Position numbers and translations under genes: made by a program
Assembly (NCBI GenBank): GCA_031428775.1
Contig: JANOYH010000332.1
Span: 339 to 64,338 of the forward strand
Direction: 5' to 3'
Length of the DNA stretch: 64,000 nucleotides
DNA from: Bacteroidota bacterium
GTDB taxonomy: Bacteria; Bacteroidota; Bacteroidia; Chitinophagales; Chitinophagaceae
In this document: in pieces, positions 1 to 64,000 of the stretch
How the letters are laid out: the number at the start of each line of letters is the position of its first letter
Numbering within the stretch: position 1 is the first letter of the stretch
The notes under the pieces: generated by a model
The model's input: the letters and a program-made list of their open reading frames with translations, nothing else
Database searches by the model: none
Told to the model about the DNA's origin: nothing

Positions 1-1
1 G

Positions 2-385
2 TACACCGCTTTAGGATACCCTGAAAAAGCTGCTAAATGGATAAAAATAGTATCCGATAGTATGTACAAAACAGGACAAGATGGATTAACGGGTAATGAT
101 GATTGTGGCCAAATGAGTGCTTGGTATGTGTGGACTGCATTGGGGATGTATCCAATGAATCCGGCCTCAGGTAAATATGTTTTTGGTTACCCCCTAATAA
201 AAGAAGGGACTATCCAATTGCCCAACAACAAACAATTCAGGATTCACACAAATAACAAGGGAACAAATAAAGCATCTAATAAATATGTACAGAAGGTATT
301 TCTAAATAATCGCCAAATCACCAAAGGCTATCTCACACACCAAGAATTATTAGCAGGAGGAGATTTAACTTACGAAATAAAATAA
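2..385 (+). CDS. GH92 alpha-mannosidase, C-terminal part (5' end outside window)
   Basis: Frame open from base 2 (YTALGYPEKAAKW...). Contains the GH92 C-terminal motif GNDDCGQMSAWYV..ALGMYPMNP and ends in the typical ...ELLAGGDL.Y. Confidence 0.9.
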   Translation, partial: YTALGYPEKAAKWIKIVSDSMYKTGQDGLTGNDDCGQMSAWYVWTALGMYPMNPASGKYVFGYPLIKEGTIQLPNNKQFRIHTNNKGTNKASNKYVQKVFLNNRQITKGYLTHQELLAGGDLTYEIK

Positions 386-429
386 TTTATCCATTTAAAA
401 CATTTCGCTTTAGTAATGGTTGCGACTAA

Positions 430-1824
430 CTAAGACTTCCAAACCAGCCCTTTCTTTGTGAAAGGAATTGTAATAGCACAGGCAAATAGTGTGAATAAAA
501 GACCTTTCAAAAATCCCATCATAAAACTACTGTTCATTTTGTCCCAATAGTCACTGATACCTACCAAGTGCATTATAGGCAACAAGAGTAAACTTCCTGA
601 AACATATGCCATCATTGGGTTTTGTCCAGAACGTACCATAAATTGATGCATTGGCTTAAGTATAACAAATGATTGAAAAATGGCTAAAACTAGAAAACTA
701 AAAAAAGCCAGCCCCACTGACACGAAATAATAACTATATGTAGAAAAATCCTTTTTTATGCCTCCCTCATATGCTTCAAAAGTTAAACCTAGCAATAATG
801 AAAATGCGCCTGCATAAAAAAATTGCTCTACTAACTTTTTATTACTCAATACTGATTTCTTGATTACCCAATTTATAAGAACTAATCCAACTATTGAACA
901 GATAACATTTGTTACTAACTGACGAGTAAACAAAAAAATGACATTCCAGACTATAACCGAAAAAAGCAGAAAGCCAATAATTTTTAAATTCCAATTATGC
1001 TTAATTTCTAAAGAATTTAAGTCTTTAGACTGCATAAGCCAATCACCAGCTATGGTTCCTGGTAATAAAATAAACAAGTATTTGAGAAAATAAAATTTAT
1101 ACAAAGCAGCAGTAGGAGTAAGATTATATATAAATTCATTCCAACTATCAGGAATTTTTGCTCCAAAAAATATAGCCATCACAAATGGAAGAATGCCTAA
1201 CCTCAACAAAATATTATTTCTTGTAAACCACCAAATAATAGTTCCAAAAAATGCCATATTGGCTAATACAATGATGATAATATCACTACTTGATAATTTA
1301 AAACCGTCTCCATTATTCAAAGGAAGACAAACTAAACATACAAAAGCTATCAGCATAGCCGAATAATTTATTATCGTTTCATTTTTTTTAGAAGTGACAG
1401 AACTGAATTTGCTATATGCCAAAAATAGAAGTATATATCCTAATAAAGACAGGAAATAAGTTGCGTTATTGGGTATTGTTTGAATATGATTCGACTTAAA
1501 TTGTTCAAGAAACAAAGCAAAAAAAACTAAGTAGAAAAATCGTCTAAATGCAGTAATTACTACAGCTTTTTGATCATTGTTGGTTACAAATTTTTTCATC
1601 GCTATAGGAATAGCTGCACCCATACAAAAAATAAAGAAAGGAAAAACTAAGTCAACCCAAGTTATACCGGGAAGGCTAGAATTAAACTGATGATTTGGGG
1701 GAGGCACTTGAGCATGAAACATCCAAGCAGGCATCATTGGACCATAGGCAATGCTACCAGATAGAATCATGGTAAAGATGGCGTATCCGCGTAAAGCATC
1801 TAGGTTAAGGAATCTTTCTTTCAT
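430..1824 (-). CDS. DUF5009 / HGSNAT (NagX)-like multi-pass membrane acyltransferase
   Basis: N-terminal RxxxLDALRGxAIxxMIL, GITWVDLVFPFFIFCMG, IKKD..TYSY and GQNPMMAYV motifs; about 12 hydrophobic segments. Confidence 0.8.
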   Translation of the reverse strand: MKERFLNLDALRGYAIFTMILSGSIAYGPMMPAWMFHAQVPPPNHQFNSSLPGITWVDLVFPFFIFCMGAAIPIAMKKFVTNNDQKAVVITAFRRFFYLVFFALFLEQFKSNHIQTIPNNATYFLSLLGYILLFLAYSKFSSVTSKKNETIINYSAMLIAFVCLVCLPLNNGDGFKLSSSDIIIIVLANMAFFGTIIWWFTRNNILLRLGILPFVMAIFFGAKIPDSWNEFIYNLTPTAALYKFYFLKYLFILLPGTIAGDWLMQSKDLNSLEIKHNWNLKIIGFLLFSVIVWNVIFLFTRQLVTNVICSIVGLVLINWVIKKSVLSNKKLVEQFFYAGAFSLLLGLTFEAYEGGIKKDFSTYSYYFVSVGLAFFSFLVLAIFQSFVILKPMHQFMVRSGQNPMMAYVSGSLLLLPIMHLVGISDYWDKMNSSFMMGFLKGLLFTLFACAITIPFTKKGLVWKS

Positions 1825-1836
1825 ATTTATGGTATT

Positions 1837-1876
1837 AAAAAAAACAGGCCATTATGAAACATAACGCCTGCTTTTT
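1837..1876 (-). terminator. Rho-independent terminator after SusD
   Basis: Minus strand CAGGC-G-TTATG-ttt-CATAA-TG-GCCTG followed by T8. Confidence 0.7.
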
Positions 1877-1912
1877 CTGTTAAAATCCAAAATGCCAAAG
1901 TTTAAAAAGATA

Positions 1913-3694
1913 TTACCAGCCAGTGTTTTGTGTTAAGTTAGGATTGTTATCAATTTCAGATTGCGGTATAGGCCAAAGTTTATATTTAACATTGGAGTTA
2001 ACCCTTGTCTGATTTCTAAAAGCAATTCTAAGTGATACACTAGACGCATAATTAGGCACATTATCAGTATCAAAAGTTGGGATTCCAGGAACAATCAATG
2101 GGTTTAAAGCTGCTCCAACAACACTCATGCTGTTTGCTTTTCCATAAATATCCCATCTCCGCAAATCAAATAAACGCAAGCCCTCGCCTCCAAACTCAAC
2201 TGCTCTTTCTCTGCGAAGAACTGTGCGCATAGCCCCCTGAGATCCTATTGCAACAGCTGGCTGTCCCGCTCTTGCACGAACTAGATTAATAGCCGTAGTT
2301 ACTGTTGCATCAATTTCATTCAACTCAATTTTGGCTTCTGCATAGGTTTGTAGAATATCTGCATATCGCATTAAAATATATCCAACTTTTGATTCAAAAG
2401 TATATTGAGTGGTATCATTGTATTTATTCCAAACATACCCTACACCACCAATATTGCCAGTAGCACTTACCTGCCACTGAATACCTGCAGCTTGAGCACC
2501 TATCCAGTCGTTATTTGTTGTTACATTATCATAAACACCAGTATTCCAATTAAACTTCCTACGCGTATTGGAATAGAAACCAAAAATGGTTCTTTCTCTT
2601 AAATTATTATAAGGCAAAGCAGCAGTTTTAGAAGCATAATGTACCATTGTATCACCTGACATATAAATAGTCCATGCCAATCTTCGGTCTCTATTTATAC
2701 GAGGATTTGCAGGATCATACACTGTAGAAACATCAATACGATTACCGTCTCTTCCTTCATACTGATCAACCAATTGTTGAGAAGGGAAATGACTACTTTG
2801 AGAATTGGTAACCTGGCGTGGAACGCCTAAAATAGGTCCCCAATTTTGTGGTTCATTTACATCAAGCGGATAGGCTTGACTGAACATAATTTCTCTAGCA
2901 GCATTACCATTTTGTCCTGCCAAAGAAAATAGATTTTGATAACTAGGATTCAATCCATAATTACCTCCATCAATAACTGTTTTAGTTGCGGTTGCTGCGG
3001 TTGGATAGTCTTTGATTAGCATTGCTAGCTTGGCTTTCAATCCCAAGGCCACCCCTTTATTAACACGTCCAAGTGCTTGAACAGGACTAGTTCCTGCCGC
3101 ATCAAATGCTGCTGCAGCTTCATCCAAATCTTTGTACATATCAGCAACAATAATTGTTACAGGAGTTCTTGTTGCAGACAGAATGGCTTCAACCCCAGGC
3201 ATGGTTCTATAATAAGGAACAGCACCAAACCAACCCATTAAATGATAATATCCCCAAGCCCTTAAAACTAAAGCCTCCGCTTTGATCCTATTATACGTTA
3301 CTAAAGACACATTAGCTTTTCCATTTTCCATACCAGCAATTTGTTGATTGGCGCGTTGTACTAATTTATAAGCTTGATTCCAACAAGCTGTAGTAAGTGA
3401 ATTATTAATTACAAACGGCCCCCCATCTCCCATAGCAATTAAATCTTCTGCATTTGCACCTCTTTTCATAGCGAGGTCGGTACTAGATTCAATAGAAAAA
3501 GGCAAAGGCGTATTATTTCCTAAACTCCACATAGCAGAAGCATAGGTTCCTATTAAGCCTTGTTCCATTTCGGACTGATTGCTCAAAAAGGTAGAGGAAG
3601 AAGATGCATCAAGTGGTTTACGATCTAAAAATTTCTGACAACTCATCAGCGTAACTGCTGATATTGTAAGAAGTATTACGATAAATTTTTTCAT
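1913..3694 (-). CDS. susD: RagB/SusD family nutrient-binding lipoprotein
   Basis: Lipobox (TLMSC), RYADILQTYAEA, ERAVEFGGEGLRLFDLRRW, C-terminal LWPIPQSEIDNNPNLTQNTGW; directly downstream of SusC. Confidence 0.95.
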   Translation of the reverse strand: MKKFIVILLTISAVTLMSCQKFLDRKPLDASSSSTFLSNQSEMEQGLIGTYASAMWSLGNNTPLPFSIESSTDLAMKRGANAEDLIAMGDGGPFVINNSLTTACWNQAYKLVQRANQQIAGMENGKANVSLVTYNRIKAEALVLRAWGYYHLMGWFGAVPYYRTMPGVEAILSATRTPVTIIVADMYKDLDEAAAAFDAAGTSPVQALGRVNKGVALGLKAKLAMLIKDYPTAATATKTVIDGGNYGLNPSYQNLFSLAGQNGNAAREIMFSQAYPLDVNEPQNWGPILGVPRQVTNSQSSHFPSQQLVDQYEGRDGNRIDVSTVYDPANPRINRDRRLAWTIYMSGDTMVHYASKTAALPYNNLRERTIFGFYSNTRRKFNWNTGVYDNVTTNNDWIGAQAAGIQWQVSATGNIGGVGYVWNKYNDTTQYTFESKVGYILMRYADILQTYAEAKIELNEIDATVTTAINLVRARAGQPAVAIGSQGAMRTVLRRERAVEFGGEGLRLFDLRRWDIYGKANSMSVVGAALNPLIVPGIPTFDTDNVPNYASSVSLRIAFRNQTRVNSNVKYKLWPIPQSEIDNNPNLTQNTGW

Positions 3695-3716
3695 TGTAAA
3701 GATTTTACTGTTTCAG

Positions 3717-6700
3717 TTAAAAGGTTACGTTAATTCCTGCAGTATATGTTCGCATTAAAGGATAAAACTCTGCATTAGCATTATTGATTTCTGGATCAAA
3801 TCCTTTCCATGCCTTTGTGATGGTCAACAAATTGGAAGCACTCACATAGACTCTTACTGCATTAATTTTTGCTTTATCTAGCCATTGTTTTTTCAATGTG
3901 TAACCCAGATTAACATTTTTAATTCTAAAATAAGATGCACTACGAATCCACTGTGAAGCCAACAAGAAGTTATTACCACCTGAACCAGAAGGCAATAAAC
4001 GAGGAAAAGTAGCATTTTGGTTACCAGGTGTCCAATAATTTTTATGTATATCTAATAAAGAAGCTGCAAAGTCTGCACTGCTGAAAGGTACCGCGCCTGT
4101 TCCACTTAAGTAGTTGTTACGTTGACCAACACCTTGACCAAATATATTCAAATCAAAATTTGCATAAGTAAGGTTAATGTTGAAACTATATTCATAACGA
4201 GGAAAAGAATTACCAATAAATGTTCTGTCGTTGGCATCAATCTTTCCATCTCCATTCACATCTTGATATTTCACATCACCTGGCTTAGGGCCCACAGTTA
4301 ATGAAGTGTTCCAAGGTATCCCAAATTGTACGGGAGAATTTTTAATGTCTGTAGAATCACTGAAATAACCTCCAGTCATATACCCAAAATACGAACCCAG
4401 TGCTTGACCAGGTGCAGTTCTAATACCATCGCCAATAAATGGTGTTCCTTCAACCAGACTAGTTACATTGTTCTTAACATCGGAAATCATCCCAGTAATA
4501 TCTAGGCCCAATTTTCCGAATTTGTTTTTATAGTTAAGCGAAAACTCCCAACCTTTATTTTCCATATTGCCCGCATTTACAAAAGGATTGGTTAACCCGC
4601 CAGCAGACTGAGGTAATGTACGTTGTAACAACATATTTTTCAATGTCTTTACATAATAATCAGCTGTTACTGTAAAATGTTTTGCAAAAGAAACATCAAT
4701 ACCTATATCTGTTTGGTTGGAAGTTTCCCAACTTAAATCTGGGTTTGCAAATTGTAATAATGCAACTCCTAAGTTTGTACTATTTGCAAAATAAGCATTG
4801 GTTCCATTATTAGGATTACTATAATTAGACTGTGCATAGAATGCATCATATGCGTAGTTGTTACCAATACTTTGGTTGCCATTTCCACCAATTGAAGCCC
4901 TCAACTTACCAAAATCAATAAACTTTGCTTTACTTAAAAAGCTTTCTTTAGAGAAGATCCAACCGGCTGATACGGCTCCGAAATTACCCCACTGTTTATC
5001 ACCTGCTTGTGAGAAACGAGAAGTACCATCTCTTCTACCATTCAATTCTAAGAAATATTTGTCTTCATAACTATAATTCAGACGAGCAAAAAATCCTGCT
5101 AATGCCAATTCTGAAGCTCCTGCATTATTGTCTCTTACCCCAGAACCAAGATTTAAATAAGGCTGATTGGGATTATTAAATCCTGTTCTTGATGCACCAA
5201 AGAAATAGTTGGTAAATAATTCTGATTGCCCACCTAACAAAGCTTTAAACGAATGCGCACCAATTCTTTTGTTATAAGTAGCTTGGCCTAAATAAGTAGT
5301 ATAGACATTGTTAGTATATGACTCCGACAAACTTGTGGTACCAGGCCAAGAACTTAATAAAGAATACGTACCTGTTGCTATATTGGGTTGATATATATCG
5401 GCATTTGATACAAATGTTTTGGTAGTAGGATTTGTTGCTTGACGGCCCCAATAGCCTTCAATTTCTAACCCGCTAATAGGCTTATAGTTAAACCCAAACC
5501 TTGTAAGCAAAGTACTACCATTGGTCTTAGAATTTCCTGTTGCTTCAGCCATTGCTATAGGATTTCTGTTATTAGACTGACCAGCTGTTCCATACATACC
5601 AGGTCCATATTTTCCTCCACCAATTGCAGGAAGTCCAATTGCTTGTCGAATCACAAATTCAGCAGACCCTGTAGATGGATTAATGGTTTTGTTTGAGTTA
5701 TAGCCAAAAATACCAATCAAAGAAAGCTTACTATTAATCTTGAATTCAGGATTCAAACGAATATCATATTTTTCAAAACTACTATTAGGAATTAACCCCT
5801 GCTGTTTCAAAAAAGTAAAAGAAGAAAATAAATTTATCTTATCAGTTGAAGTAGATAACTGTATGTTATGATTTTGTAGCATTCCGCTATTAGTCAAAAC
5901 TTCATTCAACCAATCGGTATCAATAACATCTAAATTGTTAGCTGGAGTTGTTTTATACTTATCAATCAGCGACTGAGGATAAACTGTAGCTAATGGATTT
6001 CCAGTTCGGTTTTGTTCTGCTACGTTACTTAGTGTCATGTGATCAATTGCATTCACTCGATCAGGTATAGCTGTTGCAGATTGTTTAGATACAAAAGCGT
6101 TGTAGCTTAACTTTAATCCTTTTTCGGTTGCTCTTTTTGTTTTAACCAAAACTACTCCACCAGAAGCACGATTACCATAAATAGCTGTAGAAGCTGCATC
6201 TTTTAATAGGGTAATACTTTCAATTGCATTGGGATCAATTTGATCTAAGGAACCAATTGCTAATCCGTCTACAATAATTAATGGCGCACTGCTTCCTGAT
6301 ATCGAACCTTGTCCACGTATAATAATACTAGCACCATCTGCACCCGGTTTACCAGATTGTTGTTGAACAGTAACCCCAGGGGCCAACCCTTGTAAAGCTT
6401 GACTGGTACTGGTAACTTGGCGCCTATTTAAAGTAGCGTTATTCAATGTTACTAATGAGCCTGTTAAACTGGCTTTTTTCTGTGCGCCATAACCCACAAC
6501 AACTACTTCACCCATATCACCCACCGTAATTTGCAACAGAACATCTAATGTTGAACCATTCACTTTTATTTCTTGAGTAGCAAATCCAATGCCGGAAAAA
6601 ACAAGTATTGCAGACTTGTCCACCAGAATGCTATATTCACCTGCAGCACTGGTGGCAGTTCCAGCTTTAGCACCTTTTACCAATACTGATATTCCTTCAG

Positions 6701-6812
6701 CAGCATTTCCAGAACCTGCACTGGTAACTCTTCCCGCAACCCTAACTTGTTGCGCTACTGCACTACCAATAATCATTAGTAGTAAACAGCACGAGAGCAA
6801 TAATTTTTTCAT
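3717..6812 (-). CDS. susC: SusC/RagA family TonB-dependent transporter
   Basis: Signal peptide, CarboxypepD_reg-like N domain, EVVVVGYG, plug motif IESITLLKDAASTAIYGNRASGGVVLVKTK, LSWETS, C-terminal F. Confidence 0.96.
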   Translation of the reverse strand: MKKLLLSCCLLLMIIGSAVAQQVRVAGRVTSAGSGNAAEGISVLVKGAKAGTATSAAGEYSILVDKSAILVFSGIGFATQEIKVNGSTLDVLLQITVGDMGEVVVVGYGAQKKASLTGSLVTLNNATLNRRQVTSTSQALQGLAPGVTVQQQSGKPGADGASIIIRGQGSISGSSAPLIIVDGLAIGSLDQIDPNAIESITLLKDAASTAIYGNRASGGVVLVKTKRATEKGLKLSYNAFVSKQSATAIPDRVNAIDHMTLSNVAEQNRTGNPLATVYPQSLIDKYKTTPANNLDVIDTDWLNEVLTNSGMLQNHNIQLSTSTDKINLFSSFTFLKQQGLIPNSSFEKYDIRLNPEFKINSKLSLIGIFGYNSNKTINPSTGSAEFVIRQAIGLPAIGGGKYGPGMYGTAGQSNNRNPIAMAEATGNSKTNGSTLLTRFGFNYKPISGLEIEGYWGRQATNPTTKTFVSNADIYQPNIATGTYSLLSSWPGTTSLSESYTNNVYTTYLGQATYNKRIGAHSFKALLGGQSELFTNYFFGASRTGFNNPNQPYLNLGSGVRDNNAGASELALAGFFARLNYSYEDKYFLELNGRRDGTSRFSQAGDKQWGNFGAVSAGWIFSKESFLSKAKFIDFGKLRASIGGNGNQSIGNNYAYDAFYAQSNYSNPNNGTNAYFANSTNLGVALLQFANPDLSWETSNQTDIGIDVSFAKHFTVTADYYVKTLKNMLLQRTLPQSAGGLTNPFVNAGNMENKGWEFSLNYKNKFGKLGLDITGMISDVKNNVTSLVEGTPFIGDGIRTAPGQALGSYFGYMTGGYFSDSTDIKNSPVQFGIPWNTSLTVGPKPGDVKYQDVNGDGKIDANDRTFIGNSFPRYEYSFNINLTYANFDLNIFGQGVGQRNNYLSGTGAVPFSSADFAASLLDIHKNYWTPGNQNATFPRLLPSGSGGNNFLLASQWIRSASYFRIKNVNLGYTLKKQWLDKAKINAVRVYVSASNLLTITKAWKGFDPEINNANAEFYPLMRTYTAGINVTF

Positions 6813-6827
6813 AAGCGTTCGTTTTGT

Positions 6828-8753
6828 TTAATTGTATGTCTGTTTAAATAATCCTTTGTGGTCTACATCCATTTTTTCAAAAGGATGCAAAGTTTCATCC
6901 AGTAGTTTGGCAAACTGAATTCTAGTTAAAGCCTTTTTGAAGTTTAATTCTCCAAAATTCCAAATTGGCCATTCTTTGGATACCTTCCTTTTCAATGTTT
7001 CGAAACTGGGTTCTTTTTGGGAAACCCCTTGGTTTTTTTTTGCAAGGATGCTTGATATTTGGACAATTGTTTTCAGTGCATCATTGATTGAAAATAATTT
7101 CTGCTTAATATTAAAAGAAGTATTGAATATGGCATCAAGATCCCTAGATAATTCAATGCCATTGATGGTTGAATCTGGATAAAAAAAGGTTTGATTGGCC
7201 CAATTATTTGGCACGCCTTTCCCTTTTAAAATATCTGTAGCGCCTATTTTCTGAATAGCTAGAAAATGTGGATTAGAAAGTGGGACATCAAAATATGGCA
7301 TAATATAAGCGCCAGAAAGCAATAAATTTTTCTGAACATTTCTGATAGATATTTCATTTGCATTTTTATTTTCCTGAATAGCAAGTGCCGCAAGTGTTCC
7401 AGCTGCTTGTCCAATTAATAATACACTAGGTTGCAAACGAGTAGTGCCATTCACAATATTTGAAACGCTAATACCTTTTTCAGCAATAATCAACCCCTTA
7501 AAAGATGGAGGTATTAATGATCCAAGAGGAATATTAAAAGAAGGAACGGGGTAGAAATCTAAGTGTTGAGGGGCATTTGGATTTTTTTTGTGGTGATGAT
7601 CTATGGGATAATCACCAACAGCTATTCCAGTTCTATTTAGATGCAAGTTGCCAGAAAAAGGTTCAGCGATATGCTTGATATTAAAACGAACGATTCCTTT
7701 AACCCTTCTTCCTTCTCTATAATAAGGAATGAGTGGAAAACGATCGATGGTAGGAAACTCATCATCAGCAAATCCCAGGTTTTTAAACCCTAATTGATGC
7801 TGTATAAAATATACAAATCGGAGTGTTTGTTCTTTTGCTTTAAGCAATTCTTTTTGCCTTCCTGCCTCATCCATTTCAACTATATTGAGGTAAATATCAT
7901 TACCATAACCTGGCCAATTGATCATGTATTTGTGATTAGGCAATTTACCATAATCCAACATTTTCTTTGCATCAACAGTAGGCGCTTTTCTAGATTTGTC
8001 TAAATAATAATCTGAACATGCACCATCAAATTCGCGCGGATCATATCCTAACGGTTTTGCAATTGTACAATCCTTCGCAATGCCATAATCCTTCAATATT
8101 GCAGTATAAGTAATATCCTGTACTATATCATTGGAAAATAATACGCCCACATTTTCACCTGAAACTACACTTGCTTCCATTCCTAAATCATATGGAACGC
8201 CAGCATTAGCAAATACATCACCCAGTTCAGTTGCATCAATTGTTTGCTTGGCAAAAATGGTAATAGATGTTTTGTTCAGTTTATTAATAAAAATAGCTCC
8301 TAGAATCTTATTTTGTTCTTTAACAACTTTTGAGAATTGGAGATTATATAAAACCTGAATTGAGGGAACAGCTAAAACTAATTTTTTAAATATGCTATCC
8401 CCTATTCTTGGCTCAAACAAAGTATTGCTAACCCAACCAGTTGCTACCTTACTCGGACCACCATACACTTCATACAATTTGTTTCTAAACTCCCCAAAAA
8501 TACCAGAGGGCATATTATTATTTCCGTCAAATGCGGATACACCTGCAGCAGTTATCATGCCCCCAAGCCAGGTGGTAGGTTCGGCAATAATTGTTTTTAC
8601 ACCCAGTCTTCCCGCTTGCAATCCAGCAGCTACACCACTTGCACCACCACCAATGACTAATACATCTGTATGAAATGTTTGCGCATAACTAGTACAGACT
8701 GAAATCAGCAATAGCAGGACAACAAAAAAATAATATCGTAGATTTTTAGTCAA
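6828..8753 (-). CDS. Exported FAD-dependent oxidoreductase (FAD_oxidored-like) with SLH-like C-terminal region
   Basis: Sec-type signal (..SVCTSYA/Q), DVLVIGGGASGVAAG dinucleotide-binding motif, IDATELGD, PYYREGRR, RLQPSVLLIGQAAG; tail FDVPLSNPHFLAIQKIGATDILKG...LTRIQFAKLL. Confidence 0.85.
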   Translation of the reverse strand: MTKNLRYYFFVVLLLLISVCTSYAQTFHTDVLVIGGGASGVAAGLQAGRLGVKTIIAEPTTWLGGMITAAGVSAFDGNNNMPSGIFGEFRNKLYEVYGGPSKVATGWVSNTLFEPRIGDSIFKKLVLAVPSIQVLYNLQFSKVVKEQNKILGAIFINKLNKTSITIFAKQTIDATELGDVFANAGVPYDLGMEASVVSGENVGVLFSNDIVQDITYTAILKDYGIAKDCTIAKPLGYDPREFDGACSDYYLDKSRKAPTVDAKKMLDYGKLPNHKYMINWPGYGNDIYLNIVEMDEAGRQKELLKAKEQTLRFVYFIQHQLGFKNLGFADDEFPTIDRFPLIPYYREGRRVKGIVRFNIKHIAEPFSGNLHLNRTGIAVGDYPIDHHHKKNPNAPQHLDFYPVPSFNIPLGSLIPPSFKGLIIAEKGISVSNIVNGTTRLQPSVLLIGQAAGTLAALAIQENKNANEISIRNVQKNLLLSGAYIMPYFDVPLSNPHFLAIQKIGATDILKGKGVPNNWANQTFFYPDSTINGIELSRDLDAIFNTSFNIKQKLFSINDALKTIVQISSILAKKNQGVSQKEPSFETLKRKVSKEWPIWNFGELNFKKALTRIQFAKLLDETLHPFEKMDVDHKGLFKQTYN

Positions 8754-8767
8754 GTTTCATTTTGCTT

Positions 8768-9961
8768 CTATAATGATTCTAATGTTTTCCAGACCTGAAA
8801 TAGTGAACGTGGAATATGAAAACAACCTTTCCATTTTCCACCTTTTAATGGCAGTAATACTTCCCCTCTTCTATTCAAGTAACCAAACCATTCCTCGCAT
8901 TCTTTATCTTTGAAATGGCTCCAGGTATAATCATGTATCTTTTTGAACCAAGTAGCACAACGCTCATCTTTGGTTAAAGCATAAGCCTTAGCTAATGCAA
9001 CCAAAGCTTCTACATGAACCCACCAAAGTTTTTGGTCCCATTCTAATTGTTGGGTAGGATGTCCTTTCACGTCTAAGAAATAAAATATTCCACCAAATTC
9101 TTTATCCCAACCAAACGCTAAAGTATCGAGCATAATGTTGGTGGCTTTTTCTATAAGAGCCGTATCGTTGATTCTTTTACCTAGATCCATGATAAACCAC
9201 ATAGCCTCAATAGCATGCCCAGGGTTGAGCAATCGGCCTTCGAAACTATCGCAGAAAGAACCATCTTCATATACGTTTTCCAATACTAGACCAAGGTCTG
9301 GTTGATAAAACACCTCCATCACTTCTTCAACTATTTCTGGAATAAATTCATTAACTCGTTTCTCTCCTAATAAATGTTCTAGTTCTAAGGACAGATTGCA
9401 TAAAATCATTGGCAAACTGAATGACTTTAGTGACCTAGTTCCTGGAAAGTTTTTGTTGTATTTCCCCTTAGTATTTTTTCGCCTAGCAAGAATATTTTCA
9501 AATGTGTCTAAGGCAATTTTTTTGTATTCATCAGAAGGAGAAACTTTATCTAGCGCTGCAAATGCCATAGTTGCAAAACAATCACTAAAAATATTATAGG
9601 GTTGAATAAGTGGCTTTCCATCAGCCGTTAAAGAAAAATACCAGTTACCATTTTCGTCTCTACCATGCTTTTGCATGAACTCAGCTCCGTTTTTTGCAGC
9701 TTCAAGCCATGCCTCATTTGGTTCAACATTTTTGTACATGAAAGCAAAACACCAAACCTGTCGTCCTTGTAACCAGATAAACTTATCAGTATCGTACACC
9801 TTTCCAAATTGGTCAAGACAAGTAAAAAATCCTCCATTTACTTTATCAATGCTATTATTCAACCAAAATGGTAGAATACCTTGCAATAATTCATTTTTAT
9901 ATTGTTCAGCATAGCTTTTCAAAGCATTTATAGGTTCCCCAATTGCAATAGTCGTGAGCAT
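8768..9961 (-). CDS. AGE-family N-acylglucosamine 2-epimerase
   Basis: GGFFTCLD, DKFIWLQGRQVW, NPGHAIEAMWF, QKLWWVHVE, GGKWKGCFHIPR. Confidence 0.93.
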   Translation of the reverse strand: MLTTIAIGEPINALKSYAEQYKNELLQGILPFWLNNSIDKVNGGFFTCLDQFGKVYDTDKFIWLQGRQVWCFAFMYKNVEPNEAWLEAAKNGAEFMQKHGRDENGNWYFSLTADGKPLIQPYNIFSDCFATMAFAALDKVSPSDEYKKIALDTFENILARRKNTKGKYNKNFPGTRSLKSFSLPMILCNLSLELEHLLGEKRVNEFIPEIVEEVMEVFYQPDLGLVLENVYEDGSFCDSFEGRLLNPGHAIEAMWFIMDLGKRINDTALIEKATNIMLDTLAFGWDKEFGGIFYFLDVKGHPTQQLEWDQKLWWVHVEALVALAKAYALTKDERCATWFKKIHDYTWSHFKDKECEEWFGYLNRRGEVLLPLKGGKWKGCFHIPRSLFQVWKTLESL

Positions 9962-10129
9962 GAAGTCTTATTTAAGTTTTTAATGGACATTCTTAAATTG
10001 ACTGTAATATCATAAATTTTATTATAAACTCATAAAAACTTTCTAATTATTTTTATTTATTAAGAATTTTTGAAGTTGAATTTTATTAATATGACTAAAT
10101 TGTAGGTTCATTGTAGCTATTTTTAACAG

Positions 10130-11362
10130 ATGTCAAAGACTCATATAATTAAAGATGTTTTTAGTGACGACAACTCTTCAGGGGTTGCACTTAAGAATAA
10201 AGCACTTAAAAAACTGATTTTCAAGCTTTTAGATCAAACAGACGTTAGCTCCATCACTGAATTGAGCAAAGAATTGCTCATTAGTGTGCCTAAAACTACC
10301 AGCCTAGTTAATGAATTAATTGACGAAGGCATGATCAAAGACTATGGTAAAATTGATTCTACAGGTGGCAGAAAGGCTAGTATGTATGGATTAGTTTCAG
10401 ATGCATGCTTTTTCATTGGGGTGGATGTAAAAAAATACTATATCAATATTGGATTGTTGAATTTTAAAAAACAACTGGTAACACAAAAAAACAGAATCCC
10501 ATATAAATTAGAAAATACACAAGAATCACTTACCCAATTGATTCAAATTATACAGGGTTTTATAAAAGAACAGTCAGTAAAGAAAGACAAGATCTTGAGC
10601 ATAGCAATTAATCTATCGGGTAGAATTAAAAATACCATTGGTTATAGTTTTAGTTTTTTCCACTTTCAAGAAGAGCCATTATCAATTATCATTCAAAACG
10701 AAATTGGGATTAAAACATTTTTAGAAAATGATTCTAGAGCAATGGCTTTCGGTGAATGCAATTTTGGAGATGTTAACTCTGAAAAGAATGTTTTATTTGT
10801 AAACATAGATTACGGCATAGGTTTAGGAATTCTAATTAATAGTGAAATATATTATGGCAAATCCGGATTTAGTGGTGAGTTTGGCCATATTCGTTTTTTT
10901 GACAATGAAATCATTTGTCATTGCGGTAAAAAAGGATGTTTAGAAACAGAAGCATCTGGAAATGCTTTAGTAAGAAAATTTAAAGAAAAAATTGAAAATG
11001 GATCTACTTCTATCATAGTAAAGAAAAATAAATCGCTTGATAATATAACCCTTACAGATATTATTCAAGCTGCAAAAGCTGAAGACGTTTTGTGCATTGA
11101 ATTATTAGCTGAAGTTGGAGAAAAACTAGGTATGGGATTGGCTGCTATGATCAACGTTTTCAATCCAGAATTAATTATTTTAGGTGGAACACTTTCTGAA
11201 ACAGGCGATTTTTTAAGGCTACCTATCAGAAGCGCCATCAATAAATATTCTTTGAGCTTGGTTAACTCAGATACAGAACTTAGACTATCTAAACTAGGTG
11301 AAAAAGCAGGTATACTTGGAGCCTGTTTGATTGCTAGAAATAAAGTATTATCGGTTATTTAA
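10130..11362 (+). CDS. ROK family transcriptional regulator (NagC/XylR-like)
   Basis: N-terminal HTH (SITELSKELLISVPKTTSLVNEL), ENDSRA, GFSGEFGH, CHCGKKGCLETEAS; divergent from the AGE operon. Confidence 0.93.
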   Translation: MSKTHIIKDVFSDDNSSGVALKNKALKKLIFKLLDQTDVSSITELSKELLISVPKTTSLVNELIDEGMIKDYGKIDSTGGRKASMYGLVSDACFFIGVDVKKYYINIGLLNFKKQLVTQKNRIPYKLENTQESLTQLIQIIQGFIKEQSVKKDKILSIAINLSGRIKNTIGYSFSFFHFQEEPLSIIIQNEIGIKTFLENDSRAMAFGECNFGDVNSEKNVLFVNIDYGIGLGILINSEIYYGKSGFSGEFGHIRFFDNEIICHCGKKGCLETEASGNALVRKFKEKIENGSTSIIVKKNKSLDNITLTDIIQAAKAEDVLCIELLAEVGEKLGMGLAAMINVFNPELIILGGTLSETGDFLRLPIRSAINKYSLSLVNSDTELRLSKLGEKAGILGACLIARNKVLSVI

Positions 11363-11403
11363 ATGATAATAATAACGCACACAATAGGATGTATAATTTA
11401 TTA

Positions 11404-12882
11404 TTATACTATATGAAGATTTAAGGTATTTAACCATTCATGATACAATCCTTGATAAAGCGCAACCTTTGTTGGTTCTATAATAGCGATGGATTGATGT
11501 ATAGTGCCTGCTTCTTCCGCTGAAGCATAATATTTAACACCAATGCCTGCGCCTTTTGCAGCACCTACACTACCGTCGGCATCATATAATTCCACAGGAA
11601 CGCCAATTACATTCACAAAGGTTTCGGTGAATACCTTGCTTAAAAACATATTTGCCTTTCCAGCTCTGATGGTAGTTGGTCGCATGCCATTTGATTGCAT
11701 AATATCAAAACCATATTTAAAAGCAAATGCGATACCTTCTTGTGCAGCTCTGAAGAAATGTGGCGCACTATGTTTATTTAGGTCGATGTTTTCAAAATGT
11801 GCCCCAACAATTTTGTTGTTGAAAATTCTTTCTGCACCATTACCAAATGGCAATACGTGAAGCCCGTCACTACCTGCGTTAATAGTTTCCGCTTGTACAT
11901 CAAATTCTTTATAGGAAAGCGATTTGCCAGCCATTTGCTTTACATAACGATTCATGATGCCAGTTCCGTTGATACATAACAGCACACCGGTTCTAGTTTT
12001 TTCTGCCGTATGATTGACGTGCGCAAAACTATTTAACCTTGATTGCTGGTCAAAAACCAACTGATCCGCCACCCCATAAATAACGCCTGAAGTACCTGCT
12101 GTTGCTGCTACTTCCCCCGCATTCAATACATTTAAGGATAATGCATTATTGGGTTGGTCGCCTGCTTTATAAGTAACAGGTATGCCTTCTTTTAATCCTA
12201 ATTCAGCAGCCACTTTTTGGGAGACTTTCCCATGCTCACTGAACACATCTTGAATAGTTGGGAAGATTTTTTTATCGAATCCAAAATAGTTCAACACATC
12301 TGTAGAAAGCGCATTGGTGGTAAAGTCCCAGAAAATCCCTTCCGATAAAGAAGAGGCTGAAGTAGTGGTTGTATCTGTTAATTTAAAAGCAATAAAATCG
12401 CCAGGCAATAAGATCTTATCAATTTTTTGATACACTTCAGGTTCATGTTCTTTAACCCAAGCTAATTTTGCTGCTGTAAAATTTCCAGGAGAATTTAGTA
12501 GGTGCGTTAAACATTTTGCTTTACCAATTGTTTCAAAAGCGGCATCGCCATAAGAAACGGCCCTACTATCGCACCAAATAATACTATTTCTCAAAGTATT
12601 CCCATTCTGATCAATCAACACCAATCCGTGCATTTGGTAGGCAATGCCGATTGCACCAATATCTTGGGGATCATATTTTCCAGTAGCATTTGATTTTTTG
12701 ATGGCTGCCTGTACATCGCTCCACCATTGCTCTGGAGATTGTTCAGCCCATCCAGTTTGAAGAGAGATGATCTCAGATTCTGTTTCAGGATACTGTGCAG
12801 AAGAAATCGTTTTTTGCGTTGCTGCATCCATAACAGAAACCTTGATAGATGAAGTGCCTAAGTCTATACCTAATAATAACAT
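11404..12882 (-). CDS. xylB: Xylulokinase (FGGY family)
   Basis: LGIDLGTSSIK, IIWCDSR, AGDQPNNA, GTSGV; clustered with xylA. Confidence 0.92.
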   Translation of the reverse strand: MLLLGIDLGTSSIKVSVMDAATQKTISSAQYPETESEIISLQTGWAEQSPEQWWSDVQAAIKKSNATGKYDPQDIGAIGIAYQMHGLVLIDQNGNTLRNSIIWCDSRAVSYGDAAFETIGKAKCLTHLLNSPGNFTAAKLAWVKEHEPEVYQKIDKILLPGDFIAFKLTDTTTTSASSLSEGIFWDFTTNALSTDVLNYFGFDKKIFPTIQDVFSEHGKVSQKVAAELGLKEGIPVTYKAGDQPNNALSLNVLNAGEVAATAGTSGVIYGVADQLVFDQQSRLNSFAHVNHTAEKTRTGVLLCINGTGIMNRYVKQMAGKSLSYKEFDVQAETINAGSDGLHVLPFGNGAERIFNNKIVGAHFENIDLNKHSAPHFFRAAQEGIAFAFKYGFDIMQSNGMRPTTIRAGKANMFLSKVFTETFVNVIGVPVELYDADGSVGAAKGAGIGVKYYASAEEAGTIHQSIAIIEPTKVALYQGLYHEWLNTLNLHIV

Positions 12883-12950
12883 GAGTCAAAATTTTATTCC
12901 CTTTGCAATACTCGCTTAACTGCTGCAATATATTCCATTTAAAAAATATA

Positions 12951-13604
12951 TTATGCAAACTTTTTTGCGTCTTCTAAAAATTTTGCTAACCCAATATCGG
13001 TCAAAGGATGATTTAATAAACCAAGAATTGAATCAAGTGGACAGGTACAAACATCTGCACCAGCTTCTGCACATTTCACAATATGCAAAGCATTGCGAAT
13101 GGATGCAGCAAGAATTTCAGATTTAAATCCTTGTATAGAATAGATCTGCGCAATTTGTGCAATCAATTCAACACCATCCCAACTACTATCGTCTATTCTT
13201 CCAATAAAGGGTGAAATATACGTAGCGCCTGCTTTTGCGGCAAGGATGGCTTGACCGGCCGAGAAAATCAATGTACAGTTAGTTTTGATACCATTATCTG
13301 TAAACCATTTGATGGCTTTAATACCGTCTTTGATCATGGGTACTTTCACCACAATATTTGGATGTATGGTAACTAATTTTTTCCCTTCTTCTATTATTCC
13401 TGTAAAATCTGTTGAAATTACTTCGGCACTGATATCGCCATCAACCATTTCGCAAATGATTTTATAATGCTGCATCACAGCTGCTTGGCCTTTGATGCCT
13501 TCTTTTGCCATTAAGGATGGATTGGTAGTAACTCCATCTAAAATTCCCAGATCATTTGCTTCTTTGATTTGATCAAGGTTTGCTGTGTCGATAAAAAATT
13601 TCAT
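12951..13604 (-). CDS. tal: Transaldolase, small (FSA-like) type
   Basis: FFIDTAN, GVTTNPS, Schiff-base VVKVP. SAEV (Glu) and SPF (Phe) residues are transaldolase-type rather than FSA-type (Gln/Tyr). Confidence 0.88.
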   Translation of the reverse strand: MKFFIDTANLDQIKEANDLGILDGVTTNPSLMAKEGIKGQAAVMQHYKIICEMVDGDISAEVISTDFTGIIEEGKKLVTIHPNIVVKVPMIKDGIKAIKWFTDNGIKTNCTLIFSAGQAILAAKAGATYISPFIGRIDDSSWDGVELIAQIAQIYSIQGFKSEILAASIRNALHIVKCAEAGADVCTCPLDSILGLLNHPLTDIGLAKFLEDAKKFA

Positions 13605-13620
13605 TATTGATTTTTTAAAT

Positions 13621-13652
13621 TAAAAACGGGGTGCGTTTTATCGTACCCCGTT
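13621..13652 (-). terminator. Stem-loop/terminator between xylA and tal
   Basis: Minus strand AACGGGGTACG-ataaaa-CGCACCCCGTT followed by TTT. Confidence 0.65.
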
Positions 13653-13661
13653 ACTATTATT

Positions 13662-14990
13662 TTAAATAAATTTGTTCACAATATTTTCGAAGTATTCTTG
13701 TTTTCCACTGGTTGTTTTCGGCTCTCCGTTTTCAACCGCGTAAGTTCTAAGCTCTTCCAGTGTTAATTCTCCTAATTCATACTTTCTTCCAACGCCTGTA
13801 TCGAAGGAAGCATAACGATTTAAGCGTTGTTGTTTATAGTCAGATTTTTGCAAAATATTATCTGCTGCCACCAATGCTCTTGCAAATGTGTCTATGCCTC
13901 CAATATGTGCATGGAATAAGTCCGACATATCTGTTGAGTTTCTTCTGATCTTTGCATCAAAATTTATTCCACCTCCGCCAAAACCACCTGCTTCCACAAT
14001 AATCAACATGGCCTCTGTGATATCATTGAGGTTATTGGGGAATTGATCCGTATCCCATCCATTTTGTGCATCGCCTCTATTCGCATCCATTGAACCCAGC
14101 ATACCAGCGTCTACAGCTACTTGTAACTCGTGTTGGAAGGTATGTCCAGCTAAAGTTGCGTGGTTCACTTCAATATTTAATTTGAAGTCGTTCAACAAAT
14201 CATATTGGCGAAGGAAGCCAATCACCGTTTCACTATCATAATCGTATTGGTGTTTGGTTGGCTCGCAAGGTTTGGGTTCAATGAAGAAAGTTCCTTTGAA
14301 TCCATTTTTTCTAGCATAGTCTTTTGCAGTATGTAAGAATTTTGCCAGATGTTCTTTTTCGCGTTTCATATTGGTATTGAGCAAAGACATATAGCCTTCT
14401 CTTCCACCCCAGAATACATAGTTCTCTCCATTTAATGCAATGGTAGCATCAATGGCCCCTTTAACTTGAGCTGCTGCATGAGAGAGCACATGGAAATTAG
14501 GGTTGGTAGAGGCCCCATTCATATACCTTCTATTACTGAATACGTTGGCGGTACCCCATAAAAGTTTAACACCACTAGCATCTTGCTTTTGCTTTAGATA
14601 GGCAGTTAATTCTTGTAAACGCTTGTCGTTATCGTCAACATCATTGGTATAGTCAACCACATCCACATCATGAAAACAATAATAAGGCAATCCCAATTTT
14701 GTGATGAATTCAAAAGCTGCGTCTGCTTTATCCTTGGCTCTTGCAATAGCGTCGGCATGTTCATTCCATGGATGAATCTGTGTAGGCTCGCCAAAAGGAT
14801 CGCTACCATTACCCACAAATGAATGCCAATAAGCCACTGCAAAACGCAACCACTCTTTCATTGTTTTACCTGCTACTACTTTGGTCTCATCATACCAGCG
14901 ATAGGCTAAGGGATTATCGCTCTCTACTCCTTCAAACTTAATTTGAGGAATTCCTTTAAAAAATTCTTTCTCTCCTAGTAAAACTGACAT
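13662..14990 (-). CDS. xylA: Xylose isomerase (class II)
   Basis: RFAVAYWH, FHDVD, FWGGREGY, FIEPKPCEP, NIEVNHATLAGH, GWDTDQFP. Confidence 0.98.
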   Translation of the reverse strand: MSVLLGEKEFFKGIPQIKFEGVESDNPLAYRWYDETKVVAGKTMKEWLRFAVAYWHSFVGNGSDPFGEPTQIHPWNEHADAIARAKDKADAAFEFITKLGLPYYCFHDVDVVDYTNDVDDNDKRLQELTAYLKQKQDASGVKLLWGTANVFSNRRYMNGASTNPNFHVLSHAAAQVKGAIDATIALNGENYVFWGGREGYMSLLNTNMKREKEHLAKFLHTAKDYARKNGFKGTFFIEPKPCEPTKHQYDYDSETVIGFLRQYDLLNDFKLNIEVNHATLAGHTFQHELQVAVDAGMLGSMDANRGDAQNGWDTDQFPNNLNDITEAMLIIVEAGGFGGGGINFDAKIRRNSTDMSDLFHAHIGGIDTFARALVAADNILQKSDYKQQRLNRYASFDTGVGRKYELGELTLEELRTYAVENGEPKTTSGKQEYFENIVNKFI

Positions 14991-15143
14991 AATTTTTATT
15001 TTTTATCATTATAAAGGATACTCATTCTAATATAAAATATAGCCACCAAAGAAGAATCCCCGGTGGGTTTATCTAACTACTGATTGCCAAAAAATATTTT
15101 TGATTTTTTTTTAATAACCAATGAAGTATAAAAAATAATTAGT

Positions 15144-15175
15144 AAAGGGAGAGATTAAGTTTAATCTCTCCCTTC
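15144..15175 (-). terminator. Rho-independent terminator after the xylan SusD
   Basis: Perfect 13-bp inverted repeat AAGGGAGAGATTA-agtt-TAATCTCTCCCTT. Confidence 0.8.
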
Positions 15176-15200
15176 TGAATTAATTTATAAACAAGTACAA

Positions 15201-17024
15201 TTAGTATCCTGGATTTTGAGTAAATGCAGGCCCTTCTGTTACTCTATCAATTTGTGACTGTGGAATAGGCCTCAACATATGAAAATCTTTAATGTATGTA
15301 GCTGCTTCTGGATTCCAAGCTTTTACTCTTGTAATCAATGAGCGAGTACGTACTAGATCATGCCATCTTTGCCATTCACCAAAAAATTCACGGCTACGTT
15401 CATCTAGAATAAAGTCTAGGGTTACATCTGCTGCAGTAATTGTGTTGGCAACTACAGCTGCGGCATTTTGTACAGGGGTATTTGTTTTTCTGTATGCAGC
15501 TCTTTGTCTTACTACATTTATCATTGCAGCCGCATTTGTTAAATCACCTGCTTTAAAATATGCTTCAGCGGCAGTCATGTATACATCTGAAAAACGGTAT
15601 AATACACATGGTCTTGTAGATGGATCATTGAAGTTTGCACCTCTACTTGGATCCATGTACTTTTTAAGCGCAGGGAAAATGGCATTATTCCATAAACTAG
15701 GTGGTACAATGATTCCTTTAAATGGCCTTGTACCATTAAATTGTGGCGCACCAGCAACTTCAAAGTCCGGCAACCAAACTGCAGTATCAGTACCAACTAC
15801 AGTTGTATAACCAATTCCTCGGCTATTATTTGCAGCAGTAGCAGAATTTGTAACCGCAGTATTAGCAATATAAACGGTATAAAAAGAATTAGCAAATCTT
15901 GAATCTGAAGTTCTGTTTGTAAATGCTTGATCCATGAAATATGTTTTACCCGCATTTGCTCCGCTTGTCCATTTAAAATAATTCGGGGCTACACGAACAT
16001 AAGGACGACCATAATAAGAATCTCTAATCATACCAGAAGTACCACTATTAACGAAAGATCCAGAAGTGTTTTTGAAAGAATTCACGCCACTATTATTAGG
16101 ATAATTCCAGTTAGTAAACCAAGGAGAAAGGTTTTGAGCAGCGCCACCACTAGCTCCACCACCTACAGTATAATAACCATACTTAGGTTCTAGAGCGTGG
16201 TCACTTACAAACATAGTTTCTTTGCCATAATCGTTTGCAGGAACAAATGCATCGCCAAAATCTTGCCATAAATCCAATCCATAAGTTGATTTTTTTGCGA
16301 TAACATCAGCACAAATTGCAGCTGCTTGAGAAAAATCTGATGCAGAATTTTTCAACCATCCCCTTGTTAAATACGCCTTTGCTAATAACAACTGTGCAAC
16401 AGGTTTAGTAGCTGCTTTGCCCAAGAATGGAGCGGTTATAGTATTCGGTAAATCAGCCGACGCAGATGTTAAATCTTGTATGATGAGGTCATAAATACTA
16501 TCAACGGTTGACCTTCTGTCTGCTTGTGAAGGAACAGTTATGAAAGTAGTATGATAAGGAACAGCCCCATAGGTTTGAACTAAATAAAAATACCAAAAAC
16601 CTCTTAAAAATTTGGCTTGAGCCAAATATTGTTTTTTAGTTAATGAATCTACCGCTATAGTTTGGCCATACTGAAGCACTCCATTCAAAGTATTGATATC
16701 TTGGAATGCGGTACCCCAAGCAGCACCAAAATTTGTTGAGTTAAGCCCGTTGTAAGTGGTTATTATAGAATTACCACTTTGTCCCATTAAAAACTCATCT
16801 GTACCTGCTTGCATCTCATTCGTGAAGCCCTCCGTTCCCCATTGAGACCGGATATCATTATATACCCCGGCAACTCCACCTAATACTCCGGCGGATGATG
16901 CAAAAAATGATGGAACAACTTGTGATTGCGGATGCTCTTCCAACAATTTCTTACAACCTGTTCCTACTGCAAGAATTACAGTTAAAAGTAGAACAGTGTT
17001 AATTATTTTTTTATAGAAGTTCAT
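15201..17024 (-). CDS. susD: RagB/SusD family lipoprotein (xylan locus)
   Basis: Lipobox (VGTGC), YRFSDVYMTAAEA, LDERSREFFGEWQRWHDLVRT, LRPIPQSQID..QNPGY. Confidence 0.95.
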   Translation of the reverse strand: MNFYKKIINTVLLLTVILAVGTGCKKLLEEHPQSQVVPSFFASSAGVLGGVAGVYNDIRSQWGTEGFTNEMQAGTDEFLMGQSGNSIITTYNGLNSTNFGAAWGTAFQDINTLNGVLQYGQTIAVDSLTKKQYLAQAKFLRGFWYFYLVQTYGAVPYHTTFITVPSQADRRSTVDSIYDLIIQDLTSASADLPNTITAPFLGKAATKPVAQLLLAKAYLTRGWLKNSASDFSQAAAICADVIAKKSTYGLDLWQDFGDAFVPANDYGKETMFVSDHALEPKYGYYTVGGGASGGAAQNLSPWFTNWNYPNNSGVNSFKNTSGSFVNSGTSGMIRDSYYGRPYVRVAPNYFKWTSGANAGKTYFMDQAFTNRTSDSRFANSFYTVYIANTAVTNSATAANNSRGIGYTTVVGTDTAVWLPDFEVAGAPQFNGTRPFKGIIVPPSLWNNAIFPALKKYMDPSRGANFNDPSTRPCVLYRFSDVYMTAAEAYFKAGDLTNAAAMINVVRQRAAYRKTNTPVQNAAAVVANTITAADVTLDFILDERSREFFGEWQRWHDLVRTRSLITRVKAWNPEAATYIKDFHMLRPIPQSQIDRVTEGPAFTQNPGY

Positions 17025-17044
17025 AATTAGATAGTTTAATTGGT

Positions 17045-20000
17045 TTAAAATTTAATGTTTAATCCAATAGTGAATTGCCTTGTGGAAGGATTGTTCAAAT
17101 CAACGCTAATTTGTCTAGTTGGCGCGCCTGCATCGCTAGCTCCTGATGGAGTTACAGGATTTGAATTATATGCATTTCCTTCTGGATCAGGACCAAAACC
17201 AGCATCAACAAATGGAGAATAAACAACAAATGGATTTGTCACATTTACATAGAATCTTGCAGCACTAATTCCAGTTTTTGAAAAGATACTATTTGGAAGC
17301 TGATACCCAATATTGATACTTCTACATTTAATAAATGAACCATCTTGATAACCTAAAACAGATCCAAAATGTGCTACTGCATTTCCTGCATCAGGGGCCG
17401 GAAAATTATTAGTAGGATTACTACGAGTCCAATAATCCACCTTAATTTGATTCACGCGACTTTGATTAAAGAAAGCAAAACCACCAGCACCAGTTGAGTT
17501 ACCAGTTAAATATGGAACAGCCGTCATCATACCCATTTTCGCATATGTAACGATGGATAAATCGAATCCTTTATAACTGAATCTGTTTGTCCAACCTCCT
17601 TCCCATTTTGGTTGAAAGTTGCCAATAATTTGTCTATCTGCAGCGGTAATTTTATTATCGCCATCTATATCTTCCACACGAATTTGTCCTGGATATTGGA
17701 CAGGCGATGTCTGTATAGCAATAATTCCTTTTGCGGAATCCTCCGATTGCCATATGCCAATTTTCTTATAGTCATAAATTACAGATAATGGTTGACCAAC
17801 AAACCAACCGTTTCCTTTTATTGACTGTTCGGTAGGAGTACTCAACTGAGTAATTTTTTCTCTGTTAAAAAAGTAAACAAAATCAACACTCCAATTGAAG
17901 CCAGATTTACTTTTAATTACATCTGCACTCAAAGTAAGTTCTAATCCGTGCGACTCGGTCTTTCCTAAGTTTTTCAAAGTAGAACCGGCACCATTACTTT
18001 GAGGAAGATTTACAGATAACAAAATGTCTTTCGTTTTTTGCTGATAATAATCAATACTAGCAGTAATTCTGTTGTTTAGTATACTGAAGTCTAACCCAAG
18101 ATCAACTTGTTCTGTAGATTGCCAACCTAATCCATTTGCTGGCAAACTTGTTACTGTATAGGCCAATTGTTGTCCAGCTGCAGCAGTTCCAAAATTGTAA
18201 TATCCAGCAGACAATGCGCCCAATGTAGCGTATGGAGAAACGTTTCTGTTACCAGATAATCCCCAACCTCCTCTAACTTTTAAGCTTGTAAGCCAAGAAA
18301 CATTTTGCATAAATTTTTCTTGCGTTACAACCCAACCTAATCCTACAGAAGGATAAGTAAACCATTGATTACCTGGCGACAAAGTAGATGAACCATCAGT
18401 TCGTAACGTTGCAGTAAATAAATATTTGTTATCATATCCATAGTTAAAACGTCCCATGTATGAAACTAATCCTTGTTCTGTAAAACTACCGTTTGCTGTT
18501 GGTGTACCGCTTGCTAAAGCAAAATTGGCACTAGCAATATAATCTGCAGGAACGCCAGTAATAGCCATGCTGCTGCCTTGTGAATGGTCTTTCGTTACTT
18601 CAAATAAGCCTGTAAATCCAATTTTGTGCTTTTGAGCAATTACTTTATCATAATACAATAAGTGTTGTAAATTATAATTCCAAAATTCAGTATTATTTAC
18701 ATTTGCATTAGAAGAAGTTTGAACTGTAGCAGTATTTACATAAGTATTTGGACCTGAATATCCATTAAAACTAGATTGGCTATAATTTAAACCAGCATTA
18801 AATCTATAACGAAGGCCTTCGATTAATTTTACTTCCAAATAAGCACTATTAAAAGATCTAATTGACCTGCTTTTTGATAAAATTGCCTCTGATTTAGTTA
18901 TTAAGGTTAAAGGACTAACAATTGCTGCGTCGATAGAACCAGCAGCTGGATATAAGTTTACTGATCCGTCAGTATTATATGGTGATGCTAAAGGAGTTAA
19001 TCTAACTAAACCTCCAGGTACTCCACCACCACCAGGGTTATTAGTATAACTAAGCGTATTTAAACTATTAACACCAATTTTTACACGATTTCCAAGTTTT
19101 TGATCGATTGTTACACGTAATGTAGAACGATCGAATTTTTGATTTGGAATAATTCCATCTTCTTTAAAATAGCCTGCTCCTAAAGAATATTGCGTTGTTT
19201 CTGAACCACCTTGCAAACTTAATTGGTGGTTCATGGTGCTTCCTGTTTTAAAAATTAAATCTTGCCAATTGGTAGATACCCCTGCAGCGAGTGCATCTTT
19301 CTCAGGTATTGTAAGTAAATAAGAGGATGTACCACCACTACTTGGCCATGAAGATCGATTGAATGTAGCCGCATCACTTTTTAGTTGTGCATATTCCGCT
19401 CCGTTGTACACATTGTATTTGCCCATTACAGAAGTAGAGGAAAAATAATCATCAAAGCTGATAACTGGCTTTCCAACTTTACCTCGTTTTGTAGTAATCA
19501 ATATAACCCCACCAGCACCACGTGAGCCATAAATAGCAGTAGCAGATGCATCTTTCAAAATATCCATACTGACAATATCATCTGGGTTTAAATCATTGAT
19601 ACCGCCAAATGGTATTCCATCAACTACAAATAATGGTCCGTCCAAATTATCACTTGAACCAGCACCAGTAGTTAAAGTTCTATTACCACGAATACGAATT
19701 TGCGGAACCGACCCAACTGATCCACTATTGTTTGTAATAGAAACACCAGCGGCTCTACCTTTCAATTGAGAAACAGCATTACCAGCTGGCACTTCTTGCA
19801 ATGTTTTTGCACTTATTGAAACTACTGACCCTGTTAGATCTTTTTTACGCTGTGTACCATAACCAACCACTACAACTTGATCCAACTCTTTTGACAATGG
19901 CATTAAACTTACGCTGATTTCTTCTAAGGAATTAGTAACTGCAATTTCCTTTGGTTCAAAACTTAGATAGGAAATTACCAAAACTGGGATACCGGTTACA

Positions 20001-20239
20001 GCCAACGAAACATGACCGGTCTTGACTGTAGTAGTTCCTACAGTAGAACCTTATAAAGTAAAAGAAGCTCCTTCAATTACAGCACCTTTATCATCCATTA
20101 CCTTGCCTTTAATAGTTTTTGTTTGCGCAAAAGAAGGTGATGATAAAAACAGCATCTGCGCAATAAACAACAGAAAAAATGCCATTTTCTTTAACATTAG
20201 TCCTGCGTTAAATCTAAAATGTATAATATTTTGTTCCAT
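17045..20239 (-). pseudogene. susC: SusC/RagA TonB-dependent transporter interrupted by an in-frame TAA at 20051-20053
   Basis: ORFs 20051..20260 (signal peptide, probable ATG 20239) and 17045..20005 share a frame and read ...GASFTL*GSTVGTTTVKTGHVSLAVTGIPVLVISY... across the stop. The remaining 986 aa look like an intact plug and barrel. Confidence 0.88.
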
Positions 20240-20648
20240 AACAGTTTGTTTGATTGACAATCGTTAATACTTGTGTTATTCAATAATGATCTTATGCATT
20301 TTAAGGAGATTTGCTCCTAAGAAGTATTGGCTCTTTTTTCATATGGCTGTTGTTTTAAGGTTTAATAAATGGTACACAAGATTGTTGCACGATGAATAAC
20401 CATTGCTTAGGGTTTTCAGCAGTATTATAAAATGCCTTCGATTGCATTTTTGATAGTAAAAAAAAGGACTGAATAGAGGGAATATATATAGCTAGTATTG
20501 AAACCCAATAGAGACTTAGCAACACACTAATTACCCCAATTATAAAGAATGGATTTTCCATACAGCAGCTAATCGAATGGTTAAAAAAACAACTATTTTT
20601 TCTGAAAATTTATTATTCTGGAACGAATATACAAGAATTATTTAAAAA

Positions 20649-20662
20649 TGTAACCGTTTACA
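20649..20662. promoter_or_regulatory. LacI-type operator TGTAACCGTTTACA upstream of the xylan susC
   Basis: Palindrome TGTAAnCGnTTACA, identical to the site at 29776. Confidence 0.75.
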
Positions 20663-21750
20663 ACATTTTTTTTAATTACGCCATATTTGATCACTTTACC
20701 CCTTAGTAAACTGCCTAACAAACAACCTATTCGAATATATCTAGGCTATCATATAATACAGTTACTGCATTGAATTGCGTATTTAGAATCAATCCAACTA
20801 TTAGTCCAAATAAGAGAAATTTGATGCAAAAGCAGGCAAAAACCATCGCTAAAAACAAAATAATTATGTACAAGCATTTCTCAAAAAGAAGATAAATATG
20901 CATGCTGCAAGCGTCTATTTAATTATAGCAAACTCACCTGCCTTGTACTTGAAGAAATGGACTAAAGTTCATTTTTCTATCCATAACATATGCCAAATGA
21001 GGCAATATATCTACATCAATAAGAAAGAAAAATAACAGACTAATTTTACAAAGTGGAGATGGGTAAAATATATTCCATTAGCATCCGAAACGATAGTCTA
21101 AGAAATTTTATAGCCCGCCTAAACGAAAGAAAATCCTTTTGTAACTGACCTAATTTCAGTCAATTGGAAGCTGAGTAAAATTGTAAAGGTCTACAAAATA
21201 TTAACCCTAAATAGCCACGTACTTACTGCTGTGATTGCCTTTTATTGTATTCCTCCTATTGATAACACACTCATTATAAGTAACTTTTGAATGGAATTAG
21301 TTGTACTTAAACTGCATTAAGATCGTTCCCGATAAAATACCAGACCAGTTAATTTATGACAACCATCTATTAATAACTTCTTTACCAATGGATCTGGAAT
21401 TTATCCTGAAAACTGAATAAAACAGATGTCGTAATGCCTCACTTTAACTTAGGTTGCTACGAATATGCCATTTTAATAAAACTTATTAAGTGATATTCCG
21501 CAATATTCTAAGCAATGTTAATACTCCAAATATAATATTGAAATCTTAATTCAAGTTACCTATCGCTCAAACCCTTTTTTATATTTCTAGGTATTACAAA
21601 AGGCCAAATAACATTAAGTGCTAAATTTTCCTATTACTTGTTGAAAATTCAGGGATAGTTTAAATAAGCAATAATTCACTCGATCTAAATTCAGGAATTT
21701 TGAGTGAAATAAATAAAAAGTTGAATTATGCTTTTTTTGTTGAAATTTGT

Positions 21751-21764
21751 TACAACCGATTACA
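21751..21764. promoter_or_regulatory. Degenerate LacI-type operator TACAACCGATTACA
   Basis: 12/14 match to TGTAACCGATTACA at 30927; directly upstream of the LacI-like stub and the enzyme cluster. Confidence 0.5.
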
Positions 21765-21766
21765 TT

Positions 21767-21814
21767 ATGAAGATTAAACGAGATGTAACCATATATGAAA
21801 TAAGGGAAAATAAT
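21767..21814 (+). pseudogene. Stub of a LacI-family regulator (start of the HTH only)
   Basis: [16 protein letters not shown] versus EVTIYDIARELN (29855) and EVTIYDIADKL (41815); DNA gatgtaaccatatatgaaata---agggaa versus gaagtaaccatttacgatattgccagggaa. Confidence 0.5.
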
Positions 21815-21940
21815 TATTTCATGAAATACAGATGGTCAATTAGATGGTTTTTGAAACTAACAATAGCAGGCTATGTTTTCAGGATAACCAGATGTGCAAA
21901 AAATATTTCTGCTGAATACATTCCTTTTCAAGTAGTTAAA

Positions 21941-22111
21941 ATGCGAACAGTAATAGTATCTTTTTTGATTACCACTTGTTTTTCAACAAATTCAATTTCG
22001 GCTCAAACAAGTATCAGCCTTAATTTGAATACAGCTAAAGACACCATCAATAAAAATATCTATGGCCATTTTGCTGAGCATTTAGGACACTGTATTTATG
22101 GTGGCTTTTAG
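21941..22111 (+). pseudogene. Truncated GH51 alpha-L-arabinofuranosidase (signal peptide plus about 35 residues)
   Basis: [22 protein letters not shown] then the GH51 N-terminal motif [21 protein letters not shown], then TAG; no catalytic domain follows. Confidence 0.85.
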
Positions 22112-22166
22112 TGTTGCAGTACTTGAATTGAAATAGAATTACCAATTAACTGACTAAAGAATTTTT

Positions 22167-24131
22167 ATGAAGAAAAAAATAATTCTCTTACTATTAACTT
22201 TTTATCTATTTGCAATTTCAAATTTACAATTTGCTAATGCTCAAAAAAATACAATTAATAATACCAATTTTGAACAAGTAAATACCTATACAAATCCAAT
22301 TCTTCCTGGCGACCATCCCGACCCTACCCTATTAAAAGTTGGAAACGATTTTTATCATTGTGGCTCTTCATTTCATTTCAATCCCTATTTACCCATTTAC
22401 CATTCAACCGATTTAGTGCATTGGGAAATTATTGCAAGAGTAGTAACTCCATCAAAAGCTGCTTCTTTTGTGGCTGATCGTCCGTCAGGCGGCATCTGGC
22501 AAGGAGCCATCACTTATTTCTATGGTTCATATTGGATTTATTTTTCTTCTGGAGGTCAATGGTTTTGCAAAGCAGATAATCCAAAAGGTCCGTGGTCAGA
22601 TCCAGTAAAAGTTAAAGAGAATCCAGTAACTGGCCCTCTAGGTTATGATAATGCCATTTTTGTTGACGATGATGGCAAACCTTATATGGTCATTAAAAAC
22701 GGACAAAAAACCAATCGTTTACAAGCACTAGGAAAAGATGGACAATTAGCAGATACCGTAATTAATCTAGATTGGATCAATGCAAAATTGCAGTATAGCT
22801 GGGCTGAGGGTCCGGTGATGTGTAAAAGAAACGGTTACTATTTTTATTTACCCGCTGGAGATGTTTCTGGAGGGCAATATGTGCTTAGATCAAAAGAATT
22901 AACGAGTGATTCAACCAAATGGGAAAGGTTAGGTGATTTTTTTAAACCAATTACAGATCCAGATGCTGGCTTCCGTAGGCCCAATCATATTGCTGCTCCA
23001 TTGCAATTATCAGATGGTACCTGGTGGACGATTGGCCAGAGTTATGAAAAGTATGCAGCTGATGACTGGTCAGGCATGGGCCGTCAAACATCACTATACC
23101 CAGTAACATGGGAAGGCGATCGCCCTTGGGGTATGGCACCAACAACTCAACCAATCGAAAGACCGAATTTGCCCAATACGAATATTCTATGGAGAAATGT
23201 ACAAAGCGACTATTTTGATCATGAAATTCTTGGGATGCATTGGCATTTCTTAACAAGAAAAGCTGCAAATAATTATTCACTTACAGCAAGAAAAGGTTGG
23301 ATCAGATTAAATCCAGACAGCATTCGTACGCATATTGTACAAAAAGAAACAGATCATTTCTATTCGGCAATCACAAAGGTAGAAATCGATGCAAGAGATA
23401 CTTCCAATAAAGCTGGATTATATCTAACCAACGGTAATCAAAAAGTGATCGTTAAACTATATGCTGGTTTTGCAAATGGGAAAAAAATCATCTTTCAATT
23501 AGATTCTGCAATAAGGGTGTTTGATAATCCTGTTGGTAATATGGTATGGTTAAAAATTGAAAGAAATGCACATTTACTCTTTGCTTATTATAGTAAAGAT
23601 GGAAATAAATGGATCTCATTAGGTGCACCAATTAATTCCATTCATTTAGATAAAACACAACCAAATTATAATTCATGGGTGGGCACTAGTATCGGATTAT
23701 TTGCGGAAGGTAAGTCTGCAGATTTCGATGTATTTATTTGCAAGGACGCTTTCTCTACTATGGCTGCTGCTGGATTTTCTAATTACTATGGTATAAAAAA
23801 GCTTAAAAAAGATGCGGAAACATTTGTTACAAACACATCTTCAAATGGTGGATGGTTGATGTTCTCAGGTGTTGAATTAGGAAAGATTCCAGCTTCCTCT
23901 ATCGAAATAACAGCTTCTGCTATCGCAAAAGGAACAATAGAAGTTTGGATAGATGATTTAAAGTCAGGAAAATTAATAGCAACTATACCTATTGAAATTA
24001 CAGGAGAAAACAAATGGAAATCGTTTACCAGATCTATTAAAAGAATTACTGGACATCATGATGTCTTTATTAAATATAACAAAGGAAACGAAAGCAGTTT
24101 ATTGATTAAATGTTTTCGGTTCATAAAATAA
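22167..24131 (+). CDS. GH43 xylosidase/arabinofuranosidase with C-terminal beta-sandwich and CBM6-like module
   Basis: NPILPGDHPDP, YHSTDLVHW, WAEGP; tail WLMFSGVELG..IEVWIDD..G.HDVFIKY is CBM6-like; signal peptide. Confidence 0.9.
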   Translation: MKKKIILLLLTFYLFAISNLQFANAQKNTINNTNFEQVNTYTNPILPGDHPDPTLLKVGNDFYHCGSSFHFNPYLPIYHSTDLVHWEIIARVVTPSKAASFVADRPSGGIWQGAITYFYGSYWIYFSSGGQWFCKADNPKGPWSDPVKVKENPVTGPLGYDNAIFVDDDGKPYMVIKNGQKTNRLQALGKDGQLADTVINLDWINAKLQYSWAEGPVMCKRNGYYFYLPAGDVSGGQYVLRSKELTSDSTKWERLGDFFKPITDPDAGFRRPNHIAAPLQLSDGTWWTIGQSYEKYAADDWSGMGRQTSLYPVTWEGDRPWGMAPTTQPIERPNLPNTNILWRNVQSDYFDHEILGMHWHFLTRKAANNYSLTARKGWIRLNPDSIRTHIVQKETDHFYSAITKVEIDARDTSNKAGLYLTNGNQKVIVKLYAGFANGKKIIFQLDSAIRVFDNPVGNMVWLKIERNAHLLFAYYSKDGNKWISLGAPINSIHLDKTQPNYNSWVGTSIGLFAEGKSADFDVFICKDAFSTMAAAGFSNYYGIKKLKKDAETFVTNTSSNGGWLMFSGVELGKIPASSIEITASAIAKGTIEVWIDDLKSGKLIATIPIEITGENKWKSFTRSIKRITGHHDVFIKYNKGNESSLLIKCFRFIK

Positions 24132-24172
24132 AAACGAATACACTTTTTTTAGAATTGATTTAAAAGGTCACA

Positions 24173-25483
24173 ATGAAAAAATATCTATACTTAATAACTG
24201 TTTGCATTTTTATTTATTCTTGCAGCAAAGGAAAAGTTGGATCACCCACTCCAACTCCTACACCATTACCAGCACCTGTAACTCCCATTTCTGTTGCAGT
24301 TACGATTATACCTTCAACAACTTATCAAACTATTACTGGTTTTGGAGGTGCAAACCGTATGTGGGGAACTACATCTTTAAAACCTGCTGAAGCCCAAAAA
24401 GCCTTTGGTTTGGGGGATGGTGAATTAGGACTCAGCATTTTTAGGGTTAGATTATCCTCCAACCAAACTGAATGGCCCCTTATTCTTGAAGCGGTAAAAG
24501 AAGCAAATAAAAGAGGAGTAAAAGTTCTTGCCTCTCCATGGTCGCCCCCACCTTCTCTAAAAGACAATAACAGTGATGTTCGAGGCCACCTATTATCGCA
24601 GAATTATGTAGCATATAAAAATTACATGAATGATTTTGTCAGCTACATGTCCACCAATGGCGCTAAAATAGATGTTGTATCTATTCAAAACGAACCAGAC
24701 TGGAAGCCAACTTATGAATCCTGTGATTGGACGGCAGATGATATGATCAATTTCTTAAACGCTCCTGGTACGATCTCTAACGTTCAAGTGGCAGCTCCGG
24801 AGTCATTAAACTTCAATCAAAATTTTACGAATACTATTTTAATGAACGATCAAGCGGCATCAAAACTTAGTATTGTAGCTGGTCATATCTATGGAGGTGG
24901 CATTGCAAAATTTCCATTGGCAGAACAAAAGAATAAAGAGATATGGATGACCGAATATTTAATGAATTTAAATACTGGAAATGCTGGTGCTCCAAAATGG
25001 AGTACTTATTCTGAATCTGATAAATGGGATGAAAGCCTTAAAATGCTTGGGTCAATTCAAGAAGTACTATCCAATAATTGGAATGCATATATATGGTGGT
25101 ATTTACAAAGGTATTATTCATTTATTGGCGATGGAGAAGAAGGATCAACTAATGGAGAAGTCTTAAAAAGAGGGTATGCCTTTTCACATTTTTCTAAATT
25201 TATACGACCAGGTTATGTTAGAATCAATGCTGATTATACTGCAAACACATCACTTAAAGTTTTGGCATTTAAAAAAGATACTCAAACAGTAATTGTTATT
25301 ATAAATACCGATCCTTCTATAACCTACAACACTGTAATTAACGGACTACTCATTTCTTCTGGCAGCTCCTATACCACATCCTTGTCTATTAATTTATCGA
25401 AAAAAACACTAACTATCACAAACAATAAAACAACAATAGAAATACCTGAAAAAAGTGTAACAACATTAGTTCTCAATAATTAG
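24173..25483 (+). CDS. GH30 (subfamily 8-like) glucuronoxylan endo-xylanase, lipoprotein
   Basis: Lipobox IYSC, Pro/Thr linker, TITGFGG, LASPWSPP, SIQNEPD (acid/base), WMTEY (nucleophile), YIWWY, HFSKFIRPGYVRI. Confidence 0.88.
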   Translation: MKKYLYLITVCIFIYSCSKGKVGSPTPTPTPLPAPVTPISVAVTIIPSTTYQTITGFGGANRMWGTTSLKPAEAQKAFGLGDGELGLSIFRVRLSSNQTEWPLILEAVKEANKRGVKVLASPWSPPPSLKDNNSDVRGHLLSQNYVAYKNYMNDFVSYMSTNGAKIDVVSIQNEPDWKPTYESCDWTADDMINFLNAPGTISNVQVAAPESLNFNQNFTNTILMNDQAASKLSIVAGHIYGGGIAKFPLAEQKNKEIWMTEYLMNLNTGNAGAPKWSTYSESDKWDESLKMLGSIQEVLSNNWNAYIWWYLQRYYSFIGDGEEGSTNGEVLKRGYAFSHFSKFIRPGYVRINADYTANTSLKVLAFKKDTQTVIVIINTDPSITYNTVINGLLISSGSSYTTSLSINLSKKTLTITNNKTTIEIPEKSVTTLVLNN

Positions 25484-25560
25484 AATTCATAGGAAACAAT
25501 ATTAAATAAATTTCAATTAAAATAAATAATACATACGATTACCATTAATTTATTTAAGAA

Positions 25561-27987
25561 ATGTTTATCAGAAAAAAAATAGTAAATCAACACTTTTATG
25601 GGGGTACGCTCTTATTGGTATGCCTATTTGGGGTATTTGGAAAACTGTATGCGCAAGAAAAATTATGCACTAATGAATTCCCCTTGTCTGATGTTACCCT
25701 ATTGGATGGTCCATTTAAACACGCACGGGATCTAAATATCAGAACAGTTTTGAAATATGACATTGACCGTTTGCTAGCAGGTTATAGAAAAGAAGCAGGA
25801 CTTACCCCTAAAGGAAAGATTTACGCTAATTGGGATGGATTGGATGGTCATATTGGAGGCCACTATTTATCAGCCTTGGCAATGAACTATGCTGCCACAA
25901 CCAACCCAGAATGCAAAAAACGTTTGCTCTATATGCTTTCTGAATTAAAAGCTTGCCAAGATGCTAATACGCGCAATAACCCCGATTGGGGCAAAGGATA
26001 TGTTGGTGCGGTACCAAATGGCCAGAAGATATGGAGCACATTGCAGATAGCCGATTTTAATGCCTTTAAAGCTGCTTGGGTGCCATGGTACAATGTTCAT
26101 AAAATGTATGCTGGGTTAAGAGATGCTTGGTCTTATACTGGAAATGAAGATGCTAAACTACTATTCCTGAAATTTTGTAATTGGGGAATCAATATTACAG
26201 CCGCACTAACAGATAAACAAATGCAATCGATGTTAGATACGGAACAAGGGGGCATGAATGAAATATTTGCGGATGCCTATCAAATTACGCATGATGAAAA
26301 ATACCTGCAAGCAGCAAAAAGGTTTTCACATAGAATGTTGTTGGATGCGATGTCGGCAGAAAATGATAACCTAGATAATAAACACGCCAATACGCAGGTT
26401 CCAAAAGCCATTGGGTTTGAACGGATAGCCGAAGTTGCAAACGACCAATTGTACGAGAAAGCAGGAAGCTTTTTTTGGCAAACAGTTACCACAAATCGCT
26501 CACTTGCTTTTGGAGGAAACAGTAGAAGGGAATTTTTCCCGAGTATTAGTTCCAATAATGATTTTATAAATGATGTGGAAGGGCCAGAATCATGTAACTC
26601 TTATAACATGCTAAAACTGACAGAGGACCTATTCAGGATGCATCCTCAGGCAAAATATGCGGATTATTATGAAAGAACATTATTCAATCATATATTATCA
26701 ACACAACATCCGGAACATGGAGGTTATGTATATTTCACACCCGCACGTCCCAATCATTATAGAGTGTATTCAGCACCCAATCAGGGCATGTGGTGTTGTG
26801 TAGGAAGTGGCATGGAAAATCATGGAAAATACAATCAATTCATATATACCCATCAACACGATTCTTTATTTGTTAATCTTTTTATTGCATCTACCCTAAA
26901 TTGGAAAGAAAAAAGAATACAATTCAAGCAGGAAACAACATTCCCAAATGAAGAGCAATCAAAAATTTCAGTAGTATCAGGTGCTGCGCGTTTTACATTA
27001 ATGATCCGTAATCCATATTGGGTAAAAGAAGGAACCTTCAAAATAACTGTAAATGGCAAAATTATAACGCAGGTTTCGTCTCCCTCCTCTTATATAGCTA
27101 TTGAAAGATTTTGGAAAAAGGGGGATCAAATTCAAGTTTCACTTCCAATGACTAATACGGTTGTACAACTTCCAAATGTATCAAATTATATTGCATTTAT
27201 GTATGGCCCTATTTTATTGGGAGCTAAAACAAATAATGAAGACCTTATAGGCCTCATTGCAGATGATAGTCGTTGGGCACATATTGCAGGAGGAAAAAAA
27301 TTGCCCCTCCAGCAAACTCCCATTATTATTGATGATAGTTTGTTGTCTTTATCTGGAAAAATTAAACCCCTTGTAGGTAAGCCTCTGAATTTTACTTTCC
27401 AACAAGTAAAATTGATCAATGCTCAAGACCTTTTATTACAGCCTTTTTATACCATTCACGATTCCAGATATATGATGTATTGGATGACTTTAACCAAAAA
27501 TCAACATCAAGCTTATATAGATTCAATATCAGTAAAAGAAAAGAATGATCTTGCTCTTCAAAAAAGAACTATCGATTTTGTTGCACCAGGTGAACAACAA
27601 CCAGAGGCAGATCATTTAATCCAAAAACTAAATTCAAATACAGGAAATTTTCTCGATGCGTTCTGGCGTGACGCAAGAAATGGTGGTTATTTCAGCTATC
27701 AACTTAATACGAAACAGGAAACTAATTGTAGCCTTCTGGTTAGGTATTGGGGAAATGAAAAAGGAAATAGACAGTTTGAGATTTATATTGACGATCAAAA
27801 ATTGATTACAGAAAATATTTCCGACAAATGGAAGGATCAGCAATTTCATGATGTTGAATATGTAATTCCAAATTCTTTGATCAATCAAAAGACGCAAATT
27901 AATATTAAAATTCAGTCTTTGCCTCAAAGTATTGCTGGTGGTATTTATTACATCAGATTGATTAAAAAGAATGTAGCAACTGATTAA
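25561..27987 (+). CDS. GH127/GH146 beta-L-arabinofuranosidase-like protein
   Basis: GLDGHIGGHYLSAL, EQGGMNE, HANTQVPK, ESCNSYNMLKL, YYERTLFNHIL, WCCVGSGMENH. Confidence 0.9.
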   Translation: MFIRKKIVNQHFYGGTLLLVCLFGVFGKLYAQEKLCTNEFPLSDVTLLDGPFKHARDLNIRTVLKYDIDRLLAGYRKEAGLTPKGKIYANWDGLDGHIGGHYLSALAMNYAATTNPECKKRLLYMLSELKACQDANTRNNPDWGKGYVGAVPNGQKIWSTLQIADFNAFKAAWVPWYNVHKMYAGLRDAWSYTGNEDAKLLFLKFCNWGINITAALTDKQMQSMLDTEQGGMNEIFADAYQITHDEKYLQAAKRFSHRMLLDAMSAENDNLDNKHANTQVPKAIGFERIAEVANDQLYEKAGSFFWQTVTTNRSLAFGGNSRREFFPSISSNNDFINDVEGPESCNSYNMLKLTEDLFRMHPQAKYADYYERTLFNHILSTQHPEHGGYVYFTPARPNHYRVYSAPNQGMWCCVGSGMENHGKYNQFIYTHQHDSLFVNLFIASTLNWKEKRIQFKQETTFPNEEQSKISVVSGAARFTLMIRNPYWVKEGTFKITVNGKIITQVSSPSSYIAIERFWKKGDQIQVSLPMTNTVVQLPNVSNYIAFMYGPILLGAKTNNEDLIGLIADDSRWAHIAGGKKLPLQQTPIIIDDSLLSLSGKIKPLVGKPLNFTFQQVKLINAQDLLLQPFYTIHDSRYMMYWMTLTKNQHQAYIDSISVKEKNDLALQKRTIDFVAPGEQQPEADHLIQKLNSNTGNFLDAFWRDARNGGYFSYQLNTKQETNCSLLVRYWGNEKGNRQFEIYIDDQKLITENISDKWKDQQFHDVEYVIPNSLINQKTQINIKIQSLPQSIAGGIYYIRLIKKNVATD

Positions 27988-28039
27988 CCAAAATGAAAGG
28001 CATTAAAAAAATATTGATCAATAAAATAAAATATAAAAT

Positions 28040-29626
28040 ATGCAGCTAAAGAACATACACAAAGGGCTCATCCTCTTGATGACATTGTTTTGGTTAGGCA
28101 CAATAGTTGCTCAAGAAAATTTTAAAGCTAAAAACCCGATCATTTATGGGGATGTACCTGACATGTCAATGGTTCGTGTGGGTGATACCTATTACATGAG
28201 TAGTACCACCATGCATATGAGCCCAGGTGTGCCTATTATGAAATCGAAAGACCTCGTCAATTGGCAGCTCATCAATTATGCATATGATACATTAGCAAAT
28301 ATGGATGCCATGAATCTAATTAATGGTAAAAGTACCTATGGAAGAGGTTCATGGGCCAGTTGTATCCGTTATCATAACGGAACATTTTATGTGAGCACAT
28401 TTGCGCAAACAACAGGGACCACTTATATCTATTCTACAAAAGATATAGAGAAAGGACCTTGGAAAAGAAATGCATTTAAACCAGCCTATCACGATCACTC
28501 CTTGTTTTTTGATGATGATGGAAAAGTGTATTTAATATACGGTAACGGCAAACTAAATCTGATTGAATTAAAGGAAGATCTTTCAGGCGTGAAAGAAGGT
28601 GGCATTAATCAAGTTGCGATAGAAAATGCAAGTATACCGAGTTTGCCTGAAGGAAAAAAAGGCGGCCTAGGTGCAGAGGGTTCTCAACTTTATAAAATAA
28701 ATGGTAAATATTTTTTGTTCAATATTACATGGCCTCCTGGTGGAATGCGCACGGTTGTAATACACAGATCAGCTAAAATCACTGGCCCTTGGATTGGAAA
28801 AATTGGTTTACAAGATTTAGGAGTTGCACAAGGGGGATTAATAGATATGATTGATGGCACATGGAATGCTTATCTATTTCGTGATTATGGTTCAGTTGGT
28901 AGAATCCCTTATTTGGTTCCAGTTAAATGGGAAGATGGTTGGCCAGTATTAGGAATAAATGGTAAAGTTCCTGAAACACTTAACTTACCTGCTAGTAAAG
29001 GTTTGATTCCTGGCATTGTAAACTCCGATGAATTTAATAGAAAAAAAGGCGACCCAACCCTGCCCCTCGTATGGCAATGGAATCATAATCCTGATAATAA
29101 TTTATGGTCTATTACAGAACGTAAAGGCTTTTTAAGACTCAAAACAGGACGGATCGATACCTTGTTTTTGAAATCAAAAAACACATTAACACAACGCACG
29201 ATTGGTCCTGTTTGCACTGGCACTACTTTTATTGATGTTTCTCATTTAAAAGAAGGTGATTTTACAGGCCTATGTGTTTTGCAAAGGAAATTTGGACAAG
29301 TAGGTGTAAAGATAATGAATGGATCCAAATATTTATTCATGGTAAGTGCCGAAAGCAATACGCCAGTTGAGTTGCAAAGTATCCCTCTTAATCAAAATAA
29401 TGTGTACTTAAAGATTGAATGCGATTTTAGAAATAAAATTGATCTAGCACATTTTTATTATAGCTATGATGGAAAACTGTGGACTGAAATTGGTAGCCAA
29501 TTAAAAATGGAATATACTTTGATGGAACATTTCATGGGCTATCGATTTGGGCTTTTCAACTACGCATCAAAAATACCTGGTGGATATGCAGATTTTGACT
29601 ATTTCCACATTTCAGATAAAATTTGA
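28040..29626 (+). CDS. GH43 beta-xylosidase/alpha-L-arabinofuranosidase with C-terminal beta-sandwich
   Basis: NPIIYGDVPD, SKDLVNW, GSWAS, YHDHSLFFDDDG, AEGSQLYK, WQWNHNP, FMGYRFGLF. Confidence 0.92.
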   Translation: MQLKNIHKGLILLMTLFWLGTIVAQENFKAKNPIIYGDVPDMSMVRVGDTYYMSSTTMHMSPGVPIMKSKDLVNWQLINYAYDTLANMDAMNLINGKSTYGRGSWASCIRYHNGTFYVSTFAQTTGTTYIYSTKDIEKGPWKRNAFKPAYHDHSLFFDDDGKVYLIYGNGKLNLIELKEDLSGVKEGGINQVAIENASIPSLPEGKKGGLGAEGSQLYKINGKYFLFNITWPPGGMRTVVIHRSAKITGPWIGKIGLQDLGVAQGGLIDMIDGTWNAYLFRDYGSVGRIPYLVPVKWEDGWPVLGINGKVPETLNLPASKGLIPGIVNSDEFNRKKGDPTLPLVWQWNHNPDNNLWSITERKGFLRLKTGRIDTLFLKSKNTLTQRTIGPVCTGTTFIDVSHLKEGDFTGLCVLQRKFGQVGVKIMNGSKYLFMVSAESNTPVELQSIPLNQNNVYLKIECDFRNKIDLAHFYYSYDGKLWTEIGSQLKMEYTLMEHFMGYRFGLFNYASKIPGGYADFDYFHISDKI

Positions 29627-29668
29627 AACAAATCAACAGAACCTATTTATAGTTTCAAATAGGGACAA

Positions 29669-29696
29669 AAAAGTAGCTGTAGATTGGCTACGTTTT
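29669..29696 (+). terminator. Probable terminator after GH43
   Basis: AAAAGTAGC-tgtagattg-GCTACGTTTT hairpin. Confidence 0.4.
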
Positions 29697-29775
29697 GAAT
29701 GAATTTCGCTACACAACCAAATTCGTATACGCAGTCAAAGTCTGGCATTTCAAATAATTATATTATTTAATACAA

Positions 29776-29789
29776 TGTAACCGTTTACA
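29776..29789. promoter_or_regulatory. LacI-type operator TGTAACCGTTTACA upstream of lacI-1
   Basis: Palindrome; a Bacteroidota -7 element TATTTTTG lies at 29808-29815, so the site overlaps the expected -33 region. Confidence 0.78.
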
Positions 29790-29854
29790 TTTATTTTTCT
29801 AAAACATTATTTTTGTTAGCTTTACAACATATCTTAATGAATGTATACGATTGT

Positions 29855-30880
29855 ATGGTAAAAGAAGTAACCATTTACGATATTGCCAGGGAATTAAACT
29901 GCTCTATTGCAACAGTTAGTAGAGCCTTACAAAATGACCCGGTAGTTAGTGCCAAAACCAAGAAGAGGATATTAGACCTTGCTGAAAAGAAAGGATATCG
30001 TTCCAACTATTTTGCTAGTAGCCTTAGAAAAAGAAAAACCCATACTATTGGGGTAATGATGCACGAACTGAATTCCTATTTTATGGTCTCGGTGCTTTCA
30101 GGCATAGAAAAGGTATTATCAGAAACCAACTACGACATTATTATTGCTCACTCAGGAGAGTCGGGTAAAAAAGAAGTGGCCAATGCCAATAACTTATTTC
30201 ACAAACGGGTAGATGGTTTAATAGCCTCGCTTGCCTACGACACTCCTAACCTCGCCCATTTTGACCAATTCACAGAAAAAAATATCCCCATAATTTTCTT
30301 TGACCGCGTTGAAGAAAATAGTACCGGCACCAAAGTGATCATTAATAATCAAAAGGCCGGTTACGAAGCCACGCAACACTTGATAGACCAAGGATGTAAA
30401 AGAATTGTTCATATGACAGGCTTCCTAACAAGAAACGTTTACTTCTATCGCATGGAAGGCTATAAAGCGGCCTTGAAGGACAATAATATGAAGTTTAAAG
30501 AAAGCTATCTGTTTGTCAATGACCTCCAAAAGAAAGCTTGTGTGGAAACTGCTAAACTCATCGCTAAAATGAAACCTTTACCCGACGGAATATTCATAAC
30601 CAATGATATTTCTGCCGCCATTGTAATGCAAACACTTAAAGAATTGGGGATTAAAGTACCAGACGATATTGCAATTGTAGGATTTAATAATGATATAGTA
30701 AGTACCATTGTTGAACCCAAATTAACAACCATTGATTACCCTGGTTTTAATATGGGAGAAGTTGCTGCAAGGAATCTGATTAATCACCTAAATGGTAATG
30801 GCGACATTAAACTGACTAGCTCCATAGTGATCAAATCAGAATTATTAGTGCGGGGATCTTCACTTAAATTAAACAACTAA
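29855..30880 (+). CDS. LacI family transcriptional regulator (lacI-1)
   Basis: VTIYDIARELNCSIATVSRAL HTH, N..A.SLR hinge, VDGLI, PDGIF, VPDDIAIVGF, LTTI. ATG 29855 preferred over the track start 29813. Confidence 0.95.
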   Translation: MVKEVTIYDIARELNCSIATVSRALQNDPVVSAKTKKRILDLAEKKGYRSNYFASSLRKRKTHTIGVMMHELNSYFMVSVLSGIEKVLSETNYDIIIAHSGESGKKEVANANNLFHKRVDGLIASLAYDTPNLAHFDQFTEKNIPIIFFDRVEENSTGTKVIINNQKAGYEATQHLIDQGCKRIVHMTGFLTRNVYFYRMEGYKAALKDNNMKFKESYLFVNDLQKKACVETAKLIAKMKPLPDGIFITNDISAAIVMQTLKELGIKVPDDIAIVGFNNDIVSTIVEPKLTTIDYPGFNMGEVAARNLINHLNGNGDIKLTSSIVIKSELLVRGSSLKLNN

Positions 30881-30926
30881 AATTTAAGAATATAAATAAA
30901 ATAAGGTCAGAAAATCACCTCATCAA

Positions 30927-30940
30927 TGTAACCGATTACA
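30927..30940. promoter_or_regulatory. LacI-type operator TGTAACCGATTACA upstream of the GH115 operon
   Basis: Palindrome 29 bp before the GH115 ATG. Confidence 0.78.
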
Positions 30941-30969
30941 GCTTTGTCGAAAAAATAAATACTTGCCTG

Positions 30970-33540
30970 ATGAAAAAAAATAGAATCCTTCTAATACTCT
31001 TTTTATGGATGAAAACAGCTGCATTCACGCAACTAGCAGTTATTAATCATGCAAGCGCTAATTACATTCCCATCAGTACACAAACTCAAACTACCTATAT
31101 TTATACCGACAAAGCAGATGATTGGTTAGTTCAAAAATCTGCAGAACTATTACAACAAGACATAACATCTATTACTTCAAGAATTCCCCAAATTATTCAC
31201 GACCTGAACCAGGCAAAAAATAATTTAATCATCATTGGCAGCCTCAACAGTTCTACCACTATTCAGCAATTGGCGCGTTCAAAAAAGATTAGCATTGGAC
31301 AATTAAAAAATCAATGGGAAGCTTTTCAAATAGCAGCTGTGAGAAATCCTTCAAAAAACATTTCCTCCGCCATCATCATTACAGGTAGCGACAAAAGAGG
31401 AACTGCCTTTGGTGTTTTTGAATTTTCAAAAAGCATCGGCATTTCTCCTTGGTACTGGTGGGCTGATGTTCCTGCAAAAAAGAAAAACGAAATCTTTATA
31501 TTAAAAGCTGTAACCAATTTTGCCTCCCCTTCTGTAAAATACAGAGGCATTTTTATCAATGACGAAGCGCCTGCATTTTCTGGTTGGACAAAAGAAAAAT
31601 TCGGTGGGGTGAATCACTTGGTCTATGAAAAAATGTTTGAATTATTACTCCGACTAAAAGCCAATTACCTCTGGCCCGCTATGTGGGGCAATGCATTCAA
31701 TGACGACGACAAATTAAACCCCATTCTAGCTGATCAATACGGAATAGTAATGGGCACATCGCACCACGAACCTATGTTGCGCGCGCAAACGGAATGGAAA
31801 AGATATGGAAAAGGTGCCTGGAACTATACCACCAATGATTCTATCTTAAAAAGCTTTTGGAAAAAAGGTATCGAAAACATGGGAACCCATGAAAGTATTG
31901 TCACCATAGGCATGAGAGGCGATGGCGATGAACCCATGACCCAAGGAACGGCCATATCTCTGCTGGAGAAAATAGTTGCTGACCAACGAGACATCATTAC
32001 CGATGTAACAAAAAAGCCAGCCTCGGAACAACCCCAACTATGGGCTTTGTATAAAGAGGTGCAGGACTATTACGACAAAGGAATGCGTGTTCCGGACGAT
32101 ATTACGCTACTGCTTTGTGATGACAACTGGGGCAATATCCGCAAGCTTCCCAAATTGGGCGAAGCCAAAAGAAAAGGCGGCTACGGAATCTATTATCATT
32201 TCGATTATGTAGGCGACCCAAGAAATTACAAATGGATCAACACTAACAATATTTCACGGGTTTGGGAACAAATGCACCTGGCTTATGAATACGGTGTTGA
32301 CAAAATCTGGATCGTGAATGTAGGTGATTTGAAACCAATGGAATTCCCAATCAGTTTCTTCCTAGATTATGCTTGGGATACCAAAAAATGGAATGAAAAG
32401 AATTTAATGGATTATTATACTGAATGGACTTCTGAACAATTTGGTAAAACTAACGCAAAAGAAATCGGTAATATCATAGCAAGGTATTCTCAACTGAGTG
32501 CAATTAGAAAACCCGAATTGATCAATGAAGAAATATTTAGCCTGCAGAACTACAATGAAGCAAATAGAATAAACACTGAGTTCGAAATATTATTGACCGA
32601 AGCAGAGAGATTAAATACCGCTATCCCTGCTGAATATAAAGACGCTTATTTTGAATTGGTATTGCACCCCGTAAAAGCATTTGCCAATTTAATGCAATTG
32701 TATTTGACCGTTGCCCAGAATAAGTTTGCTGCAAAGTATTTTCAAGCAAATGCGAATCTACTAGCCGACAAAGCAAAACAACTTTATCTTAAGGATTCTT
32801 TGTTAAGTGTAGAATACCATCAGATTGCCAATGGTAAATGGAACCATATGATGGATCAAACGCATATTGGTTATACCTATTGGCAACAACCTTTTACTAA
32901 TAAAATGCCTGCTGTGAAATATGTTTCACAAGATTCTATCCAGTCAGACATCATTATCATCAAAGGCAAAAGCATCACGGCAAAATCAAGTATTCCTAAA
33001 GACAGCAATAGGAATTTGTTTTTTGAACAGGATGGATACGTATCCATTAATGCAGAGAATTTTACAAAAGCAATTAACAGCAATGGGGTTGAATGGAATA
33101 TCATTCCAAATATTGGCAGAAGCAATGCTGGCGTTAGCTCTTTCCCAGTCAATACTCCATCCCAAAAGCTAACAGAAAACTCTGCTTCACTACAATATGA
33201 AATCTATACTTATGATAGCGGCAACATAAAACTCAATACCTACTTCTCTCCAACGTTGAACTTCCAAAATACTGACGGTTTAAAATGCGCCATTTCTATT
33301 GACGATGAACAACCTCAAATAATCAATATCAATGAAGGATTAAATGATCAGAATAATTGGAGGGGCTGGGTAGCAAATAATATCATCGGCAAGACCACCA
33401 AGCATATCATTACAAAACCAGGAAAACATACCATCAAATATTGGATGATTGATTCAGGAATAGTATTGCAAAAAATTATTGCCGACTTAGGTGGTTTAAA
33501 ACCAAGTTATCTAGGCCCAGAAGAAACTAAACTTAAATAA
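30970..33540 (+). CDS. GH115 xylan alpha-1,2-(4-O-methyl)glucuronidase
   Basis: SVKYRGIFINDE, LRLKANYLWPAMW, MGTSHHEPM, GMRGDGD, LLCDDNWG, YYHFDYVG.PR, WIVNVGDLKP. Confidence 0.95.
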   Translation: MKKNRILLILFLWMKTAAFTQLAVINHASANYIPISTQTQTTYIYTDKADDWLVQKSAELLQQDITSITSRIPQIIHDLNQAKNNLIIIGSLNSSTTIQQLARSKKISIGQLKNQWEAFQIAAVRNPSKNISSAIIITGSDKRGTAFGVFEFSKSIGISPWYWWADVPAKKKNEIFILKAVTNFASPSVKYRGIFINDEAPAFSGWTKEKFGGVNHLVYEKMFELLLRLKANYLWPAMWGNAFNDDDKLNPILADQYGIVMGTSHHEPMLRAQTEWKRYGKGAWNYTTNDSILKSFWKKGIENMGTHESIVTIGMRGDGDEPMTQGTAISLLEKIVADQRDIITDVTKKPASEQPQLWALYKEVQDYYDKGMRVPDDITLLLCDDNWGNIRKLPKLGEAKRKGGYGIYYHFDYVGDPRNYKWINTNNISRVWEQMHLAYEYGVDKIWIVNVGDLKPMEFPISFFLDYAWDTKKWNEKNLMDYYTEWTSEQFGKTNAKEIGNIIARYSQLSAIRKPELINEEIFSLQNYNEANRINTEFEILLTEAERLNTAIPAEYKDAYFELVLHPVKAFANLMQLYLTVAQNKFAAKYFQANANLLADKAKQLYLKDSLLSVEYHQIANGKWNHMMDQTHIGYTYWQQPFTNKMPAVKYVSQDSIQSDIIIIKGKSITAKSSIPKDSNRNLFFEQDGYVSINAENFTKAINSNGVEWNIIPNIGRSNAGVSSFPVNTPSQKLTENSASLQYEIYTYDSGNIKLNTYFSPTLNFQNTDGLKCAISIDDEQPQIININEGLNDQNNWRGWVANNIIGKTTKHIITKPGKHTIKYWMIDSGIVLQKIIADLGGLKPSYLGPEETKLK

Positions 33541-33560
33541 TTCAACAACAAAATGTCAAC

Positions 33561-34697
33561 ATGGAAAAGTTAAAACCATTTCGTTCTAAAATTGCCGCAC
33601 TGCTTGCTATTACTACATTTACAAGTTATTATTCCTTATCGCAAACCAGTACTCAATCAACTAGTTTAAAAGAAAGCTATAAAAATAGTTTCCTAATTGG
33701 TACTGCAATGAATACGGCACAAATTGAAGAAAGAGAACCGAATTCTGCTAGGATTATCCCAGCAGAATTCAATGCTGCCACGCCAGAGAATATCATGAAG
33801 GCTGAAATTATCCATCCGGGGTGGGATATCTACCATTTTGATCTGGCCGACAAACTTGTCGCTTATGGAAAAAAGTATGATATCAAAATCAATGGCCATA
33901 CCCTTATCTGGCATAGCCAATTGCCAGCATTTGTTAGGCAGATTAAAAATGGGGACAGCTTGAAAACCTTTTTTGAAAATCATATCACTACAATTGCTTC
34001 AAGATATGATGGAAAGGTCTATTCATGGGATGTGGTAAACGAAGCATTGAATGAAGACGGCACAATGCGCAATTCAATCTTTCTACAGTTATTGGGTCCC
34101 GACTATATTGTAGCAGCATTTAAACTGGCACAAAAAGCGGCTCCAAATACACAACTCTATTATAATGATTACAATATTGAAGAACCCAAGAAAAGAGCTG
34201 GTGCCATTGAATTAATTAAAAAAATTCAGGCTGCAGGAGTAAGAATCGATGGAGTAGGAATTCAGGGCCATTGGCGGGCTAATAATATCCCTTTTAAAAA
34301 TATTGAAGAAAGCATTGAAGCATTTGGCAAACTGGGAATAAAAGTGATGTTTACAGAATTAGACCTTGGTGTATTACCCAATCCTTGGGATACCAACACC
34401 GCAGATGTAAGTGCAAGGGCCGAAAATAGCGCTAAGATGAATCCTTATACTTCTGGCTTAACCGACTCTGCTCAGGCTGTTTTTACCAAAGGATATGTAG
34501 CCCTTTTTAAATTGTTTTTAAAACATAAAGAGGTGGTTAGTCGTGTTACCTTCTGGGGCTTGAATGATGGCCAGTCTTGGTTAAATGACTGGCCTATTAG
34601 GGGCAGAACCAATTACCCTTTATTGTTTGATAGAAATTATAAACCCAAAGAAGCACATACTAAAATCCTTGAACTAACAAAGCAAAAAAATAATTAA
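33561..34697 (+). CDS. GH10 endo-1,4-beta-xylanase
   Basis: TPENIMK, GHTLIWHSQ, WDVVNEA (acid/base), YNDYN, GIQGH, FTELD (nucleophile), TFWG, YPLLFD. Confidence 0.97.
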   Translation: MEKLKPFRSKIAALLAITTFTSYYSLSQTSTQSTSLKESYKNSFLIGTAMNTAQIEEREPNSARIIPAEFNAATPENIMKAEIIHPGWDIYHFDLADKLVAYGKKYDIKINGHTLIWHSQLPAFVRQIKNGDSLKTFFENHITTIASRYDGKVYSWDVVNEALNEDGTMRNSIFLQLLGPDYIVAAFKLAQKAAPNTQLYYNDYNIEEPKKRAGAIELIKKIQAAGVRIDGVGIQGHWRANNIPFKNIEESIEAFGKLGIKVMFTELDLGVLPNPWDTNTADVSARAENSAKMNPYTSGLTDSAQAVFTKGYVALFKLFLKHKEVVSRVTFWGLNDGQSWLNDWPIRGRTNYPLLFDRNYKPKEAHTKILELTKQKNN

Positions 34698-34731
34698 CAA
34701 GGAACTTTCACTAATCCAATAAACATTAATC

Positions 34732-36201
34732 ATGAGTAACACCGCTTCACAAAAACTTTCTGTGGTTGAAAAAATTGGTTATAGTCTAGGCGACCTAGCC
34801 GCCAATCTCATCTTTCAAACTTTAATGGCTTTCCTCGCCTTTTTCTATACAGATATTTACAAGATTCCACCTGCAAAAGCAAGCCTGGTAATACTTATAG
34901 GCGGTATTGTAGGAGCATTTTTCAATATTATCATGGGTGCTATTGCAGACCGTACCAATACCAGGTGGGGTAAGTTCAGACCATGGGTATTGTGGACTGC
35001 CATCCCTTTTGGAGTAATTGCATTACTGGCATTTTCTACACCCAATTTTAGTGAAACAGGAAAAGTGATTTATGCGTTTGTTACTTATTTTTTATTGGTC
35101 ATTGTTTATTCTGCAAACAACCTCCCCTACTCTGCACTTAGCGGTGTACTTACCGGAGACATGAAAGAAAGAAACAGTCTTTCTGCTTATCGTTTTGTTG
35201 CAGTAATGGTAGCGCAATTTATTATCCAGGTTTTATTATTGCCGATGGCCATTTCTGTGGGTCATGGAGATAAAGCCGCTGGTTTTGAAAAAGTAATGTT
35301 GGTGTTTTCTATTACAGGTATCATTTGTTTTCTCATTACATTCTTAACAACCAAAGAAAGGATCGTTCCCCCTGTAGAACAAAAAACACCCGTATCGCAG
35401 GATCTTGCTGACCTTACAAAAAACAAGCCCTGGATCATTATGTTGGTATTAACCATATTGGTGTTTATTACACTTTCCATGAAGGGAGGGATGAATATTT
35501 TTTATCTGAAAAACTATTTAACGGAAGCAAGCGAAACCTCTTTTCTAGACAGTATTGGTTTTAAACATTTTCTAGAAAGTATGAGCAACACTTTTGGCAA
35601 AGAAGCCTTTGAACAATTTTATAAATCAGGCAGTGCACCCTATGCGGTTTCTAGTATTGTAGGCGCTTGCAGCACTTTCGCCATGATTGTAGGGATCTTT
35701 TTCTCAAAATTCCTGGCCGATAAATATGGCAAACGCAATGTATTCGGGATATTTTTAACCCTATCCGCCCTTTGTTTAATTGCCATTAGTTTTTATCCAA
35801 ACACCGCTGTTGGTCCCTTTGTATTCATGCAAACCGTTCATGGTTTAATTTATGGCATCACCATCCCCTTACTTTGGGCAATGATTGCCGATGTGGCTGA
35901 TTACAGTGAATGGAAAAATAATAGAAGAGCCACAGCCATTATCTTTTCTGCTATGATCTTTGGCCTAAAAGTGGGACTCAGTGTTGGAGGTGCCTTAAGC
36001 GCTTGGCTATTGGGCTTTTTTGGATATGATGCAGATGCAATTGTTCAAACTGATTCTGCCGTAAACGGAATTAAACTCCTAGCAACTATTGTACCCGGAC
36101 TAATTTTCATTGCTGGTGCAGCACTCTTATTTTGGTATGCGATCGACAAAAAAATGGAATTTCAAATTGAAGCAGATCTAAAAATAAAAAGAAGTAAATA
36201 A
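34732..36201 (+). CDS. GPH/MFS glycoside-pentoside-hexuronide:cation symporter (xylo-oligosaccharide uptake)
   Basis: EKIGYSLGD, DRTNTRWGKFRPW, PYSAL, ER..LSAYR, WAMIADVADY; located between GH10 and GH43. Confidence 0.92.
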   Translation: MSNTASQKLSVVEKIGYSLGDLAANLIFQTLMAFLAFFYTDIYKIPPAKASLVILIGGIVGAFFNIIMGAIADRTNTRWGKFRPWVLWTAIPFGVIALLAFSTPNFSETGKVIYAFVTYFLLVIVYSANNLPYSALSGVLTGDMKERNSLSAYRFVAVMVAQFIIQVLLLPMAISVGHGDKAAGFEKVMLVFSITGIICFLITFLTTKERIVPPVEQKTPVSQDLADLTKNKPWIIMLVLTILVFITLSMKGGMNIFYLKNYLTEASETSFLDSIGFKHFLESMSNTFGKEAFEQFYKSGSAPYAVSSIVGACSTFAMIVGIFFSKFLADKYGKRNVFGIFLTLSALCLIAISFYPNTAVGPFVFMQTVHGLIYGITIPLLWAMIADVADYSEWKNNRRATAIIFSAMIFGLKVGLSVGGALSAWLLGFFGYDADAIVQTDSAVNGIKLLATIVPGLIFIAGAALLFWYAIDKKMEFQIEADLKIKRSK

Positions 36202-36272
36202 GATTTATTACAAAAATAAAAAATAGGTTTTTACAAAGGAAATAAATTAGGACATATACAATTTCATATTTT

Positions 36273-37313
36273 ATGCCTGAAGAAAGTATTGAACATATTG
36301 ATTTTGACGATTTAAATAGCAGGGCCATCTCAAAACCATTGGTATCTCATATCTACACTGCAGATCCTTCTGCGCATGTATTCAATGGAAAAATCTATAT
36401 CTACCCATCACATGATATTGATGCGGGCGACGCATTTGACGACCTAGGAAGTCATTTTGCCATGGAAGACTATCATATCTTATCAATGGATTCTCCGCTC
36501 AACTTAAATGCCGTGGACAACGGAATTGCTTTGCACGTAAAAGATGTTGCATGGGCAGAAAAACAATTTTGGGCACCAGACGCAGCAGAAAAAGACGGTA
36601 CATATTATTTGTATTTCCCTGCAAAGGGATACGATGGAATTTTTAAAATTGGTGTTGCGGTAAGCCACACTCCTACAGGTCCTTTTACCCCTCAACCAGC
36701 AGCCATGAAAGGCAGTTTTTCCATAGACCCTGCTGTATTCAAAGACAATGATGGATCATACTATATGTATTTTGGAGGAATTTGGGGCGGCCAGTTACAA
36801 CGTTGGAGAAACGGTGTTTATGAAGGAGCGCAGCCAGAAAGCCCTACGGCATTTTTACCTGCCAACAATGAACCTTCTTTATGCGCTAAAGTAGCCAAGT
36901 TGACCGATGACCTATTGGAGTTTGCTGAAGAAGCCAAAGACATTGTTATTCTTGACGAAAATGGCCAGCCCCTTTTGCAAGGCGATAATGATAGAAGGTT
37001 TTTTGAAGCATCCTGGATGCATCAATATAATGGAACATATTATTTCTCCTATTCTACAGGCGATACGCATTACTTGTGTTATGCAATAGGTGATAATCCA
37101 TACGGCCCCTTCACTTACACAGGTAGAATTTTGAACCCAGTGGTTGGTTGGACATCGCATCATTCCATTTGTGAGTACAAAGATAAATGGTATCTATTTT
37201 ATCATGATAGCTGCTTGAGTAAGGGCGTAACACATTTGCGTAGTGTAAAAGTTACCGAGTTAGAATACGATGCTAAAGGAAAAATAAAAACCATTGACCC
37301 ATATAAATTATGA
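36273..37313 (+). CDS. Cytoplasmic GH43 (subfamily 1-like) beta-xylosidase
   Basis: No signal peptide; HIYTADPSAHVF, WAPDAA, SIDPAVF, RFFEASWM, VGWTSHHSI. Confidence 0.93.
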   Translation: MPEESIEHIDFDDLNSRAISKPLVSHIYTADPSAHVFNGKIYIYPSHDIDAGDAFDDLGSHFAMEDYHILSMDSPLNLNAVDNGIALHVKDVAWAEKQFWAPDAAEKDGTYYLYFPAKGYDGIFKIGVAVSHTPTGPFTPQPAAMKGSFSIDPAVFKDNDGSYYMYFGGIWGGQLQRWRNGVYEGAQPESPTAFLPANNEPSLCAKVAKLTDDLLEFAEEAKDIVILDENGQPLLQGDNDRRFFEASWMHQYNGTYYFSYSTGDTHYLCYAIGDNPYGPFTYTGRILNPVVGWTSHHSICEYKDKWYLFYHDSCLSKGVTHLRSVKVTELEYDAKGKIKTIDPYKL

Positions 37314-37383
37314 TAGAGGTTTTCAAAATAATTATAGATGAAATTTAAAAATAACATTAGTTGAAACTGAAAAATAACAATAG

Positions 37384-39321
37384 ATGAAACTTAAATATTT
37401 TGTATTGTTTGTTAGTAGCATACTATGCAATTACATGCAAGCAAGTGCTCAATTAAGACTACCAAAATTGATTCGAGACAGCATGATCTTACAAAGAGAT
37501 ATACCGCTAAATATTTGGGGATGGTCTTTGCCAGAAGACAAAATAAAAATCCAGTTCAATCATCAGAAATATACCGCTACAACTGGTAAGGATGGGAAAT
37601 GGATCGCCACTATTGATGCAATTAAAGCAGGCGAAACTTATTCCATGCAGATCAGCAATAATAAACAAACCATTGTGCTCAATAATATTTTGGCTGGCGA
37701 TGTATGGATCTGTTCTGGCCAATCAAATATGGTGCATCAGATGACTTTGCATAGTGTACTGTATGCCGATGAAATTGCCCAAGCAAATAATCCTGAGATT
37801 AGGCATTTTTGGATTCCTAATGTAACTGATTTAAACAAACCACATGAAGATCTAACAACTGGTTTTTGGAAATCAGCCAACCCTCAAGACATTTTACAAT
37901 TCTCTGCAGTTGCCTATTTCTTTGCAAAAAAAGTCTATGAAAAATATCATATCCCCATTGGTTTAATCAATGCAAGTGTTGGGGGTACTCCTATTGAAGC
38001 ATGGATCAGTGAAGAAGGGTTTAAAGATTTTCCCAGCATCCAACAACTGATTAAGAAAAACAAAGACAGTGCCTATATCAATGACCTGATAAGAAGATCC
38101 GCAGCGTTTAATGCAAGCAGGCCACCAAGGCAAGAGGATAAAGGAATGGTTAACAAATGGTACGATGCTAATTTTGTTCCCAAAGGTTGGTACAGCATAA
38201 ATGTTCCAGGCTTCTGGGAAGACCAAGGTATCAAAGAATTAGACGGTATTGTTTGGTACAGAAAGGAAATAGAGATTCCCGCATCCATGACAAATGTTTC
38301 AGCAAAACTATTCTTAGGCAGGATTGTTGACGCGGATAATGTATACATCAACGGTACGGCTATAGGCAATACAACTTACATGTATCCTCAAAGAAGGTAT
38401 ACCATTGCTCCTGGTATTTTGCGCGCGGGAAAAAATATCATTACAGTGAGGGTACAAAACAATGCAGGCAAAGGCGGTTTTGTTCCAGACAAACCTTACC
38501 ACCTAATCGCCAACAACCAGACCATTGACCTCAGAGGAGAATGGAAATATAAAGTTGGTTCAGTGTTTATTCCGCAAAGAGAATTCGGACCAAGCCCTGT
38601 ATCTGCTCAAAATCAGCCGATCGCCTTATACAATGCAATGATTGCCCCGCTTACAAACTATGCTTGTAAAGGCTTTCTATGGTACCAAGGCGAAGCAAAT
38701 TCGGGCAGAGCTAATGAATATATGCAATTGCAGTCGGCTCTAGTTAAAGACTGGAGAAACAAATGGCAAAATAATGATGCCCCATTTTTATATGTACAGT
38801 TGCCAGGCTTTATGGACATGAATTATTTGCCATCAGAAAGTCAGTGGGCTGCATTCAGAGAAGCACAATTAAAATCTTTATCCATACCCAATTCAGCCAT
38901 GGCCGTTGCTATTGACATTGGCGAATGGAATGATATTCATCCCGACAGAAAGAAAGAAGTAGGCGACAGATTATTCCTAGCTGCAGAAAAAATTGCCTAT
39001 CAACAGAAGGAGATTGTTTATTCAGGCCCCATCTTTCAAACTGCAACCGTTGAAGGTAATAAAATCAATATCTCCTTCAACAATATCGGAACCGGTTTAG
39101 TAAGCAGCGATGGAGAAGAATTAAACTATTTCTCCATTGCGGGAGCAGAAAAGAAATTTGTTTGGGCCAAAGCAAAAATTGAGGGCAATCATGTAATAGT
39201 TTGGAATGATGCAATTACTAACCCTTTGTTTGTAAGGTATGCCTGGGCTGATAACCCTGCAGGAGCAAATCTATCTAACAAAGAAGGACTACCAGCATCT
39301 CCTTTTAGGACAGATCAATAA
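37384..39321 (+). CDS. SGNH acetylesterase of the sialate O-acetylesterase (SASA/CE20-like) type with an inserted sugar-binding domain
   Basis: GDVWICSGQSNM, GGTPIEAW, WYQGEAN, DIHP; in a xylan operon, so acetylxylan esterase is the likelier role. Confidence 0.85.
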   Translation: MKLKYFVLFVSSILCNYMQASAQLRLPKLIRDSMILQRDIPLNIWGWSLPEDKIKIQFNHQKYTATTGKDGKWIATIDAIKAGETYSMQISNNKQTIVLNNILAGDVWICSGQSNMVHQMTLHSVLYADEIAQANNPEIRHFWIPNVTDLNKPHEDLTTGFWKSANPQDILQFSAVAYFFAKKVYEKYHIPIGLINASVGGTPIEAWISEEGFKDFPSIQQLIKKNKDSAYINDLIRRSAAFNASRPPRQEDKGMVNKWYDANFVPKGWYSINVPGFWEDQGIKELDGIVWYRKEIEIPASMTNVSAKLFLGRIVDADNVYINGTAIGNTTYMYPQRRYTIAPGILRAGKNIITVRVQNNAGKGGFVPDKPYHLIANNQTIDLRGEWKYKVGSVFIPQREFGPSPVSAQNQPIALYNAMIAPLTNYACKGFLWYQGEANSGRANEYMQLQSALVKDWRNKWQNNDAPFLYVQLPGFMDMNYLPSESQWAAFREAQLKSLSIPNSAMAVAIDIGEWNDIHPDRKKEVGDRLFLAAEKIAYQQKEIVYSGPIFQTATVEGNKINISFNNIGTGLVSSDGEELNYFSIAGAEKKFVWAKAKIEGNHVIVWNDAITNPLFVRYAWADNPAGANLSNKEGLPASPFRTDQ

Positions 39322-39349
39322 GCATATTTTAACTACACAATTTCTAATT

Positions 39350-40876
39350 ATGAGAAAAGTTTATTTCCTTTTATCATTGACAATTGTTGTTTATACTGTT
39401 AATGCTCAAACTGCTAAAATAGATAGTAGCAAATATCTCCCATTAGTAACTTTTGCTGCGCAACAAGACCATGCAAATATGATGCAGCAGTTGGGTATTA
39501 AACAACTAAGACCAGGTCCAAGCGGCAATGCCACTGATGCAAATCATGCAAACTATGACCAATCATTAGCTAACCCTTGTCCACTCTTACCAGATTTGCT
39601 AACCAATAAAAAAGGAGAAAAAATTACCAACCAAGATATGTGGTGGAATAATCGCCGCCACGAAATTGTAGAAGACCTAGAAAGAGAAGTCTATGGTAGA
39701 CTGCCTAAAAACTTACCCAAAGTTACTTGGATTGTAAAAATCACGGATCGTGAATTTATTGGTCGCACCCCCGCCATAGTAAAAATGTTAGTAGGCCATG
39801 TTGACAATAGTGAATACCCTTTGATTAATGTAGACATCAATATGATGTTGGTTGTACCCACAAATGTAAAAGGCCCTGTGCCTATTTTAATGATGTTTGG
39901 CGGTAGACCAAGTTTTCCCGCCCCTGCACAACCTTCTCCAGATCAGATGGAAAAACTGAATACCGCTTTTAAAGAAATGATGGTTAAAAATAATCCAGAA
40001 TTAAAATCAATATTCGACCAATATCCTGCTTATTCACCCATCACAAGATTAGCAGTGCCTAACTTTTTTGCCCCCCCACCTGCAGGTGATCCATCACCCA
40101 CAGAACAATTACTGGCTGCTGGTTGGGGTTATGTAACAATAGACCCAAATAGCATACAGGCCGATAATGGTGCTGGTATGACAAGAGGCATTATTGGGCT
40201 TGTCAATAAGGGTCAGCCACGCAAACCAGACGATTGGGGTTCCTTACGCGCATGGGCTTGGGGTGCTGCTCGTGGATTGGATTATCTGGAAACAGATAGT
40301 TTGGTCAATGCCAAAAAAGTAGGCATTGAAGGCGTATCACGTTATGGAAAAGCAGCATTGGTAACACTTGCTTTTGAACAAAGATTCGCGGTAGGATTAA
40401 TTGGTTCTTCCGGTAAAGGTGGAGCAACTATTCATAGAAGGGTATTTGGTGAAGCGGTAGAAAGTCTTACTGGAGGTGAATATTATTGGATGGCTGGAAA
40501 CTATATGAAGTATGGTGCATCAGATGCTGTATTTGGTACTAAAACTGGATGTGATTTGCCAGTTGATTCGCATGATTTAATTGCGCTATGCGCACCAAGA
40601 GCCACATTCATCAGCTATGGCATACCAGAAAAAGGAGACGCCAATTGGCTTGATCAACAAGGCAGTTATATGGCTACCATTGCAGCAGGCGCTGCTTTCA
40701 AATTATTAGGTGTTAAAGACCTTGGGCTTACTAATGATTATCAAACTGAAAAAATGCCCGCATTCAATACCAGTATGCTAGATGGAACCCTTGCATGGAG
40801 ACAACATGATGGTGGTCATACTGACGCTCTCAATTTCAAATACTTTATTCCATGGGCAACCAAAATTTTAAAATAA
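39350..40876 (+). CDS. CE15-like glucuronoyl esterase
   Basis: LRAWAWGAARGLDYL, nucleophile motif GVSRYGK, LIALCAPR, GGH. ATG 39350 preferred over the track start 39239. Confidence 0.8.
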   Translation: MRKVYFLLSLTIVVYTVNAQTAKIDSSKYLPLVTFAAQQDHANMMQQLGIKQLRPGPSGNATDANHANYDQSLANPCPLLPDLLTNKKGEKITNQDMWWNNRRHEIVEDLEREVYGRLPKNLPKVTWIVKITDREFIGRTPAIVKMLVGHVDNSEYPLINVDINMMLVVPTNVKGPVPILMMFGGRPSFPAPAQPSPDQMEKLNTAFKEMMVKNNPELKSIFDQYPAYSPITRLAVPNFFAPPPAGDPSPTEQLLAAGWGYVTIDPNSIQADNGAGMTRGIIGLVNKGQPRKPDDWGSLRAWAWGAARGLDYLETDSLVNAKKVGIEGVSRYGKAALVTLAFEQRFAVGLIGSSGKGGATIHRRVFGEAVESLTGGEYYWMAGNYMKYGASDAVFGTKTGCDLPVDSHDLIALCAPRATFISYGIPEKGDANWLDQQGSYMATIAAGAAFKLLGVKDLGLTNDYQTEKMPAFNTSMLDGTLAWRQHDGGHTDALNFKYFIPWATKILK

Positions 40877-40906
40877 ACTATAACCGAGTTTTCAATTCTC
40901 TTTATT

Positions 40907-41698
40907 ATGAAAACATTATTCGTTTTTCTATTTTTGAATAGCTTTTTCATCTTTACTGTAACCGCACAAAATGCAAATACATGGAATTCAAAAAAAAGCG
41001 CCATTGTATTAACATATGATGATGCACTTCCTCAACAACTAGACAATGCCATTCCTGTTTTAGATTCATTGAATCTTAAAGCAACTTTTTATTTAACTGC
41101 ATTTTTTGCTAAAGATCGATTGAATGACTGGAAAAGCATTGCAAGTAATGGACATGAACTGGGTAATCATACTTTATACCATCCATGTGTGGGAGGGAAA
41201 GGTAGAGAATGGGTAAAATCAGATTATGATCTCAATAATTATACAGTACAACGAATGGTTGATGAGATTAAAATGACGAATATTTTTTTACAAGCCCTTG
41301 ATGGTAAATCAAAAAGAACATTTGCATTTACTTGTGGTGATATGAAAGTAGGTGATGTTTTTTTTATAGATAGTTTGAAAAATAATTTTGTTGCAGCAAG
41401 GGCAGTAAGGAACCAAATGCATACTATTGACAAAATAGATTTATACAATTTTGACTGTTATGTGGTTAACAATCATAGCTCAGAACAAATGATTGAATGG
41501 GTTAAGAAATCAATTGAAACAAATTCTTTGCTGGTCATATTATTTCATGGTGTAGGTGGTGGCAACTCACTAAATGTGTCTGTTGTGGAACATAGTAAGT
41601 TCTTGCATTATCTCAAACAAAATGAAAAATATATTTGGATTACAACAATGATGGATGTGGCTGAATCAATTAAAGCTTATCAGGCAAAAGCCAAATAA
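40907..41698 (+). CDS. CE4 (NodB-type) polysaccharide deacetylase
   Basis: LTYDD, HELGNHTLYHP, ILFHG motifs; signal peptide. Confidence 0.88.
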   Translation: MKTLFVFLFLNSFFIFTVTAQNANTWNSKKSAIVLTYDDALPQQLDNAIPVLDSLNLKATFYLTAFFAKDRLNDWKSIASNGHELGNHTLYHPCVGGKGREWVKSDYDLNNYTVQRMVDEIKMTNIFLQALDGKSKRTFAFTCGDMKVGDVFFIDSLKNNFVAARAVRNQMHTIDKIDLYNFDCYVVNNHSSEQMIEWVKKSIETNSLLVILFHGVGGGNSLNVSVVEHSKFLHYLKQNEKYIWITTMMDVAESIKAYQAKAK

Positions 41699-41814
41699 AC
41701 AAGCGTTAATTTAGTTTTAAATTGGTATTGAAGTCTAAAGCTAGCAAAGGTCGGTTTGCATCAGAATAGGTTTCCCTATCTTTGAAAGAATATTTTTTCC
41801 TTCAAAGACTGATA

Positions 41815-42873
41815 ATGACCAATGAATCTGAAGTAACCATTTATGATATTGCTGATAAATTGGGGATTTCAATTGCAACAGTAAGTAGGGCTTTAAATGA
41901 CGACCCCGCTGTGATACCCAAAACTAAAAAGAAGGTTTTGGAAATGGCCGAGGCACTAAATTATCGTGCCAACAACTTTGCAAGGAATTTAAGGGTAAAA
42001 CAAACCAATACGATAGGTGTTATCATCCCCAAGATCACCAGTAATTTTATGTCTTCGGTAATTTCTGGAATTGAAAGTATTGCAACCAAGGAAGGTTATA
42101 GTTTGATCATTAGTCAATCAGATGAGAAAGCTGAGAATGAGATCAAAAACGTAAAAACCATGTTCAGTAATCGAGTAGATGGACTATTAGTGTCCCTAGC
42201 ATATGATACTGAAAATATAAAGCACTACGAACCTTTTAGTAAAAAAAATATACCAGTTATTTTCTTCGATCGTGCATTTGAAAATAGTAACCATTTAAAT
42301 ATTCAAATCGATAACAGAAAAGCTGCTTATAAATTAACAGAACACTTAATTCAACAAAATTGTAAAAGAATTGCTCATATAACAGCTTCCATAAAAAGAG
42401 ATGTTTATTATGAAAGGTTAATGGGTTATAAACAGGCGTTGAAAGATTATAAGTTGAAATTTTATGAAGAGTATCTTTTTACAACAAACCTTAGTATGGA
42501 AGAAGGCGCATCTGCAGCAAGAAAAATGCTGCAATTAAAACTAAAACCAGATGCTATTTTTGCTGCAAATGATGTTAGTGCGGTGGGATGTATATTGGAA
42601 TTAAAAAAAGCCGGAATGAAAATCCCTGAAGAAATTGCAGTGGCAGGGTTCAATAATGATCCAATTGCACTGGTAGTTGAGCCCCATCTTACTACCATTA
42701 ATTATCCAGGATTTGACATGGGTGTTATTTCTGCAAGAACATTGATCAATTCAATAAAAGAAAAGAAATCAGTTTTTCAGGAAAATGCCATCATTCTTGC
42801 AACAGAGCTTATCATTAGAGAATCAACTATCAAGCCCCCATCCCTCCATCCACTATTAAATTCTGCCCAGTGA
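41815..42873 (+). CDS. LacI family transcriptional regulator (lacI-2)
   Basis: VTIYDIADKLGISIATVSRAL, VDGLL, PDAIF, IPEEIAVAGF, LTTI. ATG 41815 preferred. Confidence 0.95.
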   Translation: MTNESEVTIYDIADKLGISIATVSRALNDDPAVIPKTKKKVLEMAEALNYRANNFARNLRVKQTNTIGVIIPKITSNFMSSVISGIESIATKEGYSLIISQSDEKAENEIKNVKTMFSNRVDGLLVSLAYDTENIKHYEPFSKKNIPVIFFDRAFENSNHLNIQIDNRKAAYKLTEHLIQQNCKRIAHITASIKRDVYYERLMGYKQALKDYKLKFYEEYLFTTNLSMEEGASAARKMLQLKLKPDAIFAANDVSAVGCILELKKAGMKIPEEIAVAGFNNDPIALVVEPHLTTINYPGFDMGVISARTLINSIKEKKSVFQENAIILATELIIRESTIKPPSLHPLLNSAQ

Positions 42874-43543
42874 TATAACTAGACTTATCCATAGCCAGAA
42901 AAGCTACTGCTGCTGCTACTTCCTCAGCGCTAGCCACTCTATTTAAAGGAGTAGCTGCTAAAATTTTATCGGTATAGACTTTATCAGTTAGAATAGGGAT
43001 GATTCTTCTTGTTTCAGTAAACCAAGGTGAAACTGCATTAACCCTAACATTGTTGCCCCCATATTCTCTAGCAAGAGATTTTGTTAACTGGATCAACCCT
43101 GCTTTGCAAGCGCCATAAATACTTCCCGTTCCCACATCCATCACTCCTGCAACAGAAGCAATATTTATGATACTTGCATTCCCTGATTTTATTAAAACAG
43201 GCAATAATAATCTGATCACTTCTAGGTTTGCAACAAAATTAGTATCCAATAAAGTAGCAATTTCTGTGGCACTAAAATCCTGCGTTGGCTTGGGAATATT
43301 CATACCTACATTATTGACTAGGATATCTAAATGGGTTATCTTCTCCTTGATTTTTATTCTATCTGCTGCTTGTGTAATATCAGCCTGAATAAATGAAAAC
43401 TTACACCCTTCCAGTTGATTGCGGGCAACAATAATAACCTTTGCACCTAGTGCAGCAAATTCTTCGGCACAAGCCAGTCCTATGCCATGTGTGCCACCCG
43501 TAATGAGCGCTGTTTTTCCTTGGAGGTTCCATGCAACCATCAC
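42830..43543 (-). CDS. SDR family oxidoreductase (tropinone-reductase-like)
   Basis: TGGTHGIG, LVNNVG, YGACK (YxxxK), VRVNAVSPW, ITGQNLIVDGG; start overlaps the coaBC stop (TAGTGATG). Confidence 0.92.
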   Translation of the reverse strand: MMVAWNLQGKTALITGGTHGIGLACAEEFAALGAKVIIVARNQLEGCKFSFIQADITQAADRIKIKEKITHLDILVNNVGMNIPKPTQDFSATEIATLLDTNFVANLEVIRLLLPVLIKSGNASIINIASVAGVMDVGTGSIYGACKAGLIQLTKSLAREYGGNNVRVNAVSPWFTETRRIIPILTDKVYTDKILAATPLNRVASAEEVAAAVAFLAMDKSSYITGQNLIVDGGMGA

Positions 43544-44733
43544 TACAAATATTTTTGAATCACGTGATGAACAATATTAACGGCCAATTCTTTTTTTGAT
43601 TGCAATTCAAAAACTGTTGTTTCAATATAATCGATGAAACTTACTTGATTGCTGTCTTTTTCAAACCCTGCTCCTTGTTGATTTAAAGAGTTCAAAATGA
43701 TGGCGTCTAGGTTTTTTGTCTTCAGTTTCTTTATTGCATTCTCCTGTTCGTTTTCTGTTTCTAATGCAAAGCCAATTAGTATTTGATGCAACTGCTTATT
43801 TTCTCCAAAATGTTTTAGAATGTCTTTGTTTTTAATTAATTGAATGGACAGTGAATCTTCCGATTTTTTAATTTTTTGATTCGATGGATTTTCTGGTTTA
43901 TAATCAGCAACAGCTGCACTCATCACCACTAAATCGGCTTGCTTGTTTAGTATACAAGCATCAAACATTTCATCTGCCGTATTTACCCTAATGGTCTTAA
44001 TCCCTTGAAAGACAATGGCCTGATTAGATGGACCCGATACCAGCACCACATCTGCACCTTGCAAATAAAATGCTTCCGCCAATGCGTATCCCATTTTACC
44101 GGAAGATCGATTACCAATAAACCGAACGGGATCAATGGGTTCATAAGTTGGGCCGGCCGTGATCAACACTTTTTTCCCTTCTAGCTTCTTTGACCTAAAA
44201 TATTGTTCCACCACAAAATTCACCATTTCTTCAGGCTCCGCCATCCTACCCTCTCCAAATAAACCACTCGCCAATTCTCCATTGTTAACAGGAACAATTT
44301 TTACATGATGTTCTTTAATCGTATCCAAATTTTTCATGGTTGTTGGATGCTTCCACATATCCTCATCCATTGCAGGTGCCACACAAACTGGACAGGTTGT
44401 AGACAAATAAACGGCTAATAACAAATTATCGCATCCCCCAATGGCCATCTTTGATAAAGTATTACAACTAAGTGGGGCAATCAAGAATAAATCTGCCCAT
44501 CTACCCAATGCCACATGGTTATTCCATTCAAAATCTTCCTGCCACTCTATATTAACCTTGTTTTTAGACAACACTGATAGGGTAATAGGTGTAACAAAAT
44601 CCTTGGCCGCTGCTGTCATAACCACTTTTACTTCTGCTCCTTCTTTGATCAGCAAGCGAACCAATAGAATAGATTTATAGGCAGCAATACTACCGGTAAT
44701 TCCCACTAGAATTTTCTTGTTTTTCAATAACAT
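43543..44733 (-). CDS. coaBC: Bifunctional phosphopantothenoylcysteine decarboxylase/ligase
   Basis: GITGSIAAYK, APLSCNTLSK, PAMDEDMW, ITAGPTYEPIDPVRFIGNRSSGKMG, AAVADY. Confidence 0.97.
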   Translation of the reverse strand: MLLKNKKILVGITGSIAAYKSILLVRLLIKEGAEVKVVMTAAAKDFVTPITLSVLSKNKVNIEWQEDFEWNNHVALGRWADLFLIAPLSCNTLSKMAIGGCDNLLLAVYLSTTCPVCVAPAMDEDMWKHPTTMKNLDTIKEHHVKIVPVNNGELASGLFGEGRMAEPEEMVNFVVEQYFRSKKLEGKKVLITAGPTYEPIDPVRFIGNRSSGKMGYALAEAFYLQGADVVLVSGPSNQAIVFQGIKTIRVNTADEMFDACILNKQADLVVMSAAVADYKPENPSNQKIKKSEDSLSIQLIKNKDILKHFGENKQLHQILIGFALETENEQENAIKKLKTKNLDAIILNSLNQQGAGFEKDSNQVSFIDYIETTVFELQSKKELAVNIVHHVIQKYL

Positions 44734-44809
44734 ACTGCAAGTAAGTTACTTTAGTCCAAATTCATCGTCAATTTTTTGTAAAAACAACTTCCATTTCATA
44801 CTGAATAGA

Positions 44810-44817
44810 TAGCTTTG
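44810..44817 (+). promoter_or_regulatory. Bacteroidota -7 promoter element for panC-panB
   Basis: TAGCTTTG matches TAnnTTTG, 18 bp before ATG 44836. Confidence 0.5.
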
Positions 44818-44835
44818 CCCCTTAATTTGAATACT

Positions 44836-45639
44836 ATGCAAATCATTAGAACTGCTAATGAAATGACTTCTGTGTTAAAAAAACATACCCATATTGGATT
44901 TGTACCTACTATGGGATGTTTGCACAACGGTCACCTTTCATTACTTAATCATAGTATTGCCTATAATGAAATTACGGTATGTAGCATCTTTGTAAACCCA
45001 GCTCAATTCAATGACAAATCGGATTTTGAAAAATACCCTAATACAATTGAATCAGATATTCAAAAATTAAGAACACTAAATTGCAGTTATTTATTTCTTC
45101 CTTCGGTTGCCGAGATCTATCCCTCAACTGATACCCCTCATTTTTATGAACTAGGTGATTTAGCATCAAAATGGGAAGGCGCATTTAGGCCCGGACATTT
45201 TCAGGGGGTTTGCAAAGTGATGGACAGGTTACTGAATATCATCCCAGCTGATGACCTTTGGATGGGGCAAAAAGATTTTCAACAATGCTTGGTAGTGCAA
45301 AAATTATTAGACATCCCCCATAGAAAAACCATTCATTTTCATATGGTTCGAACTATTAGAAATGAATCTGGTTTAGCACTTAGTAGTAGGAATGAACGAC
45401 TATCCGAAAAAGGAAAATTAAATGCAGAAGCATTGTATAAATGTTTAAATAGCATTAAACAAGAATACCATGATCAAGATTTTGATTATTTACAAAACAA
45501 TGCTGTAACCTACTTACTAAATCATGGATTTGATAAGATTGAGTATTTAGCTATTATCCAACAAGAACCTGAAATTGTTGTGGCCACTGCTGCATGGATA
45601 GAAGGGGTTAGATTAATTGACAATATAAATTTCCACTAA
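44836..45639 (+). CDS. panC: Pantoate--beta-alanine ligase
   Basis: [50 protein letters not shown]. Confidence 0.96.
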
Positions 45640-46454
45640 TGTCTCTACATAAAGAGTTTAAAAAGGTTACCACTTTTTCTTTGCACCAAATGAAAGAGCA
45701 AGGAAATAAAATATCCATGTTAACGGCTTATGATTTTTCATTTGCAAAAATATTTGATGCTGCAGGAATTGATGTGCTCTTGGTTGGTGATAGTGCTGCA
45801 AATGTGATGGCGGGACATGAAACAACATTACCCATTACCCTAGACCAAATGATTTATCATGCACAGTGTGTTGTAAGAGGCGTACACAGGGCTTTGGTGG
45901 TGGTTGACTTACCATTTGGATCTTATCAGTCTAATCCATCAATGGCATTAGCATCTGCAATTAGGGTAATGAAAGAAACAGGTGCACATGCCATCAAATT
46001 GGAGGGAGGAGAAGAAGTGATTGATAGCATCAAAGCCATAGTAAATGCAGGGATTCCAGTTATGGGGCACTTAGGCTTAACCCCACAATCTATTTACCAG
46101 TTTGGTTCTTACGCCGTAAGAGCAAATAATAAAACAGAAGCTGCCCAACTCAAAAAAAATACACAGTTATTGGAACAAGTCGGATGTTTTGCCATTGTAT
46201 TGGAAAAAATCCCTGCTGCACTAGCATCAGAAGTTTCTAAAACTTTAGCCATTCCAACTATTGGCATTGGTGCTGGCCCCGACTGTGATGGACAAGTTTT
46301 AGTAATGCACGACATGCTAGGCATCAACACCGAATTTCATCCACGCTTTCTTCGTCAGTACCAACAATTAAACGGACTAATTACAGATGCGGTTAAACAA
46401 TATATTGACGATGTGAAGGACCATTCTTTTCCAACAGAGAAAGAGTCTTACTAA
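45639..46454 (+). CDS. panB: 3-methyl-2-oxobutanoate hydroxymethyltransferase
   Basis: [48 protein letters not shown]; TAATG overlap with panC. Confidence 0.98.
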
Positions 46455-46529
46455 TTTTCTTACACAACAAATATTCAACAATTACTTTATACTATTTTTT
46501 ACAAATAAATATTTAAATGCTTCGGTTTC

Positions 46530-46565
46530 TAGTTATATAATTAAAATCAATAGTTATATAATTAA
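46530..46565. repeat. Perfect 15-bp direct repeat TAGTTATATAATTAA x2, 21-bp period
   Basis: Copies at 46530-46544 and 46551-46565, upstream of the CHRD gene. Confidence 0.85.
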
Positions 46566-46657
46566 CATTTAAAGCCTATACTTTACGTCCTTTGGCACAT
46601 GTTTTGGATAATACAAAGTGAGACGACTTTCTCACTAAAAATCCAAAAACAAAACGA

Positions 46658-47146
46658 ATGAAAAACTCAATTCTTAAAAACAAATCTTTCCTTATAGTCT
46701 TTGCTAGTGCTTTGATTATGAGTTTTACAATGTTCAGTTGTACAAAGGATGACGCTTCGTTGTCAGTGATGTTTTCGCTAAGCGGTAATGCATCAGGCAG
46801 TCAAATGGTTCCAAGTAACAGCTCAACAAGTGGAACGGGTACTTATTCAGGAAGTTATAATTCATCTACAAAAGTCATGACTTATACCAGTACTTGGGCT
46901 AATTTAACAAGTACTCCTATTGCGGCTGGCATATATAGTGGAGCATCGGGAATTAGTGGAACCTTAGTTGCGGCTTTAAGCTTGGGCTCAAATTTGCCAG
47001 CTTCTGGTGGCAGTGCTTCGGGTTCAGTTACCTTAAATGCAACACAGGAAACACAATTGTTTCAAGGAAATATGTATTATTTGTTTTCCACAACAAGTAA
47101 TGTTTCAGGTGAAATAAGGGGACAAATTGTAGCACAGAAACAGTAA
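46658..47146 (+). CDS. CHRD domain-containing lipoprotein
   Basis: Lipobox FSC; LSG.QMVP...S.GTG, C-terminal GNMY......GEIRGQI. Confidence 0.85.
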   Translation: MKNSILKNKSFLIVFASALIMSFTMFSCTKDDASLSVMFSLSGNASGSQMVPSNSSTSGTGTYSGSYNSSTKVMTYTSTWANLTSTPIAAGIYSGASGISGTLVAALSLGSNLPASGGSASGSVTLNATQETQLFQGNMYYLFSTTSNVSGEIRGQIVAQKQ

Positions 47147-47150
47147 AAAA

Positions 47151-47187
47151 ATGATGCCACCTTGACTTTTGTTTGAGGTTGCATCAT
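47151..47187 (+). terminator. Hairpin after the CHRD gene
   Basis: ATGATGCCACCT ... AGGTTGCATCAT (11 of 12 paired). Confidence 0.55.
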
Positions 47188-47519
47188 TCACACCTATTTT
47201 CTTTAAATAAACAGATACCACCTGAATGTGTTACCCAAATCCTTTCTTTAAAATCTTGTTTAAGATCAAACACTGGCCAAGCAATCGATGAAGCTTTAAA
47301 TGCGATTCTGGTAAGCAAATTATTTTCTCCAATCTCATACAAACTGATATTTGTTGCAGAAACGGTATATTTTTTATTTTTTACAAAATATCCATCATAA
47401 CGGTTCAGACCCGAATTAGTTCCAATCCAAATAAATCCTTTTTTGTCCTGCAGTATTGAAGTGACTTCTAGATTAGAAAGTCCATTAAATCATTTTAGGA
47501 TATTAAATCGGATACTTAC
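47184..47519 (-). pseudogene. Fragment of a two-component-regulator beta-propeller (Reg_prop) sensor gene, absent from the ORF track
   Basis: Minus frame reads VSIRFNILK*FNGLSNLEVTSILQDKKGFIWIGTNSGLNRYDGY...DLKQDFKERIWVTHSGG...*; TGA at 47490-47492, end stop at 47184-47186. Confidence 0.8.
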
Positions 47520-47526
47520 GGATATA

Positions 47527-48570
47527 ATGAGCTTAGTAATAAACAATTTGCATCTTGACTTAGGCATGAAAATCGTGTCTGAATTGTCTAAAATTGATCG
47601 TTTTGATGCTTCTTGGTCTAGCATTGAAAAAAGAGAAGCTGCCATATTAATGCAATTAAAAAGTATTGCAACAGTTAAAAGTGTAGGGGCCTCTACAAGA
47701 ATGGAAGGTTCTAAAATGACAGATGACGAAGTGAGTGTTTTAATTGAAAACATTAATATATCATCTTTTGAAGAAAGGGATCAACAAGAAGTAGTTGGCT
47801 ACTTTGAAACCTTTGATACGATTGCTGAAAATTTTACATCAATTAGTATCACAGAAAGCCAAATTAAGCGCTTGCATAATATTTTAATGAAACACAGTAT
47901 AAAAGATGCATGGTACAAAGGGGAATACAAACAAGTAACAAATGCTGTTGAGGCAAATTTACCAGATGGAACCAAGCAAACAATCTTCAGAACAACAGAA
48001 CCTGGTCTTCAAACACAAGACGCAATGATACGTTTAATAGAATGGTACAATAGTGATGAAGAAACATTACCAATAGTTAAGGACGCATTGTTTGTTTATG
48101 AATTTTTAAGCATCCATCCATTTCAAGACGGCAATGGCAGATTAAGTAGATTATTGGCAAGTTTACTATTATTAAAAAATGGATACACATGGATACAATA
48201 TGTCAGTTTTGAACACGAAATTGAAAATAGAAAATCAGCATATTACAAAGTGCTAATGGACACTCAAAAGAATAGGCCGGGTGAAAACATAACAAAATGG
48301 CTTTCTTTTTTTATTGGCTGCCTAATTAATATTCAAAACAATTTATTGTTGAAGTTAGAAGAGAGTAAAAAAGCAAGCAAATCGCTCACACAACGTGAAG
48401 AAAGAATTAATTTTTATATTCAAAATCATGCAGGCTGTGGTTCAGGAAATATTGCCATTAAGTTAAACATTCCGCTTCCGACTGTTAAGAAAACACTTAT
48501 TGAACTACTAAATAAAAAGGTAATTACTAAAGAGGGTGTAGGAAAAGCAACTGGTTATTATTCAATTTAA
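47527..48570 (+). CDS. Fic family protein with N-terminal inhibitory motif and C-terminal winged HTH
   Basis: HPFQDGNGRLSR Fic motif; STRMEG matches (S/T)xxxE(G/N); HTH-like tail. ATG 47527 preferred over the track start 47443. Confidence 0.92.
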   Translation: MSLVINNLHLDLGMKIVSELSKIDRFDASWSSIEKREAAILMQLKSIATVKSVGASTRMEGSKMTDDEVSVLIENINISSFEERDQQEVVGYFETFDTIAENFTSISITESQIKRLHNILMKHSIKDAWYKGEYKQVTNAVEANLPDGTKQTIFRTTEPGLQTQDAMIRLIEWYNSDEETLPIVKDALFVYEFLSIHPFQDGNGRLSRLLASLLLLKNGYTWIQYVSFEHEIENRKSAYYKVLMDTQKNRPGENITKWLSFFIGCLINIQNNLLLKLEESKKASKSLTQREERINFYIQNHAGCGSGNIAIKLNIPLPTVKKTLIELLNKKVITKEGVGKATGYYSI

Positions 48571-48584
48571 ATGTTTCGCAAAAC

Positions 48585-48622
48585 AAAAAAAGAGACTAGT
48601 AATTTCTACTAGTCTCTTTTGT
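48585..48622. terminator. Bidirectional terminator between fic and tRNA-Pro
   Basis: AAAAGAGACTAGT-aatttct-ACTAGTCTCTTTT. Confidence 0.85.
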
Positions 48623-48624
48623 GT

Positions 48625-48701
48625 TGGTCGGGAAGACAGGATTCGAACCTGCGACCCCCTGGTCCCAAACCAGGTGCGCTACCGGCCTGCGCTACTTCCC
48701 G
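48625..48701 (-). tRNA. tRNA-Pro(TGG)
   Basis: CGGGAAG acceptor stem, anticodon arm CCTGG-TTTGGGA-CCAGG, GGTTCGAATCC T-arm, encoded CCA. Confidence 0.97.
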
Positions 48702-48715
48702 AAGCCTGTTGGCAG

Positions 48716-48804
48716 CGGTGAGGGCGGGATTCGAACCCGCGGTACAGAGTAACCCGTACGGCAGTTTAGCAAACTACTGATTTCAGCCGCTCATCCACCT
48801 CACC
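48716..48804 (-). tRNA. tRNA-Ser(GCT)
   Basis: GGTGAGG acceptor stem, anticodon arm GTAGT-TTGCTAA-ACTGC, long variable arm, GGTTCGAATCC; no encoded CCA. Confidence 0.96.
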
Positions 48805-48830
48805 GTCCTTGCTCTTTTCAGAGAGGGTTG

Positions 48831-48862
48831 CAAAAATAGGGAGCTGCGTGCTAATTGCCAAA
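48831..48862 (-). promoter_or_regulatory. Bacteroidota sigma-70 promoter of the tRNA-Ser/tRNA-Pro pair
   Basis: Minus strand -33 TTTG (48859-48862), 20-bp spacer, -7 TATTTTTG (48831-48838). Confidence 0.75.
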
Positions 48863-48985
48863 AAAGGATGCAAAAAATTGAAAATAAAAATCCCGAACTA
48901 GGCTTTAACTAGTCCGGGATCAATTATTTAGAACAGATTCTCGTTTATTTATTACAACAACTCCTTAGTTTTTGTTTATTCGTCC

Positions 48986-50419
48986 TTACATAGCCGCTAA
49001 TTGCACTTTCTGTGTCAATTCCATCACGTTCTCTCTAAATATGCTATCTGTGTCCATCAGATCCTTTACGGTCTGACATGAGTGTATTACCGTGGTATGA
49101 TCGCGTCCACCAAAATGCTCTCCAATAGTCTTCAAAGAATTCTTAGTAAAAGCCTTTGCCAAATACATGGTAATCTGACGTGCCTGTACTATTTCACGCT
49201 TCCTCGTTTTGTGCAATAACTTGTCATATGGAACATCAAAATATTCGCATACCATTTTCTGAATAGCATCAATAGTAATCTCTTTGCTACTGGTCTTCAC
49301 AAAATTGCGTAACACCTTCTTAGCCAGCTCTACATCAATGTCTTTCTTATTCAAAGAACTCTGCGCCAACAAAGAAATCAGCGCACCTTCCAATTCACGC
49401 ACATTGGTATTAATATTATATGCCACATACTTTACCACTTCTTTTGGCATATCCAAACCATCGTTCTTCATTTTCTTCTCCAGAATTTCAATCCTGGTTT
49501 CATAATCTGGAATCTGTAAGTCGGCACTCAGTCCCCACCTAAATCTACTCAACAACCTTTCTTGCATGCCATCCAAATCTTTTGGCGGCTTATCAGAAGT
49601 TAATACCAATTGTTTTCCACTCTGATGTAAGTGATTAAAAATGGCAAAAAATGCGTCCTGACTTTTCTCAGCCCTGCTAAAAAATTGCACATCGTCAATA
49701 ATCAACACGTCAATCAATTGATAGAAATGTATAAAATCGTTGATGGCATTATTCCTACTATGGTCTTGAAACTGATTGATGAATTTTTCACTACTCACAT
49801 ATAACACCACTTTACCCGGATGCATACGCTTCACTTCATTGCCAATAGATTGTGCCAAATGCGTTTTACCCAAACCAACACCACCATAAATTACCAATGG
49901 ATTAAATGAATTACCACCGGGTTTATCTGCCACCGTCTTTCCAGCCCTACGTGCTACCCTATTGCAATCGCCTTCAATAAAAGAATCGAAAGTGTACATA
50001 TGATTGAGCTGCGGGTCGATCTGCATTTTTTTCAGACCCGGAATCACAAATGGATTCTTTACGGGATTATCAATTACCAACGGGAAATTCATCTCGTTGT
50101 TATTATAAGTCTTCATGTTACTTGCAGGAATATCCATAGAACCACTTCTGCCATTGGTATTTCCACTGTCCACCATAATGCGGTATTCTAACCTTGCTTC
50201 TTTTCCTAACTCACGCTTCAACGTTTTTGCCAACAAATTCACATAATGCTCTTCCAAGTATTCGTAAAAAAATTGACTGGGCACTTGTATCAATAATACA
50301 TTCGCCTTCAGCTCAATAGGGGTAATTGGGTCGAACCAAGTTTTGTAATGTTGCCACTCTACTATGTCTTTAATAATTTTTAAACAATTGCTCCAGATTA
50401 ATTCAGCGGTTTTTGCCAT
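48986..50419 (-). CDS. dnaA: Chromosomal replication initiator DnaA
   Basis: YTFDSFIEG, GGVGLGKTHL (Walker A), LIIDDVQF, RLLSRF, NVRELEG, FGGRDHTTVIHS. Confidence 0.99.
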   Translation of the reverse strand: MAKTAELIWSNCLKIIKDIVEWQHYKTWFDPITPIELKANVLLIQVPSQFFYEYLEEHYVNLLAKTLKRELGKEARLEYRIMVDSGNTNGRSGSMDIPASNMKTYNNNEMNFPLVIDNPVKNPFVIPGLKKMQIDPQLNHMYTFDSFIEGDCNRVARRAGKTVADKPGGNSFNPLVIYGGVGLGKTHLAQSIGNEVKRMHPGKVVLYVSSEKFINQFQDHSRNNAINDFIHFYQLIDVLIIDDVQFFSRAEKSQDAFFAIFNHLHQSGKQLVLTSDKPPKDLDGMQERLLSRFRWGLSADLQIPDYETRIEILEKKMKNDGLDMPKEVVKYVAYNINTNVRELEGALISLLAQSSLNKKDIDVELAKKVLRNFVKTSSKEITIDAIQKMVCEYFDVPYDKLLHKTRKREIVQARQITMYLAKAFTKNSLKTIGEHFGGRDHTTVIHSCQTVKDLMDTDSIFRENVMELTQKVQLAAM

Positions 50420-50434
50420 ACAACAATCAACGAT

Positions 50435-50513
50435 TTATAAACAGTTATTTTATCCTTTTATCCCGCATTTCACTTTTTATCCACAACCCTCAAGTTATCC
50501 TATTTTCTCCACA
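50435..50513. promoter_or_regulatory. DnaA-box cluster upstream of dnaA
   Basis: TTATCCACA (50477-50485, perfect), TTCTCCACA (50505-50513), TTATAAACA (50435-50443). Confidence 0.7.
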
Positions 50514-50580
50514 AATTGAAATGTTAACAAAATAATTTAGGGGCTGCAATATGTACACTTTATGTTGAAAAAAAAATTTT

Positions 50581-51573
50581 TTATTTCGACGAATTATTCG
50601 CTATTGAAATAGATTTAAAATTAGGCGGTTGCAGTTCCCCAGATTGGGAAAAAGCGTAATCCAAGCGTCCCAGTTGAATTCCAGCCCAACCCACCTGATT
50701 TACTAGCACTTCTTTTTGCCTTTTATTGCTGTATTTACGGGGCTTTTCAAAAAACCTATGGGTATGTCCGCCTATAATTAAATCGATTTCTTCACTCTCT
50801 TTGGCCAAAATTTCGTCGCTTATTTTTTCCTCCTCGTACTTATCTCCCAAGTGAGAGAGGCAGATCACGAGATGACAACCTTTTTTTCTGAGAATTTTTG
50901 CCGTTCTATTGGCCACATCAATGGGGTCTTGATAAACCGTTTTGCCGTACAAATGCTCTGGCACCAAACCCGCCAATTCTATACCAATCCCAAACACCCC
51001 TACCGTCAATTTTCCTTTTTGAAAAATTTCATACTGCTTGGTTTTATTTTCTAATGGCGTTCCTGTAAAATCATAGTTGGCAATTAAGATGGGAAAATTG
51101 GCATGTGCTAATTGTTTTGCAATATTTTCAATACCCCCATCAAAATCGTGGTTGCCCAGTGTTGAAGCGTCATAACCCATCAAACTCATCGACTTAATTT
51201 CCGGCTCCCCCAAATACATATTAAAGTAAGGCGTGCCTTGAAATAGGTCGCCCGCATCCAAAACCAGCACCTGTTCGTTTTCCTTTCTGATACTATTAAT
51301 CAATGCCGCCCTTGCCGCTACTCCACCCATCCCTTGGTTCCTACTGCCATCCATAGGAAATGGTTCCAACCTACTATGCACATCATTGGTATGTAATATG
51401 GTTATCCGCTCACCCGCAACTGATGATTTTACTTTATAGGGCAAAATCGATGCGTCACTTATGGCGGCATTTGACAAATTCGGCAAATTGGTCAATATGC
51501 TTGCAGTGGCCAAAGTGCCAAGACCAGCCTTCATTCCTTTCTTTATAAACTTTCTTCTATTAAGTTGCTTCAT
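50581..51573 (-). CDS. 5'-nucleotidase catalytic (metallophosphoesterase) subunit with Tat-like signal
   Basis: RRKFIK twin-arginine motif; LHTNDVHS, LDAGD, TLGNHDFD, LSHLG, IIGGHTH. Confidence 0.92.
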   Translation of the reverse strand: MKQLNRRKFIKKGMKAGLGTLATASILTNLPNLSNAAISDASILPYKVKSSVAGERITILHTNDVHSRLEPFPMDGSRNQGMGGVAARAALINSIRKENEQVLVLDAGDLFQGTPYFNMYLGEPEIKSMSLMGYDASTLGNHDFDGGIENIAKQLAHANFPILIANYDFTGTPLENKTKQYEIFQKGKLTVGVFGIGIELAGLVPEHLYGKTVYQDPIDVANRTAKILRKKGCHLVICLSHLGDKYEEEKISDEILAKESEEIDLIIGGHTHRFFEKPRKYSNKRQKEVLVNQVGWAGIQLGRLDYAFSQSGELQPPNFKSISIANNSSK

Positions 51574-51580
51574 AAATCAT

Positions 51581-52333
51581 CTATTCATTAGCAAGACTTA
51601 CCCTCTTCTCAATAATTGCATCAATTGTCTTTCCTTTTGTGGTACGCTCAGTTATCACGGTAATTATAGCATCGCGTAGCAATACCCCTCTATTTTTCTG
51701 CGGAATCACTTTTAGAAAACTACAACCACTTCCCCCATTGGCCACATAATCTGAATTGGCTACCGTATAGCTGGCTTCCAATTCCAATGCCTTACCATTC
51801 ACTTTGATGTTGATGGCTTTTTTGTCTTTAATCTGCATTTGTATTCCTGCAACAGGCCACCCACCTTCCATGGCGGCCACGTCTACCAATTGCTTTAATA
51901 CCTTTCCACTCATTACCTGTAACACCACTAAATTGTCGAATGGCATCAGCTCATAAACAGATCCTATTGTAATGTTTCCTTTTTGAAAATTGCTTCGCAC
52001 CCCAAAATAATTGACAAAAGCCGCGTCTACTTTTTCTTGAAACAATTGCTCCGCCTGTATTTTCATGGCGTCTACCATAAAATTTCCCATGGTAGATTCT
52101 GGCTGCTTTTTAAATAACCCACTCACTGAAACACCAATCACTTGATCCATTTGCAATTGCATTTTATTCTTATAGGGCTCCAAAAATCGAACCATTGCCG
52201 AATCTACTGGTGCATTTTTGCTGATTTGATAATCCAAATACTGAACCTCCGTTGTATGCAGTTTGGGAGAACAGGCTACCAACAGGAAAAAAATCCCTAA
52301 AAAAGCTTGTTTTAGTGCAAATCTCATGAACAC
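51581..52333 (-). CDS. 5'-nucleotidase C-terminal (substrate-binding) subunit, lipoprotein
   Basis: Lipobox LVAC; ESTMGNFMVDA, VNYFGVR, LMPFDN, YTVANSDYVANGG. Confidence 0.9.
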   Translation of the reverse strand: MFMRFALKQAFLGIFFLLVACSPKLHTTEVQYLDYQISKNAPVDSAMVRFLEPYKNKMQLQMDQVIGVSVSGLFKKQPESTMGNFMVDAMKIQAEQLFQEKVDAAFVNYFGVRSNFQKGNITIGSVYELMPFDNLVVLQVMSGKVLKQLVDVAAMEGGWPVAGIQMQIKDKKAINIKVNGKALELEASYTVANSDYVANGGSGCSFLKVIPQKNRGVLLRDAIITVITERTTKGKTIDAIIEKRVSLANE

Positions 52334-52401
52334 TGAATTACTTGTTGAAAGATACAGCCTTTACAAATAGGGTGTAACAAAAAAATAGGCGATTTAATCC
52401 T

Positions 52402-52409
52402 TAGATTTG
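52402..52409 (+). promoter_or_regulatory. Bacteroidota -7 promoter element
   Basis: TAGATTTG(C), 18 bp before ATG 52428. Confidence 0.55.
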
Positions 52410-52427
52410 CCCTTAAAATATTCAGAC

Positions 52428-52811
52428 ATGTCTTACGAGATAACAGGAAAATTAGTGGCCCGATTTGATATCGTGCAAAGGACCGAAACATTTAAAACCA
52501 GAGAATTTGTCATTGAAAAATCAGAAGATATCAATGGCCGCACCATTACCAATTATGTAAAGTTCCAATGCGTTCAAGACAAGACCGCCATGGTTGACAG
52601 GTATAATATTGGCGATGAAGTCAAAGTTCAGTTCAATATCAAAGGCACCAAATGGATGAAAGAAGGTCGCGAAAACTATATCACCAACCTCGACGCTTGG
52701 AGAATGGAAGTTACCAGTATTGCCACTAGCGCAGATACAAAAGACACCGGCGCCTATCACGATACGCCTCCAGCAGCTGCAGGCGAAGCAATAGACGACC
52801 TTCCTTTCTAA
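52428..52811 (+). CDS. DUF3127 protein (predicted OB fold, SSB-like C-terminal tip)
   Basis: EITGKL, FKTREFVI, VKFQCVQDK, VKVQFNIKG.KW, LDAWR; ends ...IDDLPF. Confidence 0.85.
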   Translation: MSYEITGKLVARFDIVQRTETFKTREFVIEKSEDINGRTITNYVKFQCVQDKTAMVDRYNIGDEVKVQFNIKGTKWMKEGRENYITNLDAWRMEVTSIATSADTKDTGAYHDTPPAAAGEAIDDLPF

Positions 52812-52851
52812 ACAAATATTACCACACTTTTTAGGATAAACACCTAACAGT

Positions 52852-54450
52852 ATGCAAAAAGAAATTGCTTTAAAACTTAAGCCTGCCGAGGCATTGGATG
52901 ATACTATTATCAAAACCTATCTATCCAATGCTTTGGCAATTTCACCCTCCGCTATCAGTGGCTTTTATCGTACCAAACAATCTATCGACGCCCGAAGCAG
53001 GAGTCAGGTTTGGATTAACTTGGTGGTCCAAGCGTTTATTGATGAACCCTTTGTACAAAGACCCTTCACCCCCATTTCTTTTCCCAACGTTCAACACGCT
53101 AAAAAGAAAGTAGTCGTCATTGGAGCGGGACCAGCCGGACTCTTTGCCGCACTCCAACTCATTGAACTGGGCATTCAACCCATCATACTCGAAAGGGGTA
53201 AAGACGTTCGTGCACGCAGAAGAGACCTCGCAGCTATGAATAAGCAAGGAGTGGTGAATACTGAGAGTAATTACTGCTTTGGCGAAGGTGGCGCAGGTAC
53301 TTATAGCGATGGAAAATTGTACACTAGAAGCAGCAAACGCGGTGACATCAATCGCATCCTACAACTATTACACCAATTTGGGGCCGATGAAAACGTGTTG
53401 TACGAAGCGCATCCACATATTGGCACCAACAAATTACCGCAAATCATTACGGCTATTCGAGAACAGATTTTGGATTCGGGCGGACAATTCCTTTTTGAAA
53501 AAAAACTCACCAAACTCATCCTTGATAAAGGTTTGATCAGCGCAGTGGAAACTGCAGATGGGGATCGTTTTGTTGGAAACGCATTTATACTTGCCACAGG
53601 CCATTCTGCACGTGATGTTTTTGAATTGCTACACCATCAACAAATATTGATTGAAAGCAAACCTTTTGCACTTGGTGTTAGAATTGAACACCCACAATTG
53701 TTGATCGACCAAATTCAATACCATTGCAGTACCCGAGATCAACACTTACCTCCTGCTAGTTACGGACTGGTTGAACAAGTTCAGGAAAGAGGGGTCTTTA
53801 GTTTTTGTATGTGCCCCGGTGGAATCATAGCCCCCGCAGCTACCAATAAAAATGAAATAGTAGTCAACGGTTGGAGCCCAAGCAAACGCAACAATCCCTT
53901 TGCAAACAGTGGCATGGTAGTTCAAGTGGCTGTAGCCGATGCCATTCGGTATTTTAAAAAAAATCCTATCCCTGAACTTGCAACTGAAACAGACCTAGAA
54001 AAAAATCCATTACTTCTCATGCACTTTCAAGCTGCCATTGAAAAAGCTTGTTTTATAGCGGGTGGAGGAAACCTTGTTGCGCCAGCTCAAAGGATGCATG
54101 ATTTTGTACTAAATAAAACATCTAGTAGCTTACCTGAAAATAGTTATTTGCCTGGCATTGAATCCTGCAACCTCGCTTCAGTGCTACCCCCATTTATTTT
54201 CCAAAGTTTGCAAGGTGGCTTCAAAGCTTTTGGTAAAAAAATGCCCGGCTATCTTACTAATGATGCCGTAGTGGTGGCTACAGAAAGCAGAACCTCTTCT
54301 CCTGTTCGCATCCCTAGAAACGCTGAAACCCTTGCTCACCATCAATTTTCCAACCTTTATCCCTGTGGGGAAGGCGCTGGATATGCCGGCGGAATTGTTA
54401 GTGCAGCAATGGACGGAGAAAAAATTGCTAGGATTATTTTCAATAAATAA
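52852..54450 (+). CDS. Uncharacterised FAD/NAD(P)-dependent dehydrogenase (COG2509-like)
   Basis: IGAGPAGLFAA, FGEGGAGTYSDGKL, PHIGT, LATGHSARD, GVRIEHPQ, FCMCPGG, ESRTSSPVRI, GEGAGYAGGIVSAA. Confidence 0.9.
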   Translation: MQKEIALKLKPAEALDDTIIKTYLSNALAISPSAISGFYRTKQSIDARSRSQVWINLVVQAFIDEPFVQRPFTPISFPNVQHAKKKVVVIGAGPAGLFAALQLIELGIQPIILERGKDVRARRRDLAAMNKQGVVNTESNYCFGEGGAGTYSDGKLYTRSSKRGDINRILQLLHQFGADENVLYEAHPHIGTNKLPQIITAIREQILDSGGQFLFEKKLTKLILDKGLISAVETADGDRFVGNAFILATGHSARDVFELLHHQQILIESKPFALGVRIEHPQLLIDQIQYHCSTRDQHLPPASYGLVEQVQERGVFSFCMCPGGIIAPAATNKNEIVVNGWSPSKRNNPFANSGMVVQVAVADAIRYFKKNPIPELATETDLEKNPLLLMHFQAAIEKACFIAGGGNLVAPAQRMHDFVLNKTSSSLPENSYLPGIESCNLASVLPPFIFQSLQGGFKAFGKKMPGYLTNDAVVVATESRTSSPVRIPRNAETLAHHQFSNLYPCGEGAGYAGGIVSAAMDGEKIARIIFNK

Positions 54451-54515
54451 TTACACTCAATTCATTGACCTTCTTCCATTAATATTCAGTATTATATAGG
54501 AAAGAATGTTTTGAC

Positions 54516-55529
54516 TTATTGATTGCCATTCTCAGTGGAAGGCAGCACCTGTTTCGAAATCAATAATTTCTGCGTAATCAATTCATTTTTCTTGAACAGT
54601 TTTGCTTCCTTATTTAATTCCACTTTTATTGCCTTTTCATCGCCCTTTAATAATGAACTCAAATCAGGCTTGCCCGCATCTACCCAAGCAGTATAATAGA
54701 AGTCGGCTATTAAATTAGCGGAATAAATCAATTGGTCATTAATGCTTGATTGTAATGCCACCGCATAAGCTTTTGCAAATTCACTGGTATAAGATTTGGA
54801 TTCTTTGCCCCTGCGCATTTGTACTCGAAATTTTTGTGCATCGGTAAATTGAAGACTCACCGAACGCTCTTTCTCTAACATCTCAGGCACCAACACAGCT
54901 GCCCTTCTTACCGCTTGCCATATGGCCTGCTCAGGATGTTTTAGGTAACTTGCTTTATGACTTGAATACAATTGATAATTGCCTATTTCAATTTCTGGAA
55001 TCATCGATTCCCATAAACTATGTAGCCCTTTTTGATTGGTTAATTGTCCGTCGTAATTAAGGGTAGTATGTAAAGGCACATTTGCATCTCCAATATAATG
55101 CCCCATATCCGCAGCAAAAAATAAAATGCTATCCTTATTCTTTTGCTTGAAAGCAGCAGTCAATCGCTCTTTCATAACAATCACTTGATACGGTACATAG
55201 CCATATTTAAACAAACTGTCTTTGGTATATTTCTGTACAGCAGCATTCCAATTTAATGGCATAGTATGCGCCGCGTCTTCACCATAGGCTTCTAAGTCAA
55301 TAAAATGTTTGGGCGCTTCGGTGCTGTCTGTATTTCTGCGAATGTCGGCTCTAGGAGCATCATACACCAAAGACTCCTTGTTTTGATAAAAGAACAATCG
55401 CATGCCATTAGGCAATTCATAAATGGCTAATTGCTGTATGGTTTTATGTACTAAAAAACCCCAACTACTCAAGCTTACAAATAATACAGCTAAAACTATT
55501 GCTACATAGGCTTTTCGAAAAGAATTCAT
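54516..55529 (-). CDS. S1/P1 nuclease / zinc-dependent phospholipase C family, exported
   Basis: Signal then WGFLVH, HFIDLE, HYIGDANVPLH, LHSLWE zinc-ligand pattern. Confidence 0.85.
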   Translation of the reverse strand: MNSFRKAYVAIVLAVLFVSLSSWGFLVHKTIQQLAIYELPNGMRLFFYQNKESLVYDAPRADIRRNTDSTEAPKHFIDLEAYGEDAAHTMPLNWNAAVQKYTKDSLFKYGYVPYQVIVMKERLTAAFKQKNKDSILFFAADMGHYIGDANVPLHTTLNYDGQLTNQKGLHSLWESMIPEIEIGNYQLYSSHKASYLKHPEQAIWQAVRRAAVLVPEMLEKERSVSLQFTDAQKFRVQMRRGKESKSYTSEFAKAYAVALQSSINDQLIYSANLIADFYYTAWVDAGKPDLSSLLKGDEKAIKVELNKEAKLFKKNELITQKLLISKQVLPSTENGNQ

Positions 55530-55670
55530 TGGGATGTCTTTTTATACTGCGTAAAACTAAAGCAATAACTATTTCAACTTTGTAATATTTCTACCAACGG
55601 TACTACTAATCAGGAGAATATGTTTAATTTGAACCAATAATTAGCCCCTTACATTTCCAAAATAACCCTT

Positions 55671-56609
55671 ATGAATAATATCCTTGAATTGCATCATTTA
55701 AAAAAATATTATGCTACCCAAAAAGCAGTAGACGATATTAGCTTTTCTATTGAAAAAGGCAGCATTTTCGGACTATTAGGACCCAACGGTGCAGGTAAAA
55801 CTACCTTACTTAGAATGATCACTGGCATCTTCTATCCAGACAGCGGTCAGATCATGCTCGACGGGCAAGCATTTGACCCAGTAAATGATATTATCAAGAT
55901 TGGTTATATGCCTGAGGAAAGGGGGCTCTACAAAAAAATGAAAATCGGTGAACAAGCCCTTTATCTCGCCCAATTGAAGGGTCTCAGTAAAACAGAAGCG
56001 ATGGAAAAAATCAAATTCTGGTTTAAGCGATTGGAAATGGAAAGCTGGTGGAATAAAAAAGTAGAGGACCTTAGTAAAGGCATGAGCCAGAAATTACAAT
56101 TTGTAATTACCGTTTTGCATGAACCCAAACTCATCATCTTAGACGAACCTTTCAGTGGACTAGATCCAGTCAATGCCAACCTCATCAAAGACGAAATTTA
56201 TGGCCTAGCACAACGCGGCTGTACGGTTATATTTAGTACACATAGAATGGAACAAGTGGAAGAAATATGTGACCATATAGTGTTGGTAAACCTCGGACAA
56301 AAAATACTAGACGGCACAGTGGCTGATATCAAGCAACAATTCAAAGAAAATAAATTCCGTATTCAGCTGCAAGAAGTTCCTGAAAAATTAATAGCCGATT
56401 CCTTTGAAACGGTTAATCAGAAAGCAAATGAACTTACGGTTAAAATTAATGAAGGATATAGGAGTAATGATGTGTTGCAATTTTTAATACAGCAAAACTT
56501 CACCATTGAAGCCTTCAATGAAGTGCTGCCTTCACTAAACGACATATTTATCAACTTAGTTGAAGACACCCATAGTACTACTCGCGCTTTCCAAAACATT
56601 AACGACTAA
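55671..56609 (+). CDS. ABC exporter ATP-binding protein (NatA/YhaQ-like)
   Basis: GPNGAGKTT, LSKGMSQK, LDEPFSGLD, STH. Confidence 0.95.
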   Translation: MNNILELHHLKKYYATQKAVDDISFSIEKGSIFGLLGPNGAGKTTLLRMITGIFYPDSGQIMLDGQAFDPVNDIIKIGYMPEERGLYKKMKIGEQALYLAQLKGLSKTEAMEKIKFWFKRLEMESWWNKKVEDLSKGMSQKLQFVITVLHEPKLIILDEPFSGLDPVNANLIKDEIYGLAQRGCTVIFSTHRMEQVEEICDHIVLVNLGQKILDGTVADIKQQFKENKFRIQLQEVPEKLIADSFETVNQKANELTVKINEGYRSNDVLQFLIQQNFTIEAFNEVLPSLNDIFINLVEDTHSTTRAFQNIND

Positions 56610-56620
56610 TTCAACCCTAC

Positions 56621-57946
56621 ATGAACAAGATATATTTAGTAGCCAAACGTGAATTCTTAACACGCGTACAGAAAAAAACTTTTCTACTTACCACCATTGG
56701 CTTACCCATTATTATTTTTGCATTCTATGCATTGATCATTTATTTCTCGGTGAAAACAACCGACAATTATCGAGTGGCGGTTTCAGACAATGCAGCCATT
56801 TTCAACAATAATATAGAATCAAAAGACGGGGAAGTAATTTTTGAATTTGTACAAGAAGATACCGTCGGACTAAAAACCCTAATAGAACAGAAAAAATACG
56901 AAGCCTATTTATACGTTCCAAAATCTTTTACCATAAGTGGCAAGGACTCTTTACTGTTTAGGTCAGAAAAGTCGGTCGGCTTAATGACTCGTGAAAAAAT
57001 TCAACGTCGCATTAATAAGGCGTTGGACGAAAAACGTTACAGTCAATTTAATATTACCAAAGCGCAGCTAGACAGTATCAACAACGAGAAAGACTATATC
57101 CAATTTTCTACAGCTGGTGGTAAAACAGAGAACAATTCTAAAGTAGGCGTGAGCTATGCTGTGGGTATGATCTCTGGATTTTTAATTTATATCATACTCT
57201 TTATTTATGGCACTATGGTGATGCGCGGTGTGATGGAAGAAAAAGTTAGTAGAATTGCGGAAGTAATTATCAGTAGTGTGAAACCCTTCCAACTCATGAT
57301 GGGTAAGATCACAGGTATTGGTGCAGTAGGTTTGGTTCAATTCCTTATCTGGATCATTCTTGTGTTTGGAATTCAGTTTGCCATTGCAATTATTTTCCCC
57401 TCGCTTACAGAACAAATGCAGGGTCAACCCATACAACCTGCTGGCATGCAAGCTGCTCAGGCCATGAAAAGTGGTGGTGCCATGAGCGGACTCACCAACG
57501 CACTCTCCACCATCAATTTCCCCATGATACTTGGATGCTTTCTATTTTATTTCTTGGGCGGCTACTTATTATATTCTTCCTTGTTTGCAGCAGTGGGAAG
57601 TGCTGTTAACGAAGATCCACAAGACGCTCAGAGCTTAATGTTACCGATCATCATGCCCATCATTTTTGCCATTGTCATTATGACCAAAGCAGTAAATGAT
57701 CCCAATAGTAGCCTTGCCATCTTTGGCAGCATGTTCCCGCTTACATCACCCATAGTAATGATGGCTAGGGTAGCACACGGAATACCCGATGGCGTTACTT
57801 ATTTGCAACTTGGCTTGAGTATGCTTTTATTAATACTCGGATTTTTAGGGACTACTTGGGTAGCTGCAAAAATTTATAGAACTAGTATTTTAATGTATGG
57901 CAAAAAGATTACTTGGAAAGAGATGTGGAAGTGGGCGGTTAAGTAG
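56621..57946 (+). CDS. ABC-2 type permease (NatB/YhaP-like)
   Basis: One N-terminal TM, large loop, VMEEKVSRIAEVIISSVKPFQLMMGKI, several C-terminal TMs. Confidence 0.92.
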   Translation: MNKIYLVAKREFLTRVQKKTFLLTTIGLPIIIFAFYALIIYFSVKTTDNYRVAVSDNAAIFNNNIESKDGEVIFEFVQEDTVGLKTLIEQKKYEAYLYVPKSFTISGKDSLLFRSEKSVGLMTREKIQRRINKALDEKRYSQFNITKAQLDSINNEKDYIQFSTAGGKTENNSKVGVSYAVGMISGFLIYIILFIYGTMVMRGVMEEKVSRIAEVIISSVKPFQLMMGKITGIGAVGLVQFLIWIILVFGIQFAIAIIFPSLTEQMQGQPIQPAGMQAAQAMKSGGAMSGLTNALSTINFPMILGCFLFYFLGGYLLYSSLFAAVGSAVNEDPQDAQSLMLPIIMPIIFAIVIMTKAVNDPNSSLAIFGSMFPLTSPIVMMARVAHGIPDGVTYLQLGLSMLLLILGFLGTTWVAAKIYRTSILMYGKKITWKEMWKWAVK

Positions 57947-57957
57947 CGTTAATTTTT

Positions 57958-60900
57958 TTATTGAGCTAGTGAGATGCGCACATTTACCCCGGCACGTGTA
58001 TTAGTGATGGGTGATGATGTGGAGATATACGGTATTACTTTGCGTTGGTCGAAGAAGAATTTGATGTTGATGCGATTATTAATTACATAGTCAATCGCTG
58101 GCTGTATCACTATCTCTTTTTGTCCGCCTGTACCATAAGCACTTGTTTGGTCTAACCTACTATTACTCATGGCTACGTCTCTAACAGATAGGTCGAGTTT
58201 GAAGTTCAAATCATTGTTCAATTTCTTGGCCTTCATGCCCGGCAATTTGAAAGGCAGGTTTACACCACGCTTGCGGAAGCTTCCTCCAAAAGTCCATTCG
58301 GTACTCCTTGTTTCACTCAACTGATAATCAATTAAGCTCATACTCAATGTTCTGCTCTTTCTGTATTCAAACTTCAGGTTCACTTTATTATTAGTGGTTA
58401 CTTCAATTCCAAACAAAGGAGCAAACTGTTCTTCCATAGTAATATTCGGCACCAAGAAATAAGGAATAAAATTACCACTCACCGTATCAATAAATGAAGG
58501 CGCACCCAATCTAAATGGATCACGATACAATAATGCACTCGTATAACTATTCATACTCAAAGTACCTTTGTATCCATGCGTTATTGTGATGGCACTAAAT
58601 ACAGCTGCCACACTTGGTAACTTGGTTAATCCAGTATAGGTCATCCTCCAGTTAGGTCTTGGCAAAATACCGCTAAATGGATTGGAGCTGATATTGGCAT
58701 TCGATTGTTTGATGAGGCCCACAGAATTAGGATCCTTACCAGAATATGCCGCAATAAATGCTGGTACCAATACATCTTGCGAATACCTACCATAACCTTT
58801 GGCGTATCCATCGGCGGTGAATTTTTGTCCCGGCGGCAATGCCAACCAATAGGGGTTTTCATTGGCCACCCGCTTTGAAATGATCAACCTATTCGCTTCA
58901 AATGTTTGGAATGTTTCCGATACCTCATTCGGATTTTGTTTGCCAAACAACGTATTTATGGCAATATAGGAAACGCTGAAACCTCCAGCAGACAATGGAT
59001 TCAAGTGCTCTGGCCTTCCCGCACCCAACGTGTCTTTAAATAATTCCGAATATTCTTTGGTGAATGATTTATCTAAGTTGATATCAATCACCAACTCTCT
59101 AATCGGTTCAATTTGTGCCGTTATACCAAATCGTTGTTCAAAATTCTGACGCGTTAAATAGTTGAAATTACTGTCTTTAGATATTAAACCCTGACTGGCT
59201 TTTTGATTCAACCAATTGGTATCCGGTTGCTTACCAAAAATATAATCTAACCCTGGCTCCATGCTCTTCCAGTTTTGTCCAATTATTTTTGAACTATCCA
59301 TATAACCAGGCACTCTACTCCTATAATTAGCAGAATAATTTAACTGCACCGTTTTTACCATGGTCACTACTTTACCTAATCCTCTAGAAAACCCACTCAA
59401 CTCCATCGGTTGATTTGCTTTAGCCAATCGAATTGCCGTACGTTCATCTTTTTTCTGCTGACGCCATTTATGCAGTGCATCTTTTCTCAGTTTACCAGTT
59501 AGTCCTTTCAATGCCTCTTCTTTAGTTGGAATGGCAAAACCTAATGCATTGTTGTTAGGAGAATTTTTTACATCAGTACCATTGAGCAAATTGCTTTTGC
59601 CTTTCTTCGATTTCTTGTCCACATTTGCCGTGCTCGTCTGCTGTTTAGGCATTGGTATATTGTCGATAGATCTTAACCACTTCGACTTAGCATAGAGGTT
59701 GGTAAAATTAAATTGGGTATTGAAATTATTCTCCTGACTATTCTCAATGGTGTTACCCAAACTCAAGGCAACCCTACTTGCGCCTATCCAATTATAAGTA
59801 GCTGCATAAGCATACCTTGCAGTAATCCAATCAGTGAAAGGAAGTTTACCCAAAGGAATATCCCAGTTTAAAGTAGCACGCTGTTGATAGAGGGTATTTC
59901 TTCCACCGCTCAAGAAATTATTTCTGACACTATCTTTTTTCTCTTTGGTATCTAATCTTCCATAAGGCTCATCCACCCTTGAATTATTGGTAGCCGTGAA
60001 ATTGAAATTGAGTTTTCTGGTGATGTCCCATTGCGCATTATAGAATCTGTCGTATGCGAAATATTTATCGTAAGTAGTATCAACTCTTTCTACTTTGCTA
60101 TCATAGGAATTTACAATCCTTGGAATAAATTCTCCAAACTGCCTATTGATATCGGCACGGAAACTAAGTAACGACGGATTTAAATTGAAATTCAAATCTC
60201 TAATCAAACCCAACCAAGGTGATTTGCTTTTGATCTTAGTCCTCAATGGTTCAATAAACTTACTCTGTCCAATAAAGGTATAACCCAATCCACCCCTATG
60301 TCTGGTTACTTTGTTGTCTAGGATCACGGGACTTGTCTGCTCCATTTGTGTAAAGGAGTAACTGACGTCTAAATTGCTGAGCTTAAATAATCCCGCTTTA
60401 CCCGAAGGCGCTACACGTATATTAGTGAAGTTGAGTGTTTTAATAGTTGTTTCATCCAATGCAGCTGCCTTTATAGAATCTTTTTTGCTAGGATTTCTGC
60501 TAAGTTTCTCATTATATTTTACGTCTTTGTCAAATGGATCATACTCTGGAGTTCGGATCGTTTTACTAATACTTGCATAAACAGGAATACTCAATCGAGC
60601 AGCTTTAGGAAGTAGTTTTCCAGCATTAATATTTGCTGCTGCATCAAACTGTACCAAATTGTCTCTTGCACGTTCATTCACGCGTTGTTCAATAGTACCA
60701 AAACCTTGGGTATGTGTATTTGCCGAAACGGAAATTGTTCCTAAATCTGCCAACGCTAAATCAACCCTTCCCAACGCTGCCCATCCACCATTTTCATCCA
60801 GATCACTTAAACGCAATTCATTGATCCAGACTTCCGTATTTACAATCGGACCATCAATCTTATACGGATTTTCAACTGCAATCAAAAATCCACGAACCTC

Positions 60901-63900
60901 CCCCAAGTTAGGATTACCCATGATAGAAAATGTTTTGTTGCCAATCTTTTCTCTATAAATATTGCTCACTAGTGCTGATGCACTATTCCTTCTAAGCTTA
61001 AGATCTATCAATTCACGCAAACTAAAATCAAGGTTATTTTCAACGGGCCAAACGGCTTCTTCCTGTCCAACTGCATACCTTCCAGCTGGTGTAATATTCA
61101 AGGGTACTTTTATTTCGTAGTAGTTATTCAAGAAGTCTTGACCAATGCGCACAACTGCATTTACTTCTCCATTTTTTAAAGGCCTTTGTCCAGTTACAGA
61201 CTCTGCATGCACAAACATAGAAAGCTTACCATACTGTCTGATGTCAAGGTTCAAAGTTTTGAAAACAGCCCTTGAATCGCCAGAGAAAAGGTCTCTCACT
61301 TGCATACTCATACTCTGTTCATTCTGTAATAGGTTGACACCATTATTGCTCAACTGTTGCACCCTTTCAATACCCGGAGGAATTAAATAGTTTACAGGTT
61401 GTCTGCTACTATTCTCTTCTAAGTTAACAGCCAGTGTATTAAACCTTGTACCCGCTGCATTGTTTATTGGCGTATAACTTCCCGTGGTATCTAAGTTATA
61501 AGTAAACTGACGCCATTGGTTTCTAACTAAGTCGAGTCGCGCAAAGCGCAACGTTACAGAATCTTCAAAGTCAGATAAATACATCCGCATAAAACGAATG
61601 GACTTAAAATCTGGAATGCCCCCAATTTTTCTACTATAATTTTTAATGGGTACGCGAAATAAAAACCAATCTTCTTGTCGCACTACCCCATCAGCAGAGT
61701 TAACAGTAACCTTTCTTTTGTCTGTAATATAGGGCGTGTTACCCACATCCATACCCGGCCTTAAATTAAGTTCGTACTCGTAATAGGCTTCAGTTTCATT
61801 TAAGGTATTGTCTCTATTTAAATCTTCGTTATCAGGATAAAGAGTTGCAGCTGGCGTAAACTGACCAGTAGTGCCGGCAAGCGGTGAATTACCTTGAGGG
61901 TTATTGATGTTTTTATACCTTCCTAAAATACCCGTTCCCGATGCATCAAAATTAGCGTCTCTATACCACTTATAGTTATCAGTTGAAGGATCGGAAATGG
62001 CATTTTGATAAGCTATAGAGCCAGTCCCAAAATTATTGGCAACCTTATTCAATACATAACCCTTTTTTCTACGCTCATCATTATCTTCCAAGCCATCAAA
62101 CCCAACGTCTTGATAAACGCGGTCGTTCGGGTCATTACTAAAAGCTTGTGTAATCTGAATAGGATTCACCGGCGTTTTGCCCCAAGTATTACTGCTATCA
62201 ACCGCCGCTTTAATAGTAGGCGTGTTCATACCATTTTCATAAAAGCGTTTTCCATCTTTTAAAACGTCTTCACTCACATTACCAAAGTTGAGTAACATTT
62301 TCCCGCCCTTACTACTAGGGTTTTTGATAAATGGATCTTGAATCCAAAATTCTATAAACTCAATATTGCCCGTTTCAAAATCTGTTTGATCAATAGAACG
62401 CATCAATCCACCCCATCTACTTGCGGGCTTTAATAATTTACCATTACTACTCAACTCTGTAGTGCGTGATTCAAAATTATAGGGCCCTTTCTCTGTAGGA
62501 TAGTAAGAAAGGTCAAATGTGGCCGTTTGCACATCCGTAATATTGGTGGTTCTTTGAGGGAACAATTCATTGGTAAAAACTTGTCGCACCCTCGGATCAC
62601 TCAGCTCGGTAAGGTTTCTGCGCAAAGGGTTACTCGGACTATTCTTGTCCTGCAAATTGGGTTCAATATTATACCATGATAATTTAGCACGATTAAAGTT
62701 GTAGTCGATCGAATCATTCAACCCAGCTTCCGGAAATTTGGGATTACCCTGTGGTGTAGATGCTAATGCCCAAGCAACAAAAGGAAAGCGCATATCAATA
62801 CTTGTTCTCGTTGCTTCATAATCGTCAATATAAATCAAGCCCTGATCTCCCTTACCAATTTGCGGTGGATGCCCTGGTTTTAACATGGCTGCTTCTCCAT
62901 AAGCGGTTATGGAAGATTTTGCTTTTGTACTATAATTGGGAAGCCTATTTAATAGTCTAGTTAGTCCGGGTAATTCCGATCGATAATTAAAATCAATACC
63001 AAACATCGTATTCCTTATAGGATCATCACCATAACCCATCTTGGTAAAAAAAGGTCGCTCCCCTAAGCGTACTACCGAAGCGCCAATGCTCAATTTTTTG
63101 CTGGCAATATAGTCGGCCCGAGCAGCTGCAAATCCCCTTTGTTGCACCCCAAAACCTGCATTGTTTTCAAATGAAACTTGCACAGGAATATTAGAACTTA
63201 AGATGGCCTGATTTAAAATTTTTACATTACCCAAACTGTAGTCCACTACATAGTCAGATCCTTCACGCAGTATTTGTCCACCTGCCGTTACCGAAACCGA
63301 CCCTGGTGGAATATTAAAGGTATTCAAAGAAATTTCTGAGCCCCCACTTCCTTTCACTTGACCTTGCATTACAAACCTGTTTAGGTTGGCATAGGTCTGT
63401 GCAATGGCTTTGATAGAATCGTACAATGCATAGTAAATATATTTCCTTTTGATGGCGGCAGATTGTCCGGCAAAAGCAAGGGTATCTAAGTCTCTACCAA
63501 AGGGTTCCAGTACAGGGAAAATAACTCTACCTAAAACGGGAAGAATCGTAAATCCTTCCACATAGTCAAACACTCCATCGGGTTGTGGATCGTTTCTGCT
63601 ATTGAGTCGGTCGAGGTTCAATATTTTCAACAAAGGCTGTCCACTTACACTAGGCGAAGTTTCTGGAAGATACCTTTTTAAACCACCGCTTGGTTCTTCA
63701 AAGAGTACATTTAATTTGAAGTCTTCTCTTTGAATACCGCCAAACAAATCCAGTGAATACACGTTCTTCATCATCAATCCCCATAGTGGTAATTGAATGC
63801 GTTGCGATGTTGCTTTCAACAGTTTCAACATCAACACTTTTTGTACACCCTTTGTTGAATCCAATGCCACGTCTTGTGAGAACTCACCCACTTGATAAAC

Positions 63901-63999
63901 CTTTCCGTTATACGTATATTGATAAGCCACTGCTAACACTTCATCTGCTTGCAGTTGACTAGATACTGAAACAAAGCCTACTTGTGGATTGAAAAAATA
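57958..63999 (-). CDS. sprA: T9SS outer-membrane translocon SprA (Sov), partial; 5' end outside window
   Basis: Frame open to the window edge (YFFNPQVGF...EVLAVAYQY); LWGLMMKNVY, IYIDDYE, RWGGLMR, EDLNRDNTLNE, PDFKSIRFMRMY; more than 2000 aa. Confidence 0.96.
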   Translation of the reverse strand, partial: YFFNPQVGFVSVSSQLQADEVLAVAYQYTYNGKVYQVGEFSQDVALDSTKGVQKVLMLKLLKATSQRIQLPLWGLMMKNVYSLDLFGGIQREDFKLNVLFEEPSGGLKRYLPETSPSVSGQPLLKILNLDRLNSRNDPQPDGVFDYVEGFTILPVLGRVIFPVLEPFGRDLDTLAFAGQSAAIKRKYIYYALYDSIKAIAQTYANLNRFVMQGQVKGSGGSEISLNTFNIPPGSVSVTAGGQILREGSDYVVDYSLGNVKILNQAILSSNIPVQVSFENNAGFGVQQRGFAAARADYIASKKLSIGASVVRLGERPFFTKMGYGDDPIRNTMFGIDFNYRSELPGLTRLLNRLPNYSTKAKSSITAYGEAAMLKPGHPPQIGKGDQGLIYIDDYEATRTSIDMRFPFVAWALASTPQGNPKFPEAGLNDSIDYNFNRAKLSWYNIEPNLQDKNSPSNPLRRNLTELSDPRVRQVFTNELFPQRTTNITDVQTATFDLSYYPTEKGPYNFESRTTELSSNGKLLKPASRWGGLMRSIDQTDFETGNIEFIEFWIQDPFIKNPSSKGGKMLLNFGNVSEDVLKDGKRFYENGMNTPTIKAAVDSSNTWGKTPVNPIQITQAFSNDPNDRVYQDVGFDGLEDNDERRKKGYVLNKVANNFGTGSIAYQNAISDPSTDNYKWYRDANFDASGTGILGRYKNINNPQGNSPLAGTTGQFTPAATLYPDNEDLNRDNTLNETEAYYEYELNLRPGMDVGNTPYITDKRKVTVNSADGVVRQEDWFLFRVPIKNYSRKIGGIPDFKSIRFMRMYLSDFEDSVTLRFARLDLVRNQWRQFTYNLDTTGSYTPINNAAGTRFNTLAVNLEENSSRQPVNYLIPPGIERVQQLSNNGVNLLQNEQSMSMQVRDLFSGDSRAVFKTLNLDIRQYGKLSMFVHAESVTGQRPLKNGEVNAVVRIGQDFLNNYYEIKVPLNITPAGRYAVGQEEAVWPVENNLDFSLRELIDLKLRRNSASALVSNIYREKIGNKTFSIMGNPNLGEVRGFLIAVENPYKIDGPIVNTEVWINELRLSDLDENGGWAALGRVDLALADLGTISVSANTHTQGFGTIEQRVNERARDNLVQFDAAANINAGKLLPKAARLSIPVYASISKTIRTPEYDPFDKDVKYNEKLSRNPSKKDSIKAAALDETTIKTLNFTNIRVAPSGKAGLFKLSNLDVSYSFTQMEQTSPVILDNKVTRHRGGLGYTFIGQSKFIEPLRTKIKSKSPWLGLIRDLNFNLNPSLLSFRADINRQFGEFIPRIVNSYDSKVERVDTTYDKYFAYDRFYNAQWDITRKLNFNFTATNNSRVDEPYGRLDTKEKKDSVRNNFLSGGRNTLYQQRATLNWDIPLGKLPFTDWITARYAYAATYNWIGASRVALSLGNTIENSQENNFNTQFNFTNLYAKSKWLRSIDNIPMPKQQTSTANVDKKSKKGKSNLLNGTDVKNSPNNNALGFAIPTKEEALKGLTGKLRKDALHKWRQQKKDERTAIRLAKANQPMELSGFSRGLGKVVTMVKTVQLNYSANYRSRVPGYMDSSKIIGQNWKSMEPGLDYIFGKQPDTNWLNQKASQGLISKDSNFNYLTRQNFEQRFGITAQIEPIRELVIDINLDKSFTKEYSELFKDTLGAGRPEHLNPLSAGGFSVSYIAINTLFGKQNPNEVSETFQTFEANRLIISKRVANENPYWLALPPGQKFTADGYAKGYGRYSQDVLVPAFIAAYSGKDPNSVGLIKQSNANISSNPFSGILPRPNWRMTYTGLTKLPSVAAVFSAITITHGYKGTLSMNSYTSALLYRDPFRLGAPSFIDTVSGNFIPYFLVPNITMEEQFAPLFGIEVTTNNKVNLKFEYRKSRTLSMSLIDYQLSETRSTEWTFGGSFRKRGVNLPFKLPGMKAKKLNNDLNFKLDLSVRDVAMSNSRLDQTSAYGTGGQKEIVIQPAIDYVINNRINIKFFFDQRKVIPYISTSSPITNTRAGVNVRISLAQ

Positions 64000-64000
64000 T

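Follow-up and report, generated by a model that had tools for sequence, protein, structure and literature searches.

A SusC/D locus with an exported flavoprotein and an AGE epimerase, possibly for scavenging cell-wall amino-sugar polymers

Polysaccharide utilisation loci of the Sus paradigm in Bacteroidota are built around a tandem susC/susD pair, flanked by genes for exported enzymes that act on glycans, and also encode a sugar transporter of the inner membrane and their own regulator, and the locus described here, from a member of the Chitinophagaceae, has all of these. It departs from the paradigm in its regulator, which is a NagC-type ROK repressor and not of the HTCS, ECF or SusR type, in its enzymes, most of which belong to no classified glycoside hydrolase family (GHL10, DUF4434, a PF12831 flavoprotein and DUF5009), and in the existence of module versions that are free of SusC/D. 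The Bacteroides nanLET and the Tannerella nan and mur clusters are also close, as they scavenge amino sugars around an AGE-type epimerase and also have ROK proteins, permeases of MFS or AmpG type, esterases and an importer like SusC/D. AGE, SGNH esterase, SSF or MFS transporters and ROK are classic companions of nan clusters in Bacteroidetes. Unlike these clusters, the present locus has no NanL/NanA lyase, sialidase, MurK or MurQ, and it encodes an exported flavoprotein together with GHL10 and DUF4434 proteins.

The window (the whole analysed stretch of 64,000 nucleotides) contains the following features of the locus.

2-385, plus strand: GH92 alpha-mannosidase, C-terminal 127 residues (Pfam PF07971, E 2e-41)
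430-1824, minus strand: DUF5009/HGSNAT-like polytopic membrane protein (PF16401, E 3.4e-91)
1838-1876, minus strand: terminator-like hairpin followed by U8, between susD and the DUF5009 gene (RNA fold)
1913-3694, minus strand: SusD-family outer-membrane lipoprotein (PF07980, E 3.5e-42; PF14322)
3717-6812, minus strand: SusC/RagA TonB-dependent transporter (TIGR04056, 799 bits, cut-off 368)
6828-8753, minus strand: flavoprotein, FAD_oxidored (PF12831, E 1.4e-88)
6831-7322, minus strand: SLH-like C-terminal domain of the flavoprotein, residues 478-641, 164 residues (Foldseek)
7323-8753, minus strand: signal peptide and FAD-binding/substrate domain of the flavoprotein (PF12831, E 1.4e-88)
8768-9961, minus strand: AGE epimerase (NCBIfam equivalog NF052547, 672 bits, cut-off 600; PF07221, E 2e-75)
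10040-10064, minus strand: AT-rich operator-like element CTTAATAAATAAAAATAATTAGAAA, also found in the MFS/GHL10 intergenic region of contig C213
10130-11362, plus strand: HTH and ROK regulator of NagC/Mlc type (PF00480, E 2e-56; HTH_24)

The coordinates bear out the unit that had been proposed for this stretch, with AGE, flavoprotein, SusC and SusD on one strand at gaps of 14, 15 and 22 bp and a divergent ROK gene, which in NCBIfam scores best against NagC (208 bits) and Mlc, both under the equivalog cut-offs. The AGE protein has no signal peptide and is therefore predicted to be cytoplasmic. DUF5009 does follow SusD, but it is coupled less tightly than the other four genes, because the gap is 88 bp and contains the hairpin (-19.2 kcal/mol, z = -5.0; an equal fold in 0 of 200 shuffles). 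On its other side, the DUF5009 gene is convergent with the GH92 gene.

The contig (C332) starts 338 bp left of the window, within the GH92 gene. Contig C213 overlaps this start by 13 bp, so that the two join within GH92, and C213 carries GH92 residues 1-486, one GHL10 gene and an AmpG-like MFS gene. Its GH92 part has an in-frame TAA, a stop in the present assembly. A further contig, C136, is the probable continuation of the locus, placed by analogy, and has genes for an SGNH esterase, DUF4434 and another GHL10. In relatives, GH92, GHL10, MFS and DUF4434 directly adjoin the module, and the layout matches in close relatives (L001, L002, L024, L025, L045-L048, L058 and L091). This interval of the window is the regulator-proximal half of a SusC/D-type glycan utilisation locus of about 20 kb, whose genes form at least three transcription units: ROK, which diverges from AGE-flavoprotein-SusC-SusD-(DUF5009); GHL10-GH92, convergent on DUF5009; and the AmpG-like MFS, divergent from GHL10-GH92, probably with SGNH esterase-DUF4434-GHL10 downstream. 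The original prediction had called the unit hydrolase-free. This was an artefact of the assembly break: its own suggestion to look left of the first base for more CAZymes leads to GH92 and GHL10 on C213, and the second GHL10, DUF4434 and the SGNH esterase are expected beyond.

A cis element of 21-25 nt links the two halves. Its relaxed pattern has just two matches in the 3.77-Mb genome, upstream of AGE (10040-10064) and at C213:1455 in the GHL10/MFS intergenic region. In the 80 loci of relatives, 17 of 18 matches lie upstream of AGE or within the GHL10/MFS intergenic region, a count to be read with the fact that the pattern was built partly from the same sequences. Since the element is limited to two divergent promoter regions of the whole genome, it suggests that the AGE unit and the GHL10/MFS units form one regulon. 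The membership of GH92 had been left undecided; synteny and the element common to both regions assign it to the locus.

Co-conservation, the test that the original prediction had set itself, was found in many Bacteroidota. ROK, AGE, flavoprotein, SusC/D and DUF5009 recur jointly in Chitinophagaceae, Pedobacter, Sphingobacterium, Niastella, Parapedobacter and Dysgonomonas, with rearranged gene order. Among 42 flavoprotein loci of relatives with at least 8 kb on each side, neighbours were SusC (31), ROK (28), SusD (27), GHL10 (22), AGE (20), an inner-membrane sugar transporter (18), DUF5009 (17) and GH92 (10). In the wider sample of 80 loci, AGE was found in 40, usually immediately adjacent, GH92 in 14 and GH18 in 1. 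AGE and DUF5009 are each single-copy in the source genome, so their chance co-location within about 20 kb would be about 0.5%. SusC/D is missing from the module at L071, L079, L105 and L123, and DUF5009 is dispensable in some close relatives, as L002, L047 and L048 keep everything else. The importer in place of the AmpG-like MFS can be an SSF symporter or a sugar porter. Some relatives' loci also contain NagB-PIG-L fusions, GH18 (adjoining the flavoprotein in L027, L030 and L062), NAGPA phosphodiester glycosidases, calcineurin-like phosphoesterases (Metallophos), or GHL10 enzymes with type-9 secretion tails.

The flavoprotein is an exported protein without a characterised structural relative and with an SLH-like C-terminus. 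It has a signal peptide (residues 1-24, ending SYAQ) and a PF12831 domain (residues 30-477), and among its homologues there are lipoboxes, Tat-like signals or hydrophobic leaders with AQ at the end. With its AlphaFold2 model (pLDDT 92), Foldseek found generic flavoproteins only (TM at most 0.5). For the C-terminal domain, the top match was an SLH domain (3pyw; probability 0.89, TM 0.46, E 0.06), followed by SpaA-SLH/Pyr-ManNAc complexes. Its 164 residues are the size of three SLH repeats, as in B. anthracis Sap and P. alvei SpaA, which bind pyruvylated ManNAc in secondary cell-wall polymers, and it has FxDV...GI..G...F.P and TRxE-like motifs. The latter (LTRIQFAKLLD, residue 609) reads TRIQ, not TRAE, and its arginine is nearly invariant (at least 90% of homologues). 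Pfam SLH was matched by the C-termini of 9 among 50 homologues (best E 1.4e-5) but not by that of the window's own flavoprotein, for which the evidence is weak. According to PDB titles, solved SLH domains bind 4,6-pyruvyl-ManNAc, and here ManNAc metabolism (AGE) is encoded next door. Known SLH domains, however, tether S-layer or outer-membrane proteins to the wall of the cell that makes them, whereas this one sits on an exported flavoenzyme in a catabolic locus, in a phylum where SLH proteins are rare. In support of the earlier description of the system as uncharacterised, a literature search found no paper that ties a flavoprotein of this kind to a SusC/D locus encoding an AGE epimerase, and none of the DUF5009 proteins has had its function confirmed by experiment (PMC12423673).

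DUF5009 is a candidate transmembrane N-acetyltransferase, or else a MurT-like permease. Its profile matches HGSNAT structures (E 1e-6) over the first helices, and it shares with HGSNAT, of the TmAT superfamily (HGSNAT/NagX), an N-terminal DxxR, a following His and the VDLVFPxF helix; D9, R12 and H37 do not vary among 21 homologues. This makes the predicted N-acetylation at the inner membrane plausible and accords with the proposal for NagX-type proteins, which five bacteria need in order to use glucosamine (PMC9007349). Differences are an 11-residue insert after the His and the position of the DUF5009 gene, which here follows a terminator-like hairpin within a SusC/D locus; a relative, MurT of T. 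forsythia, is instead described as a MurNAc transporter.

GHL10 matches the structure of C. difficile Cwp19 (5oq2, E 6e-13), a peptidoglycan lytic transglycosylase (PMC6016235). It is the only cell-wall relative with a characterised activity. The match covers the Cwp19 catalytic domain, but identity is low and the anchoring domains differ, with Golvesin_C, DUF4985 and T9SS tails in the GHL10 proteins where Cwp19 has CWB2 repeats. A Deinococcus member of GHL10 was reported to act on starch (PMC9967864). The MFS has AmpG as its best family, yet with 114 bits against a cut-off of 350; it is the sole AmpG homologue detected in the 95.6%-complete genome, which encodes MurQ and AnmK elsewhere.

The reading that we favour, at a probability of roughly 0.45, is a SusC/D locus that scavenges a bacterial cell-wall glycopolymer containing ManNAc, GlcNAc or GlcN, most likely a peptidoglycan-attached secondary cell-wall polymer or teichoic-type material with ManNAc. 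The amino-sugar theme comes from AGE scoring over its equivalog cut-off, the NagC/Mlc-like ROK, the HGSNAT match of DUF5009 and the NagB-PIG-L and GH18 neighbours; the cell-wall theme comes from the GHL10-Cwp19 match, the AmpG-like MFS, the SLH-like domain, and MurQ and AnmK. NAGPA and the calcineurin-like phosphoesterases of relatives would fit phosphodiester-linked wall polymers.

The substrate, enzyme activities and order of steps that we infer would be as follows. The ROK repressor probably keeps the units off via the common AT-rich operator until an amino-sugar product appears. GHL10-type enzymes would break up the N-acetylhexosamine-rich polymer, and SusC/D would take in the fragments. 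Periplasmic trimming of mannose, other sugars and O-acyl groups may fall to GH92, DUF4434, the second GHL10 and the SGNH esterase, and the flavoprotein, in the same compartment, may dock on the glycan via its SLH-like domain and remove or convert a substituent that blocks hydrolysis. DUF5009 would re-N-acetylate free amino groups (GlcN or ManN) with cytoplasmic acetyl-CoA, as proposed for NagX/HGSNAT, the AmpG-like MFS would import the product, and AGE would turn ManNAc into GlcNAc for the NagA/NagB route. Points against the cell-wall reading are the weak SLH evidence, the sub-cut-off AmpG match, the starch activity reported for a GHL10 member, the relatives without DUF5009 and the hairpin ahead of its gene, the stop in GH92, and the fact that GH92 (10 of 42 loci), GH18 and NAGPA fit eukaryotic mannoprotein or N-glycan substrates as well.

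Such a mannoprotein or N-glycan locus, with AGE and the flavoprotein as accessories, is an unlikely alternative: GH92 would trim alpha-mannose, DUF4434, GHL10 and GH18 would cut the core, and NAGPA and phosphoesterases would uncover phosphodiester-capped mannose before GlcNAc is imported. GH92 is indeed syntenic in close relatives, GH18 adjoins the flavoprotein in the three loci named, and NAGPA and Metallophos occur in some. ManNAc, however, is absent from N-glycans, yet AGE is among the commonest flavoprotein partners (half of the 80 loci), far from the counts for GH92 and GH18 given above. Annotated recurrent neighbour families include no GH20, GH2 or GH130, and the SLH-like domain and the AmpG-like permease would be left unexplained. 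The original prediction had held that dedicated hydrolases just outside the window would make this an ordinary N-glycan locus; the hydrolases are there, but the gene set is not that of an ordinary N-glycan locus.

Its own pathway, import of a free or oligomeric glucosamine-type substrate (GlcN, chitosan oligomers), periplasmic redox chemistry, N-acetylation by DUF5009 and epimerisation by AGE without dedicated hydrolases, is quite unlikely. The glucosamine phenotype of NagX-type proteins (PMC9007349), the HGSNAT motifs kept in DUF5009 and the NagC-like regulator agree with it, but the conserved module includes hydrolase-like genes, three close relatives lack only DUF5009, and AGE substrates are N-acetylated sugars, with GlcNAc catabolism needing no epimerisation.

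Scavenging of sialic-acid-like nonulosonic acids is very improbable. The SGNH esterase would de-O-acetylate, SSF or MFS would import and AGE would convert the resulting ManNAc, and the module contains all of these genes as well as ROK; the sialidase or lyase steps would have to be taken over by the flavoprotein, DUF4434 or GHL10. The module was found to have no lyase of the DHDPS/NanA family (the genome has three DHDPS paralogues, all outside the locus, and their homologues are absent from the 80 loci of relatives), GH33 sialidase is not among the annotated recurrent neighbour families, and SusD matches NanU only negligibly (E 7e-5; 22 bits, cut-off 425). Turnover of the bacterium's own envelope glycans as the main role is hardly credible, even with the single AmpG-like gene and with MurQ and AnmK in the genome, as the SusC/D importer and the GHL10 enzymes secreted with type-9 tails speak for a substrate from outside the cell, and the flavoprotein, present in 21 of the 301 genomes sampled from the phylum (7%), is therefore not housekeeping.

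The locus is thus built from uncharacterised enzyme families, and its probable role would be the use of other bacteria's cell-wall amino-sugar polymers.

ORF listing and profile searches recovered the AGE epimerase, the exported flavoprotein, SusC, SusD, DUF5009 and the ROK regulator, all as named in the original prediction, and confirmed a spacing of 14, 15 and 22 bp between the first four on one strand. The features of the interval are as follows.

2-385, plus strand: C-terminal 127 residues of a GH92 protein, converging on the DUF5009 gene
430-1824, minus strand: DUF5009 membrane protein
1838-1876, minus strand: terminator-like hairpin followed by U8, between susD and the DUF5009 gene (-19.2 kcal/mol, z = -5.0)
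1913-3694, minus strand: SusD (PF07980, E 3.5e-42)
3717-6812, minus strand: SusC (TIGR04056, 799 bits)
6828-8753, minus strand: PF12831 FAD_oxidored flavoprotein, 641 residues (E 1.4e-88)
8768-9961, minus strand: AGE epimerase, without signal peptide (NF052547 equivalog, 671.9 bits versus a cut-off of 600)
10130-11362, plus strand: HTH+ROK regulator (HTH_24 plus ROK)

In profile searches, AGE fell far below the cut-offs of the cellobiose 2-epimerase and mannose isomerase models. The susC and susD genes are adjacent on the same strand with 22 bp between them, as in SusC/SusD polysaccharide utilisation loci. The gap between susD and the DUF5009 gene measures 88 bp and holds the strong hairpin with U8; DUF5009, separated from susD in this way, may be expressed by read-through or independently. 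On the other side of the locus, genes for xylulokinase, fructose-6-phosphate aldolase and xylose isomerase (11404-14990) directly follow ROK on the opposite strand. They were rejected as members of the unit and assigned to an adjoining xylan system; relatives lack them at this position.

The original prediction described the locus as free of hydrolases, which proved to be an artefact of the assembly. The window spans C332:339-64338 of a genome split into 368 contigs, and it shows no complete hydrolase gene of the locus because C332 begins within the GH92 gene. The final 13 bases of another contig of the same genome, C213 (4,147 bp), are identical to the start of C332. C213 encodes an AmpG-like MFS, a GHL10 protein in divergent orientation and residues 1-486 of GH92, which resumes on C332 at residue 483; in relatives these genes lie side by side. 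DUF4434, a second GHL10 and an SGNH esterase gene truncated at its 5' end are found on a further contig, C136. No sequence overlap between C136 and C213 was found. By analogy with relatives L048 and L063, in which SGNH esterase, DUF4434 and GHL10 directly follow MFS, the C136 genes would continue the locus after MFS. Glycan-degrading enzymes are linked to susC and susD on C213 and in the loci of relatives, and probably on C136. As reconstructed, ROK is divergent from AGE-flavoprotein-SusC-SusD-DUF5009, GH92-GHL10 converges on DUF5009, and MFS, probably followed by SGNH-DUF4434-GHL10, is divergent from GHL10-GH92. Long contigs of close relatives (L001, L002, L024, L025, L045-L048, L058 and L091) show the identical arrangement. 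The N-terminal part of GH92 contains an in-frame TAA (C213 ~3220, …TTEGM*QQVDK…), which reflects either a sequencing error or a pseudogene. For genome scanning in general, enzymes that seem "missing" where a contig ends are not to be taken as biology.

A shared cis element also suggests that the two parts of the locus are co-regulated. The top matches of ROK were NagC (208 bits versus a cut-off of 650) and Mlc (194 versus 530), both sub-equivalog, so that by sequence ROK is NagC-like and not an equivalog. When aligned, ROK|AGE intergenic sequences from relatives showed a conserved AT-rich block, and a similar block was present between GHL10 and MFS. The resulting pattern, CT[TA]A[AGT]T[AT]AA-W(3-9)-[AT]TTANAAA (21-25 nt), has two matches in the 3.77-Mb genome, at window 10040-10064 and at C213:1455, one in each of the locus's two divergent promoter regions. 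In the relatives' loci (1.39 Mb) there were 18 matches, a partly circular count given that the pattern was built from some of the sequences counted: 10 lie upstream of AGE, 7 at GHL10|MFS or in a GHL10 upstream region cut by a contig end, and 1 elsewhere. The AGE-side and GHL10|MFS contexts are not homologous to each other. The element is a likely ROK operator, and since it is common to both contexts and otherwise absent from the genome, GH92, GHL10 and the MFS operon likely belong to the same regulon as the AGE operon. The membership of GH92, which had been left undecided, is therefore settled in its favour by the C213 join, the layout in relatives and the shared element. Enumeration of gapped palindromes as ROK operators returned AT-rich noise only. 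A relaxed-pattern match at C21:6207, on another contig of the genome, was discounted as probably due to chance, as it overlaps a terminator-like hairpin; it precedes genes for an exported 548-aa protein and a NagB-PIG-L fusion (6323-9683). The candidate operator could be used as a reporter to screen for inducers.

The flavoprotein was present in 21 of 301 genomes sampled evenly across the phylum. Neighbourhoods were taken from 20 of these 21 and from 80 named loci found by a flavoprotein profile search, and neighbours were counted in those 42 of the named loci that had 8 kb or more of flanking sequence on each side.

Neighbours of the flavoprotein among the 42 named loci
SusC: 31/42
ROK: 28/42
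SusD: 27/42
GHL10: 22/42
AGE: 20/42
MFS, SSF or sugar-porter transporter: 18/42
DUF5009: 17/42
GH92: 10/42
DUF4434: 6/42
SGNH esterase: 5/42

The gene set proposed as one system is, by these counts for ROK, AGE, DUF5009, SusC and SusD, co-conserved. AGE and DUF5009 occur in one copy each in the window genome, for which co-location within about 20 kb by chance would be expected in ~0.5% of cases. Gene order varies between loci, and DUF5009 is missing from some close relatives. Four loci that lack SusC/D (L071, L079, L105 and L123) have the order flavoprotein-(DUF5009)-transporter-(SGNH)-DUF4434-AGE-(GHL10). The SusC/D of distant loci share only 22-31% identity with the window pair, and AGE stays at 55-78%. 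On the basis of the neighbour counts, the shuffled order and the higher identity of AGE compared to SusC/D, the module divides into a conserved core of ROK, AGE and flavoprotein, and a variable shell of hydrolase-like enzymes, transporter and DUF5009. Further recurrent neighbours are calcineurin-like phosphoesterases, NAGPA-type phosphodiester glycosidases, DUF5017/DUF5018 surface proteins, GH18, GH97 and NagB-PIG-L fusions, and in Dysgonomonas loci a Tat-exported Gfo/Idh/MocA oxidoreductase together with a xylose-isomerase-like protein. Together, we consider it highly probable (about 85%) that the locus represents a SusC/D-linked module, conserved and co-regulated, that serves an N-acetylhexosamine-containing glycan and consists mostly of uncharacterised families.

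Cultured strains among the carriers are Pedobacter petrophilus LMG 29686, Niastella soli, Sphingobacterium haloxyli and Dysgonomonas hofstadii DSM 104969. Some loci depart from the common layout. In Dysgonomonas hofstadii (L089, 558-16790), two GHL10-DUF4985 proteins, GH97, two calcineurin-like phosphoesterases and ROK accompany the flavoprotein, DUF4434, a sugar porter, the Tat-exported Gfo/Idh/MocA oxidoreductase and the xylose-isomerase-like TIM protein, the last two bearing a likeness to a 3-keto-glycoside pathway. A host-associated-looking Bacteroidales with a single-contig 4.87-Mb genome (L034, 1-15445) combines ROK, flavoprotein, DUF4434, a sugar porter, AGE and SusC/D. In Sediminibacterium sp. 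C3 and S. salmoneum (L050-L052), the flavoprotein stands beside a SIR2-like protein and an S9 peptidase, without ROK, AGE or SusC/D, so that the enzyme can evidently be retained independently of the module.

GHL10, of which the window genome has three copies, matches PF02638 (E 1.3e-61) and the catalytic domain of Cwp19 (5oq2, E 6e-13), which is a lytic transglycosylase of peptidoglycan (PMC6016235); a GHL10 from Deinococcus was reported to be active on starch (PMC9967864). Some GHL10 proteins of relatives carry type-9 secretion tails and are therefore extracellular in action. For DUF4434, the PDB match is 4h41, which comes from structural genomics and bears the label "putative alpha-L-fucosidase"; neither an activity nor a substrate was found for DUF4434. 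The DUF4434 protein of L034 is nearly identical to 4h41, which provides a solved structure for one module member. The best family for MFS was AmpG, at 114 bits versus a TIGR00901 cut-off of 350 (scored with a relative's protein, 76% identical to the C213 gene), so the transporter is AmpG-like only. It is the sole AmpG-like gene detected in the window genome, where MurQ and AnmK are encoded elsewhere.

A profile of the first 120 residues of DUF5009 matches human HGSNAT structures (8vkj, 8jkv and 8tu9, E 1e-6). D9 and R12 of a DxxR motif, His37 (WMFHAQ) and a VDLVFPFF helix are invariant in 21 homologues. His37 is placed where HGSNAT has YFKHAS with the acetyl-carrying His297, in an alignment made ambiguous by an 11-residue insert, after which the HMMER gap placement aligns His297. 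Matches to PPR-repeat structures, obtained with the single sequence and persisting in full-length profile searches, were dismissed as spurious. In the same superfamily, NagX proteins are needed for glucosamine use in five bacteria and were proposed to N-acetylate periplasmic GlcN with cytoplasmic acetyl-CoA, and the Tannerella relative MurT was described as a MurNAc transporter (PMC9007349); no DUF5009 protein has been assayed (PMC12423673).

The flavoprotein matches PF12831 over its full length (positions 1-416 of 416) and has a GGGASG dinucleotide motif directly after a hydrophobic leader ending in SYAQ. Hydrophobic leaders ending in AQ or a lipobox were found in nearly all homologues, and a Tat-like RR signal in a few; a cytoplasmic location was rejected on these grounds. 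Two homologues with about 30% identity (L040:5907-7715 and L041:5919-7727) have a twin-arginine-like leader, MNRRSFLQSS, rather than a Sec-type one, which fits export of a cofactor-loaded enzyme, and lack most of the SLH-like tail. The AlphaFold2 model (48-sequence alignment) reached pLDDT 92, and Foldseek searches of the PDB with the whole model returned two-domain flavoproteins only (geranylgeranyl reductase, FrdA/SdhA, urocanate reductase and PHBH-type monooxygenases; TM <=0.5, identity 10-15%), matches too generic for a function to be transferred. A PDB sequence search matched the FAD-binding N-terminus alone (best E 1.5e-5), with no characterised close relative. The family comprises >7,000 sequence clusters, and invariant charged clusters in the homologues (RESRR, GDYPIDHH and TTRLQ) would suit an anionic substrate. 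In the literature library searched, there was no substrate for this flavoprotein clade and no paper linking it to SusC/D loci that contain an AGE epimerase, and a search for PF12831 found nothing relevant.

The C-terminal part of the flavoprotein (residues 478-641) was modelled alone (AF2 pLDDT 89.5). Its top Foldseek match was 3pyw, an SLH domain from B. anthracis Sap (prob 0.89, TM 0.46/0.43, E 0.06), and the highest TM values in the list belonged to SLH structures (6cwh, 7sv5, 6bt4 and 6cwn; 0.35-0.48). The remaining full-length fold matches were all SLH domains, from P. alvei SpaA and from Sap, in crystal structures that contain 4,6-pyruvyl-ManNAc ligands. At the sequence level, Pfam SLH (PF00395) was the top family among homologous C-termini (9/50, best E 1.4e-5), the C-terminus of the window protein itself had no significant Pfam SLH match, and a PDB profile match to an SLH protein had E 0.2. 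The window protein ends in LTRIQFAKLLD and homologues in ITRAELAVLLD, ITRLEFAVMLD and similar motifs, which resemble the TRAE motif found in SLH repeats; of its residues, Arg is almost always kept (>=90%), and Thr and Glu vary. We regard a true SLH-type domain as probable.

Because AGE is present, ManNAc is the most specific clue to the substrate, and it is absent from N-glycans and chitin. Combined with the SLH-like domain, the Cwp19-like enzyme, the AmpG-like permease, the N-acetyltransferase-like protein, the O-acyl esterase and the phosphodiester-cleaving enzymes of relatives, this clue fits best with a bacterial wall glycopolymer, which we tentatively favour, at slightly less than an even chance. 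ManNAc-GlcNAc joined to MurNAc through a phosphodiester occurs in secondary cell-wall polymers and in teichoic-acid linkage units, and such polymers are often pyruvylated, O-acetylated or partly de-N-acetylated (general knowledge and PMC6801904). GH92, GH18 and NAGPA would also be at home in a pathway for mannoprotein or N-glycan, but the ManNAc implied by AGE makes this substrate unlikely. A sialic-acid route is disfavoured by the absence of the required lyase: the genome has three DHDPS paralogues, none of them in the module or in relatives' loci.

A more specific form of the wall-glycopolymer reading, to which we give low odds, is a dedicated system feeding on the SLH-ligand polymers of other bacteria, namely secondary cell-wall polymers of pyruvylated ManNAc-GlcNAc as found in Firmicutes, cyanobacteria and relatives. 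Here, as for the locus in general, enzyme activities, substrate and order of steps are inferred. The exported flavoprotein would grip 4,6-pyruvyl-ManNAc via a borrowed SLH domain, and its flavin domain would strip or open the pyruvate ketal, possibly by a transient oxidation that turns the ketal oxygen into a leaving group. GHL10 and DUF4434 would cut the polymer backbone, DUF5009 would re-acetylate de-N-acetylated residues, and AGE would convert released ManNAc to GlcNAc. As the enzymatic basis of depyruvylation was stated to be unresolved in a 2026 study (PMC13750104), the SLH-like flavoprotein is a candidate for this activity, though a long shot.

GHL10, DUF4434 and DUF5009 are repeatedly found together in Bacteroidota from soil, freshwater and the gut. 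The SLH-like domain beside a ManNAc epimerase points to pyruvylated ManNAc oligosaccharides as a candidate ligand. If the substrate is a wall glycopolymer, the module would represent a widespread recycling route for necromass amino sugars, including those of lysozyme-resistant, N-deacetylated or substituted walls.

Follow-up and report, generated by a model that had tools for sequence, protein, structure and literature searches.

The xylan locus contained in the window (the whole stretch of 64,000 nucleotides analysed here) raises the question of which protein recognises the 14-bp palindrome that recurs between its genes, and what this recognition would control. Exact copies of TGTAACCGWTTACA occur on the forward strand at three positions (20649, 29776, and 30927; see Table 1), and a copy matching 12 of the 14 positions, TACAACCGATTACA when read on the same strand, is found at 21751, as the preliminary description had reported. 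Its observation that AA directly precedes the intact copies likewise holds for all three, and the 14-mer becomes a 16-mer once this AA is included. Allowing up to two mismatches, a pattern search of the window yielded seven matches, every exact site being counted on both strands, against 0.94 expected, a number reached in none of 100 shuffles. The motif is not common at unrelated genomic sites: the three exact copies are the only ones in the assembly (3.77 Mb, 368 contigs), where about 0.1 would be expected by chance from the base composition, and the single copy with one mismatch lies within an ORF on a different contig. All three exact sites are intergenic and together span 10.3 kb. A fifth site, TGTATACGATTGTA at 29842, was overlooked in the preliminary description, and the copy at 21751 is better read on the reverse strand as TGTAATCGGTTGTA. 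The palindrome TGTAAnCGnTTACA, centred on CG, is thus present at five intergenic positions, two of which bracket the predicted lacI-1 promoter. An origin of the copies from one duplicated cassette, i.e. by recent segmental duplication, was rejected because comparison of their flanks revealed no DNA similarity beyond 16 nt.

Table 1. Coordinates of the genes, operators and promoter elements of the xylan locus, numbered from the first letter of the window
Feature	Position	Strand	Remarks
xylA, fsa, xylB	11404..14990	-	Separate unit without operator here; Pfam, NCBIfam
Strong terminator hairpin after susD	15175-15144		14-bp stem; xylA-fsa-xylB follows
susD and susC	15201..20239	-	Pfam
Candidate susC -7 box TATATTCG	20624..20631	-	17 nt from operator; predicted
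Operator in susC upstream region TGTAACCGTTTACA	20649..20662	+	Exact copy, score 20.9
Relic -7-like box TCACTTTAC	20691..20699	+	28 nt after the 20649 operator; predicted
Start-codon-proximal type site TGTAATCGGTTGTA	21751..21764	-	Score 17.2; 12/14 to the initial pattern on +
Fossil N-terminus of third lacI gene	21767..21808	+	tblastn; translation
GH51 arabinofuranosidase stub	21941..22111	+	Signal peptide and about 35 aa, then stop
GH43-CBM6, GH30, GH127, GH43 genes	22167..29626	+	Pfam
Terminator-like hairpin	29673-29691		3' of the GH43-CBM6/GH30/GH127/GH43 genes
Distal lacI-1 operator TGTAACCGTTTACA	29776..29789	+	Exact copy, score 20.9, invariant block in alignment A2
lacI-1 promoter -7-like box TAGCTTTAC	29817..29825	+	Conserved; 27 nt after distal operator
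Proximal lacI-1 operator TGTATACGATTGTA	29842..29855	+	Score 15.6; last base is the A of the start codon
lacI-1	29855..30880	+	LacI-family regulator, helix SIATVSRAL; Pfam PF00356 and Peripla_BP domains
Operator before GH115 TGTAACCGATTACA	30927..30940	+	Exact copy, score 22.2, best of the genome
GH115, GH10, sugar-cation symporter, GH43, SASA esterase, CE15, CE4	30970..41698	+	Pfam, NCBIfam; symporter of GPH type (Pfam MFS_2)
lacI-2	41815..42873	+	Paralogue of lacI-1: same helix, diverged effector domain (46% identity)

A scoring matrix was built exclusively from the sites of relatives and then run over the whole genome, a scan that the preliminary description had proposed. Sites of the window rank first to third (30927, followed by 20649 and 29776 as joint second), the site at 21751 is seventh, and all five good sites of the genome belong to the xylan locus, to which the motif is confined. 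Seven of the eight next-best matches examined outside the locus lie within ORFs, the exception being C244:5634 (score 15.9), so that the high-scoring matches examined elsewhere in the genome point to no further regulon members save possibly this one; a second GH10 gene, situated at a contig edge, is without a site. The comparison across relatives, proposed likewise, was equally favourable. Using the six-sequence alignment A1 as query (LacI-1 alone recovered nothing), we obtained 80 related loci, mostly from Chitinophagaceae, which contain 111 exact TGNAANCGNTTNCA sites where 1.28 are expected; 101 of the 111 are intergenic, adjoining lacI (88), susC (47) and xylA/xylB (12), and same-genus genomes show the same pattern. 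In dozens of genomes the motif is kept upstream of orthologous lacI, susC and xylA/xylB genes; lacI is followed in relatives by GH67, an SDR gene and GH115, and the sites adjoin susC, lacI-GH67-GH115-GH10 operons and xylA/xylB. Cultured relatives with the same putative regulog include Sediminibacterium roseum SYL130, S. goheungense DSM 28323, Terrimonas ginsenosidimutans, Hanamia caeni, Flavihumibacter cheonanensis and Phnomibacter sp. MR.

The locus itself encodes two proteins, LacI-1 and LacI-2, in which the LacI helix-turn-helix (PF00356) is joined to an effector domain resembling periplasmic binding proteins (PF13377, PF00532, PF13407). The genome contains six LacI paralogs, and these two are the only ones with the SIATVSRAL recognition helix. 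Within-genome paralogue pairs have identical recognition helices and effector domains that are 46–56% identical. The hinge-helix Leu is retained in both proteins (NYFASSLR in LacI-1, NNFARNLR in LacI-2), at what we take to be the position of E. coli LacI Leu56, the residue inserting into the central CpG. Moreover, bases 3/12 of the operator covary with the residue that follows Ser in the helix, T/A being associated with Ile and C/G with Ala or Ser: the Ile-Ala helix is paired with T/A in 10 of 11 cases and T/A occurs with other helix types in 0 of 66, a covariation partly confounded by shared descent, the T/A state having about four origins on the protein tree, each with Ile. The covarying position is presumably that of LacI Tyr17, which is reported (Lehming et al.) to determine specificity towards the outer bases of the half-site. 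NCBIfam holds no equivalog for LacI-1 or LacI-2 and therefore gives no hint on the effector. Because the matrix ranks, the sites of relatives and the helix covariation concur, sequence comparison supports well the reading of the 14-mer as the operator of the locus-encoded LacI-1 and LacI-2 repressors, which we consider likely.

The motif also fits the Firmicute cre consensus, TGWAANCGNTNWCA, and among solved homologues CcpA is the closest to LacI-1, as might be expected if the sites were bound by a CcpA-like regulator of global catabolite control or by one of the remaining four LacI paralogs. However, instead of the many genome-wide sites of a global regulon there are five good ones, all in the xylan locus; the other four paralogs differ from LacI-1 and LacI-2 in their recognition helices, and the genes of two of them are preceded by palindromes of another sequence. 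Across genomes the motif accompanies the orthologues of LacI-1 and LacI-2 and varies in step with their helices, and binding by another regulator appears very improbable.

The arrangement of the operators relative to promoter-like elements fits repression by LacI-1 and LacI-2. Upstream of lacI-1, alignment A2 displays an operator, a -7-like box and a proximal operator in succession; TAG and TTTAC of the box are invariant in 11 of 11 sequences, and TAGCTTTAC would correspond to the Bacteroidota -7 element (TAnnTTTG), the distal operator being placed just upstream of the predicted -33 region. The proximal site is homologous to TGTAAACGATTGTA, which is kept immediately 5' of the lacI ATG in 10 relatives, in a region that is non-coding because an in-frame TAA is present in relatives. 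The autoregulation put forward in the preliminary description agrees with these two sites flanking the lacI-1 promoter. On the susC side, alignment A3 shows one operator between divergent -7-like boxes, with TAnnTTAG about 19 nt from it in the susC direction. In the window, the 20649 operator is located about 390–450 bp away from susC, whose start codon may be that at 20197 or that at 20239, compared with 230–410 bp for the homologous site in relatives, and the relic box on its other side has the spacing of the lacI-1 promoter (compared with TAGCTTTAC in A2). The last base of the 30927 operator begins a possible -7-like AGCTTTG (30940–30946), which suggests an overlap with the GH115 promoter. 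This site seems to be specific to the lineage of the window, since near GH115 in the relatives L104 and L050 the sites occur inside coding sequence and their position is not conserved. A sigma-70 promoter scan, with a consensus that is the wrong one for Bacteroidota, was uninformative (72 matches vs. 67 expected).

The position of the distal lacI-1 site just 5' of the predicted -33 region would also suit LacI-1 and/or LacI-2 acting as activators at some promoters, and a few LacI-family proteins, such as CcpA and Cra, do activate. A transcriptome paper reads LacI genes beside xylanase clusters in this way (PMC7409140). On the other hand, the positions of the leader site of lacI-1 and of the 30927 site, which overlaps the putative -7 box of GH115, are typical of repressors, and the characterised LacI-type xylan regulators that we found, XylR of Xanthomonas and Caulobacter, repress (PMC10380989). 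We give activation hardly any credence and retain repression.

Two parts of the locus depart from the claim in the preliminary description that an operator stands at every transcription unit, which was overstated. xylA and xylB are direct targets in relatives and have no site in the genome of the window; within the gap 14991–15200 the matrix scan detected no site scoring at least 7. The 21751 site, originally assigned to the GH43-GH30 genes, lies 2 bp before ATG 21767, the start of a fossil lacI, at a distance of 416 bp from the start codon of GH43, and no GH43-GH30 promoter is demonstrable there. The fossil consists of 12–15 aa that match the very N-terminus of LacI-1 orthologues at 53–83% identity (tblastn, E about 0.006–0.02, weak if taken alone), and the GH51 stub that follows matches the N-terminal part of 512-aa proteins from the loci of relatives at 49–72% identity (tblastn, E to 3e-18). 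The 1.1 kb after the 20649 operator contains no ORFs, and no Rfam family was found in this long spacer; a decayed lacI gene within 20663–21750, suggested by a weak match (25.6% over 86 aa, E 0.003), was rejected as chance because the match overlaps the operator itself. Finally, susC carries an in-frame TAA (20051–20053).

The susC stop, the GH51 stub and the fossil lacI were counted against the proposed explanation, as was the missing xylA/xylB site. The first three may mean that the circuit has partly ceased to work, or that there are errors in the assembly. Taken further, they could mean that the operators are real but largely relics of a rearranged or eroded locus, those at 20649 and 21751 above all controlling no functional unit: the latter precedes only the 12-aa lacI fossil and the stub, and the former, judging from the orientation in relatives, points towards a vanished lacI and is followed by the relic -7-like box and the ORF-free stretch. 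Yet the 20649 site has kept every position of the motif, which would not be expected at about 30% GC if it were free of constraint, the same single site serves susC in relatives at a similar distance, and the susC stop could have arisen in assembly, the genome being a metagenome-assembled one. We regard a locus of relics as unlikely and continue with operators that LacI-1 and LacI-2 would still use.

In E. coli, GalR and GalS are two LacI-family paralogues that share common operators and respond to the same sugar. The identical recognition helices of LacI-1 and LacI-2 suggest similarly shared binding, whereas their diverged effector domains may sense different xylan products. The HTCS xylan loci of Bacteroides ovatus and Prevotella bryantii resemble the present one in combining SusC/SusD with GH10, GH43, GH115 and esterases for glucurono-/arabinoxylan, but employ a periplasmic oligosaccharide sensor where putative cytoplasmic one-component repressors would here sense imported products; the contig of the window encodes no hybrid two-component sensor, and the six Y_Y_Y-domain proteins of the genome are all encoded elsewhere. 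The "different regulatory logic" of the preliminary description is apt in comparison with these gut HTCS systems but overstated in view of Xanthomonas and Caulobacter, in which LacI repressors control xylan loci with TonB-dependent transporters (PMC10380989, PMC12125979). Indeed, the XylR/xyl-box system of Xanthomonas campestris/oryzae and Caulobacter crescentus likewise relies on a LacI-family repressor and a CG-centred 14-bp palindrome, and joins TonB-dependent transporters, xylanases, glucuronidases and xylose catabolism in one regulon (PMC10380989, PMC12125979). In relatives, the placing of the sites points to a regulon that likewise unites a TonB-dependent transporter, xylanases, alpha-glucuronidase and xylA/xylB; in the genome of the window, xylA/xylB are siteless. 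XylR differs in belonging to another phylum and in its xyl-box, TGGTAGCGCTAACA, which deviates from TGTAACCGWTTACA at positions 3–6 and 9–12 (PMC10380989), and the present locus differs in its SusC/SusD transporter, its two paralogous repressors and its xylA/xylB without a site. Among Bacteroidota, the predicted Bacteroides LacI-family regulators UxuR, UxaR and KdgR (RegPrecise; PMC4052901) form a clade tied to uronic-acid catabolism, of which the lacI, GH67, SDR, GH115 order in relatives is reminiscent, but are set apart by regulon content, monosaccharide catabolic operons there as opposed to a SusC/SusD locus here. AusR of the Zobellia galactanivorans alginate locus is a one-component repressor of a polysaccharide locus in a non-gut member of the phylum, but of the GntR family and with another substrate and operator (PMC7641319). 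The LacI-type XylR works alike, and LacI genes have already been annotated in polysaccharide utilisation loci and figure in lists of their regulators (PMC7641319, PMC5306329). The logic is thus of a known kind, an ordinary sugar switch with a textbook mechanism. The motif is nevertheless conserved across a whole bacterial family, in which we came upon no earlier account of it.

From the sites, their statistics, their conservation and the covariation observed, we infer binding, sign of regulation, promoter positions and effectors as follows. Without inducer, a repressor dimer would occupy the 20649 site between the back-to-back -7-like boxes (that of susC and that of the relic lacI-type promoter), further dimers the pair bracketing the lacI-1 promoter (29776 beside the -33 region and 29842 within the leader, by the start codon), another the 30927 site overlapping the likely GH115 promoter and, probably, one the weaker 21751 site. 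Once a xylan-derived sugar had been imported via SusC/SusD and the symporter, its binding to the effector domains would free the DNA of the repressors; judging from operon content, one may guess that one paralogue responds to xylose or xylo-oligosaccharides and the other to a product of the glucuronic-acid type. Derepression would then extend to uptake, to the enzymes acting on backbone and side chains and to the genes of the two repressors, the last amounting to negative autoregulation. More tentatively, LacI-1 and LacI-2 could share one operator set, with recognition helices evolving in concert with their operators, so that the locus combines two signals derived from xylan, e.g. xylo-oligosaccharide and (methyl-)glucuronic acid, by an AND (or heterodimer-tuned) function; this seems to us possible, though the less probable outcome.

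As far as searchable papers go, the regulation of polysaccharide utilisation loci is characterised chiefly for gut Bacteroidota; Chitinophagaceae and their relatives are abundant in soil and fresh water. For the xylan loci of the latter the present analysis provides a concrete regulatory model, comprising an operator sequence, target promoters, two candidate repressors and a predicted specificity-determining residue, in which cytoplasmic one-component repression, known from the xylan systems of Xanthomonas and Caulobacter, appears to be paired with SusC/SusD machinery. If, as in the more tentative reading, helices and operators evolve in concert, the natural switch between Ile and Ala/Ser at the first recognition-helix position, together with T versus C at operator base 3, would offer a ready-made example of a recognition code in the LacI family.

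The window contains a glucurono-/arabinoxylan locus, the features of which are collected in the table below. Pattern search of the window finds TGTAACCGWTTACA in three exact copies on the + strand (20649, 29776 and 30927), each directly preceded by AA, and in a 12/14 copy at 21751, all as the preliminary description had given them. Allowing up to two mismatches gives seven matches against 0.94 expected, a number that none of 100 shuffles reaches, each exact site being scored on the other strand too. Across the whole 3.77-Mb assembly (368 contigs, 95.6% complete, the window being C332:339–64338), exact copies are restricted to these three, with about 0.1 expected from base composition; the one copy with a single mismatch lies within an ORF on another contig. 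Comparison of the flanks of the copies reveals no similarity beyond 16 nt, so that the 14–16-mer itself is the element that has been kept. These searches confirm the original observation, and the analysis of related loci described below brings the number of sites to five.

Features of the xylan locus (window positions; scores from a matrix built from relatives' sites only)
Feature	Position	Strand	Score	Remarks
xylB	11404-12882	-		
fsa	12951-13604	-		
xylA	13662-14990	-		
susD	15201-17024	-		
susC	17045 to about 20239	-		
spacer between susC and + strand genes				1.7 kb, without long ORFs
operator	20649	+	20.9	joint second in genome
operator	21751	-	17.2	read as TGTAATCGGTTGTA
GH51 stub	21941-22111	+		
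GH43-CBM6, GH30, GH127, GH43	22167-29626	+		
operator	29776	+	20.9	joint second in genome
operator	29842-29855		15.6	TGTATACGATTGTA; missing from the preliminary description
lacI-1	29855-30880	+		
operator	30927	+	22.2	first in genome
GH115, GH10, GPH-type symporter, GH43, SASA esterase, CE15, CE4	30970-41698	+		
lacI-2	41815-42873	+		

As called, the ORFs of the SASA esterase and of CE15 have 83 nt in common (39239–39321); the true CE15 start probably lies further downstream.

Orthologues of LacI-1 in three genomes of the same genus share 59–64% identity with it, and their lacI upstream regions contain TGCAACCGATTGCA, TGTAATCGGTTGCA or TGTAACCGATTGTA. A scan with a six-sequence alignment recovered 80 loci (60–67% identity, 1.16 Mb in total), nearly all labelled Chitinophagaceae or Chitinophagales, including Sediminibacterium, Ferruginibacter, Terrimonas and Hanamia. 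These loci contain 111 copies of the relaxed pattern TGNAANCGNTTNCA, where composition predicts 1.28. Of the 111 sites, 101 are intergenic, and the adjoining genes are lacI (88), susC (47) and xylA or xylB (12). The typical layout is susD-susC, site(s), lacI(-lacI)-GH67-SDR-GH115-GH10-symporter-GH43, the alternative being xylA/xylB divergent from lacI; one same-genus genome retains susC/susD divergent from lacI-lacI-GH67-GH115-GH43-GH51. The sites of the window and of the relatives consistently have an asymmetric core, AACCGATT rather than AACCGGTT or AATCGATT. This core, AACCGWTT, is oriented like the adjacent lacI in 74 of 88 cases in the relatives, and any further site that lies towards susC is usually reversed. 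Two relatives also carry a perfect operator within the GH115 coding sequence (L104:11194 and L050:9934): in one it falls in the part for the mature N-terminus, in the other among the codons for the signal peptide.

The whole assembly was scanned with the position weight matrix derived from the relatives, and the motif proved not to be common at unrelated sites, so that one of the two refutations envisaged in the preliminary description does not apply. Seven of the eight next-best matches examined outside the locus fall within ORFs. The exception, C244:5634 (TGTAAACGATTTTA, score 15.9), is the sole intergenic higher-scoring match among those examined and is flanked by genes for 286 and 415 aa. 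The genome has another GH10 xylanase gene, divided between two contig ends (C365:10–912 and C237:6–152), with no operator-like site upstream of it.

Promoter geometry was predicted from the sequence and the alignments. The alignment of 11 lacI upstream regions contains four conserved blocks, in the order AAAA-operator, T-rich stretch, TAGCTTTAC and a proximal operator at the start codon. In the window, TAGCTTTAC lies at 29817–29825, 27 nt past the distal lacI-1 operator, and is similar to the Bacteroidota −7 element, whose consensus is TAnnTTTG. The 29842 site aligns with TGTAAACGATTGTA, which ten relatives keep directly 5' of their lacI start codons and which is non-coding, since it contains an in-frame TAA. 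The distal site would thus abut the −33 region and the proximal one lie in the leader, which would be the classic arrangement for negative autoregulation. Towards susC, conservation in the corresponding alignment is confined to the operator and, about 19 nt from it, a TAnnTTAG-like box (TATATTCG at 20624–20631 in the window); a single operator seems to be placed between two divergent promoters, and the susC leader would measure 230–410 nt in the relatives and likewise in the window. AGCTTTG, which begins at the last base of the 30927 operator, is a possible −7-like box 23 nt 5' of the GH115 ATG.

Of the six LacI paralogs in the assembly, LacI-1 and LacI-2 alone carry the recognition helix SIATVSRAL; the remaining four read SLSTVSRAL, STSTVSRAL, SISTVSKAL and SHSTISRAL, and the genes of two of these four are preceded by palindromes of another sequence. 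Among the relatives, operator bases 3 and 12 covary with the helix residue that follows the capping Ser: at site level, Ile-Ala helices go with T/A in 9/10, Ala-Ala, Ala-Thr and Ser-Ala helices with C/G in 60/66, and Val-Ala with C/A in 2/2. When each gene contributes a single site and the LacI-1 of the window is included, T/A is found with Ile in 10 of 11 and in none of 66 non-Ile proteins; parsimony on the protein tree places about four origins of the T/A state, with Ile each time. In LacI, the preference for the outer half-site bases is reportedly set by Tyr17 and Gln18, the two residues that open the recognition helix (Lehming et al.), and we take the Ile versus Ala/Ser change to fall at these positions. 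Paralogue pairs of the same genome have identical recognition helices despite effector domains of only 46–56% identity (90% in the recent duplicate pair of L105), which suggests that both paralogues use the same operators. Given the conservation, the genome-wide specificity and the protein–DNA covariation, the 14-mer is very likely the operator of the LacI proteins of the locus.

An operator at every transcription unit, as proposed initially, is not what the locus contains. The susD-xylA gap (14991–15200) has no site scoring at least 7 and harbours a hairpin with a 14-bp stem, making xylA-fsa-xylB a separate unit without operator; in relatives, xylA and xylB are direct targets. The 21751 site, assigned previously to the GH43-GH30 cluster, is indeed present 416 bp upstream of it, but stands 2 bp 5' of an ATG (21767) whose ORF matches the first 12–15 residues of LacI-1 orthologues (E about 0.006–0.02) before running into unrelated sequence and then the GH51 stub. 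It makes better sense as the operator next to the start codon of a putative lost lacI copy, and may gate read-through into GH43-GH30-GH127-GH43. The 20649 site is oriented as the lacI-proximal sites of relatives, and the relic box TCACTTTAC (20691–20699) comes after it, spaced as for lacI-1; no lacI remains there. Transcription from this lacI-type −7 box could give a long non-coding leader running in the direction of the GH43 genes. The region 20663–21750 (1.1 kb, roughly 30% GC), located where relatives carry lacI genes, lacks ORFs of at least 100 aa, has no match in Rfam and is not repeated in the rest of the genome. The GH51 arabinofuranosidase stub consists of a signal peptide and about 35 residues before a stop, and is 49–72% identical to full-length 512-aa proteins of relatives. 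An in-frame TAA (20051–20053) interrupts susC at codon 63, in the N-terminal carboxypeptidase-regulatory-like domain (…GASFTL*GSTVGTTT…), the remainder being open; either susC is genuinely a pseudogene or the metagenome-assembled genome is misassembled at this point. The apparent loss of lacI at 21751, its absence at 20649 and the susC stop indicate a rearranged, partly eroded locus.

A LacI-type repressor controlling TonB-dependent transporters, xylanases and xylose genes is known from the XylR/xyl-box systems of Xanthomonas and Caulobacter (PMC10380989, PMC12125979). The regulatory logic is the same here, with a different operator sequence. The "different regulatory logic" of the preliminary description is overstated, applying to the comparison with gut Bacteroides and Prevotella; the contig lacks hybrid two-component sensors (Y_Y_Y proteins), six of which are encoded elsewhere in the genome. 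LacI genes appear in a list of predicted regulators for polysaccharide utilisation loci (PMC7641319), and a drawing of the xylan locus of Gramella flava includes one (PMC5306329); a large LacI regulon survey covers one Bacteroidota group only, around Bacteroides, with xylan unmentioned (PMC4052901). Literature search, largely outside the subscription journals, found no description of this operator or regulog in Chitinophagaceae, which is weak evidence. Judged from sequence, the circuit would be a LacI repressor regulon of the ordinary, negatively autoregulated kind, of which there is apparently no earlier description from this Bacteroidota family. Its most interesting details are, first, a paralogous repressor pair that appears to share one operator set and, second, a naturally occurring correspondence between helix residue and operator base, Ile going with T and Ala/Ser with C.

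Follow-up and report, generated by a model that had tools for sequence, protein, structure and literature searches.

An SDR encoded beside coaBC, panC and panB as the probable replacement of the ketopantoate reductase PanG in a Bacteroidota genus

In the synthesis of vitamin B5, PanB yields ketopantoate while PanC requires pantoate, and the ketopantoate reductase step that connects the two is the one that genome-based metabolic reconstructions most often report as missing. IlvC carries out this step in Corynebacterium glutamicum and Buchnera. Ketopantoate reductases other than PanE exist, as a sequence-only reading of the present locus had noted. One is IlvC, whose role as ketopantoate reductase is established for Corynebacterium and Buchnera (PMC4306246), and the other is PanG, the DUF2520/COG5495 ketopantoate reductase, which has been validated experimentally for Francisella FTT1388 and Enterococcus faecalis EF1861 (PMC4572677, citing Miller et al. 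2013). The same reading also mentioned an SDR-family ketopantoate reductase from Stenotrophomonas maltophilia, but no such description was found in the literature searched, and the review PMC7770189 places the ketopantoate reductase of this species among the PanE enzymes. Four of five Lysobacterales genomes (all three Stenotrophomonas, plus Rhodanobacter) have a canonical PanE above the cut-off, and the Stenotrophomonas relatives of the SDR considered here carry no annotation more specific than SDR or tropinone reductase.

The pan cluster and its SDR

The window, i.e., the whole stretch of 64,000 nucleotides that was analysed, contains four genes that, by Pfam and NCBIfam, are arranged as two divergent pairs: coaBC followed by the SDR gene on the minus strand, and panC followed by panB on the plus strand. 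The features of the locus are the following.

42830..43543, minus strand: SDR, classical, 237 amino acids from GTG 43543 or 236 amino acids from ATG 43540, candidate ketopantoate reductase (Pfam, NCBIfam, AF2 model)
43004..43009, minus strand: Arg178-Arg179 within the substrate-loop motif SPWFTETRRI (alignment of pan-linked SDRs)
43103..43156, minus strand: catalytic Ser129 (43154-43156), Tyr142 (43115-43117) and Lys146 (43103-43105), codons read directly
43478..43501, minus strand: cofactor motif TGGTHGIG, SDR residues 14-21 (translation; glycines invariant in both SDR alignments)
43538..43545, minus strand: junction of coaBC stop and SDR start, TAGTGATG (sequence)
43543..44733, minus strand: coaBC, phosphopantothenoylcysteine synthetase/decarboxylase (TIGR00521, 429 bits, cut-off 220)
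44734..44835, no strand: divergent control region common to both gene pairs, containing a -7 box
44815..45639, plus strand: panC, pantoate-beta-alanine ligase, called from TTG 44815 (TIGR00018, 228 bits, cut-off 213)
45639..46454, plus strand: panB, ketopantoate hydroxymethyltransferase, source of the proposed SDR substrate (TIGR00222, 336 bits, cut-off 208)

The divergence of panC-panB from coaBC was correctly read from the sequence, with all four genes in place, and so was the lack of panE and panD in the cluster; panD is found on another contig (C354). The genes panC and panB overlap by 1 nt (TAATG). In the control region, the sequence TAGCTTTG at 44810-44817 on the plus strand, 18 nt upstream of the panC ATG, matches the Bacteroidota-type -7 box by consensus only. 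The called TTG start of panC at 44815 falls within this box, and ATG 44836 is most likely the true start. Regulation of the locus by the convergent LacI gene was considered and rejected, the LacI operator being absent from the pan locus.

At the junction TAGTGATG, where the SDR start overlaps the coaBC stop as had been noticed earlier, TAG on the minus strand is the coaBC stop, GTG shares 1 nt with this TAG, and an in-frame ATG follows directly. Whether GTG or ATG is the start, the connection between coaBC and SDR is tight. In all 15 other coaBC-SDR loci that were read the junction lies between a 4-nt overlap and a 4-nt gap, from which it follows that its tightness is conserved and not due to chance. 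This points to translational coupling of the SDR to coaBC.

The protein exceeds the Pfam gathering scores for classical SDRs (PF00106/PF13561), with adh_short_C2 at 1.8e-50 (172 bits, cut-off 27) and adh_short at 1.8e-43 (149 bits, cut-off 26.6), and its AF2 model has a pLDDT of 87. Its top NCBIfam model, the equivalog PRK09242, scores 259.5 bits (cut-off 328), which leaves the protein outside that family. The motifs of a classical SDR, i.e., TGxxxGxG, NNAG and the Asn-Ser-Tyr-Lys tetrad, are all in place: the first is TGGTHGIG, the NNAG position is occupied by NNVG (residues 76-79), the tetrad of Asn101, Ser129, Tyr142 and Lys146 is intact, and all three are invariant in the 23 members of the pan-linked clade described below. 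Arg40 sits after strand beta2 (VARN). An arginine in this position is typical of SDRs that prefer NADP(H), and suggests that the cofactor preferred by the present SDR is NADPH.

Reductases in the genome and in the genus

The sequence-only reading proposed that the genome be searched for panE, panG and ilvC. In the window's genome, which is 95.6% complete, the first two are missing and the third is found. In the profile search, TIGR00745 for PanE reaches only 25 bits with no match to ApbA_C, PanG/DUF2520 gives no match in this genome, and IlvC scores 392 bits on a contig (C289) where it is unlinked to the pan genes. The one candidate for a hidden PanE, an open frame resembling ApbA that lies at the end of a contig (C233), was rejected, since this frame is the N-terminus of ProC. 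In five complete or nearly complete relatives that bear the SDR, the best PanE score is 28 bits (cut-off 141) and DUF2520 is likewise absent, and PanE was not found among the 25 genomes of the genus that were searched, the window's genome included. Of the 16 further families of the order that were sampled, five have PanE, and all 16 have panB together with DUF2520.

The distribution of the enzymes was tabulated for 281 species genomes from the genus to which the window's genome belongs, where panB is present in 101, PanG in 81 and an ortholog of the SDR in 17. Given panB, PanG without SDR occurs in 79 genomes, SDR without PanG in 17, both in none and neither in five, and these five are fragmented (54-92% complete, 230-790 contigs). 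No genome that lacks panB has the SDR, and among the high-quality genomes with panB exactly one of PanG and SDR is present in 74 of 76. The SDR is in this way distributed in a manner complementary to a known enzyme for the reductase step, although another such enzyme, IlvC, is near-universal: it occurs in 249 of the 281 genomes, nearly all of those with PanG among them, and is present with or without panB. A dedicated reductase is kept wherever panB is kept, despite the presence of IlvC in most genomes. The SDR clade is narrow and comprises 17 of the 281 species in a single genus, plus a few metagenome contigs.

The ubiquity of IlvC must be weighed further, for it could be that IlvC supplies all ketopantoate reductase activity, and that the SDR has some other substrate and rides on the coaBC transcript. 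The window's genome has IlvC, as do 16 of the 17 genomes with the SDR, its ability to reduce ketopantoate is established, and no connection of the wider SDR family with pantothenate is known. Nearly all the 79 genomes with panB and PanG have IlvC, however, and yet keep PanG. Nor would such a role of IlvC explain that PanG is lacking only in genomes with the SDR, that the SDR does not occur without panB, or that it adjoins panB or panC through three gene orders. It is unlikely that IlvC does all the work.

Gene order, phylogeny and the proposed displacement

When the linkage of SDR to coaBC and panBC, another check proposed from the sequence, is followed across the genus, the SDR is found no more than 3 kb from panB in 15 of the 17 genomes that carry it. 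This clustering with panB and panC is conserved through three different placements of the SDR: after coaBC, divergent from panC, and directly after panB. The first, i.e., the order of the window, recurs in 14 other genomes. In G108 and G274, panC-panB diverges from the SDR gene and coaBC is not part of the locus, and in a metagenome contig panC, an open frame, panB and the SDR gene follow each other, with a 1-nt gap. The module of four genes is also found with different flanks.

In G133 and G091, the slot after coaBC, divergent from panC-panB, holds PanG, which overlaps the end of coaBC, and it is the same slot that holds the SDR in the window. In a third genome (G282), where PanG is encoded elsewhere, coaBC diverges from panC-panB with no SDR.

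Outside the clade, a pan linkage of the wider SDR family was sought and rejected, with coaBC or panC nearby in none of 80 loci; in three of the 80, panB lies about 4 kb away, and those genomes carry PanG. In a Flavobacteriaceae control, SDRs of the same family but outside the clade coexist with PanG in five of five genomes and are not linked to pan genes. A Rosetta-stone fusion of the SDR with PanB, PanC or CoaBC was discarded as well, since all the long matches that were checked turned out to be two SDRs in tandem.

Within the tropinone-reductase-like SDRs, those linked to the pan genes make up a single clade (SH-aLRT 96). Its two main groups have diverged down to 44-49% identity, and the clade is under purifying selection, with dN/dS values of 0.05-0.25. 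All 23 pan-linked SDRs have Arg179, where 61 of 79 other tropinone-reductase-like SDRs have Leu, and a role in binding the carboxylate is possible. As a diagnostic residue, Arg179 was rejected because it also occurs in SDRs that lack pan linkage, and in Lysobacterales genomes, most of which have PanE. On the free panB tree, two changes are needed to account for SDR linkage. Two independent displacement events are possible, but an AU test is also compatible with a single clade of SDR-linked panB (p = 0.65). There are only two independent contrasts for the SDR/PanG pattern, and the phyletic pattern may rest on one replacement event.

Taken to its extreme, this dependence on few events would make the whole pattern a phylogenetic coincidence, where one ancestor lost PanG while carrying an unrelated SDR beside coaBC, and where the SDR has since persisted by inertia. 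Such a history fits the AU test and the small number of contrasts. It is at odds with the low dN/dS over so deep a divergence, which implies selection and not inertia, with a linkage to panB and panC that has survived at least three rearrangements, and with the finding that PanG occupies the slot of the SDR in G133 and G091. Coincidence is, on balance, very improbable.

The proposal of the sequence-only reading that this SDR fills the panE step is strongly supported as far as the reductase step is concerned, by the lack of PanE and PanG, by mutual exclusion over 96 genomes with panB, and by PanG in the identical slot. It has to be changed with respect to the enzyme displaced, which would be PanG, the usual one in the order, and not PanE. 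An NADPH-dependent SDR has probably taken over the role of ketopantoate reductase from PanG, in place. In the mechanism proposed, a tropinone-reductase-like SDR would have been recruited inside this Bacteroidota genus, displacing the ancestral DUF2520-type PanG, at least partly in place, at the position directly after coaBC. The SDR gene and coaBC would share a transcript that starts from the control region common to them and the divergent panC-panB pair, and their translation would be coupled. The substrate of the SDR would be ketopantoate (2-dehydropantoate), the product of PanB, whose C2 keto group would be reduced with NADPH, and the resulting D-pantoate would be used by PanC.

The neighbourhood of the SDR indicates pantothenate and CoA metabolism generally, and the enzyme could in principle act on an adjoining reaction instead, either as a ketopantoyl-lactone reductase followed by a lactonase, or in salvage or repair of a damaged pantothenate or CoA intermediate. 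Carbonyl reductases with ketopantoyl lactone as substrate are known from yeasts. But since ketopantoate is what PanB releases and pantoate what PanC requires, the lactone route requires an extra enzyme that is missing from the cluster, and the exact exchange of SDR for PanG argues for an identical reaction. An adjoining reaction is accordingly quite improbable.

If SDR and PanG perform the same reaction, their alternation at one operon position in one genus would be an unusually clean natural case of in-place displacement. The 17 SDR species, which have neither PanE nor PanG, would be taken for possible auxotrophs with an incomplete pathway by any pipeline that does not assign the step to IlvC. 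Validation of an SDR-type reductase would correct auxotrophy predictions for these Bacteroidota, and would provide a compact, single-domain, NADPH-dependent enzyme for biocatalysis of D-pantoate.

Comparison with known reductases

PanG would have the same role in the pathway as the SDR and is, like it, a non-orthologous displacement of PanE. It also shares with the SDR the slot after coaBC, in sister genomes, and is found in a panG-panC-panB operon as well. The folds are unrelated: PanG has a Rossmann domain followed by DUF2520 (PF10728), while the SDR is a single-domain classical SDR with no DUF2520 match. PanG has been validated by experiment, and the SDR is a predicted ketopantoate reductase. 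PanE/ApbA (TIGR00745; PF02558 plus PF08546) has the activity, EC 1.1.1.169, and the NADPH dependence proposed for the SDR, but is unrelated to it in sequence and domains, and neither the ApbA N-terminal domain nor ApbA_C matches the SDR. IlvC is, as proposed for the SDR, an alternative supplier of the ketopantoate step when PanE is missing, but there the reduction is a promiscuous side activity of an enzyme of branched-chain amino-acid synthesis, whereas the SDR would be dedicated.

Closest to the SDR in sequence and fold are the tropinone-reductase-like SDRs (plant TR-I/TR-II, At1g07440, noroxomaritidine reductase; PRK09242). The structures 1xq1, 6y4d, 5ff9, 1ae1 and 2ae2 top the sequence and fold searches, with a phmmer E value of 8e-41 for 1xq1 and Foldseek TM scores of 0.86-0.91 for 5ff9, 2ae2 and 6y4d, which places the SDR nearest to solved structures of the tropinone-reductase group. 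These enzymes have NADPH-type motifs and the catalytic tetrad in common with the pan-linked SDR. The pan-linked clade differs in its loop, which is T-x-T-x-R-I instead of T-x-T-P-L-T, and in the loss of the Arg of NIRK, and its group A has 11-15 residues fewer between beta2 and beta3. Beside PanE, PanG and IlvC, the SDR clade is fairly likely to be a fourth, independent and undescribed family of ketopantoate reductases, seen at an early stage of displacement.

Organization of the locus

The gene calls of the sequence-only reading hold up in the ORF listing and in profile searches, with the short-chain dehydrogenase/reductase (SDR) gene and coaBC on one strand and the pan genes on the other:

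42830-43543, minus strand: classical SDR
43543-44733, minus strand: coaBC
44815-45639, plus strand: panC (as listed, with a TTG start)
45639-46454, plus strand: panB

The overlap claimed between the SDR start and the coaBC stop is there as well: at the junction, which on the minus strand reads TAGTGATG, the G of the coaBC stop TAG doubles as the G of GTG, and an in-frame ATG comes next. A Bacteroidota-type -7 box, TAGCTTTG, occurs at 44810-44817, the listed TTG start of panC falls within it, and the true start of panC is probably the ATG at 44836. The LacI-type gene (41782-42873, plus strand) that converges on the SDR gene, with a 44-nt overlap of the 3' ends (42830-42873), is part of the adjoining xylan locus, and no operator for it was found in the pan region. 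A Fic-family gene adjoins or lies near panB in the window (47443-48570) and in the relatives G288 and G108, and the other flanks differ; besides the window, its coordinates near panB are L052:2075-3070 and L156:1329-2489.

Ketopantoate reductases in the genome and the genus

When the window's genome (3.77 Mb, 368 contigs, 95.6% complete) is searched for the known ketopantoate reductases, panE and panG are absent and ilvC is present: the best match to the PanE model TIGR00745 has 25 bits, where 141 are required, and neither ApbA_C nor PanG (DUF2520) has a match. A single open frame resembling ApbA, at the end of a contig and considered as a hidden PanE, is ProC. The panD gene is on a different contig from the pan locus.

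Among 40 relatives, DUF2520 accompanies panB in all genomes with panB except the window's genome and G024, the latter being the only one of the 40 with an SDR ortholog, and there too the SDR follows coaBC. When the scan is extended to the whole genus (all 281 species genomes; SDR ortholog threshold E ≤ 1e-45), panB turns up in 101, DUF2520 in 81 and an ortholog of the SDR in 17; where panB is present, PanG occurs in 79, the SDR in 17 and both in 0. The five genomes with panB and neither of the two are 54-92% complete in 230-790 contigs, the two with PanG and no detected panB are both incomplete, and no panB-less genome among the 281 has the SDR ortholog. No PanE was found in G114, G288, G065, G126 or G108, five of the SDR genomes, each closed or complete. 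The collections searched yielded no member of the pan-linked SDR clade from outside the genus. Since panB is missing from 180 of the 281 genomes, and PanG too from 178 of these 180, pantothenate auxotrophy seems to be the majority state of the genus, with panB and PanG lost together.

The main rival explanation is that IlvC, which the window's genome encodes, carries the ketopantoate reductase step and that the SDR does something else. Of the 281 genomes, 249 encode IlvC, nearly all PanG genomes among them, from which it follows that the presence of IlvC leaves selection for a dedicated reductase. IlvC comes in two forms in the genus, one with an open frame of about 355 aa and one of about 500 aa; the long form is the one in the window's genome (G000:C289:909-1907), and the IlvC scores of G288 and G243, its nearest relatives in the SDR group, resemble those of the short form.

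The SDR protein

The motifs TGGTHGIG and NNVG and the Asn101/Ser129/Tyr142/Lys146 tetrad are intact, with no variation among 23 clade members, and Arg40 after beta2 suggests that NADPH would be used. According to the AF2 model (pLDDT 87) and sequence searches, the nearest proteins are tropinone-reductase-like SDRs, and the score falls under the cut-off of PRK09242, a model for such SDRs. When 102 family members are placed in a tree, those linked to the pan genes (pairwise dN/dS 0.05-0.25) group as one clade, with an SH-aLRT of 96, nested among Bacteroidota homologs. The clade has the loop T-x-T-x-Arg179-Ile in place of the T-x-T-Pro-Leu-Thr of others, and the Arg of NIRK is lost in it; a possible role for Arg179 is to bind the carboxylate of the substrate. 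Arg179 is ruled out as a diagnostic residue, because SDRs without pan linkage have it too. When 1.8 billion representative proteins were searched, none of the best matches was a fusion of a Pan protein with an SDR.

The protein alignment (A1) shows a gap of 11-15 residues between beta2 and beta3 in the window's SDR and the proteins closest to it (231-239 aa); the remaining pan-linked SDRs and the family at large (250-254 aa) have these residues. The gap lies at about residues 41-50 of the window's SDR (42833-43540, minus strand), where the AF2 model has no helix.

The tropinone-reductase-like SDRs of Stenotrophomonas, Lysobacter and Rhodanobacter have the same Arg-containing loop, PWYIRT[RQ]RT, and no Arg at the NIRK position; loci L095, L100 and L109 are among those of Lysobacterales with such SDRs. 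Canonical PanE is present in 4 of 5 such genomes searched, and the SDR genes are not pan-linked. The literature and genomes searched gave no confirmation of the Stenotrophomonas SDR-type ketopantoate reductase mentioned in the sequence-only reading, and no description of a bacterial one was found in that literature.

Gene order and probable displacement of PanG

The linkage proposed for SDR, coaBC and panBC recurs across relatives: coaBC and the SDR diverge from panC→panB in the window and 14 other genomes, with coaBC and the SDR overlapping by up to 4 nt or separated by up to 4 nt, and the four-gene module is repeated on other metagenome contigs with unrelated flanks. In G108 and G274 the SDR is divergent from panC and coaBC is not between them, and on one metagenome contig the order is panC→orf→panB→SDR, the last two genes being 1 nt apart; the intervening orf of that contig (L245:3781-4068) encodes 95 aa and has no recorded Pfam match. 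Three architectures thus keep the SDR linked to panB and panC. In G035, from another family of the order, panB (G035:C76:227-922, locus L050) has two in-frame TAG codons and may be a pseudogene or an assembly error.

On the panB tree, SDR-linked panB is placed at two positions, a single clade is not rejected by the AU test (p = 0.65), and the independent contrasts number only two; the phyletic pattern may reflect one displacement followed by long retention. PanG is found in a panG-panC-panB operon in G018 and ten other genomes, and in G133 and G091 it follows coaBC, with its start overlapping the coaBC end, divergent from panC→panB. In G282, placed by the panB tree alongside the window's group, PanG is elsewhere, and coaBC, again beside panC→panB, is followed by a glycosyltransferase with no SDR there. 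The proposal that the SDR fills the panE step is supported, as a reductase displacing PanG: judged from the sequences, the protein is probably a ketopantoate reductase of the SDR type, one that took over from PanG in place, and in the main architecture its gene sits in the slot held by PanG in sister genomes.
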